Position numbers and translations under genes: made by a program. A DNA stretch of 64,000 nt, taken from the IMG/VR virus record IMGVR_UViG_3300007276_000038, positions 1-64,000 of that record; one strand, written 5' to 3'. The notes under the pieces are model-generated. The model was given only the letters and a program-made list of their open reading frames with translations, was not told the origin of the DNA and searched no databases. The stretch's first letter is position 1. Every line of letters starts with the position of its first letter. Origin of the DNA: a virus. Shown here piece after piece: positions 1 through 64,000 of this stretch.

Positions 1-525
1 GACTTGTTTGACTTTGATCCTAAGAGTTCTAGCACGGCGTTTGCTACGCCGCGATCCTGGACTTATGTATCCGAATCACTGTTTGACCCAGAGTTTGATG
101 ATGCTGACGTATTAGAGCAGAAGGTTGATGTTGCATCCTCTGTTGGCGAAGGCATGGCAGGTAAGTTCCTTGAGCATCGTCGACTAGCAGGTAAAATGCC
201 TGCTCCAGAGGATATTCTAGCTGGTACTGCTAAGAAGCTTGATGCTTCTATGAAAAACGAGATATCTGCAAAGTACTCATTGACTGTCGGTTTGGCTTAC
301 GAGCTCAACGATATGTTCAAGAAGAGTGGTGTTGACACTGCATTTAAGAAAGCATTCAACCACGCAGCTCGCTTTGGTATTGATAACTGCGAACCTGAGA
401 TGGTAATCTTGTTCTTCAAGTCAGTATTGGGTGATTACCAGATCCCAGTCAACATTAGGACTGATTTGGACAAAGATCTTAGCCAAGTGTTTAACGACAA
501 GTATATTAGCTACTTGCTAGGGTAA
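1..525 (+). CDS. MoxR-like AAA+ ATPase, C-terminal part (5' truncated by window edge)
   Basis: Frame is open from position 1. The 'FATPRSW' motif is typical of phage MoxR/CbbQ-like ATPases, and a partner VWA gene lies at 4928. Confidence 0.7.
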   Translation, partial: DLFDFDPKSSSTAFATPRSWTYVSESLFDPEFDDADVLEQKVDVASSVGEGMAGKFLEHRRLAGKMPAPEDILAGTAKKLDASMKNEISAKYSLTVGLAYELNDMFKKSGVDTAFKKAFNHAARFGIDNCEPEMVILFFKSVLGDYQIPVNIRTDLDKDLSQVFNDKYISYLLG

Positions 526-529
526 GCTC

Positions 530-585
530 AAAAGGGTTGCTAACACTCCCTACCTACTACTCCTACCTACAGTTAGCAACCTTTT
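530..585 (+). ncRNA. Putative structured RNA hairpin with pyrimidine-rich, anti-Shine-Dalgarno-like loop
   Basis: Stem GGTTGCTAAC (535-544) / GTTAGCAACC (572-581), extendable by AAAA/TTTT. The 27-nt loop carries CTCCCTACCTAC and CTCCTACCTAC. Confidence 0.35.
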
Positions 586-586
586 C

Positions 587-612
587 ATGCCCCTTCGGGG
601 GCATTTTTATTT
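587..612 (+). terminator. Rho-independent terminator with C(UUCG)G tetraloop
   Basis: ATGCCCC-TTCG-GGGGCAT followed by TTTTATTT. Confidence 0.85.
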
Positions 613-638
613 ACTAGGAGTAATACAGAGGACAAGCA

Positions 639-1745
639 ATGAACGTTTTCCCCACATTGTTTAAGGTAGACAGCAAAGGCAAAATACGAGAGTGGCGCAT
701 GGAGATAGATGGCGCACGGTATCGTACTGTGGCTGGTCTAGCTGACGGTAAACAAGTTACTAGCGAATGGAAGGCTACTGAAGCAAAGAACGTAGGTCGC
801 AGTAACGCAACAACCGCAGAAGAACAGGCTGTCCTCGAAGTAGAAGCATTATACACCAAACGCCTTGATGGTGAATATCATACCGAAGTCACTGAGGTTA
901 ACGAAGCTCGCTTTGTTAAGCCTATGCTGGCTGCGAAGTGGGAAGACCAGAAGGACAAAATTAAGTACCCTGTATTCATACAGCCTAAGCTAGACGGAAT
1001 TCGATGTATTGCTAATAAGGCAGGATTATGGAGTCGAACGGGTAAGGCAATTGTTGCTGTACCTCATATTGCAGAAGCACTCGTAAAGTTCTTTAACGAG
1101 CATCCTGATGCTATTTTGGACGGCGAGCTTTATAATCACGAGTACAAGGATGACTTCAACTCTATCATTAGCATGGTGCGCAAGACCAAGCCTTCTCAAG
1201 CTGACTTAGATCTTAGTCGAGAGAAAGTAGAATACCATGTATACGATATAGCTAGTGTTGATAGCAACTTTGAATATCGACGTATTAGTTTTAACCAGGC
1301 AGTAACGGAGATTGATTCTCCGTGTGTTGTTGCTGTTGAGACTGCGATAGTTAATAACGAAACCGAAGTCGATGATTTATACGGTACCTTTATCGGAGCC
1401 GGTTATGAAGGTGGTATTATTAGAGCCAATGATAAGTATGTTAACAAGCGAAGCAAGGGTCTACTGAAGCGTAAGGACTTCGAAGACAAGGAGTTTGAAA
1501 TTGTACGCATCGAGGAAGGTAAAGGCAACTGGAGTGGTTATGCTAAACGTGTATTCTTTCGTCTTGAGGATGGTAGAGAATGCGGGGCTGGGCTTAAAGG
1601 TAATCAAGAATATACTCGGGAAGTTCTTGCTAACGCTGATAATTATATCGGAAAGAAAGCAACCATCCAATATTTCACAAGAACACCAGACGGCGTTCCG
1701 CGTTTTCCAATCGCTAAAGCGTTGCATATGGACAAGCGTTGGTAA
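639..1745 (+). CDS. lig: ATP-dependent DNA ligase
   Basis: Motif I QPKLDGIR (KxDG), motif III LDGELY, IIIa YHVYDI, IV YEGGIIR, V LLKRK, and a C-terminal OB fold ending PRFP. Confidence 0.93.
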   Translation: MNVFPTLFKVDSKGKIREWRMEIDGARYRTVAGLADGKQVTSEWKATEAKNVGRSNATTAEEQAVLEVEALYTKRLDGEYHTEVTEVNEARFVKPMLAAKWEDQKDKIKYPVFIQPKLDGIRCIANKAGLWSRTGKAIVAVPHIAEALVKFFNEHPDAILDGELYNHEYKDDFNSIISMVRKTKPSQADLDLSREKVEYHVYDIASVDSNFEYRRISFNQAVTEIDSPCVVAVETAIVNNETEVDDLYGTFIGAGYEGGIIRANDKYVNKRSKGLLKRKDFEDKEFEIVRIEEGKGNWSGYAKRVFFRLEDGRECGAGLKGNQEYTREVLANADNYIGKKATIQYFTRTPDGVPRFPIAKALHMDKRW

Positions 1746-1764
1746 CTTGCCGCCAGTTGAGGAC

Positions 1765-2112
1765 ATGGTAGCCATAGAAGAAACACTCCTGGATATAACC
1801 TACACCGCCTTACTGACTGGCGATCATAAGAATATCTACATCACCGATAATAAGAAAACTACTTTCGACGAAGGATCCTTTGACGGTATATTTGTTAAAG
1901 TAAAAGAAATAGGTCAGTTTTCTATCATAGAACAATCTTTATCCTCTATCTCATTACAGTCATCAGTATTGCATATTACATCTGCCTTTATTTGGTGTAC
2001 TGATCTCGCCTGCAGTAACGCCCCTGGGTATGCCAAACATAGATTTCACTGTGATTTGCTTTTGAACACAGACTTAATTAAATTGAAAACCATGAGTAAT
2101 AAAAATGCCTAA
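1765..2112 (+). CDS. Hypothetical protein (start re-assigned downstream of ligase stop)
   Basis: Track ORF 1495..2112 overlaps the ligase by 250 nt. The in-frame ATG at 1765 (or TTG at 1747) fills the gap between ligase and the next gene. Confidence 0.5.
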   Translation: MVAIEETLLDITYTALLTGDHKNIYITDNKKTTFDEGSFDGIFVKVKEIGQFSIIEQSLSSISLQSSVLHITSAFIWCTDLACSNAPGYAKHRFHCDLLLNTDLIKLKTMSNKNA

Positions 2113-2572
2113 ACAACACCGGAAATTAAAGGAGGTGGACCATCTCCGGGGATCGTTCGACGAAGCGCATGACAGGCTTTTAGGACTCGAAGACATAATC
2201 ATTGATAAGCAATTGCTTGCCATGTTAACCGGGAATCACTTTTATGTTGTAGCTTTTACCCATGCTTACATATTTAATAAAGACAATAAGTGGGAGGACA
2301 TCGACACATTCAATGAGTATATCGTCAAGGGACACACCGCCGGTGATGACTTAACGGTTTTTGTTATACCCGACGAGGCCCGTGCCTGGCAAGACGACTG
2401 GGCGATAAAAATCGGCCGCCTTGCCCGTAAACTTGAGGTGATGGGACTGTGCCCGATGTTCGCGGAATATATATGGTATACTAGAGACGGTAAGTGTCTG
2501 AAAAACCGTCTGACTGGACGGGGGCACGGAATTAGTCCTGAGCTAAAAAGATTAGTTGGTCAAGAAGTGTAG
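2105..2572 (+). CDS. Hypothetical protein
   Basis: 155-aa ORF overlapping the previous stop; no recognised motif. Confidence 0.6.
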   Translation: MPKQHRKLKEVDHLRGSFDEAHDRLLGLEDIIIDKQLLAMLTGNHFYVVAFTHAYIFNKDNKWEDIDTFNEYIVKGHTAGDDLTVFVIPDEARAWQDDWAIKIGRLARKLEVMGLCPMFAEYIWYTRDGKCLKNRLTGRGHGISPELKRLVGQEV

Positions 2573-2670
2573 AAAACTGCATTAGCTAGCCCCACATTAA
2601 CAAAAAGACTATAATTTTAATAAAACAGTACTAGTACCAGCTATTCCTCTAGTTTGTTACTGGTCGCTTG

Positions 2671-2765
2671 TAAGTCATTGATTCTTGGTAAAATAACTTC
2701 ATTAAAATCAATGACTTAGCTCAGTCGTGTATTAAGTTATTCTTCAATGAAATCAATGACTTAGC
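2671..2765. repeat. Cluster of three TAAGTCATTGATT / AATCAATGACTTA boxes (one inverted pair plus a direct repeat)
   Basis: TAAGTCATTGATT at 2671-2683; AAATCAATGACTTAGC at 2705-2720 and 2750-2765. Confidence 0.9.
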
Positions 2766-2810
2766 GTACATCTAGACCTCCCAAAAAGCACAAATACTAG
2801 TGTAAATAAG

Positions 2811-2818
2811 AATAAATA
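2811..2818 (+). promoter_or_regulatory. T4-like late promoter (NATAAATA)
   Basis: AATAAATA about 33 nt upstream of ATG 2851; the same motif recurs at similar spacing before other genes. Confidence 0.55.
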
Positions 2819-2850
2819 TAAACATACACTACAGAAGGATTTATAGCACT

Positions 2851-4839
2851 ATGAAGAAGAATGTATATCTAGCCCAAGTAAACTATTCGCAGGTGTTTAA
2901 AGGGACCATCAATTATTGGCTTCCTTACAGTATAGGTTGTTTGGCTGCATACGCTGAGTCACAAGAACATATCATGAACGAGTACGAAATCAAGGAATTG
3001 TTCTTTAAGCGAGAATATCCCTCAGATATTATTGATCGTCTTGAGGACCCAGCAGTCTTTGGTTTCTCTATGTACGTATGGAACTCACAATACCAAATCA
3101 AAATTGCACAACTAGTTAAAGAAAGATGGCCCGAATGCCTTATTGTGTTTGGCGGGCCTAACTCAACTAACGATCAGTGTAATCTAGATTACTGTGATGT
3201 AGTTGTTCGCAACGAAGGTGAAGCAGCATTTTGCGAAATATTAGAACGTCTAAGCGATGGCCGTGAGATTCCTCCCTTGGTAGTAGCAGAGCGCCTTAAA
3301 GACCTTGACATCCTTCCTAGTCCATTCACCGAAGGAACGTTTGAACCTATTGTAAAAGCTAACCCTGAAGTAGAGTGGTTGGTTTCGATAGAAACTAATC
3401 GAGGCTGTCCTTATTCATGTACATTTTGCGATTGGGGTAGTGCAGTAGCAACTAAGGTACGCAAGTTCTCTATGAAGAAAGTAACTGAAGAAATACGCTG
3501 GCTTGCAAATAATGACGTTGCTTATATTTTTCCAGCTGATGCTAATTTTGGTATATTTAAAGATCGGGACTTATACATAGCTAAACTTCTCCGAGAAGCT
3601 GGTGATTTGCCACAAAGTAAATTCCAAGCTATTAACCTTCAGTACCTTAAAAATAACACAGAAACCGCGATGATCATCGAAAGCATACTAGGCCCAACCT
3701 TCGGTAGAGGCGTTACAATGAGCAGACAAAGCCAACATGCCGATACACTTGAGGCAATTAAAAGAAAAAATATATCTGAGGAAAAATTTGAAAAAGCAGT
3801 AGCCTTTAGCGAAGATTATGATGTTCTAACATACAGTGAGCTTATTATTCCGCTACCGTTAGAGACAAAGGATTCCTTTAGAGAGGGCCTCACTAATATG
3901 CTCGAAGCAAAACAACATTCGTCAATTGAAGTTTGGCCTGCATTAATATTGCCTAACTCAGAGATGGGCAGCAAAGAATACATAGAGAAGTACGAATTAA
4001 AAACAGTGATCGTGTCTGACTACGGTAAACTTAACGGAGACACAATAGGTCAGAACGATCACTTAACAGTTAATTTTATAGACGCGGATACTGCTGAACA
4101 AACTGCGCTTGTTGTTGCGACTAGCACCATGACTACTGAAGAAGTATTAGATTCATATATATACAGTTGGATGGTTATAAGTATGCATAACCGAGGCTTT
4201 TCTCAAATCGTATCAAGATATCTAAATTCTAAACATGGTGTTCCGTATCGTGCATACTATGATAGACTGTATGAAGTCATGAAAACCTATCCTAGTACAC
4301 GGAACATGATGGATTTGATCAACGAAGCACAAATGTTTTACCTGGAAAACGGTCGCTATCCTCTAGAAGATCCTCGTTTTGAAGAAATACTAAATACCGC
4401 ATCCATGCACTTCTTCTCAACCTTGGGTCGATTAAAATGTACCGAAATAAAAGAGGAACTATTTGATATAGGAATAAGTGTAGCTTTAGAATTTGAGGAG
4501 TTACCTGATGATATAGTAGAATTACAACGAAAAATGATTTTCGATAAAGAGCATACTTACCCTATAACAATTGAGTCAGGTTATAATATATTCACAGAAA
4601 CCGACGAAGAAACACAGTACATCATAGGAACAAGGGCAACTAATGAGGCTCAAGAGTGGCTTAACCGCAAGGTAGGCTCAAAGAACATGATTACTACCAC
4701 CGGGGCCACCAATAGCCAAGAAAGGCATGGTGCATCGCTACTAGCAACTGATCGCGTAGCTACTGCAATAGAAAATGCGGTGTCTGTATTCGGTGAGTAT
4801 AAACTTGTTGAAAATCAAGAACTTACAAAAGATTCCTAA
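2851..4839 (+). CDS. Cobalamin-binding-domain radical SAM enzyme (class B-like)
   Basis: ETNRGCPYSCTFCDWG (CxxxCxxC), N-terminal B12-binding-like region (GFSMYVWN...VFGGP...EGE), and DANFG. Paralog of 20914..22836. Confidence 0.88.
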   Translation: MKKNVYLAQVNYSQVFKGTINYWLPYSIGCLAAYAESQEHIMNEYEIKELFFKREYPSDIIDRLEDPAVFGFSMYVWNSQYQIKIAQLVKERWPECLIVFGGPNSTNDQCNLDYCDVVVRNEGEAAFCEILERLSDGREIPPLVVAERLKDLDILPSPFTEGTFEPIVKANPEVEWLVSIETNRGCPYSCTFCDWGSAVATKVRKFSMKKVTEEIRWLANNDVAYIFPADANFGIFKDRDLYIAKLLREAGDLPQSKFQAINLQYLKNNTETAMIIESILGPTFGRGVTMSRQSQHADTLEAIKRKNISEEKFEKAVAFSEDYDVLTYSELIIPLPLETKDSFREGLTNMLEAKQHSSIEVWPALILPNSEMGSKEYIEKYELKTVIVSDYGKLNGDTIGQNDHLTVNFIDADTAEQTALVVATSTMTTEEVLDSYIYSWMVISMHNRGFSQIVSRYLNSKHGVPYRAYYDRLYEVMKTYPSTRNMMDLINEAQMFYLENGRYPLEDPRFEEILNTASMHFFSTLGRLKCTEIKEELFDIGISVALEFEELPDDIVELQRKMIFDKEHTYPITIESGYNIFTETDEETQYIIGTRATNEAQEWLNRKVGSKNMITTTGATNSQERHGASLLATDRVATAIENAVSVFGEYKLVENQELTKDS

Positions 4840-4849
4840 GTCATTGATT
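4813..4849. repeat. Second pair of TAAGTCATTGATT-type boxes
   Basis: Degenerate AATCAAGAACTTA at 4813-4825 and exact TAAGTCATTGATT at 4837-4849, whose TAA is the radical SAM stop codon. Confidence 0.85.
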
Positions 4850-4867
4850 TGTAAGGGTTTTTAGGTC

Positions 4868-4895
4868 TTGACATATCCTGAGACTATGCTATAAT
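4868..4895 (+). promoter_or_regulatory. Consensus sigma70-type (early) promoter
   Basis: TTGACA 4868-4873, 16-nt spacer, extended -10 TGcTATAAT 4887-4895; RBS AGGAG at 4917-4921. Confidence 0.88.
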
Positions 4896-4927
4896 AGTAC
4901 TGTAGAGTAAAAAACTAGGAGTAACAA

Positions 4928-6316
4928 ATGGCAATGCTTGCCCAAAGCGATCAGGTTGTTTATAGCATAGAAAACGCTAAGAAAGACAGCCGTCATTCTC
5001 AGATAGATATCCCCGAAACGAACTTAACATCCGAGCAAGTACTAGACATACTTATTAAGGCTCGGGTTCATCTCCTTATTAATTCACCGTTCTTTGGTAA
5101 CTTAGCTACTAGGTTGCGTTTCATTGATGCAACGAACTGGTGTCAAACCGCTGCTACTGATGGCCGCAACTTTTACTATAATCGAAACTTTGTTGCTGCC
5201 TTGGTTAGCAGAAGCGAAGGACAAGTAATTTTCTTGGTTGGACACGAAGTTCTTCATTGTGTTTACAGCCACATGAACCCAAAATGGTTGGGTTCACGCA
5301 ATAAGATGCTAGCTAACATTGCCCAAGACTTCGTTATTAACTTAGACTTAGACTCTGCTAACATCGGTGAGAAAATCGATCTTGTTGAAATTTGCTACGA
5401 TTGGAAATACCGTGGTAAGATTTGGGAAGAAGTGTACGACGAGCTTTACGAGGAAATTAAAGAAAACGGCGGCGATCCTGAGTCAGGTGACTCCGGTGGC
5501 AATGAAACCCTCGATATTCACATGGACGGCACAGAAGGTGGTGAAGGCGATGGTGAAGGCGATGGTGAAGGCGATGGTAGCGGCGGTAAAGGCGACGGTA
5601 CTGATGGTCCTATTAAGTACACCAAAGAAGAGATGGAAGCAATCGCTAGCGATGTTCGTGATGCCACCATTCAGGCAGCGAAGGCTGCTGGCGCTGGCAA
5701 CTTGCCGGGTGGCGTGAAGCGCCTAGTTGATAAGATGCTGAATCCTCAGATTGACTGGCGCGAGCTTCTTGCTATGCAAATTCAGTCAATCCTCAAGAGC
5801 AACTATAACTTCATGAAGCCATCACGTAAGGGCTTGGATGCTGGTTACTGGTTGCCTGGCATGGACAACGACCAAACCATCGATATCGCACTTGCTATTG
5901 ATACGTCTGGTTCAATCAACGACGAAATGATGCGTGACTTTATCTCAGAAGTGTACGGTATTATGTCACAGTACACCGACTTTAGGGTGCACCTGTGGTG
6001 CTTTGATACCGAGGTACATAACCCTGTTGTTATTACCGCTGACACCATTCAAGACTTTGATAATTACGAGTTAGCTGGTTATGGTGGTACTACGTTTGAA
6101 TGTAACTGGGAGTACATGAAGGATAACGACATCGAACCCAAGAAGTTCATTATGTTTACAGATGGTTACCCTTGCAGAGGCTGGGGCGACGAGTTCTACT
6201 GCGAAACATTGTTTATTGTTCACGGTGGTGGCTACGGTGAACCCCCAGTTGCACCGTTTGGTATTACAGTACCATATACCCGCGAGGAAGGTGCAGGTGA
6301 AGCCAAAGCTGCATGA
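4928..6316 (+). CDS. VWA-domain protein with N-terminal HExxH metallopeptidase-like domain (DUF2201-like), MoxR partner
   Basis: TAATDG and HEVLH motifs, Gly/acidic linker, MIDAS IDTSGS, GGT and FTDG motifs. Confidence 0.88.
   Translation: MAMLAQSDQVVYSIENAKKDSRHSQIDIPETNLTSEQVLDILIKARVHLLINSPFFGNLATRLRFIDATNWCQTAATDGRNFYYNRNFVAALVSRSEGQVIFLVGHEVLHCVYSHMNPKWLGSRNKMLANIAQDFVINLDLDSANIGEKIDLVEICYDWKYRGKIWEEVYDELYEEIKENGGDPESGDSGGNETLDIHMDGTEGGEGDGEGDGEGDGSGGKGDGTDGPIKYTKEEMEAIASDVRDATIQAAKAAGAGNLPGGVKRLVDKMLNPQIDWRELLAMQIQSILKSNYNFMKPSRKGLDAGYWLPGMDNDQTIDIALAIDTSGSINDEMMRDFISEVYGIMSQYTDFRVHLWCFDTEVHNPVVITADTIQDFDNYELAGYGGTTFECNWEYMKDNDIEPKKFIMFTDGYPCRGWGDEFYCETLFIVHGGGYGEPPVAPFGITVPYTREEGAGEAKAA
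5540..5578 (+). repeat. 12-bp coding tandem repeat (GGTGAAGGCGAT x3, GEGD linker)
   Basis: Three perfect copies seen directly. Confidence 0.9.
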
Positions 6317-6963
6317 TACAGTCTGATAAACTAGGTGCTGGCTTACTAACAAAGGTGCCTACAATTCTTGCTGAGGACAACCAATTACTTGGGATTCAAT
6401 GCACTGTGGGGCGACATGCCAGGCATGTCGTCCTTGACTGTGTACACAACCATGACGCCAGGCAATTGCCTGTTACAGGGCCTTTTATTGGCGAACTGTG
6501 GATTAGGACCAAAAAAACGTTCGTGCTCGATCGAGATAGCAAGATACTATTGTGCAACTTAGGTCTCCATACTATGGATTGTTATGAGGGTTTGCCTCTG
6601 ATTCCAAAATATCATAAGCATATAAAAGACACTCCTTGGCGTCATGCGCTATTTGTTAGTAGAGCACTTAAAGACCAAACTGTTGACCCAACGATTGTCT
6701 TCCCTAACGTAGTATCGTGCCCAATTGTATTAAATCCTAGTGATTGGGAAGAAGTTTTTGAAGAATACTTAGCTAATGTAGCTATAAGTCTGCTAAAAGG
6801 CCGCAAGAAAACCGATGCTTATGCAGAAAAAGTTCGATTTGAATGGACTGATCCTTCATGTATTCCACTCGATGATCACTTAGTGAGCCGCTATAAACTA
6901 CCTTGGTTAAAGACAGCATACTTAAAGAATAAAAAGAAAACCAATAATTCCAAGCCGTTATGA
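6313..6963 (+). CDS. Hypothetical protein
   Basis: 216-aa ORF with ATGA overlap to the VWA gene. Confidence 0.65.
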   Translation: MIQSDKLGAGLLTKVPTILAEDNQLLGIQCTVGRHARHVVLDCVHNHDARQLPVTGPFIGELWIRTKKTFVLDRDSKILLCNLGLHTMDCYEGLPLIPKYHKHIKDTPWRHALFVSRALKDQTVDPTIVFPNVVSCPIVLNPSDWEEVFEEYLANVAISLLKGRKKTDAYAEKVRFEWTDPSCIPLDDHLVSRYKLPWLKTAYLKNKKKTNNSKPL

Positions 6964-7013
6964 TTAGGTTTATTAAATACTAATAACAAAACTATTATTA
7001 GGAGTTTTACACA

Positions 7014-7274
7014 ATGTCAGACACTACTACAACAATCAAAGAGGAAGAAGCAACACAACTTCCTGTTGATACCCAAATTACATTAAATGACTTGGCTATT
7101 TTGCTACAAGTCGTTGACCTTGCTACAACACGTGGCGCATTTAAGGCTAACGAGCTTTCTCAAATTGGCTCAGTGTTCGATAAGGTTTCAGCTTTTTTGG
7201 CTGCGGCTGATGCTGATAAAAAAGCAAAAGAAGCTGATGCGGCTGACGCTGACACAGAACAACAAGAAGCATAA
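7014..7274 (+). CDS. Small acidic hypothetical phage protein
   Basis: AGGAG RBS and an ATTAAATA late-like motif at 6972-6979; helical core LNDL...RGAFKANEL. Confidence 0.75.
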   Translation: MSDTTTTIKEEEATQLPVDTQITLNDLAILLQVVDLATTRGAFKANELSQIGSVFDKVSAFLAAADADKKAKEADAADADTEQQEA

Positions 7275-7286
7275 GAGGATATTATC

Positions 7287-7910
7287 ATGAGTTTAGTAAA
7301 ACACGTTGGAAAATTTGGTGAGAAGCCATGCGTAATTATTTTTAGAGAGTTGCCTGATGACGCAACTAGCTGTTTAATTGTACAAACTGGATCATTGCCA
7401 GAGCGTATGCACGACGAGCTAATGAATGCAGTACAAAGTACTGAAGCGCAAACAGCAAATGCTATCGCTGATGTTCTTTCGCGCAAGCAGTTCTCTGATG
7501 GTCAGGCTATGCTTAATGCATTGCATTATGGCAAGTACATGCAAAAAGTACCGGTGAGCCATGTTGCACTTACTCCGCAACCAAACAGTAGCGTACCATT
7601 AGCTGATGTTAACAGTGAGATAAACAAGTTAGAAGGTGGTTACACTGCGCCAATTAACGATGAGATTCACCTTAACGAAGGCAAAAAAGCTCCAGTAGCA
7701 GAACCTACTAGTGCCCCAGTTGAAGCAGCATCAGTTGAATCAAGCGGCGATGACATTGCTCAAGGGTTACTTATGCAAGGGCAGCTTATGCTAGATGATG
7801 CTAAGTCGTTGGAATCAGAAGCTAAAGCGAAGCTGGAACAGGCTTATGCAATGGATCCTTCACTGCGTCCGGTGAAAAGAGGGCGGCCAAAAAAAGCCGA
7901 AAATGCATAA
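7287..7910 (+). CDS. Hypothetical phage protein with C-terminal AT-hook-like KRGRPKK
   Basis: GAGGA RBS; 207 aa; KRGRPKK near the C-terminus. Confidence 0.75.
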   Translation: MSLVKHVGKFGEKPCVIIFRELPDDATSCLIVQTGSLPERMHDELMNAVQSTEAQTANAIADVLSRKQFSDGQAMLNALHYGKYMQKVPVSHVALTPQPNSSVPLADVNSEINKLEGGYTAPINDEIHLNEGKKAPVAEPTSAPVEAASVESSGDDIAQGLLMQGQLMLDDAKSLESEAKAKLEQAYAMDPSLRPVKRGRPKKAENA

Positions 7911-7942
7911 ATAAATACTAACTACAGTAAAAAAGGAATATT

Positions 7943-8287
7943 ATGTCATTTGAGACGCCTAAAGTGGTATTGCTTGGCAAGAGCAAAGAAAAGAATCACC
8001 TAATGCAAAAGATATTGAATGACATAAAAGCCTCTACCATACCGTTTCAATTCTTAGATAGTGTTTTTATCACGGTCGGTGCAAAAGAGCAACGTTATGA
8101 AATTAAGAAGAAATATCTTAAAGAAGGCCTAGACTATAAAAATATAGAAGATCACTTAGTTAATTTGGGCATCACAAAAGATATTCACCTCATTGAGGTT
8201 GTAATTGATTTAGATGATACATACGGTGTTGTACGCGATGAAGCTAATGTAATACTTGATGGGTTATTTGATGGCGTCTCTCGTTAA
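7943..8287 (+). CDS. Hypothetical protein
   Basis: AAGGA RBS, preceded by CATAAATAAATA late-type motif at 7906-7917. Confidence 0.7.
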   Translation: MSFETPKVVLLGKSKEKNHLMQKILNDIKASTIPFQFLDSVFITVGAKEQRYEIKKKYLKEGLDYKNIEDHLVNLGITKDIHLIEVVIDLDDTYGVVRDEANVILDGLFDGVSR

Positions 8288-8525
8288 CCAAGAAGCTACT
8301 ACAATAGAACAAATATTCACAAACGATGGCTTTAACTGGCAATTGATTGTCTACTGGCATCGTGGTACAAATACTGCATTGCGCAAAGCAAAGAAAAAAG
8401 AACTTAAAGAAACTTTAGCCAAGTCTGAAAAGAAATTTAAACAACACTTTGACATCTCACACAATAGAACAATTATTCAATTTCAAGACGAAGAAGACGC
8501 CAAGAACGTATACGCTAGCTTGTAG
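8271..8525 (+). CDS. Hypothetical protein (likely start at ATG 8271)
   Basis: Last + strand gene before the strand switch; in-frame ATG overlapping the previous gene end. Confidence 0.55.
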   Translation: MASLVNQEATTIEQIFTNDGFNWQLIVYWHRGTNTALRKAKKKELKETLAKSEKKFKQHFDISHNRTIIQFQDEEDAKNVYASL

Positions 8526-8527
8526 TC

Positions 8528-8722
8528 TTAACTACCTTTAAAGGTATGAAACGAATGTATCTCACCCTGTACTTTATAAGAATCAATTAAAATCTTCTTC
8601 ATCTTTAATCCGAACTCACTTGCAGCAATACCACATTTACTAGGAACATGAGTTGCATTAGGTAATCCGCATTCGATGCACTTACCTTCTAGCTTATACT
8701 GTGCTTTGTCGATATTATTCAT
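8528..8722 (-). CDS. Small putative zinc-binding protein (CxxC...H...C)
   Basis: KAQYKLEGKCIECGLPNATHVPSKC; paralog of 12426..12608. Confidence 0.65.
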   Translation of the reverse strand: MNNIDKAQYKLEGKCIECGLPNATHVPSKCGIAASEFGLKMKKILIDSYKVQGEIHSFHTFKGS

Positions 8723-9393
8723 TTATATCCAATTAACATGTAGCGTGTGTATAAAGGTAGCTTCATTGATCCTTTAAATAGTATTTTAGATAACGGATAC
8801 TTTTCTAATAACTGATCCAATGACTCAGTGATATTTATGTGCCCATCAAGAAAACGATTGTTGTTTGATTGTAATACTACTAACTGATCGGTGCCGACTG
8901 AATCAAACCACGATTCATGCATGTGTTCGCAGCTAGTATTAACTATAACGCTTGGCTTAGTATCTATAAGTGTACCGTTTACTACAAACTCTGGATGCTT
9001 CCAGTTAATAGTTAATATATCGTCTACTACACCTTTATACCGCCAACCATCTACAACAAGGTGTTGGTTAAATTGATCGCTCATCCTTACTGAATGAGGG
9101 TATATATCGAAGCCCCAAACTCGTTCTAATTGGGGAGTTTGTATTAACAATGGTTCAGCTAATACCCCGTACCAAGAAGCTAGCAATGCAAGTGTATGTG
9201 GCCTTACAGGACTGTATTGTGCATACTCTTTGAGTAGCCAGGCTTTGCTTGCTAGTTGTCCTAAACTAAATGCATCTTTATCAAAGTCGCCGCTTGCTGC
9301 TCTACTTACAAAGCTAGCAGGATACTTAAACTCGCTATCTACATAACGAGCTACTTCGTCCCATTCATTAAGACTTATTAAAGGCTGACTCAT
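8719..9393 (-). CDS. Putative class I SAM-dependent methyltransferase-like protein
   Basis: LLASWYG and GFDI motif I/II-like segments, NTSCEHM, LQSNN, RYMLIG, as seen in phage glycan islands. Confidence 0.55.
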   Translation of the reverse strand: MSQPLISLNEWDEVARYVDSEFKYPASFVSRAASGDFDKDAFSLGQLASKAWLLKEYAQYSPVRPHTLALLASWYGVLAEPLLIQTPQLERVWGFDIYPHSVRMSDQFNQHLVVDGWRYKGVVDDILTINWKHPEFVVNGTLIDTKPSVIVNTSCEHMHESWFDSVGTDQLVVLQSNNNRFLDGHINITESLDQLLEKYPLSKILFKGSMKLPLYTRYMLIGYK

Positions 9394-12300
9394 ACCGTTC
9401 CTCTAACCATTCATAATCATTAATTTTAGCCAGTGCTGCTGCATTGTCTTTAAATTCTAGACCATACTGCTTACCATCTTCTGCACCTAGTTTTGCTTCA
9501 TGTCTAAAAAATGCATCAGGGACAGGATGCAGCCATGCTTCCAAACGATCATTACTTTCCTGATCACCTTTAATTGCTAGCTTAACACATTCTCGGAATG
9601 CGCTGCGCCAGGTTGTTAACCCACTTTCGTTGAAGTATGTTATACAACTTACCTCTGGCACTACTTTAAATCGAGTACTTAAACCAGTAGTGAAGTCTAA
9701 TCCCCAGCTAGTGCTTTCTCGTACTTGCTCTGTGTTAAACAATTTAACACCACCATAACCGTATTCCAATCCTGTAATCGGATTGCGTGAATGCCACACG
9801 TGAACAACTTCCTGGTCATACAGGTCGGGAATATAATTAAATTCAAATTGTTCTTCTATTGCTGCGTCTCCGTCAACTACCCAAAACATTTTAGTATCAG
9901 CTAGTTCTGCTGCTGCTTTGTGTGCTTCGAAGATTCCTTCCACTCCGTGAACCCGTTTAAGGTTTGGTACTTTGTGTGCGAGTCGCTGATATCTAGCATC
10001 AGCACCTTTTTCATTGTAGCTTATAAAAATAATATCGTACGGTTTAATTATAGCTCCAGGCTTTCTAACATATTGCTTGTTTTGTATTTTGTTCAGTCTT
10101 ATAGCATCATCTGTAATTAACTTGGGGTTTAAATCTGTTGGCCATAACCGTAGTCCTCCGTAAGAATGAACAGCTTGAGTCTTAAAGTTTAAGGCTTGCC
10201 AAAGCATAATCTTATTCGCGCTAGGAAGCACACCCTTATCTAGAACTTCTTTTATTACATCAACGTCTTTGTCTACAGTCCACACAAAAGCATTGCCATT
10301 CTTTTGTTGTTCTTTAAGTATTTGCGTTAGTTCTTTTTTGGTTTCTAATTCTAGATGTACTACAGGCCACGTTGGTGCTATGCTTGCGTTTATTTCTAAG
10401 AGCTTTAGGTTATCAAAACGATTAAAGATGATGTCTTGATCATCATAAACATGTATTTTATTAAACGTGTTTTTTGGATACAGTCTGACACCAGTGTGCG
10501 CATCGTTACACTTAAACACATGAACATTATCTTTGTCCCATTGCGTAGGATAATAATCAAAGGCAAATGCAGGATCAAGCTGCACATGCGGATCTATTAC
10601 ATAGTACATGTCGTGTTCACATTCTCGATCGAACTTCTCAAGTTGTTCAATTAAATCAACTGTACTGTCGATTACACAAACAGCATACTCTTTATGCACA
10701 CATGCTGGCTCTCTTATGTATTTTGGTCTTCCTTTATCTAGAGGAACACGAGGACACAGTCTGATTCCACTGTAGTCATATTGCATTAGTGTTTTTGGGT
10801 TTAGCTTTTGCCAAACGTGAGTCTTCCCTTCATCCCACGGTTCCGGGTAATATGTAAAACTAAATTCTTCTAACACGTCGACATTTTCGTCTACTACCCA
10901 GAACCAATCGTACTTGCTTCTAGCGCGACCATCTTCTTCGTCAGTGAATTGTTCGTATTGTACACCACCTACTTCTTGTAAGTATCCTTGATACTTTTTG
11001 TCTTGTTCATTAAACTCTACCGGAACTAATTTTATGCCACCGCACCTGTTGTCACTTACGTTAACAATACTAGGTGGATATCTATGATCTAACTGCCCCG
11101 GAACTTTAAATATATTAATATACTTTTGATCGTGTGTTTCAGGTATCCAAGTGAAGTTGTCAGGTAGTCTAAACTCTTTTGCCACTAACCAGAACATTGA
11201 TGTTTTACTAAGTCGAGCATATTTTGCATAACTAGATAACTCGTGTTCGTCTACAAAAAATACATCGTAACGCATAGGACAAATATTTTCTTGGAACTTC
11301 TTCTTCACTGTATCATAATCGTGGTGCTTGTTTATTAGATAGATACCCGACACTCGCTTGTCGTGGAATTCTGTTATATAAGGACTGTAGCGATATTCGA
11401 GATGACCTTTAATTTTAAATGCGTGTATGTATTCTTGTTCGTGATCTTGAGGCACATATAAGAATTTACCATTTAAGTCGCCGTAATCCCTATCAACAAC
11501 CCAGAACCATTCTGTCTTAGATATGCTGCATAGCTTCTGGAACTTCTCGTCAGTAAATTCTCCTTCGTTAACATAAAACACATTATAGTTAATGTCCTCC
11601 ACGGGGCTTACCCTGTGTATTTTTTCACTAGCATCTTTATAACGCCTAGGAACTAATCGTATGCCGCCAACATTATGCGGATACTTTGTGGTTAGCTGGT
11701 AGGGCATTCTGAAGCAGTGTATGTAATCCTGCTCGAATGGATCTGGCGTCCATTCTAACGTACTTTCCTCAATCTGATACTCTTTATCTATAAGCCAAAC
11801 AAACCCATCTTTATATTCATCTCTTGCACTGTAGTCAGTGACATCGTCAACATATAATATAGGATAACGCTCACTAGCATTATCTAAGCAACCTCTATAT
11901 TTTACTGTTGCTTTTTTCCAATCCCGAGGATACAACCGTACTCCTCCCTCGCCATCTGGGTATTTGTGTTCTAGTTGCCCTTTTAGGTGGAAGTTATGTA
12001 TGTACTCAGGTTCAAACCTATTAGGAACCCAATCAATATCGTTTGCTATTTTGTAGTCTACGTCCACGCACCACACATAACTTGCTGTTGGGTTTTTGTC
12101 GAAGTATTTTCCCGGAACTGTCTTGCGAATGATATCAATTTTCTTTCGAAATCTATTAGTTGAAAATTCTTTTTCACCTGCTGGAGTAATTTTCGGTAAT
12201 AGCCTAAAACCAATGTGCTCACTGGTTGGGCATTTCCAAATGTGTTCGTACACCCTATCACAATGCTCTGGTTTAAAGTCTAATATATCATAATCAGATA

Positions 12301-12439
12301 GTTCTATGTTAGGTTCTATTATCCAAAACATCTGGGTTCTTGAATTAACTTCTTGGATAGAGTTAACCTGTTTTGCAAATGGTAAATGCTCTACTAACGC
12401 AGTATTCTCGCCTAGGTAAAATACGTCATACATCGTCAA
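9368..12439 (-). CDS. Repeat-containing GT-A/GT2-like glycosyltransferase (about 9 tandem modules, C-terminal one intact)
   Basis: Recurrent (M/W)FWxVD...FxYxP..H.(F/W)...GG(I/V)RLxP modules. The last module has IFISYNE, FWVVDGD and WRSAFRECVKL. Confidence 0.75.
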   Translation of the reverse strand: MTMYDVFYLGENTALVEHLPFAKQVNSIQEVNSRTQMFWIIEPNIELSDYDILDFKPEHCDRVYEHIWKCPTSEHIGFRLLPKITPAGEKEFSTNRFRKKIDIIRKTVPGKYFDKNPTASYVWCVDVDYKIANDIDWVPNRFEPEYIHNFHLKGQLEHKYPDGEGGVRLYPRDWKKATVKYRGCLDNASERYPILYVDDVTDYSARDEYKDGFVWLIDKEYQIEESTLEWTPDPFEQDYIHCFRMPYQLTTKYPHNVGGIRLVPRRYKDASEKIHRVSPVEDINYNVFYVNEGEFTDEKFQKLCSISKTEWFWVVDRDYGDLNGKFLYVPQDHEQEYIHAFKIKGHLEYRYSPYITEFHDKRVSGIYLINKHHDYDTVKKKFQENICPMRYDVFFVDEHELSSYAKYARLSKTSMFWLVAKEFRLPDNFTWIPETHDQKYINIFKVPGQLDHRYPPSIVNVSDNRCGGIKLVPVEFNEQDKKYQGYLQEVGGVQYEQFTDEEDGRARSKYDWFWVVDENVDVLEEFSFTYYPEPWDEGKTHVWQKLNPKTLMQYDYSGIRLCPRVPLDKGRPKYIREPACVHKEYAVCVIDSTVDLIEQLEKFDRECEHDMYYVIDPHVQLDPAFAFDYYPTQWDKDNVHVFKCNDAHTGVRLYPKNTFNKIHVYDDQDIIFNRFDNLKLLEINASIAPTWPVVHLELETKKELTQILKEQQKNGNAFVWTVDKDVDVIKEVLDKGVLPSANKIMLWQALNFKTQAVHSYGGLRLWPTDLNPKLITDDAIRLNKIQNKQYVRKPGAIIKPYDIIFISYNEKGADARYQRLAHKVPNLKRVHGVEGIFEAHKAAAELADTKMFWVVDGDAAIEEQFEFNYIPDLYDQEVVHVWHSRNPITGLEYGYGGVKLFNTEQVRESTSWGLDFTTGLSTRFKVVPEVSCITYFNESGLTTWRSAFRECVKLAIKGDQESNDRLEAWLHPVPDAFFRHEAKLGAEDGKQYGLEFKDNAAALAKINDYEWLEERYESAFNKS

Positions 12440-12608
12440 GACCTTTATTCTGAGAATTCAGGTGTCGTCTGAATATTGCAAGAGCATCTATAACTCGTCT
12501 ATTCGGATGAAAGGGGCATCGAACTGTGTGTTGATCCCTTTTCTCGCCACACTCTAGACATCGCCCTTCTAACATAATTTGGGCTTTTGTAAGTTTAGTC
12601 CTCGGCAT
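12426..12608 (-). CDS. Small putative zinc-binding protein (CxxC...H...C)
   Basis: MPRTKLTKAQIMLEGRCLECGEKRDQHTVRC; start re-assigned to the ATG at 12608. Confidence 0.6.
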   Translation of the reverse strand: MPRTKLTKAQIMLEGRCLECGEKRDQHTVRCPFHPNRRVIDALAIFRRHLNSQNKGLDDV

Positions 12609-14115
12609 CGGAAGTATGAACCTCAATGCCATAAGTCTGCGTAAATGTTAATGCATCGAGTCTATCATTAACAATAGGCTGGCCCTTTATGTTTAAGCTA
12701 GTGTTTAGTAGCATAGGACATCCAGTGCGTTGATAGAAATTATTAATTAATGCATATAGTCCAGGATGCTGTTCTTTGTTAACAGTTTGCACTCTACTAG
12801 TGCCGTCTTTATGCACAATGGCAGGATACGTTGTAGGTGCCTTACATTTAGCTGTGAATTGCATGTACGGACTAATGCATCGATTGGGCATTTCAAAATA
12901 CTCGTGTACATGCTCTTCTAGAATTACTGGCGCAAACGGTCGAAACTCTTGTCTTCTTTTGATAGAGTTAACCTTATCTTTGATGTCACCTCCCCTTGGG
13001 TCTGCCAAAAGGCTGCGGTTTCCTAACGCTCTTGGACCGAATTCCGCTCGACCGTTTGCTATTCCAAAAATTTCATTACGTTCTAATGAACGCAATGCTT
13101 TGTTCACTGGATAAGACCCGCTTATATTTGATCCTAAGTACGGTCCTTTCCATTCTACTTTTCTTGCTGTGTTGTTATAAAGTTCCAATGCTGCTGCACC
13201 CAAGCTACTGCCTGCATCACCTGGGTTAGGCATAATGTGTACATCATTGAAACAATTCAGTAGCTCAGTATTAGCTACACAATTTAGAGCAACACCACCC
13301 ATAAATACTAAATTATTACTTTTTGTAATTTGTTTTGCATATCTAGCGTATGCTATTATACGCTTTTGCGTTTGTAATTGCGCGGCATAAGCCATGTCGA
13401 ATGGGCTTTCCCCGACAAAGTCTTTACTAGGCAATCCTTTTTGTAAGTTCGTTTGCATACGTACTGATTCAGATGGAAACTTAAAAGGATTCTGATGTAT
13501 AAAATACTTTTCTGCCATTACATTGCTAATTCTTAAACCGTCAGTCGGATTACCGTATGCAGCCATTCCCATTAGTATATACTCATCTTCCATAGGCTTT
13601 AAGCCACAGCGATATGTCACAGCACTGTAAAATAGACCCAAGCTACTAGGAAAGTTAGTACTGTGTTTCTTAGATAGTTTTCCATTTTTCCACGACCATA
13701 TACTAGAGGTAGTGTATTCCCCTATCGCATCTAATACTACTACTGCACATTCATCAAACGTGCTTGTTAATACGCCTGCTGCTGCGTGTGTCTCGTGGTG
13801 CCAATAAGATTTAATAGGAATGTTTTTGAGTGCAGGATAAAATTTACGTATCCAATCCTTTTGTGATAATTCACCTAGAGCACGAAAGTTACCACTAGTG
13901 GCTTGTCTTAATTTTTTTGCCCAATTTTTTTCATGTAATACAATGACGTCAGGAGTTCCGAAGCTTAATGCTTCGTGTACTATTTCTTTATTAAGAAAAG
14001 GATCATTTTTTAATTTACTGTAGCGTTCGCTGTGCGCAGCAAAAACAATCTGATTGTCTTTTACTACAGTAATAGCAGCATCATGGAACATACTGCTTAT
14101 GCCCATTATAATCAT
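12595..14115 (-). CDS. O-carbamoyltransferase (CmcH/NodU family)
   Basis: HDAA, ERYS, HHETHAA, GGVALNC, GRAEFGPRALGNRS, RPFAP and LNTSLN motifs. Confidence 0.93.
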   Translation of the reverse strand: MIIMGISSMFHDAAITVVKDNQIVFAAHSERYSKLKNDPFLNKEIVHEALSFGTPDVIVLHEKNWAKKLRQATSGNFRALGELSQKDWIRKFYPALKNIPIKSYWHHETHAAAGVLTSTFDECAVVVLDAIGEYTTSSIWSWKNGKLSKKHSTNFPSSLGLFYSAVTYRCGLKPMEDEYILMGMAAYGNPTDGLRISNVMAEKYFIHQNPFKFPSESVRMQTNLQKGLPSKDFVGESPFDMAYAAQLQTQKRIIAYARYAKQITKSNNLVFMGGVALNCVANTELLNCFNDVHIMPNPGDAGSSLGAAALELYNNTARKVEWKGPYLGSNISGSYPVNKALRSLERNEIFGIANGRAEFGPRALGNRSLLADPRGGDIKDKVNSIKRRQEFRPFAPVILEEHVHEYFEMPNRCISPYMQFTAKCKAPTTYPAIVHKDGTSRVQTVNKEQHPGLYALINNFYQRTGCPMLLNTSLNIKGQPIVNDRLDALTFTQTYGIEVHTSDAED

Positions 14116-14129
14116 GTTTTTGTTAACCT

Positions 14130-14366
14130 TTATCGGTATATGAATGGATCTCGACGGCGTAGCTCTGCTATTTTTTGCTTTAACAATTCTTCTTCCGTTA
14201 GTTCTTCCGTGGATTCTTCTTGTTCCGGTTCTCGGTATATGAATGGATCTCGACGGCGTAGCTCTGCTATTTTTTGCTTTAACAATTCTTCTTCCGTTAG
14301 TTCTTCTTGTTCCGATTCAGAAACAGTTTCGTTGGTTTGTTCTAGTTCTTCTTTATCTGGTGTCAT
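14130..14366 (-). CDS. Small acidic peptide with duplicated EELTEEELLKQKIAELRRRDPFIYR unit
   Basis: Own RBS (GGAGG) and late-type motif CATAAATA at 14398-14405. Confidence 0.75.
   Translation of the reverse strand: MTPDKEELEQTNETVSESEQEELTEEELLKQKIAELRRRDPFIYREPEQEESTEELTEEELLKQKIAELRRRDPFIYR
14133..14306. repeat. Perfect 75-bp direct repeat, 99-bp period
   Basis: 14133-14207 is identical to 14232-14306. Confidence 0.93.
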
Positions 14367-14397
14367 TGAATTTGCCTCCGTGTTGTGTATGTATAAC

Positions 14398-14405
14398 TAT
14401 TTATG
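14398..14405 (-). promoter_or_regulatory. T4-like late promoter CATAAATA
   Basis: About 32 nt upstream of ATG 14366, in the only sizeable gap inside the island. Confidence 0.6.
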
Positions 14406-15443
14406 TTAAGAGTAATCTGCATAGTGATCTTCGCGGATAGTATCCAATGTTACACAATGCGGGCCTCCACTCAATGTTCGACAATGGGTTAATTTAACTG
14501 GCATTATATCAAATCCATGCCGTTCTAGTAACCGCATTAGTTTAGTTTGTCTAGCCTCTACAGCAACTAACGTTTCGCTTAAACTAAGTACGTTCATGCC
14601 TATCCACGGGCTTCCGCTTGCCCACTCTAGGTCGCAATCAGTTGGCGTTGGCACTGGGCTCCATATTTTTTCCCAGGAATTAAAGTATTTAGGCAAATTA
14701 TCTTTGTTAATTCGTTCTGGATTTAATAACACTTTACCTGGTGCTAGCGGTAATATACTTGTATCCACATGTACATAAGCATAAATGTTATCCATAACGT
14801 GTACTCTATACTTGTCTCCCAACGTGCTTTGCAGCCATTGTGCCCCTAATCTATTACCGCTATTACTAACAAGGTAAAAGAGATCTTTGCCACATCGTAT
14901 GACATTAGCTGCATCAAATGCTATTTCAGTTTCGGTTAATGTTGGTTTAGATAAATCAGTTCGATTATATAAGTCATCTAGTAGTCTTGGGCGTGGCGCG
15001 CTAATCCATTTAGCACCGTTAAGAAAGTAATTATGTAGTATGTCTTTGTATGCGTTAGTTTCGTAGTACCGAGAACGCAATGGCATTGGTGTTTCAATAA
15101 TAGTATCTCCTACTATCAGGATACTATCTCTAGGACAATAATAGTAATACCCGTCTGACTTCCAATCAGGTGTAGATACCACCTTTAACGTATTCTGTAC
15201 CTGAGGGCGTAGTACAGAAATTCCAATACTAGTTAAGTTTTGGGAGAAGACGTCTAGCTCGTCTTGTGTTTGAGCTATAACATCAAAGGCATAATTGCCG
15301 CCTTTTGTATTACTTAAATCATCAAGGTGTGCATAATCTACGCAATGAATATCTTTTCCCTTGATAGTAGGAATACTTGCGTTTACAGCAGTACCTAGTA
15401 TAACTTCTTTTAATGTACCCCATTCTGTATTACTGTTTATCAT
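14406..15443 (-). CDS. Amidinotransferase (glycine / inosamine-phosphate amidinotransferase family)
   Basis: EWGTLKEVILG, YCPRD, FDAAN, SGNRLG, HVDT and GGPHC (Asp-His-Cys triad). Start re-assigned to ATG 15443. Confidence 0.92.
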   Translation of the reverse strand: MINSNTEWGTLKEVILGTAVNASIPTIKGKDIHCVDYAHLDDLSNTKGGNYAFDVIAQTQDELDVFSQNLTSIGISVLRPQVQNTLKVVSTPDWKSDGYYYYCPRDSILIVGDTIIETPMPLRSRYYETNAYKDILHNYFLNGAKWISAPRPRLLDDLYNRTDLSKPTLTETEIAFDAANVIRCGKDLFYLVSNSGNRLGAQWLQSTLGDKYRVHVMDNIYAYVHVDTSILPLAPGKVLLNPERINKDNLPKYFNSWEKIWSPVPTPTDCDLEWASGSPWIGMNVLSLSETLVAVEARQTKLMRLLERHGFDIMPVKLTHCRTLSGGPHCVTLDTIREDHYADYS

Positions 15444-16359
15444 TAAATTTCTCAAAATCTCTCGGGAAAATAAGGTTAGTTTTATTATCATCTAGACCTT
15501 CATTTACAGTGAGTTCATGTAGTCTGTATCTAAACTTTTTTGTATCATAATCTATTTTTTTATCAAGTTGATCCTGTATTATCTTTACTATCTGATTATG
15601 TATTGTATCTATGTACTTCTGAGTAGGAATGTCTAACTCGTATATGTACTGTTCTATGTATTCTATATATGGCCCTGGAAGTGGGTGCGTGTCGTGAAAA
15701 TCCGGATGGACCAAATAGTTGTTTTCTATATGTTTTGTTAGTGCATCATGTAAGGAAGGGCGTGATGTTACTGTCTGAATGGTGTCACTAAATACCTCGA
15801 CAAGCTGCTTGATACTTTTTTCAAATGCTGGTTGGATATCCGTTAACGGTAATCCCTGCATAGTTAAAAACAAATAGTCGACATTTCTATTGTCTAGTAA
15901 CTGTTTAATGCTTTGCATACACACTAGGTCTCGAAACAAAAAACCAACCGGATCATAATATTTTTTAATAAAACTACTAGTGTGCCTTATGTCGTCTTTG
16001 TCATTAGAATCAGCGTAACTTATACCTTCTTTAAGAACGATATCCCCTGGGGCAAGCCACCCCTTGTCGTCATGATATGTATCGTAACGGCTTACGCCCG
16101 ACCAACAAACAACAACGCAATCATTGCTAGTCAGCGCGTCAACTGCATCTAGTGCTAGCACTTGTGATGAAATAAATTGATTGCCTGCCCCAGGTTGCGC
16201 TAAGTTAAGGTATTGACCTTTAGTACAACCGAAATTATACGCTAATATATCAGCCCAGGTAGGCCATGCATATTGAGTAAAACTGCACCCAGCTACAATA
16301 AATCTATCGTAAGGTAAACTCGGCTTACCATTTTCATCCAGGATTGGCTTTTTTATCAT
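15430..16359 (-). CDS. SGNH/GDSL-like hydrolase or acyltransferase
   Basis: GCSFT (block I), NLAQPGAGN, DTHP (block V). Confidence 0.7.
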   Translation of the reverse strand: MIKKPILDENGKPSLPYDRFIVAGCSFTQYAWPTWADILAYNFGCTKGQYLNLAQPGAGNQFISSQVLALDAVDALTSNDCVVVCWSGVSRYDTYHDDKGWLAPGDIVLKEGISYADSNDKDDIRHTSSFIKKYYDPVGFLFRDLVCMQSIKQLLDNRNVDYLFLTMQGLPLTDIQPAFEKSIKQLVEVFSDTIQTVTSRPSLHDALTKHIENNYLVHPDFHDTHPLPGPYIEYIEQYIYELDIPTQKYIDTIHNQIVKIIQDQLDKKIDYDTKKFRYRLHELTVNEGLDDNKTNLIFPRDFEKFNDKQ

Positions 16360-16988
16360 TTCAGATAGTCCTTAAATACTTCCTGGTGTCTTAGGTCTGG
16401 GTACGAATGACTACCACCAGTGTCTAGATTTTTATCCGGCAATTCTTTAAGTTTTTCTAATCCCTCAAATGCTGTTTCAGGAGTAATATACATATGGTAC
16501 CCAATAGCGCCCAGGATATCGTTATCGTACTTAACATCACAGTGTCTACCATCGTAAATCATTACGCGCAACCAGTCTACAAAATCTTTATCGTCTGTTA
16601 ATATGGCGCCTGCTCGTCCTAGTTTAAGAGTCTTGCGATGATGAAAACTTACACAATAATAACTTCCAGGGGCATACATATTCCGAGTAAACCGAGTTGC
16701 GCTATCTACTATATCTGTATCACCTATGTAGTAAGCGCCTGACCATATTTCGTCACTAAAGTTAATATAATTCCCGGCATGTATACACTGCATAGGTACA
16801 CTAGCATAAGTGTGGGCTGGTAACGTAATACACTCGTGCTCTACTTTAAGATACTTCATGCACAAAAATAACGCATTCGAGCAACTATCAACACATACTG
16901 CGTATTTAGAGCCACCATATTCAGCTAACTTATTTTCGAATAGTGTAACTGCATCCCATGGATCTTTAAAAGATTTTAATAATTTCAT
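16356..16988 (-). CDS. DegT/DnrJ/EryC1/StrS-family PLP aminotransferase, short form
   Basis: AVCVDSCSNAL, TYASV, DSA and SFHHRKTLKLGRAGAI (PLP lysine region); only 210 aa. Confidence 0.85.
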   Translation of the reverse strand: MKLLKSFKDPWDAVTLFENKLAEYGGSKYAVCVDSCSNALFLCMKYLKVEHECITLPAHTYASVPMQCIHAGNYINFSDEIWSGAYYIGDTDIVDSATRFTRNMYAPGSYYCVSFHHRKTLKLGRAGAILTDDKDFVDWLRVMIYDGRHCDVKYDNDILGAIGYHMYITPETAFEGLEKLKELPDKNLDTGGSHSYPDLRHQEVFKDYLK

Positions 16989-16995
16989 GACTCAC

Positions 16996-17739
16996 CTATT
17001 TTTGTGTTACTATGTCGTACGGTTCTTGGTTGTCTTCGTCGTACCAATACAAGCTACGGTGCGGCCTATCATCTTCTTTATACACAGCATCGCTTACATA
17101 AAAGAATAACCTAAATGTTTTCCGGCTCATCCCAGTTGGACAGTTTAATGGTTCTGGATAACCATGAAAGCCTCGCTTGTGGTAGCGCCAAATAACTGCT
17201 CTATTAAAAAGCGGCGCTACGCTTTGTATAGTCTGCTTGTTATCAAAATCCCTAAACTCTAAGTGGCCGCCGTACTCTTCTTTCCAGTCAGAATTTAAGT
17301 AAACAATCATGCTTAACATACGGTGTACTTTAATCTGATCATTCCAATTAAAGTCAGTATGTATACCTAGCTTGTCGCCGCGACAGCTCTTGCTATATCC
17401 AGCACCTATTAAATATGGGTCAGGGATTAAATCTTTAATGCCAGTGATATTACTTAGCCACTTCATTCCTTGTTGACTATGTATCTGGTTAACAAGTTCT
17501 TGAGCTAATGGTGCTTCAGTCATGTCAGCACATTCTTGCATGTATCCACCTTTGCGTGTAAATTCTGACCAATATTTTTCTGGTATTGTATCTGCTTCTT
17601 GTTCTAGAGCAAGTGCGGTATTGTCAGGCAAAAAATTATCCAATGTTATCATCGGGTAGGGTGGCGTGCCTACAAAACGATCATTGAGCTTGATTGTGTC
17701 ATTAAACGTATGTGTGATGTGTCGTAATATAGTACTCAT
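16996..17739 (-). CDS. 2OG-Fe(II) oxygenase (prolyl-hydroxylase-like)
   Basis: HxD (IHTD), YLNSDW..GGHL, distal His (GFHG) and Arg (SRKT). Confidence 0.88.
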   Translation of the reverse strand: MSTILRHITHTFNDTIKLNDRFVGTPPYPMITLDNFLPDNTALALEQEADTIPEKYWSEFTRKGGYMQECADMTEAPLAQELVNQIHSQQGMKWLSNITGIKDLIPDPYLIGAGYSKSCRGDKLGIHTDFNWNDQIKVHRMLSMIVYLNSDWKEEYGGHLEFRDFDNKQTIQSVAPLFNRAVIWRYHKRGFHGYPEPLNCPTGMSRKTFRLFFYVSDAVYKEDDRPHRSLYWYDEDNQEPYDIVTQK

Positions 17740-19886
17740 GGCTTATAGGTCCAATTCTTAATATCCACAAAATCATAAGATAAGTTCCTACCTAGGTATC
17801 GAGGGTTTTCCGGATCAGAGAATTTGATATAATTGTTTAATAGCATTTCAGGCATATAATCAGTACTGTATGCTAGTTTTATTAACAGTGCTTTATTATA
17901 TTCTAATTTAGGTTTTAATATTTCATACATGTCATTGCATTCTTTGGGTGTCATCTTGCTAATCTTTTTAACTTCCATGGCTACGCCGACGGCTCTTAAA
18001 TTATCATCTTTTTCTTCGTCAAACGAATAATCAAAAAGCTCATCATATAGTTTAAATCCATAGTGCGTTAATGCATCTTTACTAAAACACGGAGAACCTA
18101 ATACTATAAACGGCTTTTTCATGAATAATGCCTGAGCCGTTTTTTCAGTAATGACGGGAACTTCTGTAGTTGACTCAGTAATTATATCAACAAAACTAGT
18201 ATAATATTGATCCGGCAAGTTAAACGAGTCTTTGTGATTTTCGAAATCATCACCTATAGTTCTAATCTTGTCATCGTACCACCTGAATTCATAGAGTGAG
18301 GCTGCATGGTTGTGCCAACTCACCAATCCGTTAGGGTGATCAACTAATCCGTACTTTGCAAGCATATCTATAAGCATACATCTATGCTGATGCGGCTGCA
18401 TGTTTAAATTTATATAGTTGTGCGAAAAATCCTTAGTAATGTTTTCTGTGTTCTTGAAATTATTTGTAATGTTTTCTCGTTCGTACTCAATAGTTCTAAG
18501 CATAAAATAAGTCGGCCAGGCTTGTGTATTATGTTTGCGTACACCCTGCATAGTTACTTGCTCACTTAGCCACTTCGAATCACAAGAAAGCCAACAACTG
18601 TTTAACTCTATATTATTATTATTAACAGCGTCAACCATAGGTTTTGGTATTATAGGACACCACTCTGTGTACCCGAAGTAGTAGACCTTAGGTATTTTCA
18701 TGTACTCAGCAGCTTGTTCTATTATTTCTCCTGCATATATGTCGTTGTTTAAATCAAAAGAAAGGTGTGTCGGATAAATTCCTTTTTCTACTTTTTTATA
18801 AAATATCCTTGCGTCGCGTTGCTCTGTGAAACGCGGCCAGGTTCGAGTGTAGCAGTAAATTCTATCTAGCACTGCCTCAGGAAAATTAGCAGCATTAAGA
18901 GATTCTTGTGCTATATTGTAGTTATGATCTAATTTAGGTTTTAGAATATCAAACCATTCTTCTAATTTATCTCGATTATCCACAACATTTTGAATATTTT
19001 TTGTTATAAGTTCTACACGCTTACCTATATCCGGTTCGCTGTCAAACGAGTAATCAAATATTTCATCGTACAACACAAATCCTTTTTCTTGAAGCCTACG
19101 GTAATGACCCTCAGTACCTAGAATTAAAAAAGGGCGTTTAAGAAATATAGGCATCGCGGTCTTTTCAGACAAGACAGTAGAGATGACATCGCTTTCTGTT
19201 ACTACATGCAAAAATGAAGACATAAATTCTTCATCGACTGAGTAAGGGTGGCATCGGTGCCAGCTATCATTATTAACATAATGATCGTTGTGTATTGGAA
19301 CACCGTTATAATGTTTGAATTCATAATTTGCATCTCCCCCCTCATTCCAAATATCATAATGATATGTTACATTACCTCGGTCTATTAGCTTGTGTTTGGC
19401 TAGCTCGTCTATTAATAAATTCCTATGTAGCTTTGGTTTATGCATATAACATAGATAAGAACTACTAAATTTTCCTTGGTCTACCCGTTCAGTCTGGTAA
19501 AAAGAATCAAGGTCAGGTAGTTCTAGTTCACTAACAGTGTGCAGTAAATAGTAATCCCACCAAGCTACAACTGTAACTAATTCTTTTGGCATTGCGTTGC
19601 CCCAGATGCTATTGACTTTTTCTTCTAACTGCTCCTGGTCAAACATACATGTTATAATAGTAGTTCTAATTTTATATGTTTCTATTAACTCCCTGACTGC
19701 TGGGGTAAGATGCGTTTCGTCTATACTAAATTCTGCCTGCCAATTAAAATTCACAGTGATGGCCGACCAATGTTCATTGGGGTTACCCCATTCGTTGAAT
19801 TCCTCTAAAGCTTCTCGAATAAGTTCATATACATTTTCTTCGTCATTCCAAGCGCAAATAGATACTACCATTTTTGTATTCTCCAA
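17736..19886 (-). CDS. Putative glycosyltransferase with two tandem 'TES...EKT' (GT10-like) domains
   Basis: Two copies of SF..(V/I)TES...(S/T)EKT...K.PF...GF.LYDE.FDYSFD. Confidence 0.6.
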   Translation of the reverse strand: MENTKMVVSICAWNDEENVYELIREALEEFNEWGNPNEHWSAITVNFNWQAEFSIDETHLTPAVRELIETYKIRTTIITCMFDQEQLEEKVNSIWGNAMPKELVTVVAWWDYYLLHTVSELELPDLDSFYQTERVDQGKFSSSYLCYMHKPKLHRNLLIDELAKHKLIDRGNVTYHYDIWNEGGDANYEFKHYNGVPIHNDHYVNNDSWHRCHPYSVDEEFMSSFLHVVTESDVISTVLSEKTAMPIFLKRPFLILGTEGHYRRLQEKGFVLYDEIFDYSFDSEPDIGKRVELITKNIQNVVDNRDKLEEWFDILKPKLDHNYNIAQESLNAANFPEAVLDRIYCYTRTWPRFTEQRDARIFYKKVEKGIYPTHLSFDLNNDIYAGEIIEQAAEYMKIPKVYYFGYTEWCPIIPKPMVDAVNNNNIELNSCWLSCDSKWLSEQVTMQGVRKHNTQAWPTYFMLRTIEYERENITNNFKNTENITKDFSHNYINLNMQPHQHRCMLIDMLAKYGLVDHPNGLVSWHNHAASLYEFRWYDDKIRTIGDDFENHKDSFNLPDQYYTSFVDIITESTTEVPVITEKTAQALFMKKPFIVLGSPCFSKDALTHYGFKLYDELFDYSFDEEKDDNLRAVGVAMEVKKISKMTPKECNDMYEILKPKLEYNKALLIKLAYSTDYMPEMLLNNYIKFSDPENPRYLGRNLSYDFVDIKNWTYKP

Positions 19887-20914
19887 TCAGTGAAAATTTG
19901 TGCATCTTCTTCTTCGTTTGCTTGCGGGAAAGGGAGCGCAAAATCATTTAACCTTTCTAACATCGGTAATGGCACGTTTGGTTTTTCTTTAACTAATTGC
20001 CAGGCCAGTTCCTCGTTAAAATCTAACTTGCTTTTTATCTTGTTAAACATAGCAACAAGATGATCTTTGTTGTCAACAATCTGAATAATGTTGTCGGTGT
20101 ACATTTGTGTACGTTGTTCTATATCATCGACCACATCAAAACTATAATCAAATAGCTCGGTGTATAGTTTAAACCCTAGGTTCTCAAGCTCACTGTGGAA
20201 TCCTACTGAGCCTAATACTAAAAAAGGGCGCTTAGCGAATATAGGTGTTGCTGTTTTCTCAGTAATCCCTGTGTATTCTCCGCAATCGCTTTCTGTAACG
20301 CAATGCATAAAGCTAGTCATAAATTCTAGATCAAAGTTCCAAGACGTGAAACCATTTTCGTAACCGTTATCTCTAGTTATTGGCTTTCCGTCATAGTAGT
20401 TAAACGTAGTTTTTTCGTCGAGTGTGGACCACACATCATGCCAGTAAGTTACAATTCCTTTACTAATTAAGTCATACTCAGCAAGTTTATCTATCAATAA
20501 ATTCCTATGTAGCTTTGGTTTATGCATATAGCACAAAAATGGATGATCAAATACTGCGCTGTCTTTTTCTTTTAGGTAAGTGTTGTTTCGAAGCTTTGCT
20601 TCACTTCTTAAAAAATAATAATCCCACCATGGGTATACTAGTATATTTTTGGGTAGTTTGTTATTAAATTGCGTAGCGATATATTTCTCTAGGCCTTTAT
20701 GCGTTGCCATAAACGTAGTTACTTTTACAAGTATGTTGTCAGGATTGTCTAGTATAAGGTTACACATCAACTCAGAAAAATGCACTGCGTACTCAAGTTG
20801 ATGCAAGTAATAAACGTTGACGCTATCGTCGTTGCTAAGTATTTCCTGGATCTGTTGTTCTACCGGAACATCAGGTTCTTGCCATGCCCACAAATAAATA
20901 TTTCTAGTTGCCAT
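19865..20914 (-). CDS. Putative glycosyltransferase, 'TES...EKT' (GT10-like) family
   Basis: HRNLL, SFMHCVTES, ITEKT, KRPF, GFKLY, FDYSFD. Confidence 0.6.
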   Translation of the reverse strand: MATRNIYLWAWQEPDVPVEQQIQEILSNDDSVNVYYLHQLEYAVHFSELMCNLILDNPDNILVKVTTFMATHKGLEKYIATQFNNKLPKNILVYPWWDYYFLRSEAKLRNNTYLKEKDSAVFDHPFLCYMHKPKLHRNLLIDKLAEYDLISKGIVTYWHDVWSTLDEKTTFNYYDGKPITRDNGYENGFTSWNFDLEFMTSFMHCVTESDCGEYTGITEKTATPIFAKRPFLVLGSVGFHSELENLGFKLYTELFDYSFDVVDDIEQRTQMYTDNIIQIVDNKDHLVAMFNKIKSKLDFNEELAWQLVKEKPNVPLPMLERLNDFALPFPQANEEEDAQIFTDWRIQKW

Positions 20915-22836
20915 TACAGTTTAGTAATCCAGGCTTTGCCGAAGTTTTTCCTACGATCAAAAAAGATTTTCTCACAAAACGTTTCTAAACTCATTGTTTT
21001 ATCTTCCGGGAAGTTAAACTCAAACTTAGTTTTTACGTTTAAATCGCCACTGTCTTGAATGTACCCTAATATGTCGTACTCATATTCTTCACGTATAGGA
21101 TACTCGTTGACACGCGCAAAGTCAACTACAAAGTTACGTTGAAAACTTAATAGCTCCTTTCTTATGTCGGGATCTATTTCACTGTACTCAGTGTTAATAA
21201 ACTTAGCAATATAATCACTAACATGACCTGTCATTGATTCACTGTGTAGACGTATAGTAGTGCTGTGTATCAAGTTCCAGCCATGTATCTCCATGCCTGA
21301 TATCGGAGGGTGGTTAATAGCACCCTTTGTTAACCAGTTAGTGTAAAACTTACTAATACGATCTATTTCGCTTAGCAGCCATTCGTCTTTTTTAATAAAT
21401 TCATAAAGTTTTTCGTAAAAATCTTCATACGATTCGCCTGCGTATCTCTTTAAGAATCTAGACAAGTAGTTAGTTAGCCCGTTAATATGGAATGTAATCT
21501 GAAACCAGGAAAACAACTGTGCGTTAAGCATTTCGTGTATAGGTAAGTCTAGTGTACTATTGACTACTTCGACACCTTCTTGCAGCTCGTGTGTGTTATA
21601 ACTGCCTACTAGATAATCGTATACCATACTGCCTTTAATATTATATAAGTTGCGCTGGGTTAAGTTCATTTCAGCGTTCTCTAATAGCTGTGCTTGATAT
21701 ACAGTTATGCCCGTGTGGTTTCCAGCTTCGTATAGTCCGTAAAAATTCTTACGCCATGACTCTGGTGTTTCGCCAGGCAAGCCAAGAATAAGTTCTGTGT
21801 ATAAAGGAATGTTATTAACCTCACAAGCGTCGAATACTTCCTCTACTTTATTCATTGCTAAGTTCTTTCTCTTAATAATCTCTAAGGTGCGCTCATCTAG
21901 CGTCTGCACACTTAAATTAAGTCCTAGTGTGCTGCCACCTTCTATCATTAGTTTCTTAACGATTTCAATTACTTCAGCCTTTTGATTCTTTGCCCACGAT
22001 ATCGTATAGCTTTTGGGATTATCGTATTCTTTTTGTACTTGTACCAACTTGTCAGCAATAGCTAAATCACGCTCAGGAAATATACCAAAGTTAGCGTCTG
22101 TTATACTTACAAAGTCTAGTTGGTTCTTGCCTATCCATTCTAGTTCTGCGTACACACGCTCTAATTTAAACTTCTTTACTTTAGCATAAGTTAAGCTACC
22201 CCAGTCGCAAAATGTGCAAGCATAAGGGCAGCCTCTATTTGTTTCTAGTGTAGCAGTCCAACTTACTTCAGGAAACTCTACTAATAAGTTATCAAACAAG
22301 CCTGTTAAGTATGGACTGGGGATTATATCGACGTCTTTAATTCTAACTGCGTTGCCGGTATCTATGGTCTTGCCGTTACGATTAATTAGTATGCCTGGAA
22401 TATCAGAAAATTCTTTAGTGTCATATGACTCAAGTATACTCTGGAATGTTACTTCGCCTTCTGTCTTAACACATATATCTACATAAGGGAATCGTTCAAA
22501 GAAATCGTAATCCTCAATAGGCGGCTGTGGGCCTCCGAATACTATTAATACATCGGGATTAACTTTCTTTAACTCTCTAGCTAGCACATTATTATAACTG
22601 TTATTCCAGAGGTATGTACTAAACCCTACTACGCTATCGTTCTTTAACTTTTCTACAGTGTCTTGAATATTATCTCTGCGCCAAATGAATGTGTTTAAAT
22701 CAAATTGCTTATCTACTTGTTCGGACGTTTTTGCATAAGCCCACAGTATTGCTGCACTATAAGGCAAGTAATATGCATTAAGTGCCTTAGGCCCTTGTTG
22801 AAAATTAGGGTTAACAAAGCTAATTGTCTTTTTCAT
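20914..22836 (-). CDS. Cobalamin-binding-domain radical SAM enzyme (class B-like)
   Basis: ETNRGCPYACTFCDWG, VFGGP, EGE, DANFG, ILGLPGET. Confidence 0.9.
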   Translation of the reverse strand: MKKTISFVNPNFQQGPKALNAYYLPYSAAILWAYAKTSEQVDKQFDLNTFIWRRDNIQDTVEKLKNDSVVGFSTYLWNNSYNNVLARELKKVNPDVLIVFGGPQPPIEDYDFFERFPYVDICVKTEGEVTFQSILESYDTKEFSDIPGILINRNGKTIDTGNAVRIKDVDIIPSPYLTGLFDNLLVEFPEVSWTATLETNRGCPYACTFCDWGSLTYAKVKKFKLERVYAELEWIGKNQLDFVSITDANFGIFPERDLAIADKLVQVQKEYDNPKSYTISWAKNQKAEVIEIVKKLMIEGGSTLGLNLSVQTLDERTLEIIKRKNLAMNKVEEVFDACEVNNIPLYTELILGLPGETPESWRKNFYGLYEAGNHTGITVYQAQLLENAEMNLTQRNLYNIKGSMVYDYLVGSYNTHELQEGVEVVNSTLDLPIHEMLNAQLFSWFQITFHINGLTNYLSRFLKRYAGESYEDFYEKLYEFIKKDEWLLSEIDRISKFYTNWLTKGAINHPPISGMEIHGWNLIHSTTIRLHSESMTGHVSDYIAKFINTEYSEIDPDIRKELLSFQRNFVVDFARVNEYPIREEYEYDILGYIQDSGDLNVKTKFEFNFPEDKTMSLETFCEKIFFDRRKNFGKAWITKL

Positions 22837-24185
22837 TATGTGTAATATCTCATGTAAACATCTTCAACAACTTGTCGTAACCTATTGTATGTTTCTATTG
22901 CATAGTTCGAATAAAAGTTAGTACTTTCATCATTACGGGATAATTCAACGACTCGATCTTTATTGTGCTTTAACACATCTCTACTTTTATATAGATGTTC
23001 TAATTGTTCTTCTCTAGTTAAATTACACCATCGGAGTAGCTCTTGGTGTGCTGCCTTGAACCTGTGCGTATGGTCTTGGATATCGTCGTACCAATTATTT
23101 ATCATTGTCCAATCCGTGCGGAATCCAAAATCTCTCATTGACTGCACTGCACCAGAACCATTAAGTGTTATAACAGGATGCCCACTTAATAATGCTTTGT
23201 ATGTTTTTTCTGTAATAAACGATCCTTGCTGATTAAATTCGCTTTCCGTAACAAAACTTAATAGTGCGTTACTATAAAGATCTGTGTTAAAATTATAGTC
23301 ATGTGTGTCAGCTGGGTTAGAACCGTCGAATGTAAGTTTATCAGCAATCAATGGCAATTTTTTATTGAGTACTTTACTAAGTTCAAGGTCATCTATATCA
23401 CCTGACCAGCGTGAAATGAAAGTCTTTAGTATGTTTGATTCTGGTTCATTTCTATGCCAATGTCCAGAAATAAGTCCTTTTTTATCCAAGTCGTTCTGTA
23501 ACAAAAAATACAAGTGCTCTAATCTATGCTGCTTTACTGTATAGTTTAAGCTCATAAAATCCTTAGAATTTTTATTAGCTATTGCGTTGTCTACTAGTAA
23601 GTCTGGCATACTATCAATAACTTCTTTAGGAAATGTATTATCGAGATAGGTATGATGGATAGTTAGCATAGGTTCTATGTTATTATTTGCACACCAATTA
23701 TGATATAGTTGTCTCGAGTCAGTGTGTCCTGTTGATATTATAATCGAGTATGGAGGTAGATTCATAAATTCCATGGTATCATGCATTTGGTGAAATGCCC
23801 CGCCAAGCATTGCTTCGCCTTCAGTCTGGTTACACAAAACTAAAATTACCGTCCTTTCTCGCATCGCTTGCAGAATGTTTTGGTGTACAAATGTCAAGCA
23901 ATTGGGTATAGGACTAGTATGCCCAGTCCACCAGTTGCTAGTATTACGTAAACTAACAAAGTATATGCCTGGATCAACGATGTCTTGATCTTGCCAATAG
24001 CTAGGAATAAAGCCAGCAGATTTTAAATCAGTTTGGACAAACGTGTGATTGAAGGCAAGGAAGTCAGGCCCGTTAGCGAAACTAGCCCAATATTGTATAG
24101 CAGGGTCTTGATTATCTAGGTTAGAAAGGTTGCCATATGTACTGTCATCTAGATATGCTTTTAACCTAATTGGCCGTTTATCCAT
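22836..24185 (-). CDS. Putative glycosyltransferase, 'TES...EKT' (GT10-like) family
   Basis: HR, LSFVTES, FITEKT, GHP, GF motifs. Confidence 0.55.
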   Translation of the reverse strand: MDKRPIRLKAYLDDSTYGNLSNLDNQDPAIQYWASFANGPDFLAFNHTFVQTDLKSAGFIPSYWQDQDIVDPGIYFVSLRNTSNWWTGHTSPIPNCLTFVHQNILQAMRERTVILVLCNQTEGEAMLGGAFHQMHDTMEFMNLPPYSIIISTGHTDSRQLYHNWCANNNIEPMLTIHHTYLDNTFPKEVIDSMPDLLVDNAIANKNSKDFMSLNYTVKQHRLEHLYFLLQNDLDKKGLISGHWHRNEPESNILKTFISRWSGDIDDLELSKVLNKKLPLIADKLTFDGSNPADTHDYNFNTDLYSNALLSFVTESEFNQQGSFITEKTYKALLSGHPVITLNGSGAVQSMRDFGFRTDWTMINNWYDDIQDHTHRFKAAHQELLRWCNLTREEQLEHLYKSRDVLKHNKDRVVELSRNDESTNFYSNYAIETYNRLRQVVEDVYMRYYT

Positions 24186-25126
24186 GTGTACGTTTTCCTT
24201 AGGCCTGATTCTAGGTCCTCATCCGGAGTCCAATTAGTTACTTTCTCAATGAGTGCGTTGTCACTTGTTCGTCCCATAACTCCAACCGGTCCGGGGATAT
24301 TTCTAATACTAATTTCTTTATTTGCAATGCTAGCAATCAATAATGCTAAGTCATTCATAGCTATCATTGTTGAGCTACCTAAATTCACCGGCTTGTTATA
24401 GTCTGAAGCCATAATATGATGTATGCCTTTAATAGCTTCGTCTATGTATAAAAAGCTACGGGTCTGATTACCTGGTCCCCACACTTCAACCACATTGTTG
24501 TTTTCGGGCGATGCTTCGGCAACTTTACGACATAAGGCAGCCGGTGCTTTTTCTTTTCCGTTATCCCAAGAGCCGCACGGCCCAAATACATTGTGTAGTC
24601 TAGCAATCCTAACACGAAGATTATAGTTACGACTATAGCTTGCATACAATCGTTCACTGAACAGTTTCTCCCAGCCATATTCGCTGTCTGGCATTGCAGG
24701 ATATACTGAATACTCTGCACAAAGCGGGCTTTCGGGATCTACTTGATTAAACTCGGGATATGCACATGCACTAGAACTATAAAATACATCTGTAACATTA
24801 TGCGCCACCATGCTGTTTAATATATTAATATTTATAGCTGCACTGTTACTCATAATGTTAGCATCATTTTCTCCAGTAAATATATAACCTGCGCCGCCCA
24901 TGTCGGCAGCTAACTGGTATATCTCATCTATTTCCATTGACACTAATTCATCAACTAACACAGCGTTAGTTAAATCATAACAGAAAAACTTGTCTGCGCC
25001 TGTTGTTTCGTATCGGGGTGTAGTAACATCGGCACCGATTACATAGTGCCCTTGTTCTTTTAAACTAGTAACTAGCTTAGAGCCAATGAACCCACCTGCC
25101 CCACATACTAAGATTCTTTTACTCAT
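24161..25126 (-). CDS. GDP-mannose 3,5-epimerase-like extended SDR
   Basis: GAGGFIG, LAADMGGAGYI, SSACAYP, YGWEK, EKAPAALCRK, all characteristic of the GME subfamily. Confidence 0.88.
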   Translation of the reverse strand: MSKRILVCGAGGFIGSKLVTSLKEQGHYVIGADVTTPRYETTGADKFFCYDLTNAVLVDELVSMEIDEIYQLAADMGGAGYIFTGENDANIMSNSAAININILNSMVAHNVTDVFYSSSACAYPEFNQVDPESPLCAEYSVYPAMPDSEYGWEKLFSERLYASYSRNYNLRVRIARLHNVFGPCGSWDNGKEKAPAALCRKVAEASPENNNVVEVWGPGNQTRSFLYIDEAIKGIHHIMASDYNKPVNLGSSTMIAMNDLALLIASIANKEISIRNIPGPVGVMGRTSDNALIEKVTNWTPDEDLESGLRKTYTWINGQLG

Positions 25127-26463
25127 AATAGTTTTTTATTAACCACAATGTCATATACTTCCCCGTACGCTCTTGACCAGGGGTTGTCTATAAATATTCT
25201 ATAATTGTGATTTAATGTCTCCTTAACATCGTTGCGAAATTGTTTTATTTTTTCTTGATCCCATGTTGCAATGTCTCTACAAATATTCACAATAGCGTCC
25301 ATTCTATCATTGTGATCGATTATGTCATCGTATCCTTCATCCCACCATGTGTCAAACGTTTTGTAACCAAACTCTTTAAGTCGGGCTAATGTGCCTTGTG
25401 TAGCTACTAAAATAAATGGATGCTTATACTTTATCGGCTTAATGCACTTTTCTGTTAGCGCCATAACATTAGTATGAAAAGATGTTTCAGTACATACACT
25501 TACTAGTGAGTCTTGGTAAAACGGAGTCATGTCAGAGTCACCGTCATAAATAGGGTCTGGTACTTGGTTTAGATTGTCTATATTCAACGGAAACGAATCG
25601 TACAATTTATCTAGGTCTCTATGGGTTAGCCCGTGTGCTTGGATCATATCCATGTTAATGTTGCCTTTAATGTTACCATTTTCGTCGTGTTCTTGAAGGC
25701 TAAACAAGCTGTGTTCCAGTAAATTATACTTTGCAAACATAGTAGCTAGCACTATTCTATGCATACGGCTACGCTTATTAAAGCACAAAAACAAATGTGA
25801 AGGTTCAATATCGAGTCTATACAAAGGTTCAGGCTGTTTTTGTAAATATGCATCACTAGCAAAGTTTTGTGTACTAGGAAAATGCTGTACTAAATGCATT
25901 CTATCCTCAGGAAGAATACCGTTACGCATAACGTATTCACTGTAAATTTTCTGCGTATTGCCTGTTCCCGTAACATAAATTACTTTATTCATGGGCAAAT
26001 TATGGTAGCGACAAAACTCCCTAATATAGTTTAAGTGATTGTCCCAAACAAATGCTTCTAATGCATGATCAATTACTAAGTAACCATTACCGCCTCTAAT
26101 TAAATCAAGGGTCTGATTTACTGTATTACTTTCAGAAATAATATCGTGTGGCGGCTTGAAATTACAGTCAAATCCGTTTTGGTGGCCCAATACAAATAAT
26201 AAAATAAACTTATCTTTCGCTCTTAATTCGTTGCAACCCAGTACTCTAAAATTGCTATCGTTATAAAAAGGACCGCTACTCTTTGTTATCAAGCCCCATC
26301 TATCATCCATTAAATTGTACTCGGTGTGCGGTATTTGTATGCCGGGAATTTTACTAGCTAAGGTTAAAAGATCAGGCGTAGTGCTGTTTGGCAATGGGCC
26401 AGTCGGACCTTGCCAATTAAATGCTATATAAACTTCTTCTAACGGTTCTGGTACTTCAATCAT
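25123..26463 (-). CDS. Putative glycosyltransferase, 'TET...EK' (GT10-like) family
   Basis: NKRSRMHR, SLVSVCTET, LTEKCIKPI, HPFI, GYKTF, WDEGYD. Confidence 0.58.
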   Translation of the reverse strand: MIEVPEPLEEVYIAFNWQGPTGPLPNSTTPDLLTLASKIPGIQIPHTEYNLMDDRWGLITKSSGPFYNDSNFRVLGCNELRAKDKFILLFVLGHQNGFDCNFKPPHDIISESNTVNQTLDLIRGGNGYLVIDHALEAFVWDNHLNYIREFCRYHNLPMNKVIYVTGTGNTQKIYSEYVMRNGILPEDRMHLVQHFPSTQNFASDAYLQKQPEPLYRLDIEPSHLFLCFNKRSRMHRIVLATMFAKYNLLEHSLFSLQEHDENGNIKGNINMDMIQAHGLTHRDLDKLYDSFPLNIDNLNQVPDPIYDGDSDMTPFYQDSLVSVCTETSFHTNVMALTEKCIKPIKYKHPFILVATQGTLARLKEFGYKTFDTWWDEGYDDIIDHNDRMDAIVNICRDIATWDQEKIKQFRNDVKETLNHNYRIFIDNPWSRAYGEVYDIVVNKKLL

Positions 26464-27980
26464 AATTCTTTCTCATTAAATAGCTCAGCCAGTTCCGGGA
26501 ACGTGCCTGCAAAATCAGTTCCTCGACGATCATCTATCTGTTTAGAGTATTGCTCTAAATTAGTTATAGCACGGTCTCGATCTTCATGACTAATAGTGGC
26601 GCGTTCGTTACGCATCCACTCTAAATTACGCTTAACTTTGTCTATTTCAAAATCATAAAACCCCACAAAGTTTCCTTCTTCGGGGTATGATTCCATAAAG
26701 TCGATTGCATCTTCTAAGTACACATCGAACTTCTCCGGCAATATATTAATACTTTGCCAACTTGGTGCGCGTAATAACGGAACATCAAACCATATGCGTT
26801 GTCGCGGATGCACAGTAAAATCTGGATGTGTATTGTACGGGTCAACGATTGGTATGTATGAAATGCCTTGCGCATCTGAACTATATGACTTTCTTAGCTC
26901 AAGTATATAGCGCAAAAAATCACTAAAGCGATTTAAACTCATAACATTAAATGTATTAATAAACGTTATGTTTGTATTACGTGTTCCTGCTAGTACCTCA
27001 TGCACGTTTCTTTGCAATATTTCATAATCTAAGCCTGTGCGTATATACTCAGCTTGTTTTCCTATAGTGTCAAGACTAACAAACAATGCGTTATGTTTTG
27101 TTGCCATGTTAACATACCAGTGGTTTCCTGAACCAGGATTAAAACGACTATGCTCCCATATTTGTATCTCTTCTAATTTCTTAAGTTTAGCTAAAAACTT
27201 TTCCCACAGTTCTTCTTTGGGTGGGCACAAATTAGTAGTAATGCTTAGTTCTAGCCATGCGTTAGGATTCTCATATATATAATCTAATACGCGATATGTG
27301 TTAACGTCCATTAACGGCTCGCCGCCTGTCATTCTAAATACTTCTAGTGTTTCGTATAGCTCTGGCCACCAGCGCCAAAATGCTTCTACATAAGGATTAT
27401 CTTTTTGTGCTACTTTCATGGGCATTAATCCATCACGCTCAAGATATTCTATAGCATTATGTTTCCCAGGGTTGCCAGACGCATCAATAATTTCTAGCGG
27501 ACCATGTTGTTTTATTTCTTCTTCCCACGTAGTACTGAGATGCGGGCTACAGTATACACACTTAAAATTACATGCTTGGTTAAAATTAACTTCAACATAA
27601 CGTGGATTCATTTTGCGTGTATCAGTGCTTGCTATAATATCTTTACGTGAATTCTGTGCCCAATACTCGCCTGAGCGGTATACTCTATCGCTGGTACCGC
27701 CTGAATCCTCAATCTTCCAACAGTAACTACAACCTTCAGGACGCTTTCCTTGTAACATTTGCTTTCTTTCTAACCACTTCTGATTAGTGTTGTGTAATGC
27801 ACTAGGATCATTTTCAAGTTGTCCTACACTAATTTTATGGGTGGGAGGATGATAACAACTTTGTGTCATGCCGTTTGTTAAGTGCATTGATACTTGTGCC
27901 CATTTAGCATAGCACATAGTCTCAGAGATATTGTCTAGTTGTTGCAGTGCGATATCACTAGCACTTTTATAATCACTCAT
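26460..27980 (-). CDS. Radical SAM enzyme with N-terminal Twitch/SPASM-like Cys cluster
   Basis: CYAKW, SCYH, GCSYCW, then CNFKCVYC, TGGEPL. Confidence 0.88.
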   Translation of the reverse strand: MSDYKSASDIALQQLDNISETMCYAKWAQVSMHLTNGMTQSCYHPPTHKISVGQLENDPSALHNTNQKWLERKQMLQGKRPEGCSYCWKIEDSGGTSDRVYRSGEYWAQNSRKDIIASTDTRKMNPRYVEVNFNQACNFKCVYCSPHLSTTWEEEIKQHGPLEIIDASGNPGKHNAIEYLERDGLMPMKVAQKDNPYVEAFWRWWPELYETLEVFRMTGGEPLMDVNTYRVLDYIYENPNAWLELSITTNLCPPKEELWEKFLAKLKKLEEIQIWEHSRFNPGSGNHWYVNMATKHNALFVSLDTIGKQAEYIRTGLDYEILQRNVHEVLAGTRNTNITFINTFNVMSLNRFSDFLRYILELRKSYSSDAQGISYIPIVDPYNTHPDFTVHPRQRIWFDVPLLRAPSWQSINILPEKFDVYLEDAIDFMESYPEEGNFVGFYDFEIDKVKRNLEWMRNERATISHEDRDRAITNLEQYSKQIDDRRGTDFAGTFPELAELFNEKEL

Positions 27981-28996
27981 AATACACCGTTATGTTGGAG
28001 CAGTTCTTTAATTAATACAGCTATTTTATAATGTCCATTTGCAGTAGGATGTCCGCAAGGCGTGATCCACTTGCCACCTTTTTTCGGATCAATCAGAGTC
28101 TTAGAAAGTTCAGTAGTTATACCTTCTAAGTTAAGCATTAGATCTAGCAAACTATCGTGACCGTCGAGTTGGGCAACTCGATCGAATGGTAGACTCTTTA
28201 AATAGTTATACAAAAAGTCTTTGTTTTGTTGCTCAGCTAATGGATCGAGCACACTGTTAAAGACTTCGTCTATTGTTGGATTTTTGTCTAACGCTGGAAT
28301 AATTGTTAAATCAGCATTGGTCATTTTGCACCAGGTATCAATAAACTTAAATGCTCGCACTAACGCTTTATATTGGTATATGTCTTTCGTGAGCACATGT
28401 TTAGTTAATCCTTGAATTAGATAGTCTTCGTCAGCCTGCCATCCCGTCGTCGTGACAGATGGATTTAACAAGTGAAGTGTTTCGTAATCGTTTGAAATAT
28501 GATTATAGTCAGCGAATTCATTTGCAATCACGTCTATTCTAAAATACCCTGTTGGCATAAACAACACGATAATTTCATCAGCTAAGTGCCAATCGATATT
28601 ATAAAGAAACAGCCTATCCACTGCTGCTATATTCCCTCTGCCAGGTGCACCTAGATTAATAATAGACCATTCATCATTTAATAGTGTACCTAATTGCGCA
28701 GGAAAAGAATTATTTAATTCCATAATCCACGTTTGCAATGTGTTAGTATCTTTGTCGTAAACTAACTTATATTTTTCAGCTAGCGATTCTAGCAGATCAG
28801 GATCATGACAACTGTGTCCTGCATAATCCCATAACCCAAAGCATCCAGTTTCCTGCTTAGGGAGACAATCATCAAGTAATTCTTGGTCGTAAGCTCCTCT
28901 ACCGTAGGTATAACTACACCCCACAGCAACAATAGCTTTACGCTTTTGCGCTAGGTCTAAATTTATAGTTTGTACGTTGTGTGGTATCATATCCAA
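27977..28996 (-). CDS. SGNH-like hydrolase or acyltransferase
   Basis: GCSYT, NLGAPGRGN, PCGHP; paralog of 28987..30030. Confidence 0.7.
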   Translation of the reverse strand: MDMIPHNVQTINLDLAQKRKAIVAVGCSYTYGRGAYDQELLDDCLPKQETGCFGLWDYAGHSCHDPDLLESLAEKYKLVYDKDTNTLQTWIMELNNSFPAQLGTLLNDEWSIINLGAPGRGNIAAVDRLFLYNIDWHLADEIIVLFMPTGYFRIDVIANEFADYNHISNDYETLHLLNPSVTTTGWQADEDYLIQGLTKHVLTKDIYQYKALVRAFKFIDTWCKMTNADLTIIPALDKNPTIDEVFNSVLDPLAEQQNKDFLYNYLKSLPFDRVAQLDGHDSLLDLMLNLEGITTELSKTLIDPKKGGKWITPCGHPTANGHYKIAVLIKELLQHNGVL

Positions 28997-30030
28997 TTAC
29001 GATCTTTAAAGACTGTAGCTAATTCTGTTGCTAACATAGCATGTGCGATTTTACTTGGATGACCACACGGCGTTAAATAATTATGATCAATCGCTATTTT
29101 TTTATTATGCACTATATCAAGTATATCGTACTTAGATGCATCAACACCGTCTAAAGTTAATAACCAGTCGCCGAACGATTTATGATTTTGTATGTTTATG
29201 ACGTTGTTGTGCGGCGCTGCTTTAATATATCTGAATGCGTCTAGCTGGCCATCAGTTAAGTTATCCAAATCAACACCGTCGGGAGTACGACCAGCAAAAT
29301 CTTGAATCATTTCATCAAACGTAGGCAAGGCTCGGAATGCAGGGAATATTAGTAACTTAGCATTATACATGTTGCACCACTTACTGAGTACCTTGTAGTT
29401 TCTTAATAAGAATCTATATTCGTATGATGTTTCTATTGTAGTCTGCGTATATCCGTACTCTAGGTAATCTGTCGGCGTTACTAATTCATCCTTTGTCTTA
29501 TCGGTAGGAAAGATTGCTCTATAATCTTGCCCTATCTTAGAAAATTCCTGCAAATGACTTGAGACTAAATCTGTCCTTAATAAATCAGTTGCCATAAACA
29601 CTACAATGATTTCATCAGCTAAGTGCCAATCTATATCATAAATGAACAATCGATCAATTGCTGATAGATTACCATTGCCTGGTTCACCCAGATTTATTGG
29701 TGTGTACGTATTGTTAAGTTCTACTTCAGCTAATTGCGTAACAAAACTGTTTTGATTTTCCATGAGTGCTGTGTCTAATGTGTTTCTATCTTGATAGAAT
29801 GGCAAGTTAAACTTCTCGCCTAGACGCTTAAGGGTAGCCTGCTCGTGTCCCCTGTCTCTATAGTCCCAATCACCCCAAGCACCAGGTGCTAACGGTTTTT
29901 CTTCTTGCAGCAACTCGAGGTCATACGCACCTTTACCCCAAACATAACTACACCCTAGTCCCACTATTGCTCGCCTAGTTCTTGCTAGGTCTTTATTAAT
30001 TATTGCAATGTCCTTGCTTTTGTGTTTCAT
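28987..30030 (-). CDS. SGNH-like hydrolase or acyltransferase
   Basis: GCSYV, NLGEPGNGN, PCGHP. Confidence 0.7.
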   Translation of the reverse strand: MKHKSKDIAIINKDLARTRRAIVGLGCSYVWGKGAYDLELLQEEKPLAPGAWGDWDYRDRGHEQATLKRLGEKFNLPFYQDRNTLDTALMENQNSFVTQLAEVELNNTYTPINLGEPGNGNLSAIDRLFIYDIDWHLADEIIVVFMATDLLRTDLVSSHLQEFSKIGQDYRAIFPTDKTKDELVTPTDYLEYGYTQTTIETSYEYRFLLRNYKVLSKWCNMYNAKLLIFPAFRALPTFDEMIQDFAGRTPDGVDLDNLTDGQLDAFRYIKAAPHNNVINIQNHKSFGDWLLTLDGVDASKYDILDIVHNKKIAIDHNYLTPCGHPSKIAHAMLATELATVFKDRNWI

Positions 30031-31454
30031 TCTGATCTCGCTATGATGTCTTTTTCGTCTTGCTCGCTAAATTCTTTGCACATGTAATAAAACTCTGTGT
30101 ACTCCGGAAATGTCTCTAAAAAGTTTGTTCCTCTACGTTTGTCGTATTCGTTAAACCAGCGATAAAAATCTACTCGCCCCTGACGGATTCTTTCATCGTC
30201 ATAATTTTCTGTAGCAAAATAATCGCGTACTCTGCGGAAACCTTCGTACTCTAATTCACTAAACATAGTAACATCTTGCTCGTCCATGTTATCTTCGATA
30301 AAGTTTAGCGTAGTGTCAAAGTAATGCAAAAACTCGTGCTTGGGTAAAATGTGCATATCGTACTGCAATGGTTCCTTAAGGTAAGGCGTGTCGAATCGTA
30401 TCTTGCGTATGAGTGGATCTATTTCGCTATCAGGTATAATATCATTATACTTCTTGCGCCACTCTAGTATCTTAGCCAAGAACTCCGGGAATGTAGCCAC
30501 ACTTAGTATATTAAACGTACACATGTGAGTAATGTGATTCTTTACTCCGCGTAGGTATATGTCTTGATTCTTTTCCCATATCTCCAAGTTTAGTCCTGTA
30601 CGTAAATACTCTGCACGTTTACCCCAGGCTTCCATACTAGAAAACAACTTAAACTTTTTAATAGCACTAGCTTCAAGTAATCCACTAACATTAGTTACTA
30701 GCTTTTCGACGTGTCTGTGCGTCATTCCTAGGTTACTGTTCATGTTAATTTCTAAATTAGGCTTAGGATCGTTGTGTAAATCGTCGAATAGTTTCCATGT
30801 TGTTTTGTGTAATAAAGGTTCGCCGCCCGTGATTCGTAATATGTTAAGCGTTTTAGATACTTCAGGCCACCACTCCCACCATGCATCGATGTAAGGGTTA
30901 TTATCTTCTTCTATTGCTTCAAACCAGTTAATGTCTACACTGTGATTCTTAACGTCTGTTACAGGCCCATGCTTCTTAACTTCTTGATAGAAGCTACTAC
31001 TATGCATAGGATGACAGTAACCGCATTTAAAATTACATTCGTTTGAAAACGCTACTTCTATGTACTCCGGGTTAACTTTAAAGTCGTATGGATTCTTTTT
31101 AATTTCATCCATACGTTCCGGGGTGTAGATACTAGCATTACGAATCTTACGATCAGATATATGTGTATCACTTAGTCCTTCTACGTTCCAGCAATACTTA
31201 CAGCCTGTGGGTTTTTCTCCGACGAGCATCTCTGCGCGTTCACGTATCTTTTCTTTAGTGTTATGCAAAGCACTAGGGTTTCTATTTAGTTCAGCAAGAG
31301 GTATATCATGCGGATGTGGATGATAACAACTGTGTGTTTGTCCTCGGTGTAAATATATCGTTGTGTGATGCCATTTAGCTAAACAAAATGTAGGACCCAT
31401 TTCTTCATTCAGCTTGGCATCAATAGAATTAATACGTTCTATGTGTCTACTCAT
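30027..31454 (-). CDS. Radical SAM enzyme with N-terminal Twitch/SPASM-like Cys cluster
   Basis: CLAKW, SCYH, GCKYCW, CNFKCGYC, TGGEPL; paralog of 26460..27980. Confidence 0.88.
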   Translation of the reverse strand: MSRHIERINSIDAKLNEEMGPTFCLAKWHHTTIYLHRGQTHSCYHPHPHDIPLAELNRNPSALHNTKEKIRERAEMLVGEKPTGCKYCWNVEGLSDTHISDRKIRNASIYTPERMDEIKKNPYDFKVNPEYIEVAFSNECNFKCGYCHPMHSSSFYQEVKKHGPVTDVKNHSVDINWFEAIEEDNNPYIDAWWEWWPEVSKTLNILRITGGEPLLHKTTWKLFDDLHNDPKPNLEINMNSNLGMTHRHVEKLVTNVSGLLEASAIKKFKLFSSMEAWGKRAEYLRTGLNLEIWEKNQDIYLRGVKNHITHMCTFNILSVATFPEFLAKILEWRKKYNDIIPDSEIDPLIRKIRFDTPYLKEPLQYDMHILPKHEFLHYFDTTLNFIEDNMDEQDVTMFSELEYEGFRRVRDYFATENYDDERIRQGRVDFYRWFNEYDKRRGTNFLETFPEYTEFYYMCKEFSEQDEKDIIARSE

Positions 31455-31457
31455 TGT

Positions 31458-32774
31458 TTATCCTTTTTGCGTCGGGCGAGTATTGCCATAGTGAATTACG
31501 GTTATGTCAGGACCTAAGTCAGGAACTGTCCTCCAAGGATCTAATACTATGCTCTGCGGATGGAAATATAAACTAGTGCCATTTGCTGTTGCAATAGTAA
31601 GTGCTGTGTCACAATCAGTTACACGATGGTTATCGTACCAAGACTTAACAAAGTCAAGTTGATCACCGTAAGTAACTTGAGGATTATGTGCTAGTAAGTA
31701 CACCGCAGGCGCTCCTAGTACTTCTTTGGGAGGAATATCATTTGTTTCCTCATCGTAATAATACAGTTCGCCGCCAAGTTCTTCTACGTAATGTCCCACT
31801 AATTTGCTACTTGACCCAGCGTCATACGGAACTAGAGGCTTGTATGCCTTACCTACAATAATAATCGGTAACTGTGCGCCAGCAGTTTCCCTGCTTAGCC
31901 CAACCAATCGCTTGGCCATGTTTTCAGCTTGCACTTCTCTACTGCGCATTACGCTATCAAATAGATCGTATCCTAGGTCAAGCTGGTCTGCCATGTAACG
32001 CAATGCAATATTATCTCTAGGGTGACATGCACCGCCATCGCCCATTCCTGGCTTCATATAACCCGGACCCATAATACGTCTATCTGACTGCGCTAATGCA
32101 TCACATACTACTTCTGCGTTAATGTTGCCTTGCATTTCTGCTACGTCTTGTATCATGTTAACCAGTGAAACTTTTGCACTAATAAACGTATTGTAGAACA
32201 CCTTGATACATTCGCATTCGTCCCAGGTGCCGACTACATAACGAGGTGTGTTTTGCATAATAGTCTTATAGAAGTCAATAAGTTCTTTTGCATCACCTGT
32301 TTCGCTACCGTCTTCTGTACCTATCATTACCATCTCAGGGTTAACCATATCCCACTTAACAGTGCCCATAGCAATCAAGTACGGGTTATATATAAAACGT
32401 GCATTAGGTATGAGAGGTATTAGCTGTTTGCGTACAGTGCCAGGCAATACGGTTGATATAAGAACAACAAGTTGATCTTTGTTTGCTACTTCATTTACTT
32501 CACTAAGAACTTTCTTTACTATACTGTAGTCAAAATCTTTGTTGGGCAAATGGCTGGTAGGTGCTGACCCATCATATAGCGGATCATGTGGGGTTTGTAC
32601 TGCAACAAAAACAATGTCTTGTCCTTCAACCGCATCACGTAAACGTTCAACCATTTTAAAGTTTTCAGGCTCTTTAGGGAAAACGTCAAATCCAACTACA
32701 TCATGTACCTCAGCTACCATTTCTGCGCAAGCCTGTCCTAACTTGCCTACGCCGATAAATCCGATTGAGGCCAT
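31458..32774 (-). CDS. ugd: UDP-glucose/GDP-mannose 6-dehydrogenase family
   Basis: GVGKLG Rossmann motif, AVQTP, STVLPGT, IKVFYN, GGACHPRD (catalytic Cys); AGGAG RBS. Confidence 0.88.
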   Translation of the reverse strand: MASIGFIGVGKLGQACAEMVAEVHDVVGFDVFPKEPENFKMVERLRDAVEGQDIVFVAVQTPHDPLYDGSAPTSHLPNKDFDYSIVKKVLSEVNEVANKDQLVVLISTVLPGTVRKQLIPLIPNARFIYNPYLIAMGTVKWDMVNPEMVMIGTEDGSETGDAKELIDFYKTIMQNTPRYVVGTWDECECIKVFYNTFISAKVSLVNMIQDVAEMQGNINAEVVCDALAQSDRRIMGPGYMKPGMGDGGACHPRDNIALRYMADQLDLGYDLFDSVMRSREVQAENMAKRLVGLSRETAGAQLPIIIVGKAYKPLVPYDAGSSSKLVGHYVEELGGELYYYDEETNDIPPKEVLGAPAVYLLAHNPQVTYGDQLDFVKSWYDNHRVTDCDTALTIATANGTSLYFHPQSIVLDPWRTVPDLGPDITVIHYGNTRPTQKG

Positions 32775-32799
32775 TGTAATCTCCTGTGTGTCATGCTTT

Positions 32800-32824
32800 A
32801 TTATAGCATGTGTTTATATTTATC
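32800..32824 (-). promoter_or_regulatory. Tandem promoter signals: late GATAAATA plus extended -10 TGCTATAAT
   Basis: GATAAATA 32817-32824 and TGCTATAAT 32800-32808, the latter inside a CATGCT/AGCATG inverted repeat (32792-32810). Confidence 0.55.
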
Positions 32825-32842
32825 GTGTGTTTTATAGCAAAA

Positions 32843-33031
32843 TCAAGTTTTTACGGAACACGTAATTAAAAAGTCACCATTGTCTTTGATCTTTGCGCGA
32901 AATTTTTCGTCGCAGACTTCTCGACCTTGAAGTATGTCTAATTTAGGTAGTTCACCCGGATAATGCCGCAGTGTGATAATTCCGCAAGCTGAGCAAGCAA
33001 CCATTATCATGATTATTAGTAGTGTTTTCAT
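32843..33031 (-). CDS. Small putative lipoprotein
   Basis: MK plus hydrophobic stretch and lipobox-like VACSAC. Confidence 0.5.
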   Translation of the reverse strand: MKTLLIIMIMVACSACGIITLRHYPGELPKLDILQGREVCDEKFRAKIKDNGDFLITCSVKT

Positions 33032-33988
33032 CTAGAGCATACCGTTTTCTAGTAAGTCGAGTATTTGCTTTTCGCTTACCATAGAACCCCAGCGTCTAGG
33101 ATTAGTATAAGTTTGTTTAAAGAATCTAGACACGTTTTCATCAGGATCAAACAACATCATAGAATTAACTTTCTCGTTTAGTGTGCGTCCTAGTGTGCAG
33201 GCTTCTTCATACAAATCTTTGCCTTCTAGCAAGTTCTGTTGTTCAACAAAGTATGTTTTAAACCATTCGTAATCTGCGATTTGATTAGTCACAAAGTCTA
33301 GATCTAGTATAGCGTTATGGGCACCCAATCTTGCTCCGTATATAGCCCACAATCCGTTTTCAACATCGCTACCGATGTTACACCAAGTCTGTAGTCTGTT
33401 GTAGTTTCCGTACCATATACGTTCTTTGAACTTGTCAGGATTGACTCGCTTGCCTTGGTCTAGACTCATCTTGACGCCTTCTCTGAATCCTGAACGGAAT
33501 GCTTGAAAGGGACTAGCAGTCTGATGTATTTCGCTATAGATATCGTTTAACTGTATATAGTTTAGCTTCCAACAAAACTCCATGCCTTCTTCATCGTCTG
33601 AAGATTCATGTGTTTGTATAGTTTTAGTATACTCAGTTGGCCAGCACTTTAATCCGCCGTTGCCGTACACTAAACCATTTAGCAAGTTCTTTGCGTTCCA
33701 ACTAAAAATGCTTTCGCTTATGCTGTGACCGTCTCTATCAGTGCTCGGAAAATCTAATGTCTGCTCAAAGAAATCATCCATCACAACGTTGTCGCCATCC
33801 ACAGTAATAAAGCGTTCTGTTTCACTTTGCATTGCACAAGCCTTGTGTGCTGCATCGAACCCCTTGACTCCATGCACACGCTTAGCCCAAGGAACTTTGT
33901 TTAGCAAGTCAGCCCAATGTTTTTCACAATTAGGTTCGTCATACGAAATATAAAAGATATCTAATTCATTCACATCTACTTTAGTCAT
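33032..33988 (-). CDS. GT-A/GT2-like glycosyltransferase (single-module paralog of the 1023-aa protein)
   Basis: DIFYISYDEPN, VHGVKGFDAAH, ITVDGDN, YGNGGLK, AFRSGFREGVK. Confidence 0.78.
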   Translation of the reverse strand: MTKVDVNELDIFYISYDEPNCEKHWADLLNKVPWAKRVHGVKGFDAAHKACAMQSETERFITVDGDNVVMDDFFEQTLDFPSTDRDGHSISESIFSWNAKNLLNGLVYGNGGLKCWPTEYTKTIQTHESSDDEEGMEFCWKLNYIQLNDIYSEIHQTASPFQAFRSGFREGVKMSLDQGKRVNPDKFKERIWYGNYNRLQTWCNIGSDVENGLWAIYGARLGAHNAILDLDFVTNQIADYEWFKTYFVEQQNLLEGKDLYEEACTLGRTLNEKVNSMMLFDPDENVSRFFKQTYTNPRRWGSMVSEKQILDLLENGML

Positions 33989-34640
33989 ATGATTCAGCCT
34001 CCATTACACAATACTTATCAAACAATTTGTGTGTATATACACTGCATCCACTGTAATTGCTATTAGTTTTTATTACTTGCATAGGTTTTTCTATCAACTC
34101 TGGCAAGGGAATTTTAATCGTTTGCAACATAATATATGGATTATTATTTGCTGTTATGTAAAACACCAACAAACTACTTCCTTTAATTACTGCTAAATCA
34201 GTTAAGTCCGTATCATTATAAAATGCTTGTGCTGTAGGAGACAGCTCAACGGTAAATGCATCGTTAGTCAGTCTACAACAAATATCAAAATCTGTAGTCT
34301 CAGGTACTGTATCAATTTTAGTAACAAAATCATCAGCAACTTTATACTCATGCACAAGCTGCTCTTTTTGCATAATGCGATAATTTGTTTTATATTGGGC
34401 ACCTTCCTCGACTAGGTAATTACTAGTTCCTAGCCTACTAACTTCCTCTAACTGCTCTTGTGGAAACGTTGCGGTTTTCCAGCCTGGCTTAGGAACAATC
34501 TCGTCTGACAAAGTAATACAAACGATATCACCAGACTCAACAAAATACAACCGGAATTTTTTGTTTTTATCTGATCCTACTTTGCCTGCTGCCTTAGCTG
34601 CTAAGAATTTTTCCTTACGCTCTTTAGCTCGATTGTTCAT
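33981..34640 (-). CDS. Hypothetical protein
   Basis: 219-aa ORF overlapping both neighbours. Confidence 0.65.
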   Translation of the reverse strand: MNNRAKERKEKFLAAKAAGKVGSDKNKKFRLYFVESGDIVCITLSDEIVPKPGWKTATFPQEQLEEVSRLGTSNYLVEEGAQYKTNYRIMQKEQLVHEYKVADDFVTKIDTVPETTDFDICCRLTNDAFTVELSPTAQAFYNDTDLTDLAVIKGSSLLVFYITANNNPYIMLQTIKIPLPELIEKPMQVIKTNSNYSGCSVYTHKLFDKYCVMEAESYD

Positions 34641-35499
34641 AGTAGTCCTGCTCTAACTGCTGAATCATTTCTTGATTTAGCCAATGCTTTTCCGTGTAAT
34701 GAAACGGCAATAACTGCTGAAAGTTTCCTATTTTAAAGTCACGATAACTAACATAGTATGTAGGGAGACTCTCGGTCCAGTCGTCTTGTATTTTATCTTT
34801 AGCTATTCCCTGAATATAACTTTTCATATGCACAAAAGTAGGAGTGCTTACATTAATTCGAGTGCAGTCGGATTCAATTCCTAATAGTTGCATTGCTAAC
34901 GCAAACGCTACATCGCCGCTTAAAAAGGTAGGCTTATTACCTCCAGGTAGGTAGTCAAAGAAAAATCGCTGCCAATGTTGGAAAATAATCTCAGTCATAG
35001 AAAAAAGATCACTAGTTAAACTAGATTTCTTAAAGTAAAGAAACGCAGTATATACGTTAGGTAAATTATTTGACGTAAAGCATTTTCTGTAGTGATCGTC
35101 GGTTACTATCTCATTCCTGTATGTTCTTACATCAGTGGTTGCCCAAACGTCTTGCTCTCTCAGCGAATCCCACCAATAGCTAACATCTGTAGGGAACAGC
35201 ATGTCTGTGTCAAGAATAACTGTTTCTTCGTACGGAGTCATATGCAAGTACTTCCACTTGTTTTGTATCTTCCATTTCTTTTCGTGCTCTGCTAAATCTC
35301 CCCACGGAATTTCTATAATCTGATCAAATACTAGCCTATGCTTATCTTCAATTTGTTCTAGAGTATGCGAATCAACACAAACTGATAACTTATTCACGCT
35401 TGATTGTGTTAGGTGCAGATTCATAGCCAAAGCGTATGCTTGCTCTAGATAATTAACCTGGTTGGTATTCTGCGCAATACAAATATACCCTTTAGACAT
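34624..35499 (-). CDS. GT-A (GT8-like) nucleotide-diphospho-sugar transferase
   Basis: TPYEETVILDTD (DxD), HMK, FHY motifs. Confidence 0.75.
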   Translation of the reverse strand: MSKGYICIAQNTNQVNYLEQAYALAMNLHLTQSSVNKLSVCVDSHTLEQIEDKHRLVFDQIIEIPWGDLAEHEKKWKIQNKWKYLHMTPYEETVILDTDMLFPTDVSYWWDSLREQDVWATTDVRTYRNEIVTDDHYRKCFTSNNLPNVYTAFLYFKKSSLTSDLFSMTEIIFQHWQRFFFDYLPGGNKPTFLSGDVAFALAMQLLGIESDCTRINVSTPTFVHMKSYIQGIAKDKIQDDWTESLPTYYVSYRDFKIGNFQQLLPFHYTEKHWLNQEMIQQLEQDYYEQSS

Positions 35500-35659
35500 T
35501 TGCTGTTCTCGTGAGTTCGTTAAATTCTAATGTATATGTGTACTTATTGGTTACTAGTACGCTACCGTCGAAGTAAGTTACTTTTTCTTTTTTGCCCTTA
35601 ACAATTGCGTTCTTGAGCTCTGATAACGAGTTCCAACGTTCTTTATTATAAATTTTCAA
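35492..35659 (-). CDS. Small hypothetical protein (55 aa), missing from the ORF track
   Basis: TTG start at 35659 with AGGAG RBS (35666-35670). Translates MKIYNKERWNSLSELKNAIVKGKKEKVTYFDGSVLVTNKYTYTLEFNELTRTANV and exactly fills the gap between two GT genes. Confidence 0.7.
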   Translation of the reverse strand: MKIYNKERWNSLSELKNAIVKGKKEKVTYFDGSVLVTNKYTYTLEFNELTRTANV

Positions 35660-36542
35660 GTAAGTCTCCTAGTATTCTTTCTAGTGCCCACTTATTCATA
35701 ATATGAATGTCAAGGTCTTTCCAGCGTATAGCAATATAATCGCCTACTTGTGCTGTTGATTTTTCAGCTAATATTAATAACTCGTTTTCTCCTAATACTC
35801 GTTCGATGTCGTCTATGTCAAACGACTTAAATAAAGCGAACGGTAGTTGTGGGATTGTTCTATCAACAAAGCCGCCCATATTATGTGCTGCAACACTAAA
35901 ACTATAATCATTCCTGTATAAGTTTCCAGGCCATTTATACAATTGCTTGTAATACAATATATTAGCTGCGACTTGTTTAACTAAGTTAAAAAACGATTCA
36001 GCGTATGCGCCTTTCTTAAAATAAACAACAGTGGCCCAATACATAGTGATCCCAACAGAGTTTAAACGAGACAATGAGCTATATTCTCTGTCACCCAGTA
36101 TATCAGTGTAGTCATAACTCATCATTAACTCGTTGTTGTGGCCCCAGCACCGGTTCAGTGTATCGCTTAGTATAAGAAAATCTGCATCAAGTAAAATAGT
36201 TTCTTCGTACGGAGAAAGATCATAAGCCTCAGATCTATTTAGATTATAAAAACTTAGTGGTCTTGCTTTATCACTTGTGTCTTTATATAGTCGCATGTTT
36301 TTGTATTTAAACTCTATATCTTTTTCTTGCAATATATACTCAGCACTACTTGTTACGAATTCTTTTGTGTGCTTACTGCAAGCATAGTCATAACTATACT
36401 CATCAGTCACAATAGTAACTTGCTCTTTACTAATCCCTAAATGTTTTTGGGCTAACTTACTGTTTACAATTGCTAATGTTATATAATCTATTTCAACATT
36501 GTTAAACGCAAACATTATTAGTCCGCGATTAGGTGTCGTCAT
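35646..36542 (-). CDS. GT-A (GT8-like) nucleotide-diphospho-sugar transferase
   Basis: LSPYEETILLDAD (DxD), YRNDY, HIMNK; paralog of 34624..35499. Confidence 0.75.
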   Translation of the reverse strand: MTTPNRGLIMFAFNNVEIDYITLAIVNSKLAQKHLGISKEQVTIVTDEYSYDYACSKHTKEFVTSSAEYILQEKDIEFKYKNMRLYKDTSDKARPLSFYNLNRSEAYDLSPYEETILLDADFLILSDTLNRCWGHNNELMMSYDYTDILGDREYSSLSRLNSVGITMYWATVVYFKKGAYAESFFNLVKQVAANILYYKQLYKWPGNLYRNDYSFSVAAHNMGGFVDRTIPQLPFALFKSFDIDDIERVLGENELLILAEKSTAQVGDYIAIRWKDLDIHIMNKWALERILGDLLENL

Positions 36543-36885
36543 GTATATCTAATACCTTATGCACTTTGCGAGCTTTGCGTAATTTTTCGTACTCTTTATG
36601 ATAGTCGTTGGTAGCTTCGAAGTATCTGCTTACTATTTCATTATAAAAGTCTTCTAGGTCTACTAAAATAGGATTGTTATATATGTCTAACAAAACTAGT
36701 TCAGTACAGTCTTGATCTATGTAAATTTTACAAAAGGAAATTAATGCACGGTCTATAGTGAATGTGCCACCATTAATGCTGTAACTAAGCAAGTTTTCTA
36801 CTTTGGCTTTAATTGCATTATGCTGCGTATTTAAAGTGACGCGGTAATTAGCGAAATCTAATGCTGTGTTAAGTTTTGCACTCAT
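36529..36885 (-). CDS. Hypothetical phage protein
   Basis: 118 aa; preceded by a perfect TATAAATA and AGGA RBS. Confidence 0.72.
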   Translation of the reverse strand: MSAKLNTALDFANYRVTLNTQHNAIKAKVENLLSYSINGGTFTIDRALISFCKIYIDQDCTELVLLDIYNNPILVDLEDFYNEIVSRYFEATNDYHKEYEKLRKARKVHKVLDIHDDT

Positions 36886-36912
36886 AGTTTTAGTCCTGTA
36901 TGTGTATGCTAC

Positions 36913-36920
36913 TATTTATA
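36913..36920 (-). promoter_or_regulatory. T4-type late promoter TATAAATA
   Basis: Exact T4 late consensus, about 28 nt upstream of ATG 36885. Confidence 0.7.
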
Positions 36921-36945
36921 CAGGATTAAACTATGTTATATCTGA

Positions 36946-37920
36946 TTATGAACCAGTAATAGTACCTACAGAGTCTGTGGGCACAGGGAATGAAAAACCT
37001 GATCCGCTAGCATCTGGTTGTGTTCTTCGTCCATTAATTGTTAATGTACCGTCTACTGGAGCGTCAATTACTCCGTCATCGGCGTCAGTTAGCTGTGTTC
37101 GAATTGTTACAACTGTTGGGTTAGTTATACTATCTATTAAAGCATCAACTTGAATAAAGTCACTAGTATATGGTGATGTTCCGCCAAAATACTGCACTAG
37201 TGTCTGATACGATGTTGTTAGTTCATAAAAACCTACGCCGCTAGGAGTACCTGCGCCGGACGTACATGTATCATGAAGCAAAAATACATCGCCTAATGCG
37301 CTAAGTCTGTTTGTCCAGTCTGTGTTCTGATCGCTTGCAGTGCCGCCAGTTCTGCTTGCACTTACTCCTACTGCGCCGCCACCGTTAAAAAATGCTCTAC
37401 AGTCATTTTCATTAGCAAACGTCCAGGTTGTTGTTTGTGTTAACGTATTAGTCCAACTAGTCACGAACGTTGCACTAGCATCTGTACTAATAGTTGTTGA
37501 AGCTGGACTAAAGCGTACACTCCAACAGTCCTCAACGTTTAGCATCAGATTGTTCCAGGTATCAGCTAGAATAACATCACCAGTAGTGACATCAGTTCCC
37601 ACATTTGTTCTGAGTGTAACTCCTAAGAAAGCACACAATGCTTGTACATCATCTTGAAGATCTTTAAATGCACCGTTTGCTCCTGTAGCTAGTACTAAGT
37701 TACTTAACACTGCTGCACCAACGCCTACACCACCTTGTCCGTATCCATATGTAAACGTAGGGTCATACGTCCCAAGGGCTTGATCGTTAGCGGTGCTAAG
37801 CATTAAATCGACATTAGTTCTTGCGTTGTTAAAATCTGGTGTCTCGACGACATCAGTCCCAGCAACAACTTGCGTCATTGTTGTTAGTCCGTCACCTGTA
37901 ATTGTGCTACCTGATGCCAC
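36946..37920 (-). CDS. Putative virion structural (tail-associated) protein
   Basis: Thr/Gly-rich 324 aa, RAFFNGGG motif, GTG start with GGAG RBS, located next to the fibre genes. Confidence 0.6.
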   Translation of the reverse strand: MASGSTITGDGLTTMTQVVAGTDVVETPDFNNARTNVDLMLSTANDQALGTYDPTFTYGYGQGGVGVGAAVLSNLVLATGANGAFKDLQDDVQALCAFLGVTLRTNVGTDVTTGDVILADTWNNLMLNVEDCWSVRFSPASTTISTDASATFVTSWTNTLTQTTTWTFANENDCRAFFNGGGAVGVSASRTGGTASDQNTDWTNRLSALGDVFLLHDTCTSGAGTPSGVGFYELTTSYQTLVQYFGGTSPYTSDFIQVDALIDSITNPTVVTIRTQLTDADDGVIDAPVDGTLTINGRRTQPDASGSGFSFPVPTDSVGTITGS

Positions 37921-37931
37921 TTGTATCTCCG

Positions 37932-38420
37932 TTAATAATTGCGAGCTCCGCGTAATTGCGTCCAGCCAATTTGATTTGCTGTTGGTACACTTGTATTTAC
38001 TGGCGTATTTGTTGTAACTGTACTAAATGTAATCAAACGTCTTCCCACCGGATACCAAATATCTGATCCTATTGGAACACCAGCATTAACTGTTGTATAG
38101 CTATAGCTTCCGCTGTCCACAGTAAAAGGAATAATAACTAATCCAGTCGACCATGTTACTGAAAATAACGGAGCACCAGCCCAATACATTAAATTTGATC
38201 CGGTAGTCCCTGACACCGGTGTATAGCGCCAGCCATAAACATTAACAAAGTTAAAAGGACCTTCTGTTGGCCCGTAAGATTTAACCGTTGAAGTTGATGA
38301 TATATTAGCGTCAACAAAGGGACCACCTCGGTACATGTCAGACATTTCGTACGGAGCAGTGTCACCGAATTCAGTACCGAAATCGCTGAATCGCATCTCA
38401 CCTGTTGTTGGTAGGGGCAT
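37932..38420 (-). CDS. Putative tail-fibre tip / adhesin protein
   Basis: N-terminal MPLPTTGEMRFSD...EFG...MSDMYRGG attachment-type motif, directly after an S74 fibre. Confidence 0.55.
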   Translation of the reverse strand: MPLPTTGEMRFSDFGTEFGDTAPYEMSDMYRGGPFVDANISSTSTVKSYGPTEGPFNFVNVYGWRYTPVSGTTGSNLMYWAGAPLFSVTWSTGLVIIPFTVDSGSYSYTTVNAGVPIGSDIWYPVGRRLITFSTVTTNTPVNTSVPTANQIGWTQLRGARNY

Positions 38421-40836
38421 TCTTTAATTCCTTGATTTCAGCTTTAAGCATCTCAATCTGATTGTTTAACTCTTTGACACCTTCTATTAAATAGCCTACT
38501 AAATTTCCATATGCTACAGCTTTCATCCCGTCAGGTCCAGTATGTACTAGTTCAGGAGCTACTTCTTCTATTTCTTGTGCAATAACACCTGAGCCAGGGG
38601 TTCCTTCATCAATCCTGTTATAGCTAACGCCGCGCATTTCTAGTACTTTGCTGCCATCTAGTGTCTCTACGTTCTTTTTAATACGCTTGTCAGAGAATGC
38701 AATAATGTCGTTAGTTGAATATATAATACCGTTAACATGTAGCTTATACGCTGGATTAGTAAAACCGATGCCAACATCACCACCAGTTTCAATAACCATC
38801 TGGTCTGTACTGTTTACCCTAAACGCCATTGCGTTGTTAGTTCCAATTCGTATATCTGTTGTGCCAGAACCGCCACTTAATCTTAAAAAGTCACTAAAAC
38901 TCTTGCCTGATAAGGTTTGTCCATCACTAGTGCCAACTATAGCGCCAGAAGGTAGTGTTTTTGCGCTGTTCTTAATAATTTTGCCAGTTGTTCCGTTGAA
39001 TAGCACTACTGCATTATTAGTTGCACTTACCGGGCCAGTTACATCACCGCCGCCTATTGTTGTAGGTCTCCAAGCACCTGTACTAAATGCTAGCACTTGC
39101 CCTGAAGTAGGAACGGTTGCAGCAACATCAGTTAAGTCGCCTAGCACATTGGGTATAGCACCTTGGCTAGTAAATGTATATGTACCAGCACCGTTAGTTG
39201 ATAATACTTGTCCGTTAGTACCTTCACTTATGCCTAAGTCAAGCAGCGTAGTAGGAATACTACTACCTACATCTGTTAAGTCACTAACGTCCGAAGGAAT
39301 AATACTACCCACATCTGTTAAGTCAGCAACGTCTGATGGCAAATCTGCAGGACGGAACGTAAAGATACCATTTGTGTTGTTATATGATAAGCTGCCTGCT
39401 CCACTTGCTGCTAAAGTAGTAACACTTAAATCAGTAAGTGCTATAGAGCCTGCAATTGACACGGTTGCAGCATTAGTAATGCGTCCTTGTTGGTCAATAG
39501 TGATGCTTGGAATTAATGTGCCTGAACCGTAAGTACCAGGTGTTACGGCTGTATTTGCCAGGCTTAGTGTCCCTGACCCTGAATCATAGTCAATACCTAG
39601 ACCGCCAGCTAAGTCTACTCCTGACAGGTAACCAGCATCATTGATAAGTTCTGATACATTAGAGCTTGTAGTTAATATTTCACTTATATCAACAATATTC
39701 AAAACAGAATTTAATTGAGATTCTGTAACGTATCCATAAGTATCCAGAAATGTATTGGCGCCATCTGGTGTTAAGTAACTTACATCATTAACTAACAAAG
39801 AAACGTTCTGTCCTATTAATACAGAGTTAGCCCAATCATCTGAGTTGCTACCGCTAGCGTAGATTGTTCCTAATATATTCGCATCTGACTCGCCTACTAT
39901 TGTGCCTGACACTGTTAAGTCTTGAACCAGTGTTACTGAATTTAGAACATTTAGGTCTTGAACATTAATAGTACTAACTGGGTCAATTGATGTGCCGATA
40001 ACATTAGCGTACAGTAAATTAAAAAATGCTACACTTGTATCTTCATACTCAGCACGAGTGTTTGAACCCTTTAGGATTTGGCCGCCTTCTCTGCCAGTCC
40101 TTGCTGCTGCGATACCAACAGGAGTAGCTCCATTTTCTGCTGTAGCAATAAGCTCAGGTGCAAAATCAACAATAACACCGTCTACCAATGTGCTTGTTCC
40201 ACCATTGCTAGTATCTCTTATATAAAATTCTGAATCGGAATATAAGGCCATAATGGTCTCATATTGTTCGCCTATTTTAGTAGCGCCTCTATTAGCCGGA
40301 TTATTTCCTGAATTAACATAAGAAAATGCTAGCACAGGAATGTCTCTGTTATCTTCGCTCTTTAGGAATAAAGTCCTTATTCTGGCGCCATAAAATGTTG
40401 GATTCTGTACTGCGCTTGAACTGCTGTATCTGCTAGTTACTTCACCTGCATACGCTACTTCTTTGTAACGTGTACCATCGTGTACTTCTAACTTGTTAGT
40501 TGTTGTATTAAAAAATGTTGTACCAGATAAGTTTTCTGTAGGTCTAGACTGCTCTGGTCCTACGCTAACACCTGTACTTGCGCGGAAAATGTTTCCGTCC
40601 CATACACGAACAATAGCTGATACTTTGTCGTACCACATTTGTCCAATGATTGGATTTTCGGGTGATGTTGCACTAGCAAAATTTTCAAGTAAGTGTAAAG
40701 TGTTTTCAGCAAAAACTTCAGCGTAATTAGTTACACCTTTACCTACCATTCCTAATGAGAATGTACTTTCATCAACAGTACCGTCTTGTAACGTATACGT
40801 AATAGTTCCGTCGCTGCTTCCTATAATATATGGCAT
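38398..40836 (-). CDS. Tail fibre with C-terminal intramolecular chaperone (peptidase S74)
   Basis: N-terminal LLENFA...P..GQMWYD anchor, ITIDQQGRIT repeat, AFSDKRIK cleavage motif, GVIAQE, terminal coiled coil. Confidence 0.88.
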   Translation of the reverse strand: MPYIIGSSDGTITYTLQDGTVDESTFSLGMVGKGVTNYAEVFAENTLHLLENFASATSPENPIIGQMWYDKVSAIVRVWDGNIFRASTGVSVGPEQSRPTENLSGTTFFNTTTNKLEVHDGTRYKEVAYAGEVTSRYSSSSAVQNPTFYGARIRTLFLKSEDNRDIPVLAFSYVNSGNNPANRGATKIGEQYETIMALYSDSEFYIRDTSNGGTSTLVDGVIVDFAPELIATAENGATPVGIAAARTGREGGQILKGSNTRAEYEDTSVAFFNLLYANVIGTSIDPVSTINVQDLNVLNSVTLVQDLTVSGTIVGESDANILGTIYASGSNSDDWANSVLIGQNVSLLVNDVSYLTPDGANTFLDTYGYVTESQLNSVLNIVDISEILTTSSNVSELINDAGYLSGVDLAGGLGIDYDSGSGTLSLANTAVTPGTYGSGTLIPSITIDQQGRITNAATVSIAGSIALTDLSVTTLAASGAGSLSYNNTNGIFTFRPADLPSDVADLTDVGSIIPSDVSDLTDVGSSIPTTLLDLGISEGTNGQVLSTNGAGTYTFTSQGAIPNVLGDLTDVAATVPTSGQVLAFSTGAWRPTTIGGGDVTGPVSATNNAVVLFNGTTGKIIKNSAKTLPSGAIVGTSDGQTLSGKSFSDFLRLSGGSGTTDIRIGTNNAMAFRVNSTDQMVIETGGDVGIGFTNPAYKLHVNGIIYSTNDIIAFSDKRIKKNVETLDGSKVLEMRGVSYNRIDEGTPGSGVIAQEIEEVAPELVHTGPDGMKAVAYGNLVGYLIEGVKELNNQIEMLKAEIKELKNAPTNNR

Positions 40837-40866
40837 TGCTTTATTTTACCTCTAAGTACTTTCTCT

Positions 40867-40874
40867 TATTTATC
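40867..40874 (-). promoter_or_regulatory. T4-like late promoter GATAAATA
   Basis: About 31 nt upstream of the fibre ATG 40836. Confidence 0.6.
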
Positions 40875-40878
40875 TGTT

Positions 40879-43119
40879 TTATTTTAGTGTTCCGTCTGGA
40901 TTTCTTGCTGGTAAAAATAGTCGCATGGTTAAATTCAGACTATCATTAACTGCTGGATTTGCTATGTTAGTTATATTAACAACTACAGTTCCAGTAACTT
41001 CTACCCTAGACCCGTTTAGTGGTATGCGATCTGCATTCAATGGAACGTTTAGTGTTAAGTCCATAAACGGCGCTATACCAAAAAAGCCTGAAACCATAGT
41101 AGCTTGATATCTCGTTCCGCTAGTAACAACATTTACATTAGGTGTACCGAAGGTAACACGCCAAGAGTCTTGATCAGCTTCTGGTATCCCGCCAATAGCC
41201 CATTCGAATGTCTTGATATTCGGTGGTACGCCACGATTCTGCGCAGCACTTGTTCCTATGCCTGTTTTAAAGAACGTAGTTGCTATGCGGTTAGTGTTAG
41301 ATGTTGTATCCACATAACCGTTAATTAGTGTAGGTAAAACTGCCGTATCCTCAGGATACTTAGTTATTGTTATTTGCCTGCTACTAAACAGTACGCCCTG
41401 GCTGTCAAATATGTTAAGCGTTCCTGTTTTCTTAGTTTCTTTAATGCCGCTAGTTGGGTTCGCTGGGTTCTTTAATGTTGGTATCTGAACACGCCCAACG
41501 TAGTTGCCAGTTGTGACACTTCCGCTATATGAAAATCCAAAAGACCCACTCGAAGCACTCACATCGTTTATCGCCGGGTTAGCACCAACACTAAAGCCAG
41601 CCAACTGCCATGTCCAGGACGTAGTAGTAGCATTGACTACATCACTGCCAATTACATTATTTACAATTGGTGTTCCTTCATGAAATGATTGTCCACCTGT
41701 TACACTACCGCTAAATGCATCGTTTAATATCTGATAGGTTGTTCCTACTACCTGTGATCCGTTTTGCCAGTCGCTTCCGCTTCCTGAAACTGTTATCGAT
41801 TCAGTAGATGGCGCCCAGGTTCTGAGTTTTCGCAACAAGCCAGGTTGTTTATTTTGTGCTAACCCAAACGTCATCTGGTTAGACGTAACTGTAAAATCGT
41901 CGTCTTGTTGTAAGTCAGTTGGCTGTAAGATAGCTGGGCTAATCACTAACCCTACTAGTTGGCCTGTTGCATTTGTGCTATCAAATCTAACTGTTTTGCC
42001 TACAGCGTTAACACTACGTAATGTAAATGTTGGGCCTGCGCTGTTAGTAGATAGCCGATCAGTTACTGGTCCGTTACTTGCTATTGAAGTTAACGTGGCT
42101 AAATTTTGTTCTTGCACACTGTCTACGAGCAGTGTAGCCCAATTACTGTAAGCTGTGTCCGTTAATGTATCACCTGGATTAGACACAGTTGTTGTTGCTG
42201 TTACTCCTAATCTAAATTGATAACCGTCGTATGCTGTGTTCACTAGATTAGTAAATGTTATAGTTTGATCTGCAGATACTGTTACACCTGTTAATGTGCC
42301 ATTGGTTAGCACTTGTTGGCTAGCCGACGAACTTGTTCTATAATACCATGTGTAAACTGAGTTGTTTGTTCTCGGTGTACGCCAAGACGGTACTGTAGGA
42401 TAAGCAGTATACCAAGGTGACGACGAACCGAACGACATAGAGCCGTTGCCTGCGACAGTTACACCGCCTCCGCCATTAGCTTCTGTTTTAATTACTATAG
42501 AAGACCCTGTTAGTGATTTTGTAAAGACTACGTCTGGATTATCAAGCACTAGCTCAGTTACTGATAAAGTTGCAACTCTACTAGTTTCTGTTGCTGAGAC
42601 TATGGGAAAACTAGAACCGCCTTCTACTAGTGGTGCTAAAACAAAAGCTGTTACTTTAACTCGAACTCTCACACCATTGTTTACTAATATTGCGCTTATC
42701 GAATACGTTCTGCTATTTGTCCCATCGTCTATCCAGGTGGTGCCGCCATCAGTAGAATACTGCCACTGATATGATATACCTGTCCCGGTTGGGTTTGGTT
42801 CTGTACTAGGCCACTCGTTTAATTTGTAGTTAGCTGACACCGTAACTGCAAATAATGCAGTGCCTTGCCCTATAAATGCTGAAACATTTTGTACTTGACT
42901 ACTAAAGATGACGTCCGGTAAAGGATAGTTAGCTTGAGGGACTATTTTATTAATAAAATCGCTATAGCTAATTGATCCTGGTGATTGCGGGAGTATTTTT
43001 TCGGTATTGGTGTCTAGGCTGTAAACACGTACTCCTCTGTAACTTGATAAACTAAACCCTCTAGAGAAACCAGTATTAATCTCAGTCGCTGTGATAATAG
43101 GTAAATTTATATTACTCAT
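40879..43119 (-). CDS. Putative adhesin with Ig-like domains
   Basis: SYQWQYSTDGG...VRVRVKV and YTWYY...YDGYQFR Ig-like signatures; Ser/Thr-rich; ATGA overlap with the upstream fibre. Confidence 0.65.
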   Translation of the reverse strand: MSNINLPIITATEINTGFSRGFSLSSYRGVRVYSLDTNTEKILPQSPGSISYSDFINKIVPQANYPLPDVIFSSQVQNVSAFIGQGTALFAVTVSANYKLNEWPSTEPNPTGTGISYQWQYSTDGGTTWIDDGTNSRTYSISAILVNNGVRVRVKVTAFVLAPLVEGGSSFPIVSATETSRVATLSVTELVLDNPDVVFTKSLTGSSIVIKTEANGGGGVTVAGNGSMSFGSSSPWYTAYPTVPSWRTPRTNNSVYTWYYRTSSSASQQVLTNGTLTGVTVSADQTITFTNLVNTAYDGYQFRLGVTATTTVSNPGDTLTDTAYSNWATLLVDSVQEQNLATLTSIASNGPVTDRLSTNSAGPTFTLRSVNAVGKTVRFDSTNATGQLVGLVISPAILQPTDLQQDDDFTVTSNQMTFGLAQNKQPGLLRKLRTWAPSTESITVSGSGSDWQNGSQVVGTTYQILNDAFSGSVTGGQSFHEGTPIVNNVIGSDVVNATTTSWTWQLAGFSVGANPAINDVSASSGSFGFSYSGSVTTGNYVGRVQIPTLKNPANPTSGIKETKKTGTLNIFDSQGVLFSSRQITITKYPEDTAVLPTLINGYVDTTSNTNRIATTFFKTGIGTSAAQNRGVPPNIKTFEWAIGGIPEADQDSWRVTFGTPNVNVVTSGTRYQATMVSGFFGIAPFMDLTLNVPLNADRIPLNGSRVEVTGTVVVNITNIANPAVNDSLNLTMRLFLPARNPDGTLK

Positions 43120-45245
43120 TTTCTACCTAGTTCTGTTCTAAGATCTTCCACTTCCTGTCTTAATTCTTTAATTGCTTCTACCATTAACCCCATCATGTTT
43201 CCGTACGCTACTGCCTTTATGCCCTCGTCATTTTCTACTACTGCTTCAGGTAATACGGCTTCAACGTCTTGTGCAATAAGTCCAGTTTGATGATTACCGG
43301 TATCAATTCTCTTGTATGTGTATCCGGTTAAACTGTCTACCTTATCTAATGCGCCTGCTATTGGCTCTAAATTAGATTTTAATCTGCGGTCTGAGAATGC
43401 TGTAATATCGTTATCAGCAATTATGCCACCTGTTGTGGTAAACTGCACTGTGCCGCTTGGGCCAATGAACGACAATGTGCCTAAATAGGCAAAGTCAGCA
43501 TTGTTCATGGTGATACCGCCAGTTGCTACCATTGGTGCAGTTAACGTCTTTTGTCCTGTTATAGTCTGTGCAGTATTTGTTGTCACAAAGTTAGCAGGGC
43601 TTAATCCGTCAAACGGTGATGTATAAGTGTTTATAATTTCACCAGTACTAGCATTGTAAGCCATATTTGTACCAGCACTGAATAAGCCTCGAATGTAGGT
43701 CTCGTCTGTTCCGAATACGCCAGTGCCTGGAGTGTAGGTAACTCCTTCGCTACCAGCCAATGCCGTTCTTGCTAAAGTATCTGAATAATATCTGTTTATT
43801 GCCCCTTCCGGTAAATCGTCAGTGTCGAATGCGCCTAGGTCGACAGCAATATCATTAGCGTTAGCTATAATACCTGTGCCAGCGCCAACTGCCAAAGTAA
43901 CTATGTTTTGATCAATTTCATTACCTGGTCCTGTACCTACAGTAGGTGTTAATGTTGCTGTCAGGCCAAGACCGCCTAATACACTGCTAATACTGCTTGC
44001 TGGATCTTCCCAAAACACTTGATTACTTGCATCAATGAACATCTGTTGCCCAGTTGTGCCGCTAGTAGTTGGCATAGTATAACCATCTATGGTTAGTACG
44101 TTTGCTGTAAAATTCTCTGCAAATATATTTTCAATTGGTGCAACATTGCTACCTATGCCAGTGGAAGCACCCACTGATATGTTGCCGCCTATCACAATAT
44201 CATTAACAAATATCTGGCTTACGCTAGAGTTTGCTGTTCCTATATTAACAACACTATTCCCGTTAACTAAGATGCTGCCGCTTGTGTCATTGCCTATATA
44301 TAAATCAGTTATATAACCTTCGTTAAACACAGCGTTTGCTTGCCCTATGTCATAAACATCTGTTGTATTGGGTACGAGTGAACTGTTAGCGTTAAAGATA
44401 TCGGTAGCAGTTATAGTGTTGCTAACATTAGCTGCGAGGTCAACATTACCTGTGTTAATACCGAACGATACTGCTGCTTGTCCTGACCTATCAGCATAAA
44501 AAACACTTGACTCATTATCAGTACGTAAATTTAATCCTGGCTTGATTACAGCACCTATGCCACCATTTTCGATTAGTTCTGCGTAGTAAGAAACTACCTG
44601 ATCATTTGTTTCACTTGAATCATTTGCGGCTACAGTAAATTCATTGTGGCCGCTGAGGATAGCTAATATTTTTTCACCCTGATAGTAATAACCAGGAGTT
44701 TGTGCGCCGTCATTGTTATAAGTTAATGCTAATACTGCTCGGGGAGTGCCCCCGTTTAGATCTTGCAAAAAGATTGTGCGGAATGTTGATCCGTATGTGC
44801 TCGGAAACCCTAATGTAGGATTACCTGCATAGCTACTAGAAATATCTCTTAGACTGTAAGTTGTGCGCCATTCGTTGTTAACGTTAATAAACAATTGATC
44901 ACTGTCAGTGTTATAGTACATGATGCCTGATTTTTGTGATTGACCGTAATCATTTGGTGGTACAGCGTTAGATACTAAAGTTAACGTAGGAACCCAAGCG
45001 TTAATGGTACCGTCAAATACACGAAAGTTACCGTTTCTCGAATCCCACCAGGTCTGTCCGTCAGTAGGTCGAATAGGAGGATTAACGCTTGAGAAATTTT
45101 CTAAAAGGCTTAATGTATTTTGTGCAATTTCCCTACCGTAGTCTTCATAGTTACGCCCGATCAGATTAATCGAAAACTCTTTGTTAAGAGCATCGTCCTG
45201 GATGATTATAGGGTTGCCGCTGTTTTGTTCAATAATATATGGCAC
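43116..45245 (-). CDS. Tail fibre with C-terminal intramolecular chaperone (peptidase S74)
   Basis: LLENFS...P..GQTWWD anchor, AFSDRRLK, GLIAQD, terminal coiled coil; paralog of 38398..40836. Confidence 0.88.
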   Translation of the reverse strand: MPYIIEQNSGNPIIIQDDALNKEFSINLIGRNYEDYGREIAQNTLSLLENFSSVNPPIRPTDGQTWWDSRNGNFRVFDGTINAWVPTLTLVSNAVPPNDYGQSQKSGIMYYNTDSDQLFINVNNEWRTTYSLRDISSSYAGNPTLGFPSTYGSTFRTIFLQDLNGGTPRAVLALTYNNDGAQTPGYYYQGEKILAILSGHNEFTVAANDSSETNDQVVSYYAELIENGGIGAVIKPGLNLRTDNESSVFYADRSGQAAVSFGINTGNVDLAANVSNTITATDIFNANSSLVPNTTDVYDIGQANAVFNEGYITDLYIGNDTSGSILVNGNSVVNIGTANSSVSQIFVNDIVIGGNISVGASTGIGSNVAPIENIFAENFTANVLTIDGYTMPTTSGTTGQQMFIDASNQVFWEDPASSISSVLGGLGLTATLTPTVGTGPGNEIDQNIVTLAVGAGTGIIANANDIAVDLGAFDTDDLPEGAINRYYSDTLARTALAGSEGVTYTPGTGVFGTDETYIRGLFSAGTNMAYNASTGEIINTYTSPFDGLSPANFVTTNTAQTITGQKTLTAPMVATGGITMNNADFAYLGTLSFIGPSGTVQFTTTGGIIADNDITAFSDRRLKSNLEPIAGALDKVDSLTGYTYKRIDTGNHQTGLIAQDVEAVLPEAVVENDEGIKAVAYGNMMGLMVEAIKELRQEVEDLRTELGRK

Positions 45246-45259
45246 TGGTTTTTATCCTC

Positions 45260-45880
45260 TTAGCTTAATTGCACTCTAACGGTGTAAATTACTTCTATAA
45301 TTCTGTTTAAACTCTTTTGTACTGGGTGAAAAATCACATGTGTTAACATGGTACTAGATTCTATTGGATTATCTAATGTATTATCGAGCGGCTTCGTAAA
45401 TAACCCAAGCTCATCAAATATGTATGGGCCCTCATTATTAATGCTGCTGTCAAAATTTGATGCGCCTTCTTCTTGACTTGGTTCGCCATAGTTTAATGTG
45501 CAGGTTACTTTAATATCACTGTAGCTAGGTCCAACTAAAATTTCTACCCTACTAGTGTCATCGCTATTGTCTGCGTCAACACGCTTTTGATAAGTCCTGC
45601 TATATAAATTAGCACCCGACTCAAAGGACTCAGTGACTCTAGGAGACTTATAAACAATACGGCCTGATGTATCTACACTAGTAGCACCGTTGCCGAATGC
45701 CATGTAGTATACAAAAGCATCTGCTCTATTGTTCAGCGCCTGAGCAACCATATAAGCCATATTTCCGTAATGTATAGCATTTCGCTTATTGGCTAAAACT
45801 TCTCCAGTTTCTTTGTCGCGGATCAGGATGTGTCCGCTCATATTCAATCCTAGATTGTCGTCTGGTTTGTCATTGCTCAT
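45260..45880 (-). CDS. Putative baseplate / tail structural protein
   Basis: MAFGNG, FDELGL and HPVQKSLNR motifs. Start re-assigned to ATG 45880 (AGGA RBS; GATAAATA at 45919-45926). Confidence 0.6.
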   Translation of the reverse strand: MSNDKPDDNLGLNMSGHILIRDKETGEVLANKRNAIHYGNMAYMVAQALNNRADAFVYYMAFGNGATSVDTSGRIVYKSPRVTESFESGANLYSRTYQKRVDADNSDDTSRVEILVGPSYSDIKVTCTLNYGEPSQEEGASNFDSSINNEGPYIFDELGLFTKPLDNTLDNPIESSTMLTHVIFHPVQKSLNRIIEVIYTVRVQLS

Positions 45881-45932
45881 GGTTTTTTTGTCCTGAGGGT
45901 TATTAGTATTCATATCTTTATTTATCGCCTTT

Positions 45933-48900
45933 TTATTGTACGTCATGTAAGAACCTCATAATGTTATCTACGCTAGTAAAATCAATATTGCCAGCGTCAG
46001 CTAGACTCAATGAAGTTCCACTTACTAAGGTTGCAGCATCCCATCTCCACGTGTTAGGCTGACCGTTATAAGTATACGTTGTTATTATTAAATTGCTGCC
46101 CGGTGGATCAAACACCTCTACGTAAGCAGGATCAAACGTTGCTGGTGAATATGTGATGCCTATTAGACTATTTGCTTCGTCTACTGTAGCTATCAACACA
46201 TACACATTTACATTAGAATTAGCCGGAGTATTTTCTGTAACTTGTATCGCAGCGCCTTCAACTAATCCTATGTTAGCATAAGTGTTGCTGGTCGCGCCAA
46301 CACTTATATTAGCTGTCTGTAAGTCCGCAGATATTAGTGTACCAAAGGTGTTCTCTACTACTACGTTTGCTTCATCCCATCTATCAAGCTGTGTATAGTT
46401 TGCTGCATCTTCGTCGGCTTCGTTAATCAATACTCTTAGTCCAGTTACTGGATCAAGTATAAGATCACCGTTACCATCACGTAGATACGTAGCCGAAGTA
46501 CCCGGGGTTAAGTCAATTGACTCGTACCATTCATCAACATTACCGAAGTATACTGATCCAGTAGTTAGCCATACATTTTGTCTTGGGTTTAGATTATTGA
46601 ATAACTGGCCAGGGGAAGCAGAGTACACTTCAGAACCATACACATGATCTTGTATAGTTGTACCATCTTGTCCTCTTCTAAGCTGCGACAACACCTTACC
46701 AACCTTACTTGAGTATCCTATCTTCTCCCCATTGATCCATACAAATCCAGGCTCTTCTCTGTTAGCGTCTTCTAATGTATCCAACTCATCTCTAAGCACA
46801 ATAGTCTCGCTGTGTGCAAACAGTTTAGACTTAAATACTAAACTGGTGCCTGTTGTTGCTTCACTAGTAAAGTCTACGGTAACAACATCAGTTGAATCGT
46901 TTATACTTGTTACCTCACCGATCAACTCATCAGTGTCGGCTCTATGTACCTGCATAAACATTACTATGCCCTTGCTTTCCTGTAGCTGTACTTCGTTTGT
47001 GCCTACAGTAACGTTAGCATCAAGTTCGACGGGAACTGTATCTGTAACTAACTCACCTGTGGATAACTTAGTTATGCGAAGGTAATCTGACTCGCCGAAC
47101 AAAGTATGGTGCATTCTGTACTTAACCTCTCTTGATGCTGGAGGTAGTGACGCTAATATATTTCCGTTACTATCAAACGCATCAGTCGATGTAGTCACTG
47201 TCATAATAAAGTTTTCTAGTGGTGTAAGCTGCACTAGCTCTTCAGGATGCTCTGGACCGTATATACCTCGCTGGAACGTTCCTGCTGAGAATCCCGAATA
47301 TACTTCGTCATTGACTTGTAATGTAGAGTTACCAGTGAACGTTCCTTCGTATGAGTCATAAGTTTGTATTGTATTCAATCCATCACTTTCTAATGGATCA
47401 ACATCGTAACTATATGCCAGACTTGCGTTAGACGTGTGGTCTAGCTCATTATCAATAAACTGGTCAAAGATGCCGCCATCAAGTGAAGAACCTCTATATG
47501 CTCCGCCAACTTTAGATTGCAGTAAGTCAAGTGTTCCTGACAGACCGTTATTAGAAACAATGTCTTCCATTGCGCTTACGTTACCCACAATATCTATATT
47601 TTCAAAAGCTGTTGCATCATCGAAGTATCTATTAACTTCTAAGTTAAAGCAATTTATGACAACAGGATCGTAAACAAATATTCTGTCAATTGCGCGTAGT
47701 CCGTCAGTGTGGAATCGTATCTCTGAATTAGCAACTAAAACGTTGCTTAATGCAGTTGTAATTGTTACGGTGCTGTTAGCTTCGTTAATTGATTCTACTA
47801 AGCCTGATATTACATCGACGTTGTCAAGAACAACATCAACTTCTTGCCCGATGTAAATACCCTCTACATCATCAATAGCAATAATACTATCGTCGACTTC
47901 TGCATTTGCTGTTATTGTTCTAAACTTGCTTTCGTATGTAATTGCGCGAGGATCAATTTGTGTTAGATACGCTATATTTTCTGCGATGCTTCTATTCAGC
48001 GAAGTAGTACTCTTGTCTACGTTGCGTCTAGTTAGTTCCCAGTTCGTTCTATCAAAAACCATCACTGTATTAGTCTTGCGAATTATATCAGTATTGCCAC
48101 TAGTATATGCAGTGAAATAATCAATATATCTTGGGTCAGTAGACAATATTGCTTGATCTGCTTCCGACTGCTCGTTTAGTATGCGTGTAGTATTTGCGTC
48201 TGCATCTACGTACGGTGGCTTGTCTGCATCACTTAGACTATTTTGACCTACTGTATCCAACTCTGCTGATTTACCATCTTTGTACTCACGTATCTTAGAA
48301 TGATACGGTTTCACATCATTCATGTAGTCTAGTACGCGCTGGAAGTTCTCTGGCTTAAATCCGCTGTACTGTTTTAGATCATTTTCTTGCTTTTCGATAT
48401 ACAAGTAACTTGTCTTGAATGCCCACGATAACTGACCTTGTTCGGTGTATGCGTATTTAACAAGCTCAAAGAATAATTCATTCCAGAACGTTGTGCCTAC
48501 AAATACATTGTCGCGTAGTGTTTCTAGCAATGATCTAACTTCTAATGCTAGTGTGGGATTTTGTTCATCAGTAAATACGCTATCGTTAAATTTAACTGTA
48601 TCGTTCGATATGCTGATTAATTCAAAGTTAGCAAGTGATGCTCTGTACATCCATAACTGTGAGGAGTTGTTCTGATCGCTTTGCACAAGAACTACAGTTT
48701 CATCAGGTATATCAACTAGCCTATCTAGTTCGCTTACGTTTGATACTTTGTAAACTGGCTTGTAGCTTTCGTCGAAACGTATTTTTTCATTAGTAGCTGT
48801 ATCAACACGATCAACTTCATACCAGCTAACTGTTTCTATGTACGTGCGGTCTGAAGGTAAGTTAACGTCCCATGCCGGGAATTGACTATTAAGTTTTAGT

Positions 48901-51900
48901 CCAGCTAACATTTCATTAATGACACTCACCATCACTCGTCGTGCGCCTGATATGTTCTCAAACATTGTTTGTCGAGGACGGAAATTTGTTCCGTAACGTT
49001 CAACATAACTTAATGTAGGATCAGGCACACTTTGGAAGATTGCGTTTTCGCCAGCTAAACTATCAATTAACTTCTCTGACAATATGCTAGGAACAGTACT
49101 ACTGCTATCGTTCTCACGCACTAATTTCCACGCTGTGTGACTTAGCCCATCAGGATTTAAATTTCTGCTAAAGTTAATTTGCAGATGATTTTCTTCGTTT
49201 TCTAATAACTCGCCTACATTGCTAAGTATAAAGCTCTCATCACTTGCAAAGCTAATAGTGTGCAATCCATAACCAACTGGATTTGCTATGTATCGTGCAA
49301 CTGTCTGCGTATCTAACTTACGGCCTAAGTCTCGCTTAATACGATCATCAATAATATTGCGATTCTGTACCCAATAATAATAATACATCGTGTATTGGCC
49401 TGTTACAGGATCACGTCGACGTTCTGTTATGAATTTGTCAGGCCAGCGTGGCGATCCGTTGCCTGTCCATTTACTAGGCAATGCCTTAGACTCTACCCAC
49501 TCGCAAATAGTAATAGAACTTCCAGGGAATGTTCTGCCCCAGTTATTTGCACGATTTAAATTAGTTCCTTGCTCGTACCACATATACCGTACTGTGCTAG
49601 TATCCCACCAAACTTTACCTATATTATTCTGACCAAAACCAGTTCTTGCATTATTGTATGCTACAGGATCATTGTCAGTTATAAAATGTATTTCATTATC
49701 AATAAATCCTGGTAGTACGCCTTTGAACGGATCCCATAGATTTAGTGTAGCGGTTCGTGCGCCTGTATCATTGTCGTACAGTAACGCACTGCGAACGTAA
49801 TCTACATCAACTAGCGGTTCTTGCTGTCTAATTATTTCGCCGTCCTCTAGATACGCCCAGCCGTTACCTTCATAGTCATCCACCCATGCCTTCGGTAAGT
49901 TAACTGTATTTGCTACGTTGCCAGGCTCAACTTCTCTGTTGTCTAGCGGTAACTGATTCGTTTCATTGAATCGTTTGCTTTCAAAGATATTAACAGTAGT
50001 TAACTCTTTTTTAGCTGTAGTGTTTAACGTAAGTGCATCGCCAAAGATATTTGTAATTTCGTACTTATATAGTTCTCTTATTGGATTGATAACTGCATCG
50101 CCAAAGATACTGTTATTGTCTGTTTCTAAGTCAAACAAGCATAGTAGACTTAATAATCTACTTGGAGGAATACTTGCTAATGGTCTTCCTGTAATCTCAG
50201 CTATACGCTGTTCGTCTAACAAGCCAAGAGACTCGTTAGTTTCATACAAGCGATCTATTTCTTCTGCTGCTGTTGCTGCCCCGCCAGTAGACGAAGCATC
50301 ATTAGCAATACCTTCTAGACATAATATACCTAAGTCGTAATCGCCAATCGGTAATCCTAATTTTTCAAGGAAGCCTGGTGTTGACGAATCTATATTGACG
50401 CCCGGGAATGTAGTGTTTAACTCGATTATACTTAAATCTTCGACTGGTGTTACATCAAACGACAGATCCTCTGGTGCATAGCCTACACCAACTAAGGCGT
50501 CATTAAGTGCAGCAACTAGTGCTTCGGGTGCGTTAACTTGAGTAACAACATCTGGTATTCCTAGTGCTTCTTTAGCTGTGCCTTTCTCAGAACAATCTGG
50601 AACTTCTTGCGCTGTTATAAACAGTCTTGCACCTGAACCACCTGATGTTATGTTCGGCTCTGCATACTGACCGTATTCAGCACTACTTGAGTCTTGATTA
50701 AAGTTAAACGTTTTTCTTAATAACTTACCTTCGTCAAATGCTTGCTGTGCAGATCCTCTGAACGCAGCGTCGATCAATACGTAAGTATTAGGATCATACG
50801 CGCCCGGAGAACCAGTGTACGGTATAAAGTTTTTACCGTTCCAATAGTATTCAGGTGTTAGCTTCCAATCAGGATGCTTAAACTGTTGGCCTGTACCAGC
50901 TTCTTTAATAAACAATGCTACTGTAACAATTAGGTTAAGCCAAATAATTTTTTCAGCGCCTACTAGTGTGTCTGCTCCAAACTCTCGCGCTTTACGCTGA
51001 ACTTCAGCAATAATTGCGTCTTGCTCTGGAGTAGTAGGGTTTTCAGCTTTGTACGTAGCGACTAGCTGATCAAACAACTCAAAGTTAAAGTCAATAAACG
51101 GTTCTAGCCCATACTCAGGGTGTCTAGGTGTGCCGTACTGTGCATTATCACGTGCAGGATCTGCAACACCTAGCATCTTATCGCGCTGGTCTCTTGTAAT
51201 TATTCCTGCTTCTGGATTAATTAACCCTACGCCTTGTGCTGCGTAATCATACTCAAGAGGTATACCGTATGTTAAATCACTCGGGAATACTTTGTATAGA
51301 CCTCTGTCTATAACACGTAAGCTAGTAATAGTACCGTCTTCGTCCACATCAGTCACAATAAACTTAGCAATACGCAACGGTCCTGCCATTGAGGTGTATC
51401 CATCTGCAAACAAATCATCTGACGTTAAGTCACCAGGGTCGCGGTTAGTTAAATCAACTTCTGGATTAAGTGCGATTAACGAACTCACTTTTGCTGGGAT
51501 CTTTCTCAGTGTAGGATCTATAGTATCAACAAGAGATGCTCTAGTAGAAGTTATGCTTGTGTAGCTTTCAAACCATGGTCGTCTAGCAGTAACAGTTATA
51601 CCGTTGCCAAACAGCAAGTCAACACTTTCTTGTGTTGAGAATACAGCATCTTCTACATAAAACTTGTTAGCGAATACAGTTGGGTCACCTTCCGATGAAT
51701 CTGGAATCCAAAACAAACCAGTTTGTGGTGTTCCGCCATCTGGAGTAAATGCAATTTCAACATAGCTATTAGGACGAATCCAGCCGCTAGCTGCGGTAGC
51801 TGTGTTAACTTGTATCTCTGCTCTTGATGCTGTAGAAACATCTTGGGTTGATCGATCAACCCAAGCAATACTTGTGTTTGCTACTGCTACACTATCATCT

Positions 51901-54900
51901 ACGCCAAATGTTACTGGTGCCGTAGCTCTCAAGAATCTGTTTTCTGCAACTCTTGAACCTGTTCTGTTACCATTAACGTCTAGTTCTTCTCTAACATACT
52001 CTACACGTATAGTTTCTCCGCCTTGCACCGTGACCTGGTCAGGCCATGCTGAATTTATAACTACAGGAGTTATAGTTTGTGGTGAGCGATCAAAGATTTC
52101 AATCTTAGGTGGACGACTCGCATCGTAGCCAGCGCCTTGATTCAATACTTCTATTGTTGCTATGCCACCTAACTCATCCAATGACGTTACTTGTGCAGCG
52201 GCACCTATGCCAGGTGCGTTACCATCGCTATTAATAATAACTTGTAAGTTAGCAGGGTTAGTATAACCTGCGCCTGCGCTATCAATACAAATAACAGTTA
52301 ATGGTCCTTTTTGGTTATTTACTGGCGTACCGCCAATTAAACGTAGTCTATCACCTATCCTATATCCTGAGCCGCCTGTTGTAAACGACGAGGTGTTAGT
52401 TTGTGAATACACAGGAGCGATTGACGGGAATGTCATTGTTACACTTCTATCTTCTGGTAGTAACGCTTGCACTGGTTGTCCATCTTCGATTGCAATATAG
52501 CGAGGTAATGTAAGTGTGCCACCTTGATCTAAGATTCCGTTTGTGCCACCACCGCTGGCTGCTGAGAACGAACCGTCTACTGGACCAAACACGTACTGCT
52601 CTGTAATAGTTTCAGTTTCATTTTTCGCTTGCTCGAAGCCACGGTTAATGTGGAAGTCACCTACTTGCTTATATCTTCCTCCAGCACAGCCGTTGCCTGC
52701 TGTCCAAGCTCTACCGTCACAACTTGAAAGAACAAGTTTTTCGCCTGCTTGTGAATTTCTAATTACAGCACTTAAACCAAAGTTGCCGCAGTTAATTTGT
52801 GTCTTGACATCTTGGAAACTAGTTCCTCGTATAATAACTTTACGACCGTTTAAGAACAGCTCGCTGTTTTCTTGTATGCCGAATAAGTCATCTTGGTTTA
52901 ACGTTATACTAGGAGTAGGCCGTTTAACTGCTGCTACTGCTGTTGGGCCTGCTGCTACTGATCCGTCTATGTTAAAGTTCAACGGTGTAATTTCTATTAC
53001 TGGTTGATTAACATAACGTATAGACGAATTATCAAATCGCGTAAACTGCGACGGCTCAAATGCTTGTCCTGTAACTGTTTCAATCGGATCAACAGTTTGC
53101 GGAATCTCAGTACCTGGCTGGTCGAAAGCTGGCCCGTCAATAACATACGTTGTTCCTGCTGTTGTTCCACGGTTACCTGTAACGTTATTAATACGTTGCC
53201 CGTTAACATTATATGTTGAGCCAATACGTGTTGGGTTATAACGCAATGTAGTATTAAGCGTACTTGCATCACCTAAGTTACCTGCCCAAGGCTCACGTAC
53301 TACTTGGTTAGATCTAATTAATGTTCTCGGTACGCGGCTAACTGTAGTAAGTCTCTTGCGTAGCGGAAGAACTTTTCCACCTGATACTCTCTGACTAGTT
53401 GCACTTACAAATCGCCCTGGTTCGATCTGGGCACTGTATCCGTAACTCTCTGGATTAACAATTTTACGGCTTGGCTTCTTGAACGATGTTGGGAAAAAGT
53501 TATACCCTGTCATGTTTTGCTGACCGTAACCAGAGAAGTTACCAAAAACAAAACCACCTAAGTTAATTCGTTCTCTTATTGCCGCCAAATCTATTTCGGT
53601 ACCGTCTGCTGTAACGTATATATCCTGCGATGTGTCAGGTGCTGGTGCTGGTGCAGGTGCAGGTGCAGGTGCTGGTGCAGGTGCTGGTGCTGGATCGTCA
53701 AACAAGCCCGCGGCTGCTGCCGCTATAACTGCTGCTAAAGCGCCTGGCGCAATTTGGAAGTCAGGCGCAGCCGCGCCGTCAGTGCCTGGGGCTGGGTTAG
53801 ATACAGGAGTATCTTCACCTCCGTTCTGAGCAGCACAAGCATCTTCATAGCCTCGAGGACATTCTCCGTATACTTGCTGATAACACCTCAACTGGGTATC
53901 GCTAAATCCACCTGTGGATAACAGACCACCTTGTCCAGCAGCTACACAATCTATAAATGCTTGACGGCGTGGATCTTCTTCCCTGGGTTCTGACGGGGTA
54001 TCATTTGTTGTATCGTTAACTGTATCTGCGCCTCCGTCATTGCTGTCGCTACCGGTTGTTGGCGCTGGGTTAGATCCTTCAACTACACACGTTCTTCCTG
54101 TGAATGTAAAGTAATTAGTTACAAAAGTAGGCACATCAAATTGGTAGCCGCCAAACAAGTTAGTGTTAAGTGTAGTAGACGTAGTTTCGCCTGTCGCCAC
54201 TTTATACTTAAGATCAAAGAAGCCCCTGTCAGCACCCTCTGTTGTGTTACTTGCTATAATTCGAACAAAGTAAAACTTACCTTCTTCTAGATAAACGTTT
54301 GCGCCTGTTTCTGTAATATCATTTGCGTTAGACGTTGCTAGTGCAGCATTATCTCTATGGTATCTCTTATCAGCAAGGTATGCAGCTTTTGAACTAGGGT
54401 ATCCTCCGTCTGGATATCCGTCTTCTTTAAAGTATTCTTCTGCTGCAAGATCATCTACACCGATACGATAGTCAACGCCATTAACTCTCTTATCAAAAGA
54501 ACTAGATATCCAAACCCACAATGCATCATTAGCGCGTCCAACTAACTGATAGTTTCCAGTCACTGGCGCTCTAAAATAACCTTTCAATTCTACAGTAGAA
54601 CATCTGCGAGGGAAGTCCTCAAAAAAGTCTAGGGTTCTAACACGAGTATTTAAATCGTTAACAACTGATGGCCAGTCTGCACCACGGTTTCTTACTCTGC
54701 TGTTAGGCGTAATGTTTATAAGATTAGTTTTGTTCGCATCCAATCCTTGATAACCAGTTACTGGTAACTTGTTGTATGGGAAATAAATATTATGGACATA
54801 GCCCCTTCCTATCTTTTCCCGTTCGCCGTAACCTATCCATCCGTTTGCATTATTATCAGTTGCAAACCAGCGTCGAAGCGTGGCGCCATCAGCGTATCCA

Positions 54901-57900
54901 ACACTCGGACTGTTGCGCTCACCAGTAGAACAATCTGCTTCTTCACCCGAATCAATCACTAAGCGTATAGCATAATTAATGTATAACAGCCAATCTTGTG
55001 CAGCTGAGCCAGCACCTTCTTTAACCATGATAACTACGTATTCACCTACTCCGCAGTTTACTTCACGTTGAATAAATCCTACACCTTTAATACCTAGGTA
55101 GTCAGCTTCGTTATAATAAGAAATCCAGTTGTCGCCTAATACGCTAATCTTAGGTCCTGGTGTGTCTGGAGTACCAGTAGTGTCTATCGTGAACTGTGTT
55201 TCTGCTAGGTTAGTATTTTCTACACCTAGTGCTGTTGATACGTCTTCTACTTCTTTACCTAAACCTAATGTTCTGTCAATATCATCAACACCGTACTGTC
55301 CTATTTGTGTTCCGTTGTTAGTTAAGAAATCACCGTTTGACTTTGTGTCAATTACTAGTCTTGCTTCTTCAAACCATCCTTGCTCATCAAACGTATCACT
55401 TTCGGGATTGTAGGGAACATCGCTTTGGAATACAGCTATACCTATGCCGTTGTCTGCTGCCAGTGAATTAAAGAATATACGGAAAGGCTCAATTCCGGCT
55501 ACCTGTGTTTGATAGTAATAGCCGCCAGTAGTGCCTGGTATAGGATTAGTTGCTGATCTTCCGTTTATAACTGATGATGGGAAAGTTAAGTCAACGGTTG
55601 TACAACTACCATCTGCATTAGTGTTTTTAGCAGAGGTTGTTGGTATTGGGGTACACGGTCCTGGTAATCCTTCAAGTGCAGCACCGTTAATAATTGGGCC
55701 AATTTGTGTTACTGGAACAGTATCAACCCAATCATTGTTGTTAACTAGTTCGCCAGTTGATGTTACTACTGCGCCCGGCGCTACTTGATTTCCCACAGAC
55801 AATTGAGCAGTTTCGTCTGGTGCTCCTGTGCTGCCGCCTGCCAACGATGATGGTGCAAATAAGTCCCATATATTGCTGTCAGTTGTTGTTTGGAAATCTA
55901 CATTATCTGCTACACTGTTGTTCCAATCTTTTCCGCCCCATCCTGTATCTGGTATAATACGTCTTGTAACAGCATTAGGTGGTAGCTCTGTCAAGCGAAT
56001 GTACTTCATTCGAGTTACAGTTCCTAAGTAGTCAGCATACACTGGCTGCGGAGTATTATTAGCATCTACATTATTATAGTTAAAACGCACTAACTGATTA
56101 GTGTAAGTAAACGGTTCTGTCCAGAAACACGCAACAAATATTTCTTCAGGGCGTATGTTCTCATTAGACACATCTTCGTCTGTTAGCTCGACGTATGTAG
56201 GTGGCGATGTAACAACACTATCAATAAGTGCATCATCTGTTTCTTCAAGTACGTTGCCATCTGCATCAAGGAAAGTACTAGTAGAAAAATTACCCTGCGG
56301 TGGGTACACACTAAACTTCTTATTGTATACGAATCTAGGTATAGGAGCGTTATACTCGTTTAAGAATGACGGGTACTCTTGTCCCAAATGATTGTCATTG
56401 GCTGTGTAATAACCCGAGCCGTATCCAAGAACGGAAGGATTACCGTTAACACCTGGAAGCGGTCCAGGACCGCTTGCTGTTGGTGCCCACTGACCTGGTG
56501 TTAATCCTGGTGTCCACATGAAGAAACTATTGTATCCAGGTTTAGATACTTCTATCATTGCTCTGCGACCCGAAGTATCTGACCCTATCTCTAAGCTAGG
56601 CAATCCTTCAAAGTTTCCTATCGGACTAGACCCGTTGCCGCTTGCTAATGCAAATGGTTCTGGCACCAACTGCTTACCTAGGTAGTTTGCTGGTTCAACT
56701 GTTGAAAGTTCTAATGCAGTCTGTGCAAAGTTCTTTATAATGTCGTCATTGTTTATAACTCTATCATTGCCGTCTAAGATTAAACCAATGTTGTTTCTGT
56801 AGTAATAATCAGTTGCTAGATATCCTAAGAAATCACTATACGCATTTACTGTCTGATAAAAGTCATGTCGTATTGCCGGAGGGGAAACCCTGTCCAGTAG
56901 TGAATAGTAAATATCTAAATCATCATTTTGCACTGCTTGGTAAACTTCAAATACCATATCACTCGAAGGCTTTAATCTAAATGCAGGTACTGTTGCTGGA
57001 TCACCTGTTGTAGTAAATGTTTTTTCTAGCAGCATGTTGTAAGTAGATTGCTTTCTCCCTGGCAAGAATACAGTGTTTGATCCTGTGCCTGGAATGTTAA
57101 GTAATACAAGTGCATTAGCTTCCTGTGTGTTAGATAGCAAATCAGCATCAACGTGCCCTTCAGGTGTTTTAACTAAATCTGAATTTGTTTCTTGTTGGTC
57201 ACTTAAATTAATAAGCACAGAATCCACTGCTCTGTACCGTTGTATTGTAGGATCCCATCTATACTCAATTAACGATTCTTGATCTGTGTACACTAGTCCT
57301 TTGTAAGGTCCTCTAATATCAGGTCCTTTGTTAAACGTAGTATCTAATTCTTTTTCTTTACCGTTACTAATTTCAAGTGTCCCAGTAACCGGAATCTTAT
57401 TATCTGACAGAAGATTAATTATTTCTTCTTCTTTTATATATGGCCCATAGTTACTGATCGCCGGTATAGTAGTTGGCATTCCCAACGGGTCATTTTGTAT
57501 CGGTGCTTGTGGATCATTTAGCATCCCAAATCGTAGGCCAAAAGAATCTTGCTTCGTAAATAACTTACGCAGATTCATCTGACGGTTAAGACTAGTAGTC
57601 ATACCGTCTAAGTTATTGTAGCTATCTATAGCAATATTACGGCCATTCATTCGCGCTTTGTTGTGATCTAGCGTAGTAATAATTGGATAGCGATCGCTAT
57701 TGCGTGGCTCTTGTCGCATTATAGTAATTTTAGTACTAACGTTAGCATCGCTTGATAATGCGTTTGCTGCAACGTATGCTACATTATCAACTATGCTTAT
57801 AAGTGATGCTGGGACAATTTCTGAATTACTATTATAAAATGCTACTGCATCGCTTAGTCTATAGCTATCAGCCATCACTATTGTATTTGTTGCATTAGCT

Positions 57901-60900
57901 GCCGTAACATTACCCTCGTCGAATAAATTACTAACGTTTAAGTAAGCTGACTTTTCCTCATAGAAGTAATAGTCAATACCTGACTTAGACTGTACGCCGT
58001 CTATTGAAATAGTATTCGGTGTTATTGAGCTAATATTATATACTTTGTTGTAGTATAAAGGAACAGTAAAGTGTACCGCAATGCGTTTGCCGTTGTCTGC
58101 GTATGCTTGTGTAATACCGTGAGGACCAACAGTTTCAATTGTTATTCCGTCTCCGATAATGTTGCCTTGATTAAAATCAAAAGTGTACGGGCTGTTAATA
58201 ACAAACGTATTCGCTGTCACTTGTTGTGCTTGGAAATCACCGCCGAACACATCAGTGTTTATACGAACAACCTCGCCTTCTATTACGTTGTGATCTGATG
58301 CAGTAACAATTGTTTTGTTTAGATGCAGAGCTGATACAGCGTCAGTTACCACTGTATTCGGTCTTGATATCTCAAACGATTCAGTTGTTACGTTACTTGC
58401 AATATAAAAATCTGCATTAGCCGGAGTATAATCAACATAGCTTACTACTGTATAAGAAGCGCCAAAGATATTAGATATTGTGTTGCTATCAAATTCTGGA
58501 TCGCTGATTATGATTTTACCGTTTGCTTCGTCGATGGCATCGACATAATAACTTCTATTCGTTAACGAATAAACTAAGTTAATTGTGTTAACTTCATTCG
58601 GACTCAGTGCATTAATATTTGCTGCTGCGTTAGCTAGCAGTAGTGGATCTGGTGATCCATTAAACAATATCATTACATTGCCTACACCCTGGTCATTGAT
58701 TAGGGTAGTAAGTTCTGTTAGTCCATTGTCTAGTATAGCTGTAGCTGTAGCCGCGTTGCCAGTAGTAGTATTTTCGATTGTTACTGTTGGCGCAGTAAGA
58801 TAACCAGCACCTTTAGCAGTTACTTCGATAGCACCAATAACACCGTCAAGCACAGCTTCGGCAGTTGCGCTAGATCCGTCGCCTATAATCTCTAGTGCTG
58901 GTGCTTCAAGTAGCCCACCCGGGCAAAATGCAACATCGACTATCACGTTACCGACAATTTTATCAACTGAAGCAAATGCTTGTGAGTTTGGATTCGGCGC
59001 ACTTACTCCTGGAGCATCTATTGTAATTACAATATTGCTATCATCAGATCGGAAACCCGACCCTTGATCTGTTATTGTAATTTTGTAAATTTCACCGGTA
59101 TCAGCGTCTATATCTCCTGCATTTACTATTGCTGTGGCGCCTGATCCTGAACCACCGGTGATAGTAACACTCGGTGGACTAGAATCGTCATAACCTAATC
59201 CGCCGAAATCCATCTTCAGCGATAATATTCCGCCTAGGATGTGCGGATGAATATCTGAACCACCTGCGGCCGCGATATCAGTTGAAAGAACCCCGTTGAT
59301 TAATAACGATGCAGTAGTCCAGTCACTTGTACTTGTTGTGGTGACTGAATCTATACATGCAACTATAATTGCTTCTGCTTCAGCGTCAAACTCAGCGCCT
59401 GCTGGGCTGCCAGTTAATGTTATATTAGGCGTAGATGTATAACCGTCGCCAGCAGTATCAATTGTGATAGAAGAAACAAACGTTGTATGTAACTCCATGT
59501 TATTCGGGCCATCAGTAGATACACTAGCATCATATGTGCTACTTGTTCCTATTCGGTCAACTAACTGTATAGCGTCACCTTCACCCACCGAACCTATTTG
59601 TCCAGACACTGTAACTATATCACTTAGATATTCTTCCGACGGAGTCAACAATAATCCTGACAACGGTGTTCCTGCGGTTGGTGCAGTGCTTTCGATATTA
59701 ACAATGCGACTAGGGCCAATCTTAGCAATCCTAGCTTCGATCATTCTAGGTGCTTCAACTTCAGCTAATGTCAATTGTTGCGAATCAACTATGTCTTCAT
59801 TTCGCCAAATGACAACATTATCACTTATGTTTGCATTTCTTAAAGCTAAGTAATAATCTAAATAACGTCCTGTACCTTCTTCACCAATCTGATTTGTGTC
59901 AAGGAAGTTAAACAAACTAACATCACTATATAACGACACTGTACCGGATAGATCTTTGTATAAAAATGTTTGCGAAGCATCAATGTCAGTAAGTTCATAA
60001 ACGTTCCAGTCATCGCGTTCTGCTCTTGCTATGTGTATTAAATCACCTTCGCTTGGCTTAATTACAATGCTATCATCATACAAGTCTGCTAAACTAGCTA
60101 TATCAAATGCTTGGAAATTAATATTTCCGCTATCAACATATCCTGCATTTCTGACAGTAGGGTAACGTTGATCAGTAACACCAGTATGATCGACGCTATC
60201 TAGTGTTGGCCACAATGTGCTTTCTCTAAAGCCGGTTGGCTTTTTAAGAAAACGCTCAGAGTCATCGATGTCAATTAATAATACGCCATCGTTGTCTGCA
60301 TCTGGGGTAATAACAAAATTGCGTCTTGACGTTAACCTAGCTGCAATTCCTTCGTCACTGGTTACCTTGATTACAATTGTAGCACCAGGAATGTCATCTT
60401 GGAGCCCTGAATCAAACTCCACTGTGGCACGTTCGATAACTTTTATTTGTGTATCGTTTGTAATTGCGTAATAAACTTCTCTATCTGTTTCATCGTATAT
60501 AACGTCTAGTGGTGGATTATACTGTACAGTTAACGCTTCAGGCGGTAATAGACTCAAGTCAGTAAATTGTATACTATTTTGTGTTAACGTATACACTTGC
60601 CCGGAAACGTTGCTCCATGTGTTGCCCACTGTTTCAGCATTTCCATCAGTATCATACCAGTTGTAAGTTGTAGTTGTATTTTTAATAAGTACGCCGTTGA
60701 TATACACGTCAACAAACCTATAGTCGCCGTTTGCATCAATTGCATCTACGCCTGATATGTTATTTGCTTTTAAGTTAGTGTTAGCAAAAGTAAACACAGG
60801 ATTAGTGTTAGCAATATCATACGTTACTTCTGCATTAGATTCGTTTATATTAACTTGTGTTCTAGGGTAAGTTATAGCGTCAGGTAAATCAGAGATAGCT

Positions 60901-63900
60901 GTTACTGCGTAATCAGATATTAGCCCATCTTGTTCTATGACATTACCTGAGAAGTAAGTGTATTCATCTGTTAACGTACCATCTACCCTAACTGTAATTT
61001 CTGATACATTCGCTGCATCGTTAATTAATATTTGTTCTTCTGTTGAGAACACAGGATATCGTTGCTGCGGCTGATAGTTTCCTGCTACTAATAATACGTT
61101 ACTGCCATCAACTACATCATAATCTGATCCACTCAGTATAAGTGTGTATCCTATAGCATTAGCATTACCGTTAATATTATGTGTTGCTATCATTGTAGCA
61201 TTTAAGTTGATGTTGGCGTTATTTACTGCGCTTTCTATTTGCTCTGGTGTTACGTTAGAATTAGCAGCTGGACCTACATCAAAAGTAATGTTTGTATTAC
61301 TAATGTTATCGGTTAGTTCAAATACTACGTTTGCATTGCCTAGTACAATATAATTACTTTCTCGAGCTGCGATAGCCGGAGCCAGTATTGTTACACTATC
61401 TGTTAGCAACACATTAGCCACAACAACCCTTGCGCCTACTTCGCTAGCATAACCGCTACCCGAATTAGTTACTGTGATTGCTTGTATTTTATTGTCTGGA
61501 CCTAATGTAGCAATAGCCGTTGCTTGCTCACCGCCAGGTTGCGGTGGTGCAATTTCGATTTCCGGGACCTCTATGTAAGTATATCGAGCATCTAGTAAAT
61601 CAATACGCTCTACTATGTTAGTTGTATCTTCTGGAAACGCTAGTGTTACAAGCTGAGGATCTTGTTGTAGGTCTTCTTTATCAAGTTTTAGTTCGATGCT
61701 TTGGAAATTCTCAGTATCACCGAAATCGCCAACTTTTAATGCCCATTCGTCAAATACACTTATGTTTCCTTCGGCAGCACTTGAGCTACGAGCAATTCGT
61801 GTTAAGCTAGAATTTGTGCCTTTGCTTTGTATTAGTCCTCGACTAAATTCTACTTGCTGGTCATTAAGAATATCTAATTCTCTAAAGTATTCTTTATCTT
61901 CAAAGCCAAACAAGTTGCGAGCCGCTGTGTAAAGCTGCTTCTCTACTGGGATAAATCCAAATTCATGATATCGCCCTAGGCTTTCAGCTAAGTTATCTGG
62001 ATTAGCTAACAGTTCATCGCCGTCGATAATGTAGCCTTCGCTTACAAATCTACCCGTCCAATTCTTTGTGCGCTTACCTTTAAGTTTAATTCTAGTCTGA
62101 CGTTGATTTAAAACTGGATCAAACAATGTATCGTTAAAGTCTGTAATATTATCAAACGCAATAACGTGTTCTAATTCTTTAACAAAAAGCATAACGCCAT
62201 AAATTTGCACAGCTGGGTCAATAGGAACAATTTCAATAAAGTTATCTTCGCGAGTAATTTCACATTGACCTGGATCAATGACTCCGCCTTCTTGATCAAC
62301 TAAAGCAAACTGCTCTCTATCGCTACGATTAATTTTTGCTATGAAACCTTGTGGTGCTATAAACTTAGTCTTTGGTGCTAGCGGCGATAACTGTAATATG
62401 TTACCTGACTCCCATTTGCCTGTTGTCCAGAACAAGAACTGCTTTGCAGCGTATGCCCAGTTTCTTACATCAGCTATTGCCGAATCGTATACGCCAAAGA
62501 CAAAACCTAGACTTTCGTGCTAGCGTCCCAACTCAATAAGGAAATTGTAAACATCTTGACTATTATCAAATCGTGTTTCGTAATCAACGCGCTTGATAAT
62601 GCCTGTTGTGTCTAAGTATCGTGTTCCTTGTGCAGCACCAATTTGCGGAAGTGCAGGAAGCCTTGTCCATATTGCTGCATCAAACGATGCACCTGAACTA
62701 ATATTTAACGGAGCTTCGTAGAATGCACCATTGCGTTCAACTATTGTGCCTCTATTATATGTTGTATTAGGTTCCCATACTCTGTAAGGACTAGCTGTAC
62801 CGCCCACCCTAACACTTTCTCGTTGTCCTGAAATTTTACTTTCTAGTACATTAAAGTACGGCATAGTTGAATCATAACCGCGAACAACATACTGCCCTTC
62901 TTCTAGTTCTATCACAACACCCGAATAAAAGTTACGTGACTTATACGGAGAGCTATGTAAAGATACATCAATATTTTCTTGAGGTATGATTAAGCTAGAT
63001 GCATTACCCGTCGAACTATATTGATCTGTTCTTGCTACTAATGTATCCTTGTCAATGTATCCGCTCATGCGGTGTGCTAGCTTAACATTTAGTGTTCTCA
63101 TTTGCTCAGCAAACTCTGTTACTGTGTCGAGTCCTTGGAACTCAAGCCAGCTATGAATGAATTGACTGTAGCCTATGTTTGTTATAAAGTTGCTATTCTC
63201 GTCTAGGTCACCGTGTACAGCAAACTGATCTGGATCGCTAAACAACCAACGCTGCCCCGTATCAATATTAAACAGTCTGCGCTTGTCAATTTGCGGACGG
63301 TATAACTTAGTTGGATCACTAAAGATTGTAGCAAAGCGTCCGGGCTTTGCAAGCAGTAGTGCTTCTGCTACTGCGAATGGGTAGCTTTCGCTGTAAGTCC
63401 ATGCTTGTTCAACCGGAGCAAAGTCTCCAAATTTCCATGTGTCGCTTATACTTCCAGTTACAGATTGAGATATACTTGGCGTACTAGTAAGAACTGGCGT
63501 TGCATCTTCGTTAATGTATCCGTTGTTTACTACATTGTCAGTTTCACCAAATTGTACAAGTAACTTAGCGCGGACACCTGTTCCATCCGGGTCAGTTACT
63601 ATTGCTTCTGCGCTAGTGTAATTACGTCCGGTGTTTGTTATAATAACATTAGCAATTTCACCCAATTCATTAATTTCTAGATCAGCAGTTGCACCTGTGC
63701 CAGTACCAGTGATAGTAACTATGCTATTAGCTGAGTATAAACCACCCTGATCTAAAATAACTATACTTGTTACTTGATTAACTGCACTAGGTATGCTATA
63801 ATAATTATGAGTATATTCGTTATCGGGGCCTGTTCCACCACCAATCTGATATGGGAACATAGGTTCGCCATCATCGGTGATAGTTGATACATAAAAGTTT

Positions 63901-64000
63901 ATCGGCTCGCCGTTTGAGTCAGGTGTGATACCGAAACGCATATTGTATTCGTTTGCTTGCCCGGGTAACATAGCGACATTAGCATCGTATTCGTAGTCTT
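45933..64000 (-). CDS. Giant virion structural protein (baseplate/tail-associated, >6000 codons), one in-frame TAG at 62520-62522, 5' end outside the window
   Basis: Track ORFs 62520..63971 and 45933..62435 are in the same frame, joined by 28 sense codons after the TAG, and the frame is open to 64000. Contains GxGY...P.(V/I) beta repeats, a PA14-like domain, a YHYH-like segment and a (PA)9 linker. Confidence 0.8.
53637..53693 (-). repeat. (Pro-Ala)9-Pro coding hexanucleotide repeat
   Basis: CCAGCA/CCTGCA units seen directly. Confidence 0.92.
54200..54880 (-). other. PA14-like carbohydrate-binding domain within the giant protein (approximate limits)
   Basis: VELKGYFRAPVTGNYQLVGRANDALWVWI...VYLEEGKFYFVRI matches the PA14 pattern. 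Confidence 0.65.

Follow-up and report, generated by a model that had tools for sequence, protein, structure and literature searches.

Two open reading frames separated by one amber codon

The window analyzed here, meaning the whole 64,000-nucleotide stretch of DNA, corresponds to bases 1 to 64000 of a linear 95,373-bp IMG/VR viral contig, which CheckV rates as ~27% complete, implying a genome of roughly 350 kb. On its minus strand, the ORF 62520..63971 terminates in ...NFLIELGR-TAG. Beyond this TAG, the same frame remains open for 28 codons (HESLGF...AAKQF) and reads HESLGFVFGVYDSAIADVRNWAYAAKQF-L, where L is the TTG at 62435, and this TTG heads a 5,500-aa ORF that closes at the TAA 45935..45933. 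This arrangement, including its coordinates, is the one described in the original prediction. When the TAG is read through, a single minus-strand frame of 7,363 codons (22.1 kb) extends to the TAA 45935..45933 from an ATG at 68024, which lies past the end of the window. The giant frame proposed earlier thus holds, but its size had been set too low (more than 6,000 aa, about 6,000 codons), the upstream start lying outside the window. Codon 1835 is the only in-frame stop within the 7,363 codons, so that the claim of a single TAG extends to the entire frame. The ATG 68024 is preceded by an AAGGA Shine-Dalgarno sequence and stands four codons past the point where a 1,399-aa baseplate wedge gene ends in TAA. 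On the plus strand, the base at window position 62520 is C (the G of the TAG), for which the Tyr codons of the closest relatives would give G (TAC) or A (TAT). An open frame of 5,528 codons immediately after a stop cannot be attributed to chance. The features of the locus are collected in Table 1.

Table 1. Features at the amber-interrupted giant gene, in window coordinates
Feature	Position	Strand	Remarks
In-frame amber TAG	62522..62520	-	Codon 1835 of 7,363 in the read-through frame
N-terminal part of the giant gene, last 492 codons	62523..64000	-	1,834 codons in total; ATG 68024 outside the window
C-terminal part of the same gene	45933..62519	-	5,528 sense codons plus TAA; no start signal of its own
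TTG, 29th codon after the TAG and first possible start in frame	62435..62437	-	ORF-finder artifact
Predicted alpha-helix holding the TAG site	62508..62561	-	Model residues 287-304; site is residue 300
CBM5/12-type (chitin-binding type 3-like) module	62652..62795	-	Model residues 209-256, just upstream of the site

Homology and synteny across the amber codon

That both ORFs are one gene and not two is strongly supported by their colinearity with uninterrupted giant proteins, by a single PHROG family extending over both halves, by synteny, by the lack of an independent start for the downstream part, and by the position of the stop within a predicted conserved helix. Written with an X at the stop, the read-through protein is colinear over residues 1 to 7362 with the uninterrupted 7,219-aa ORF of its closest relative (G001, the IMG/VR contig behind locus L004), and the first HSP against this ORF, which covers residues 1 to 3004 at 58% identity, passes through position 1835. 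The 3,324-position profile phrog_10938 ("virion structural protein") matches the N-terminal part and then the C-terminal part in profile order, from profile position 17 in the former (E = 2e-195) and at positions 1299 to 1697 and 1802 to 2132 in the latter (E-values of 3e-61 and 2e-73). Moreover, a tblastn search with 800 aa centered on the stop matched 93 cultured jumbo phages, including PA5oct-like phages, Atu_ph07, Phosso, and the Rak2-like phages CBB and BF; among the 40 matches listed, all but one consist of a single alignment piece across the TAG site. The match to PA5oct, at 33% identity over ~700 aa spanning the site, is likewise in one piece (E = 1e-113).

The genomic neighborhood tells the same story. 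The 1,399-aa gene upstream of the giant gene matches phrog_10646, a baseplate wedge subunit, with E = 0, and the order wedge gene then giant gene is also found in five IMG/VR relatives. In cultured phages, the homologues PA5oct gp355 (YP_010678859; 3,857 aa), whose record bears the note "ESI-MS/MS," and Atu_ph07 gp180 (YP_009611845; 4,449 aa) are each encoded by one CDS right behind a baseplate wedge gene. Downstream of the giant gene lie tail-fibre/gp10-like genes. Between the 58% colinear match across the site, the ordered phrog_10938 hits, and the wedge-gene synteny, the earlier view of one protein rather than two stands on firm ground. The GxGY repeats that had been invoked for it do occur in both parts, but they make a weak argument, with 1 motif in the N-terminal part and 10 in the C-terminal part.

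The giant protein contains YHYH, CBM5/12-like, and GLEYA/PA14 modules, of which the YHYH domain and a CBM5/12-like domain are carried by the N-terminal part, and an NCBIfam search with this protein returned nothing. Judging from these modules and its genomic setting, it appears to be a carbohydrate-binding mosaic located at the periphery of the baseplate. The position of its gene after a gp6-like gene suggests T4 gp7; a likeness to T4 gp7, sought for one folded region by PDB sequence and profile searches, Foldseek, and VIA, gave no link. The uncultured marine clade to which the protein belongs comprises hundreds of members, 4,700 to 7,900 aa in length.

The residue at the amber position in relatives

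Related IMG/VR loci have a sense codon at the site in 93 of 93 cases, encoding Tyr in 53 (TAT in 42 and TAC in 11), Phe in 12, Lys in 11, His in 6, Trp in 4, and other residues in 7. Of 318 giant proteins from the database (3,400 to 7,900 aa), the best 120 were compared, and all of these span the site, with Y in 86, F in 13, W in 11, H in 7, A in 2, and K in 1. Shorter database forms (1,008 to 3,210 aa), which are contig-truncated fragments, gave 10 matches including this ORF itself, and the 7 that reach the region all cross the site. Altogether, neither a stop nor a gene boundary was found at this position in more than 200 homologues (93 IMG/VR loci, 120 giant proteins, 7 shorter forms, and 93 cultured jumbo phages), and homologues encoded as two genes with a start at this point, which the original prediction had named as evidence that would tell against it, number 0 of these >200.

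The two closest relatives read ...LGR-Y-QE... (CGT TAC CAA) and ...LGR-Y-QQ... (AGA TAT CAA) where this contig reads CGC TAG CAC, with no indel. The alignments showed that the TAG takes, codon for codon, the place of a conserved Tyr, one third-position transversion away. Hence, of the single changes put forward earlier, those from TAC and TAT agree with the conserved residue and with the codons of the closest relatives, and aligning the giant homologues across the junction, as had been advised, did reveal the residue at the site (Tyr in 53/93 loci and 86/120 proteins). Because the alignment is free of indels and proceeds codon for codon, it rules out that a frameshift, an intron, or an intein lies at the site or that ribosomes hop over it. 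Genuinely split relatives do exist; their break lies near residues 4,700 to 5,040 and comes with an intergenic spacer, a Shine-Dalgarno sequence, and a TATAAATA-like promoter-like motif.

A megablast search for near-identical DNA with the junction against 50,697 phage records gave no match, and neither did a pattern scan through IMG/VR and JGI metagenome contigs in which the junction had to match exactly except that the G of the TAG was left free, a scanned set that may omit the contig's own or near-identical records. By exact look-up, the protein collection contains the truncated 1,834-aa product as a singleton, present on this contig only, and lacks the 5,500-aa product that would begin at the TTG.

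Predicted structure around the site

The region was modeled with AlphaFold2 (model m0775d8ccde93) as 600 residues centered on the site, using an alignment of 40 sequences. The mean pLDDT is 73, with values of 79 to 95 over residues ~160 to 420 (81 to 95 except for residues 411 to 420, at 79) and of 89 to 95 in the blocks covering residues 271 to 310, on either side of the amber position; helix 287-304 itself is at about 90. According to this model, the TAG-terminated product would end in the middle of a helix and of a domain. The CBM5/12 module matches Pfam PF02839 with an E-value of 5e-4, below the family cutoff, and the PDB chitin-binding domain 2rts in a profile search (E = 0.023), and its structural matches have Z scores of 5 to 6.4 and rmsd values of 1.3 to 2.4 Å over 40 to 47 residues. 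For the fold of the junction region, PDB sequence and profile searches together with Foldseek gave this small chitin-binding module alone, and a wide VIA search with the 600-aa junction model yielded generic Ig-like or pilin sandwiches at Z scores of at most 6.4.

Lone stops in very long phage genes

The giant gene occupies 23% of the contig and contains 336 Tyr codons, and nonsense changes make up 4.2% of all possible single-base changes in it. With such a target size, a lone stop is unsurprising, and more generally, random lesions or assembly errors are expected to leave single in-frame stops in phage genes of this length. A precedent is offered by L011 and L012, two sibling-sample IMG/VR contigs that are 99.8% identical (10 differences in 5,423 bases): in L012, the homologous gene is interrupted at unrelated positions by two nonsense codons, each arising from a one-base difference (GAA>TAA and TTA>TGA). 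Outside this pair, no isolated stop was found in the ~209,000 in-frame codons of the 93 relatives, and TAG occurs at no site in their copies of the gene. Judging from the 4.2% of nonsense changes, an untranslated tail would probably have acquired another stop by the time it had diverged by 0.4% (~70 substitutions). As the tail of 5,528 codons is intact, the lesion is an artifact, is very recent, or is translated through.

General assembly sloppiness was also considered. The gp26-like gene has an apparent -1 break (85.1 to 86.4 kb) that is conserved and so is no error, the -1 extension being kept as a separate ~82-aa frame in four of five relatives. The rest of the contig shows no sign of poor quality, the gp26-like gene being the one other apparent break that was checked.

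Probable origin of the amber codon

The two ORFs are one gene. We propose that its product is a giant virion protein of ~7,363 aa associated with the baseplate of a marine jumbo myovirus, as yet uncultured, and that one base of a conserved Tyr codon has changed in the gene (TAC or TAT to TAG), privately to this assembly. This change may have originated either as a sequencing or consensus error in the metagenome assembly or as a very recent amber allele, probably deleterious, and the normal product would be the full-length protein with Tyr at position 1835. A sporadic TAY-to-TAG lesion of this kind, be it a consensus or assembly error or a recent amber allele, with no biological program behind it, is in our opinion the probable explanation of the TAG. 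It is favored because the stop is unconserved in >200 homologues and does not lie at a domain boundary, because no stimulatory structure surrounds it and no tRNA is encoded on the 95 kb, and because L012 provides a precedent. Consensus errors are rare at normal coverage, which counts against the error reading. We nevertheless infer that the change arose by error or by a single chance mutation, and that the codon is not a suppressed one. The original prediction had left read-through and mutation or error undecided; the comparison with relatives moves the balance toward mutation or error, with leaky or suppressed reading being favored less.

As the main alternative, the TAG could be real and translated by a suppressor tRNA(CUA), possibly inserting Tyr, whose gene would lie in the host or in the ~70% of the phage genome that the contig lacks. 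Under such suppression, TAY-to-TAG would be nearly neutral, and the phage would use the standard code with a single "client" codon. We consider this unlikely, even though suppressor tRNAs are present in related jumbo lineages (PMC5852040, PMC6102473), the contig is ~27% complete, and all 5,528 downstream codons are fully intact, since an error or a very recent mutation predicts an intact tail equally. ARAGORN found no tRNA gene on the whole 95,373-bp contig, which represents ~27% of the genome, and in fragments of 116 to 135 kb from five relatives, searched for tRNAs with Rfam, a single tRNA-Arg(GCG) was found in total. With relatives' fragments so nearly free of tRNAs, a suppressor missing from the contig is uninformative. 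Also standing against suppression, TAG terminates six other contig ORFs of at least 150 codons, including same-strand late-operon genes, as the earlier statement that other genes here end in TAG implied; reading through these six TAGs would add extensions of 10 to 67 codons, with no nearby back-up stops. The TAG at 16996 stands eight bases before the ATG 16988 of the next gene, as in a typical operon junction. Moreover, TAG is absent, at this and at every other site, from the ~209,000 codons of this gene in relatives.

In its most far-reaching form, suppression would mean that the TAG is fixed in a ~350-kb marine jumbo phage and decoded by the phage's own suppressor tRNA, with a single client in its largest virion gene. 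This we find quite doubtful. If true, it could be an early stage in the recoding of a stop codon in late genes, or else a switch tying baseplate completion to phage tRNA expression.

Programmed leaky termination, in which UAG-C would be read by near-cognate tRNAs so as to deliver an abundant 1,834-aa and a rare 7,363-aa product in a fixed ratio, is very improbable. A C does follow the stop, and C as the fourth base is a comparatively weak termination context in E. coli; when near-cognate tRNAs read UAG, the residue inserted can be Tyr or Gln. However, the stop is conserved in 0 of >200 homologues, and in the model it would sit within the helix of a conserved domain rather than at a domain boundary. 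Downstream, no stimulatory RNA structure was detected, the 161 nt around the stop folding no better than shuffled sequences (z = +0.40), and the relatives that do make two products are split elsewhere, at residues 4,700 to 5,040.

Two real genes, with re-initiation at TTG 62435 or later and fragments assembling noncovalently, would account for the in-frame TTG found 28 codons past the stop, and gene fission is known in the family, although at another position; yet we see very little chance of this here. TTG 62435 lacks a Shine-Dalgarno sequence, as originally pointed out, and so do GTG 62210 and ATG 62192, whereas most real starts on the contig have a purine-rich one. The sequence upstream of the TTG is GCAAAGCAGTTC, and the TTG itself falls in the family's conserved KQFLFWTTGKWE block. 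In addition, the 28 codons that would be skipped are, together with the TTG, strongly conserved, none of the homologues is split here, and the cut would bisect the predicted helix.

Genome-wide or late-gene reassignment of TAG, similar to code 15, deserves next to no credence, in keeping with the original prediction that considered it unlikely. In crAss-like and Lak phages, recoding affects late virion genes (10.1101/2021.08.26.457843), to which the giant gene belongs. However, the contig's ~31,000 ORF codons include one in-frame TAG, reading TAG as sense merges no further large ORFs, six ORFs still end in TAG, the contig has no tRNA(CUA), and reassignment is excluded on these 95 kb. Pyrrolysine was discounted as well, the site being a conserved aromatic residue and the TAG a single one.

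Implications and relation to known systems

For annotation purposes, the 1,834- and 5,500-aa ORFs are better recorded as one ~7,363-aa gene with an internal stop, as recording two proteins would distort the length and domain statistics of the family. Checking the homologous residue, here Tyr encoded by TAY, settles most of such a question. The locus would become a minimal recoding case of interest only if the TAG were fixed together with a tRNA(CUA).

Compared with read-through of the Qbeta A1 type, the stop is conserved at its position in 0/93 loci, 0/120 giant proteins, and 0/7 shorter forms, and it marks no boundary between a short product and an extension domain. With the recoded crAss-like and Lak phages (10.1101/2021.08.26.457843), the present contig shares that a large phage has TAG within the frame of a late virion gene; in contrast, there is here a single TAG and not many, TAG still acts as a terminator, the stop is unshared with relatives, and the 95 kb carry no suppressor tRNA. 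Distant jumbo relatives with suppressor tRNAs are XacN1, a standard-code jumbo phage with two tRNA(CUA) that have no identified targets (PMC5852040), and Atu_ph07, which carries a tRNA(UCA) (PMC6102473).

The homologues PA5oct gp355 and Atu_ph07 gp180 (phrog_10938, also represented in CBB and BF) show the same colinear homology and occupy the same slot after a gp6-like wedge gene, and the family shares with the giant protein both the tail-fibre/gp10-like genes downstream and the mosaic carbohydrate-binding modules (YHYH, CBM5/12, GLEYA/PA14). Unlike these homologues, the giant protein is about twice as long (7,363 versus 3,857 to 4,449 aa), and the in-frame stop at the site exists in this copy only. 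The T4 amber mutants, which grow in suppressor hosts only, offer the same one-base change from sense codon to TAG, found here in an essential-looking virion gene, and as for T4 ambers, a full-length product would need a suppressor tRNA or rare read-through. Whereas those ambers are selected laboratory mutants, the present one comes from a metagenome assembly.

Modular make-up of the giant protein

The giant protein, encoded on the minus strand from 45933 to 64000 in the window and on to contig position 68024, has a mosaic structure, its modules being of carbohydrate-binding or adhesin type (see the table). A phrog_460-like module of ~75 aa was found alike in the N and C parts, on either side of the in-frame TAG. 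Relatives in the database are between about 3,400 and 7,900 aa long, and length thus varies widely within this family.

Coordinates of the features of the giant protein, its split relatives, and the gp26-like gene
Feature	Position	Strand	Basis
YHYH (PF14240)	giant protein residues 1195-1370		
CBM5/12-like module	giant protein about residues 1750-1771		
GLEYA/PA14	giant protein about residues 4476-4507		
gp26-like gene end and -1 extension	G000 (whole contig) 85123-86390 = L022 (IMG/VR locus) 12123-13390, outside the window	minus	sequence
Split giant-gene stretch	L023 about 16100-16930; equivalent in L027/L028 (related loci)		sequence of relatives

Interrupted frames in related loci and elsewhere on the contig

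The sibling-sample IMG/VR contigs L011 and L012 share 99.8% identity; 10 bases differ across 5.4 kb of their giant-gene homologue, and at two of these L012 has a nonsense codon (GAA>TAA and TTA>TGA, at positions 1156 and 4939). In another related locus, L047, the giant-gene frame is broken around position 3000, exactly where the matched region begins, with many stops in that frame upstream. A frameshift, a rearrangement and a chimeric assembly are each possible explanations of this break.

On the contig under study, a TAG closes the gp26-like gene (...VNFFTAS-TAG) at a T-rich run, past which 78 further codons are open in the -1 frame. Since this extension is kept in four of five relatives as a separate open frame of ~82 aa, its sequence fits a conserved frameshift or an overlapping ORF better than an assembly error.

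Two-gene form and Hint/intein-like module

In G003 and G004, the IMG/VR contigs behind L009 and L017, the giant gene is present as two real genes, the first encoding 5,035 and 5,040 aa and the second 3,390 and 3,309 aa, respectively. The first gene carries a poly-Gly linker followed, at its end, by a complete Hint/intein-like module, whose motifs in the split relatives read CFTG...TADHPF...HNYFVE..CVHN, plus a tail of 10 to 12 aa. The fused form without Hint is that of the window's giant gene and its closest relative. Precomputed Pfam assignments place PF01079/PF14890 on the database family members P0042/P0046. The Hint module on a virion protein of ~5,000 aa may be a C-terminal autoprocessing domain of the BIL-like kind.
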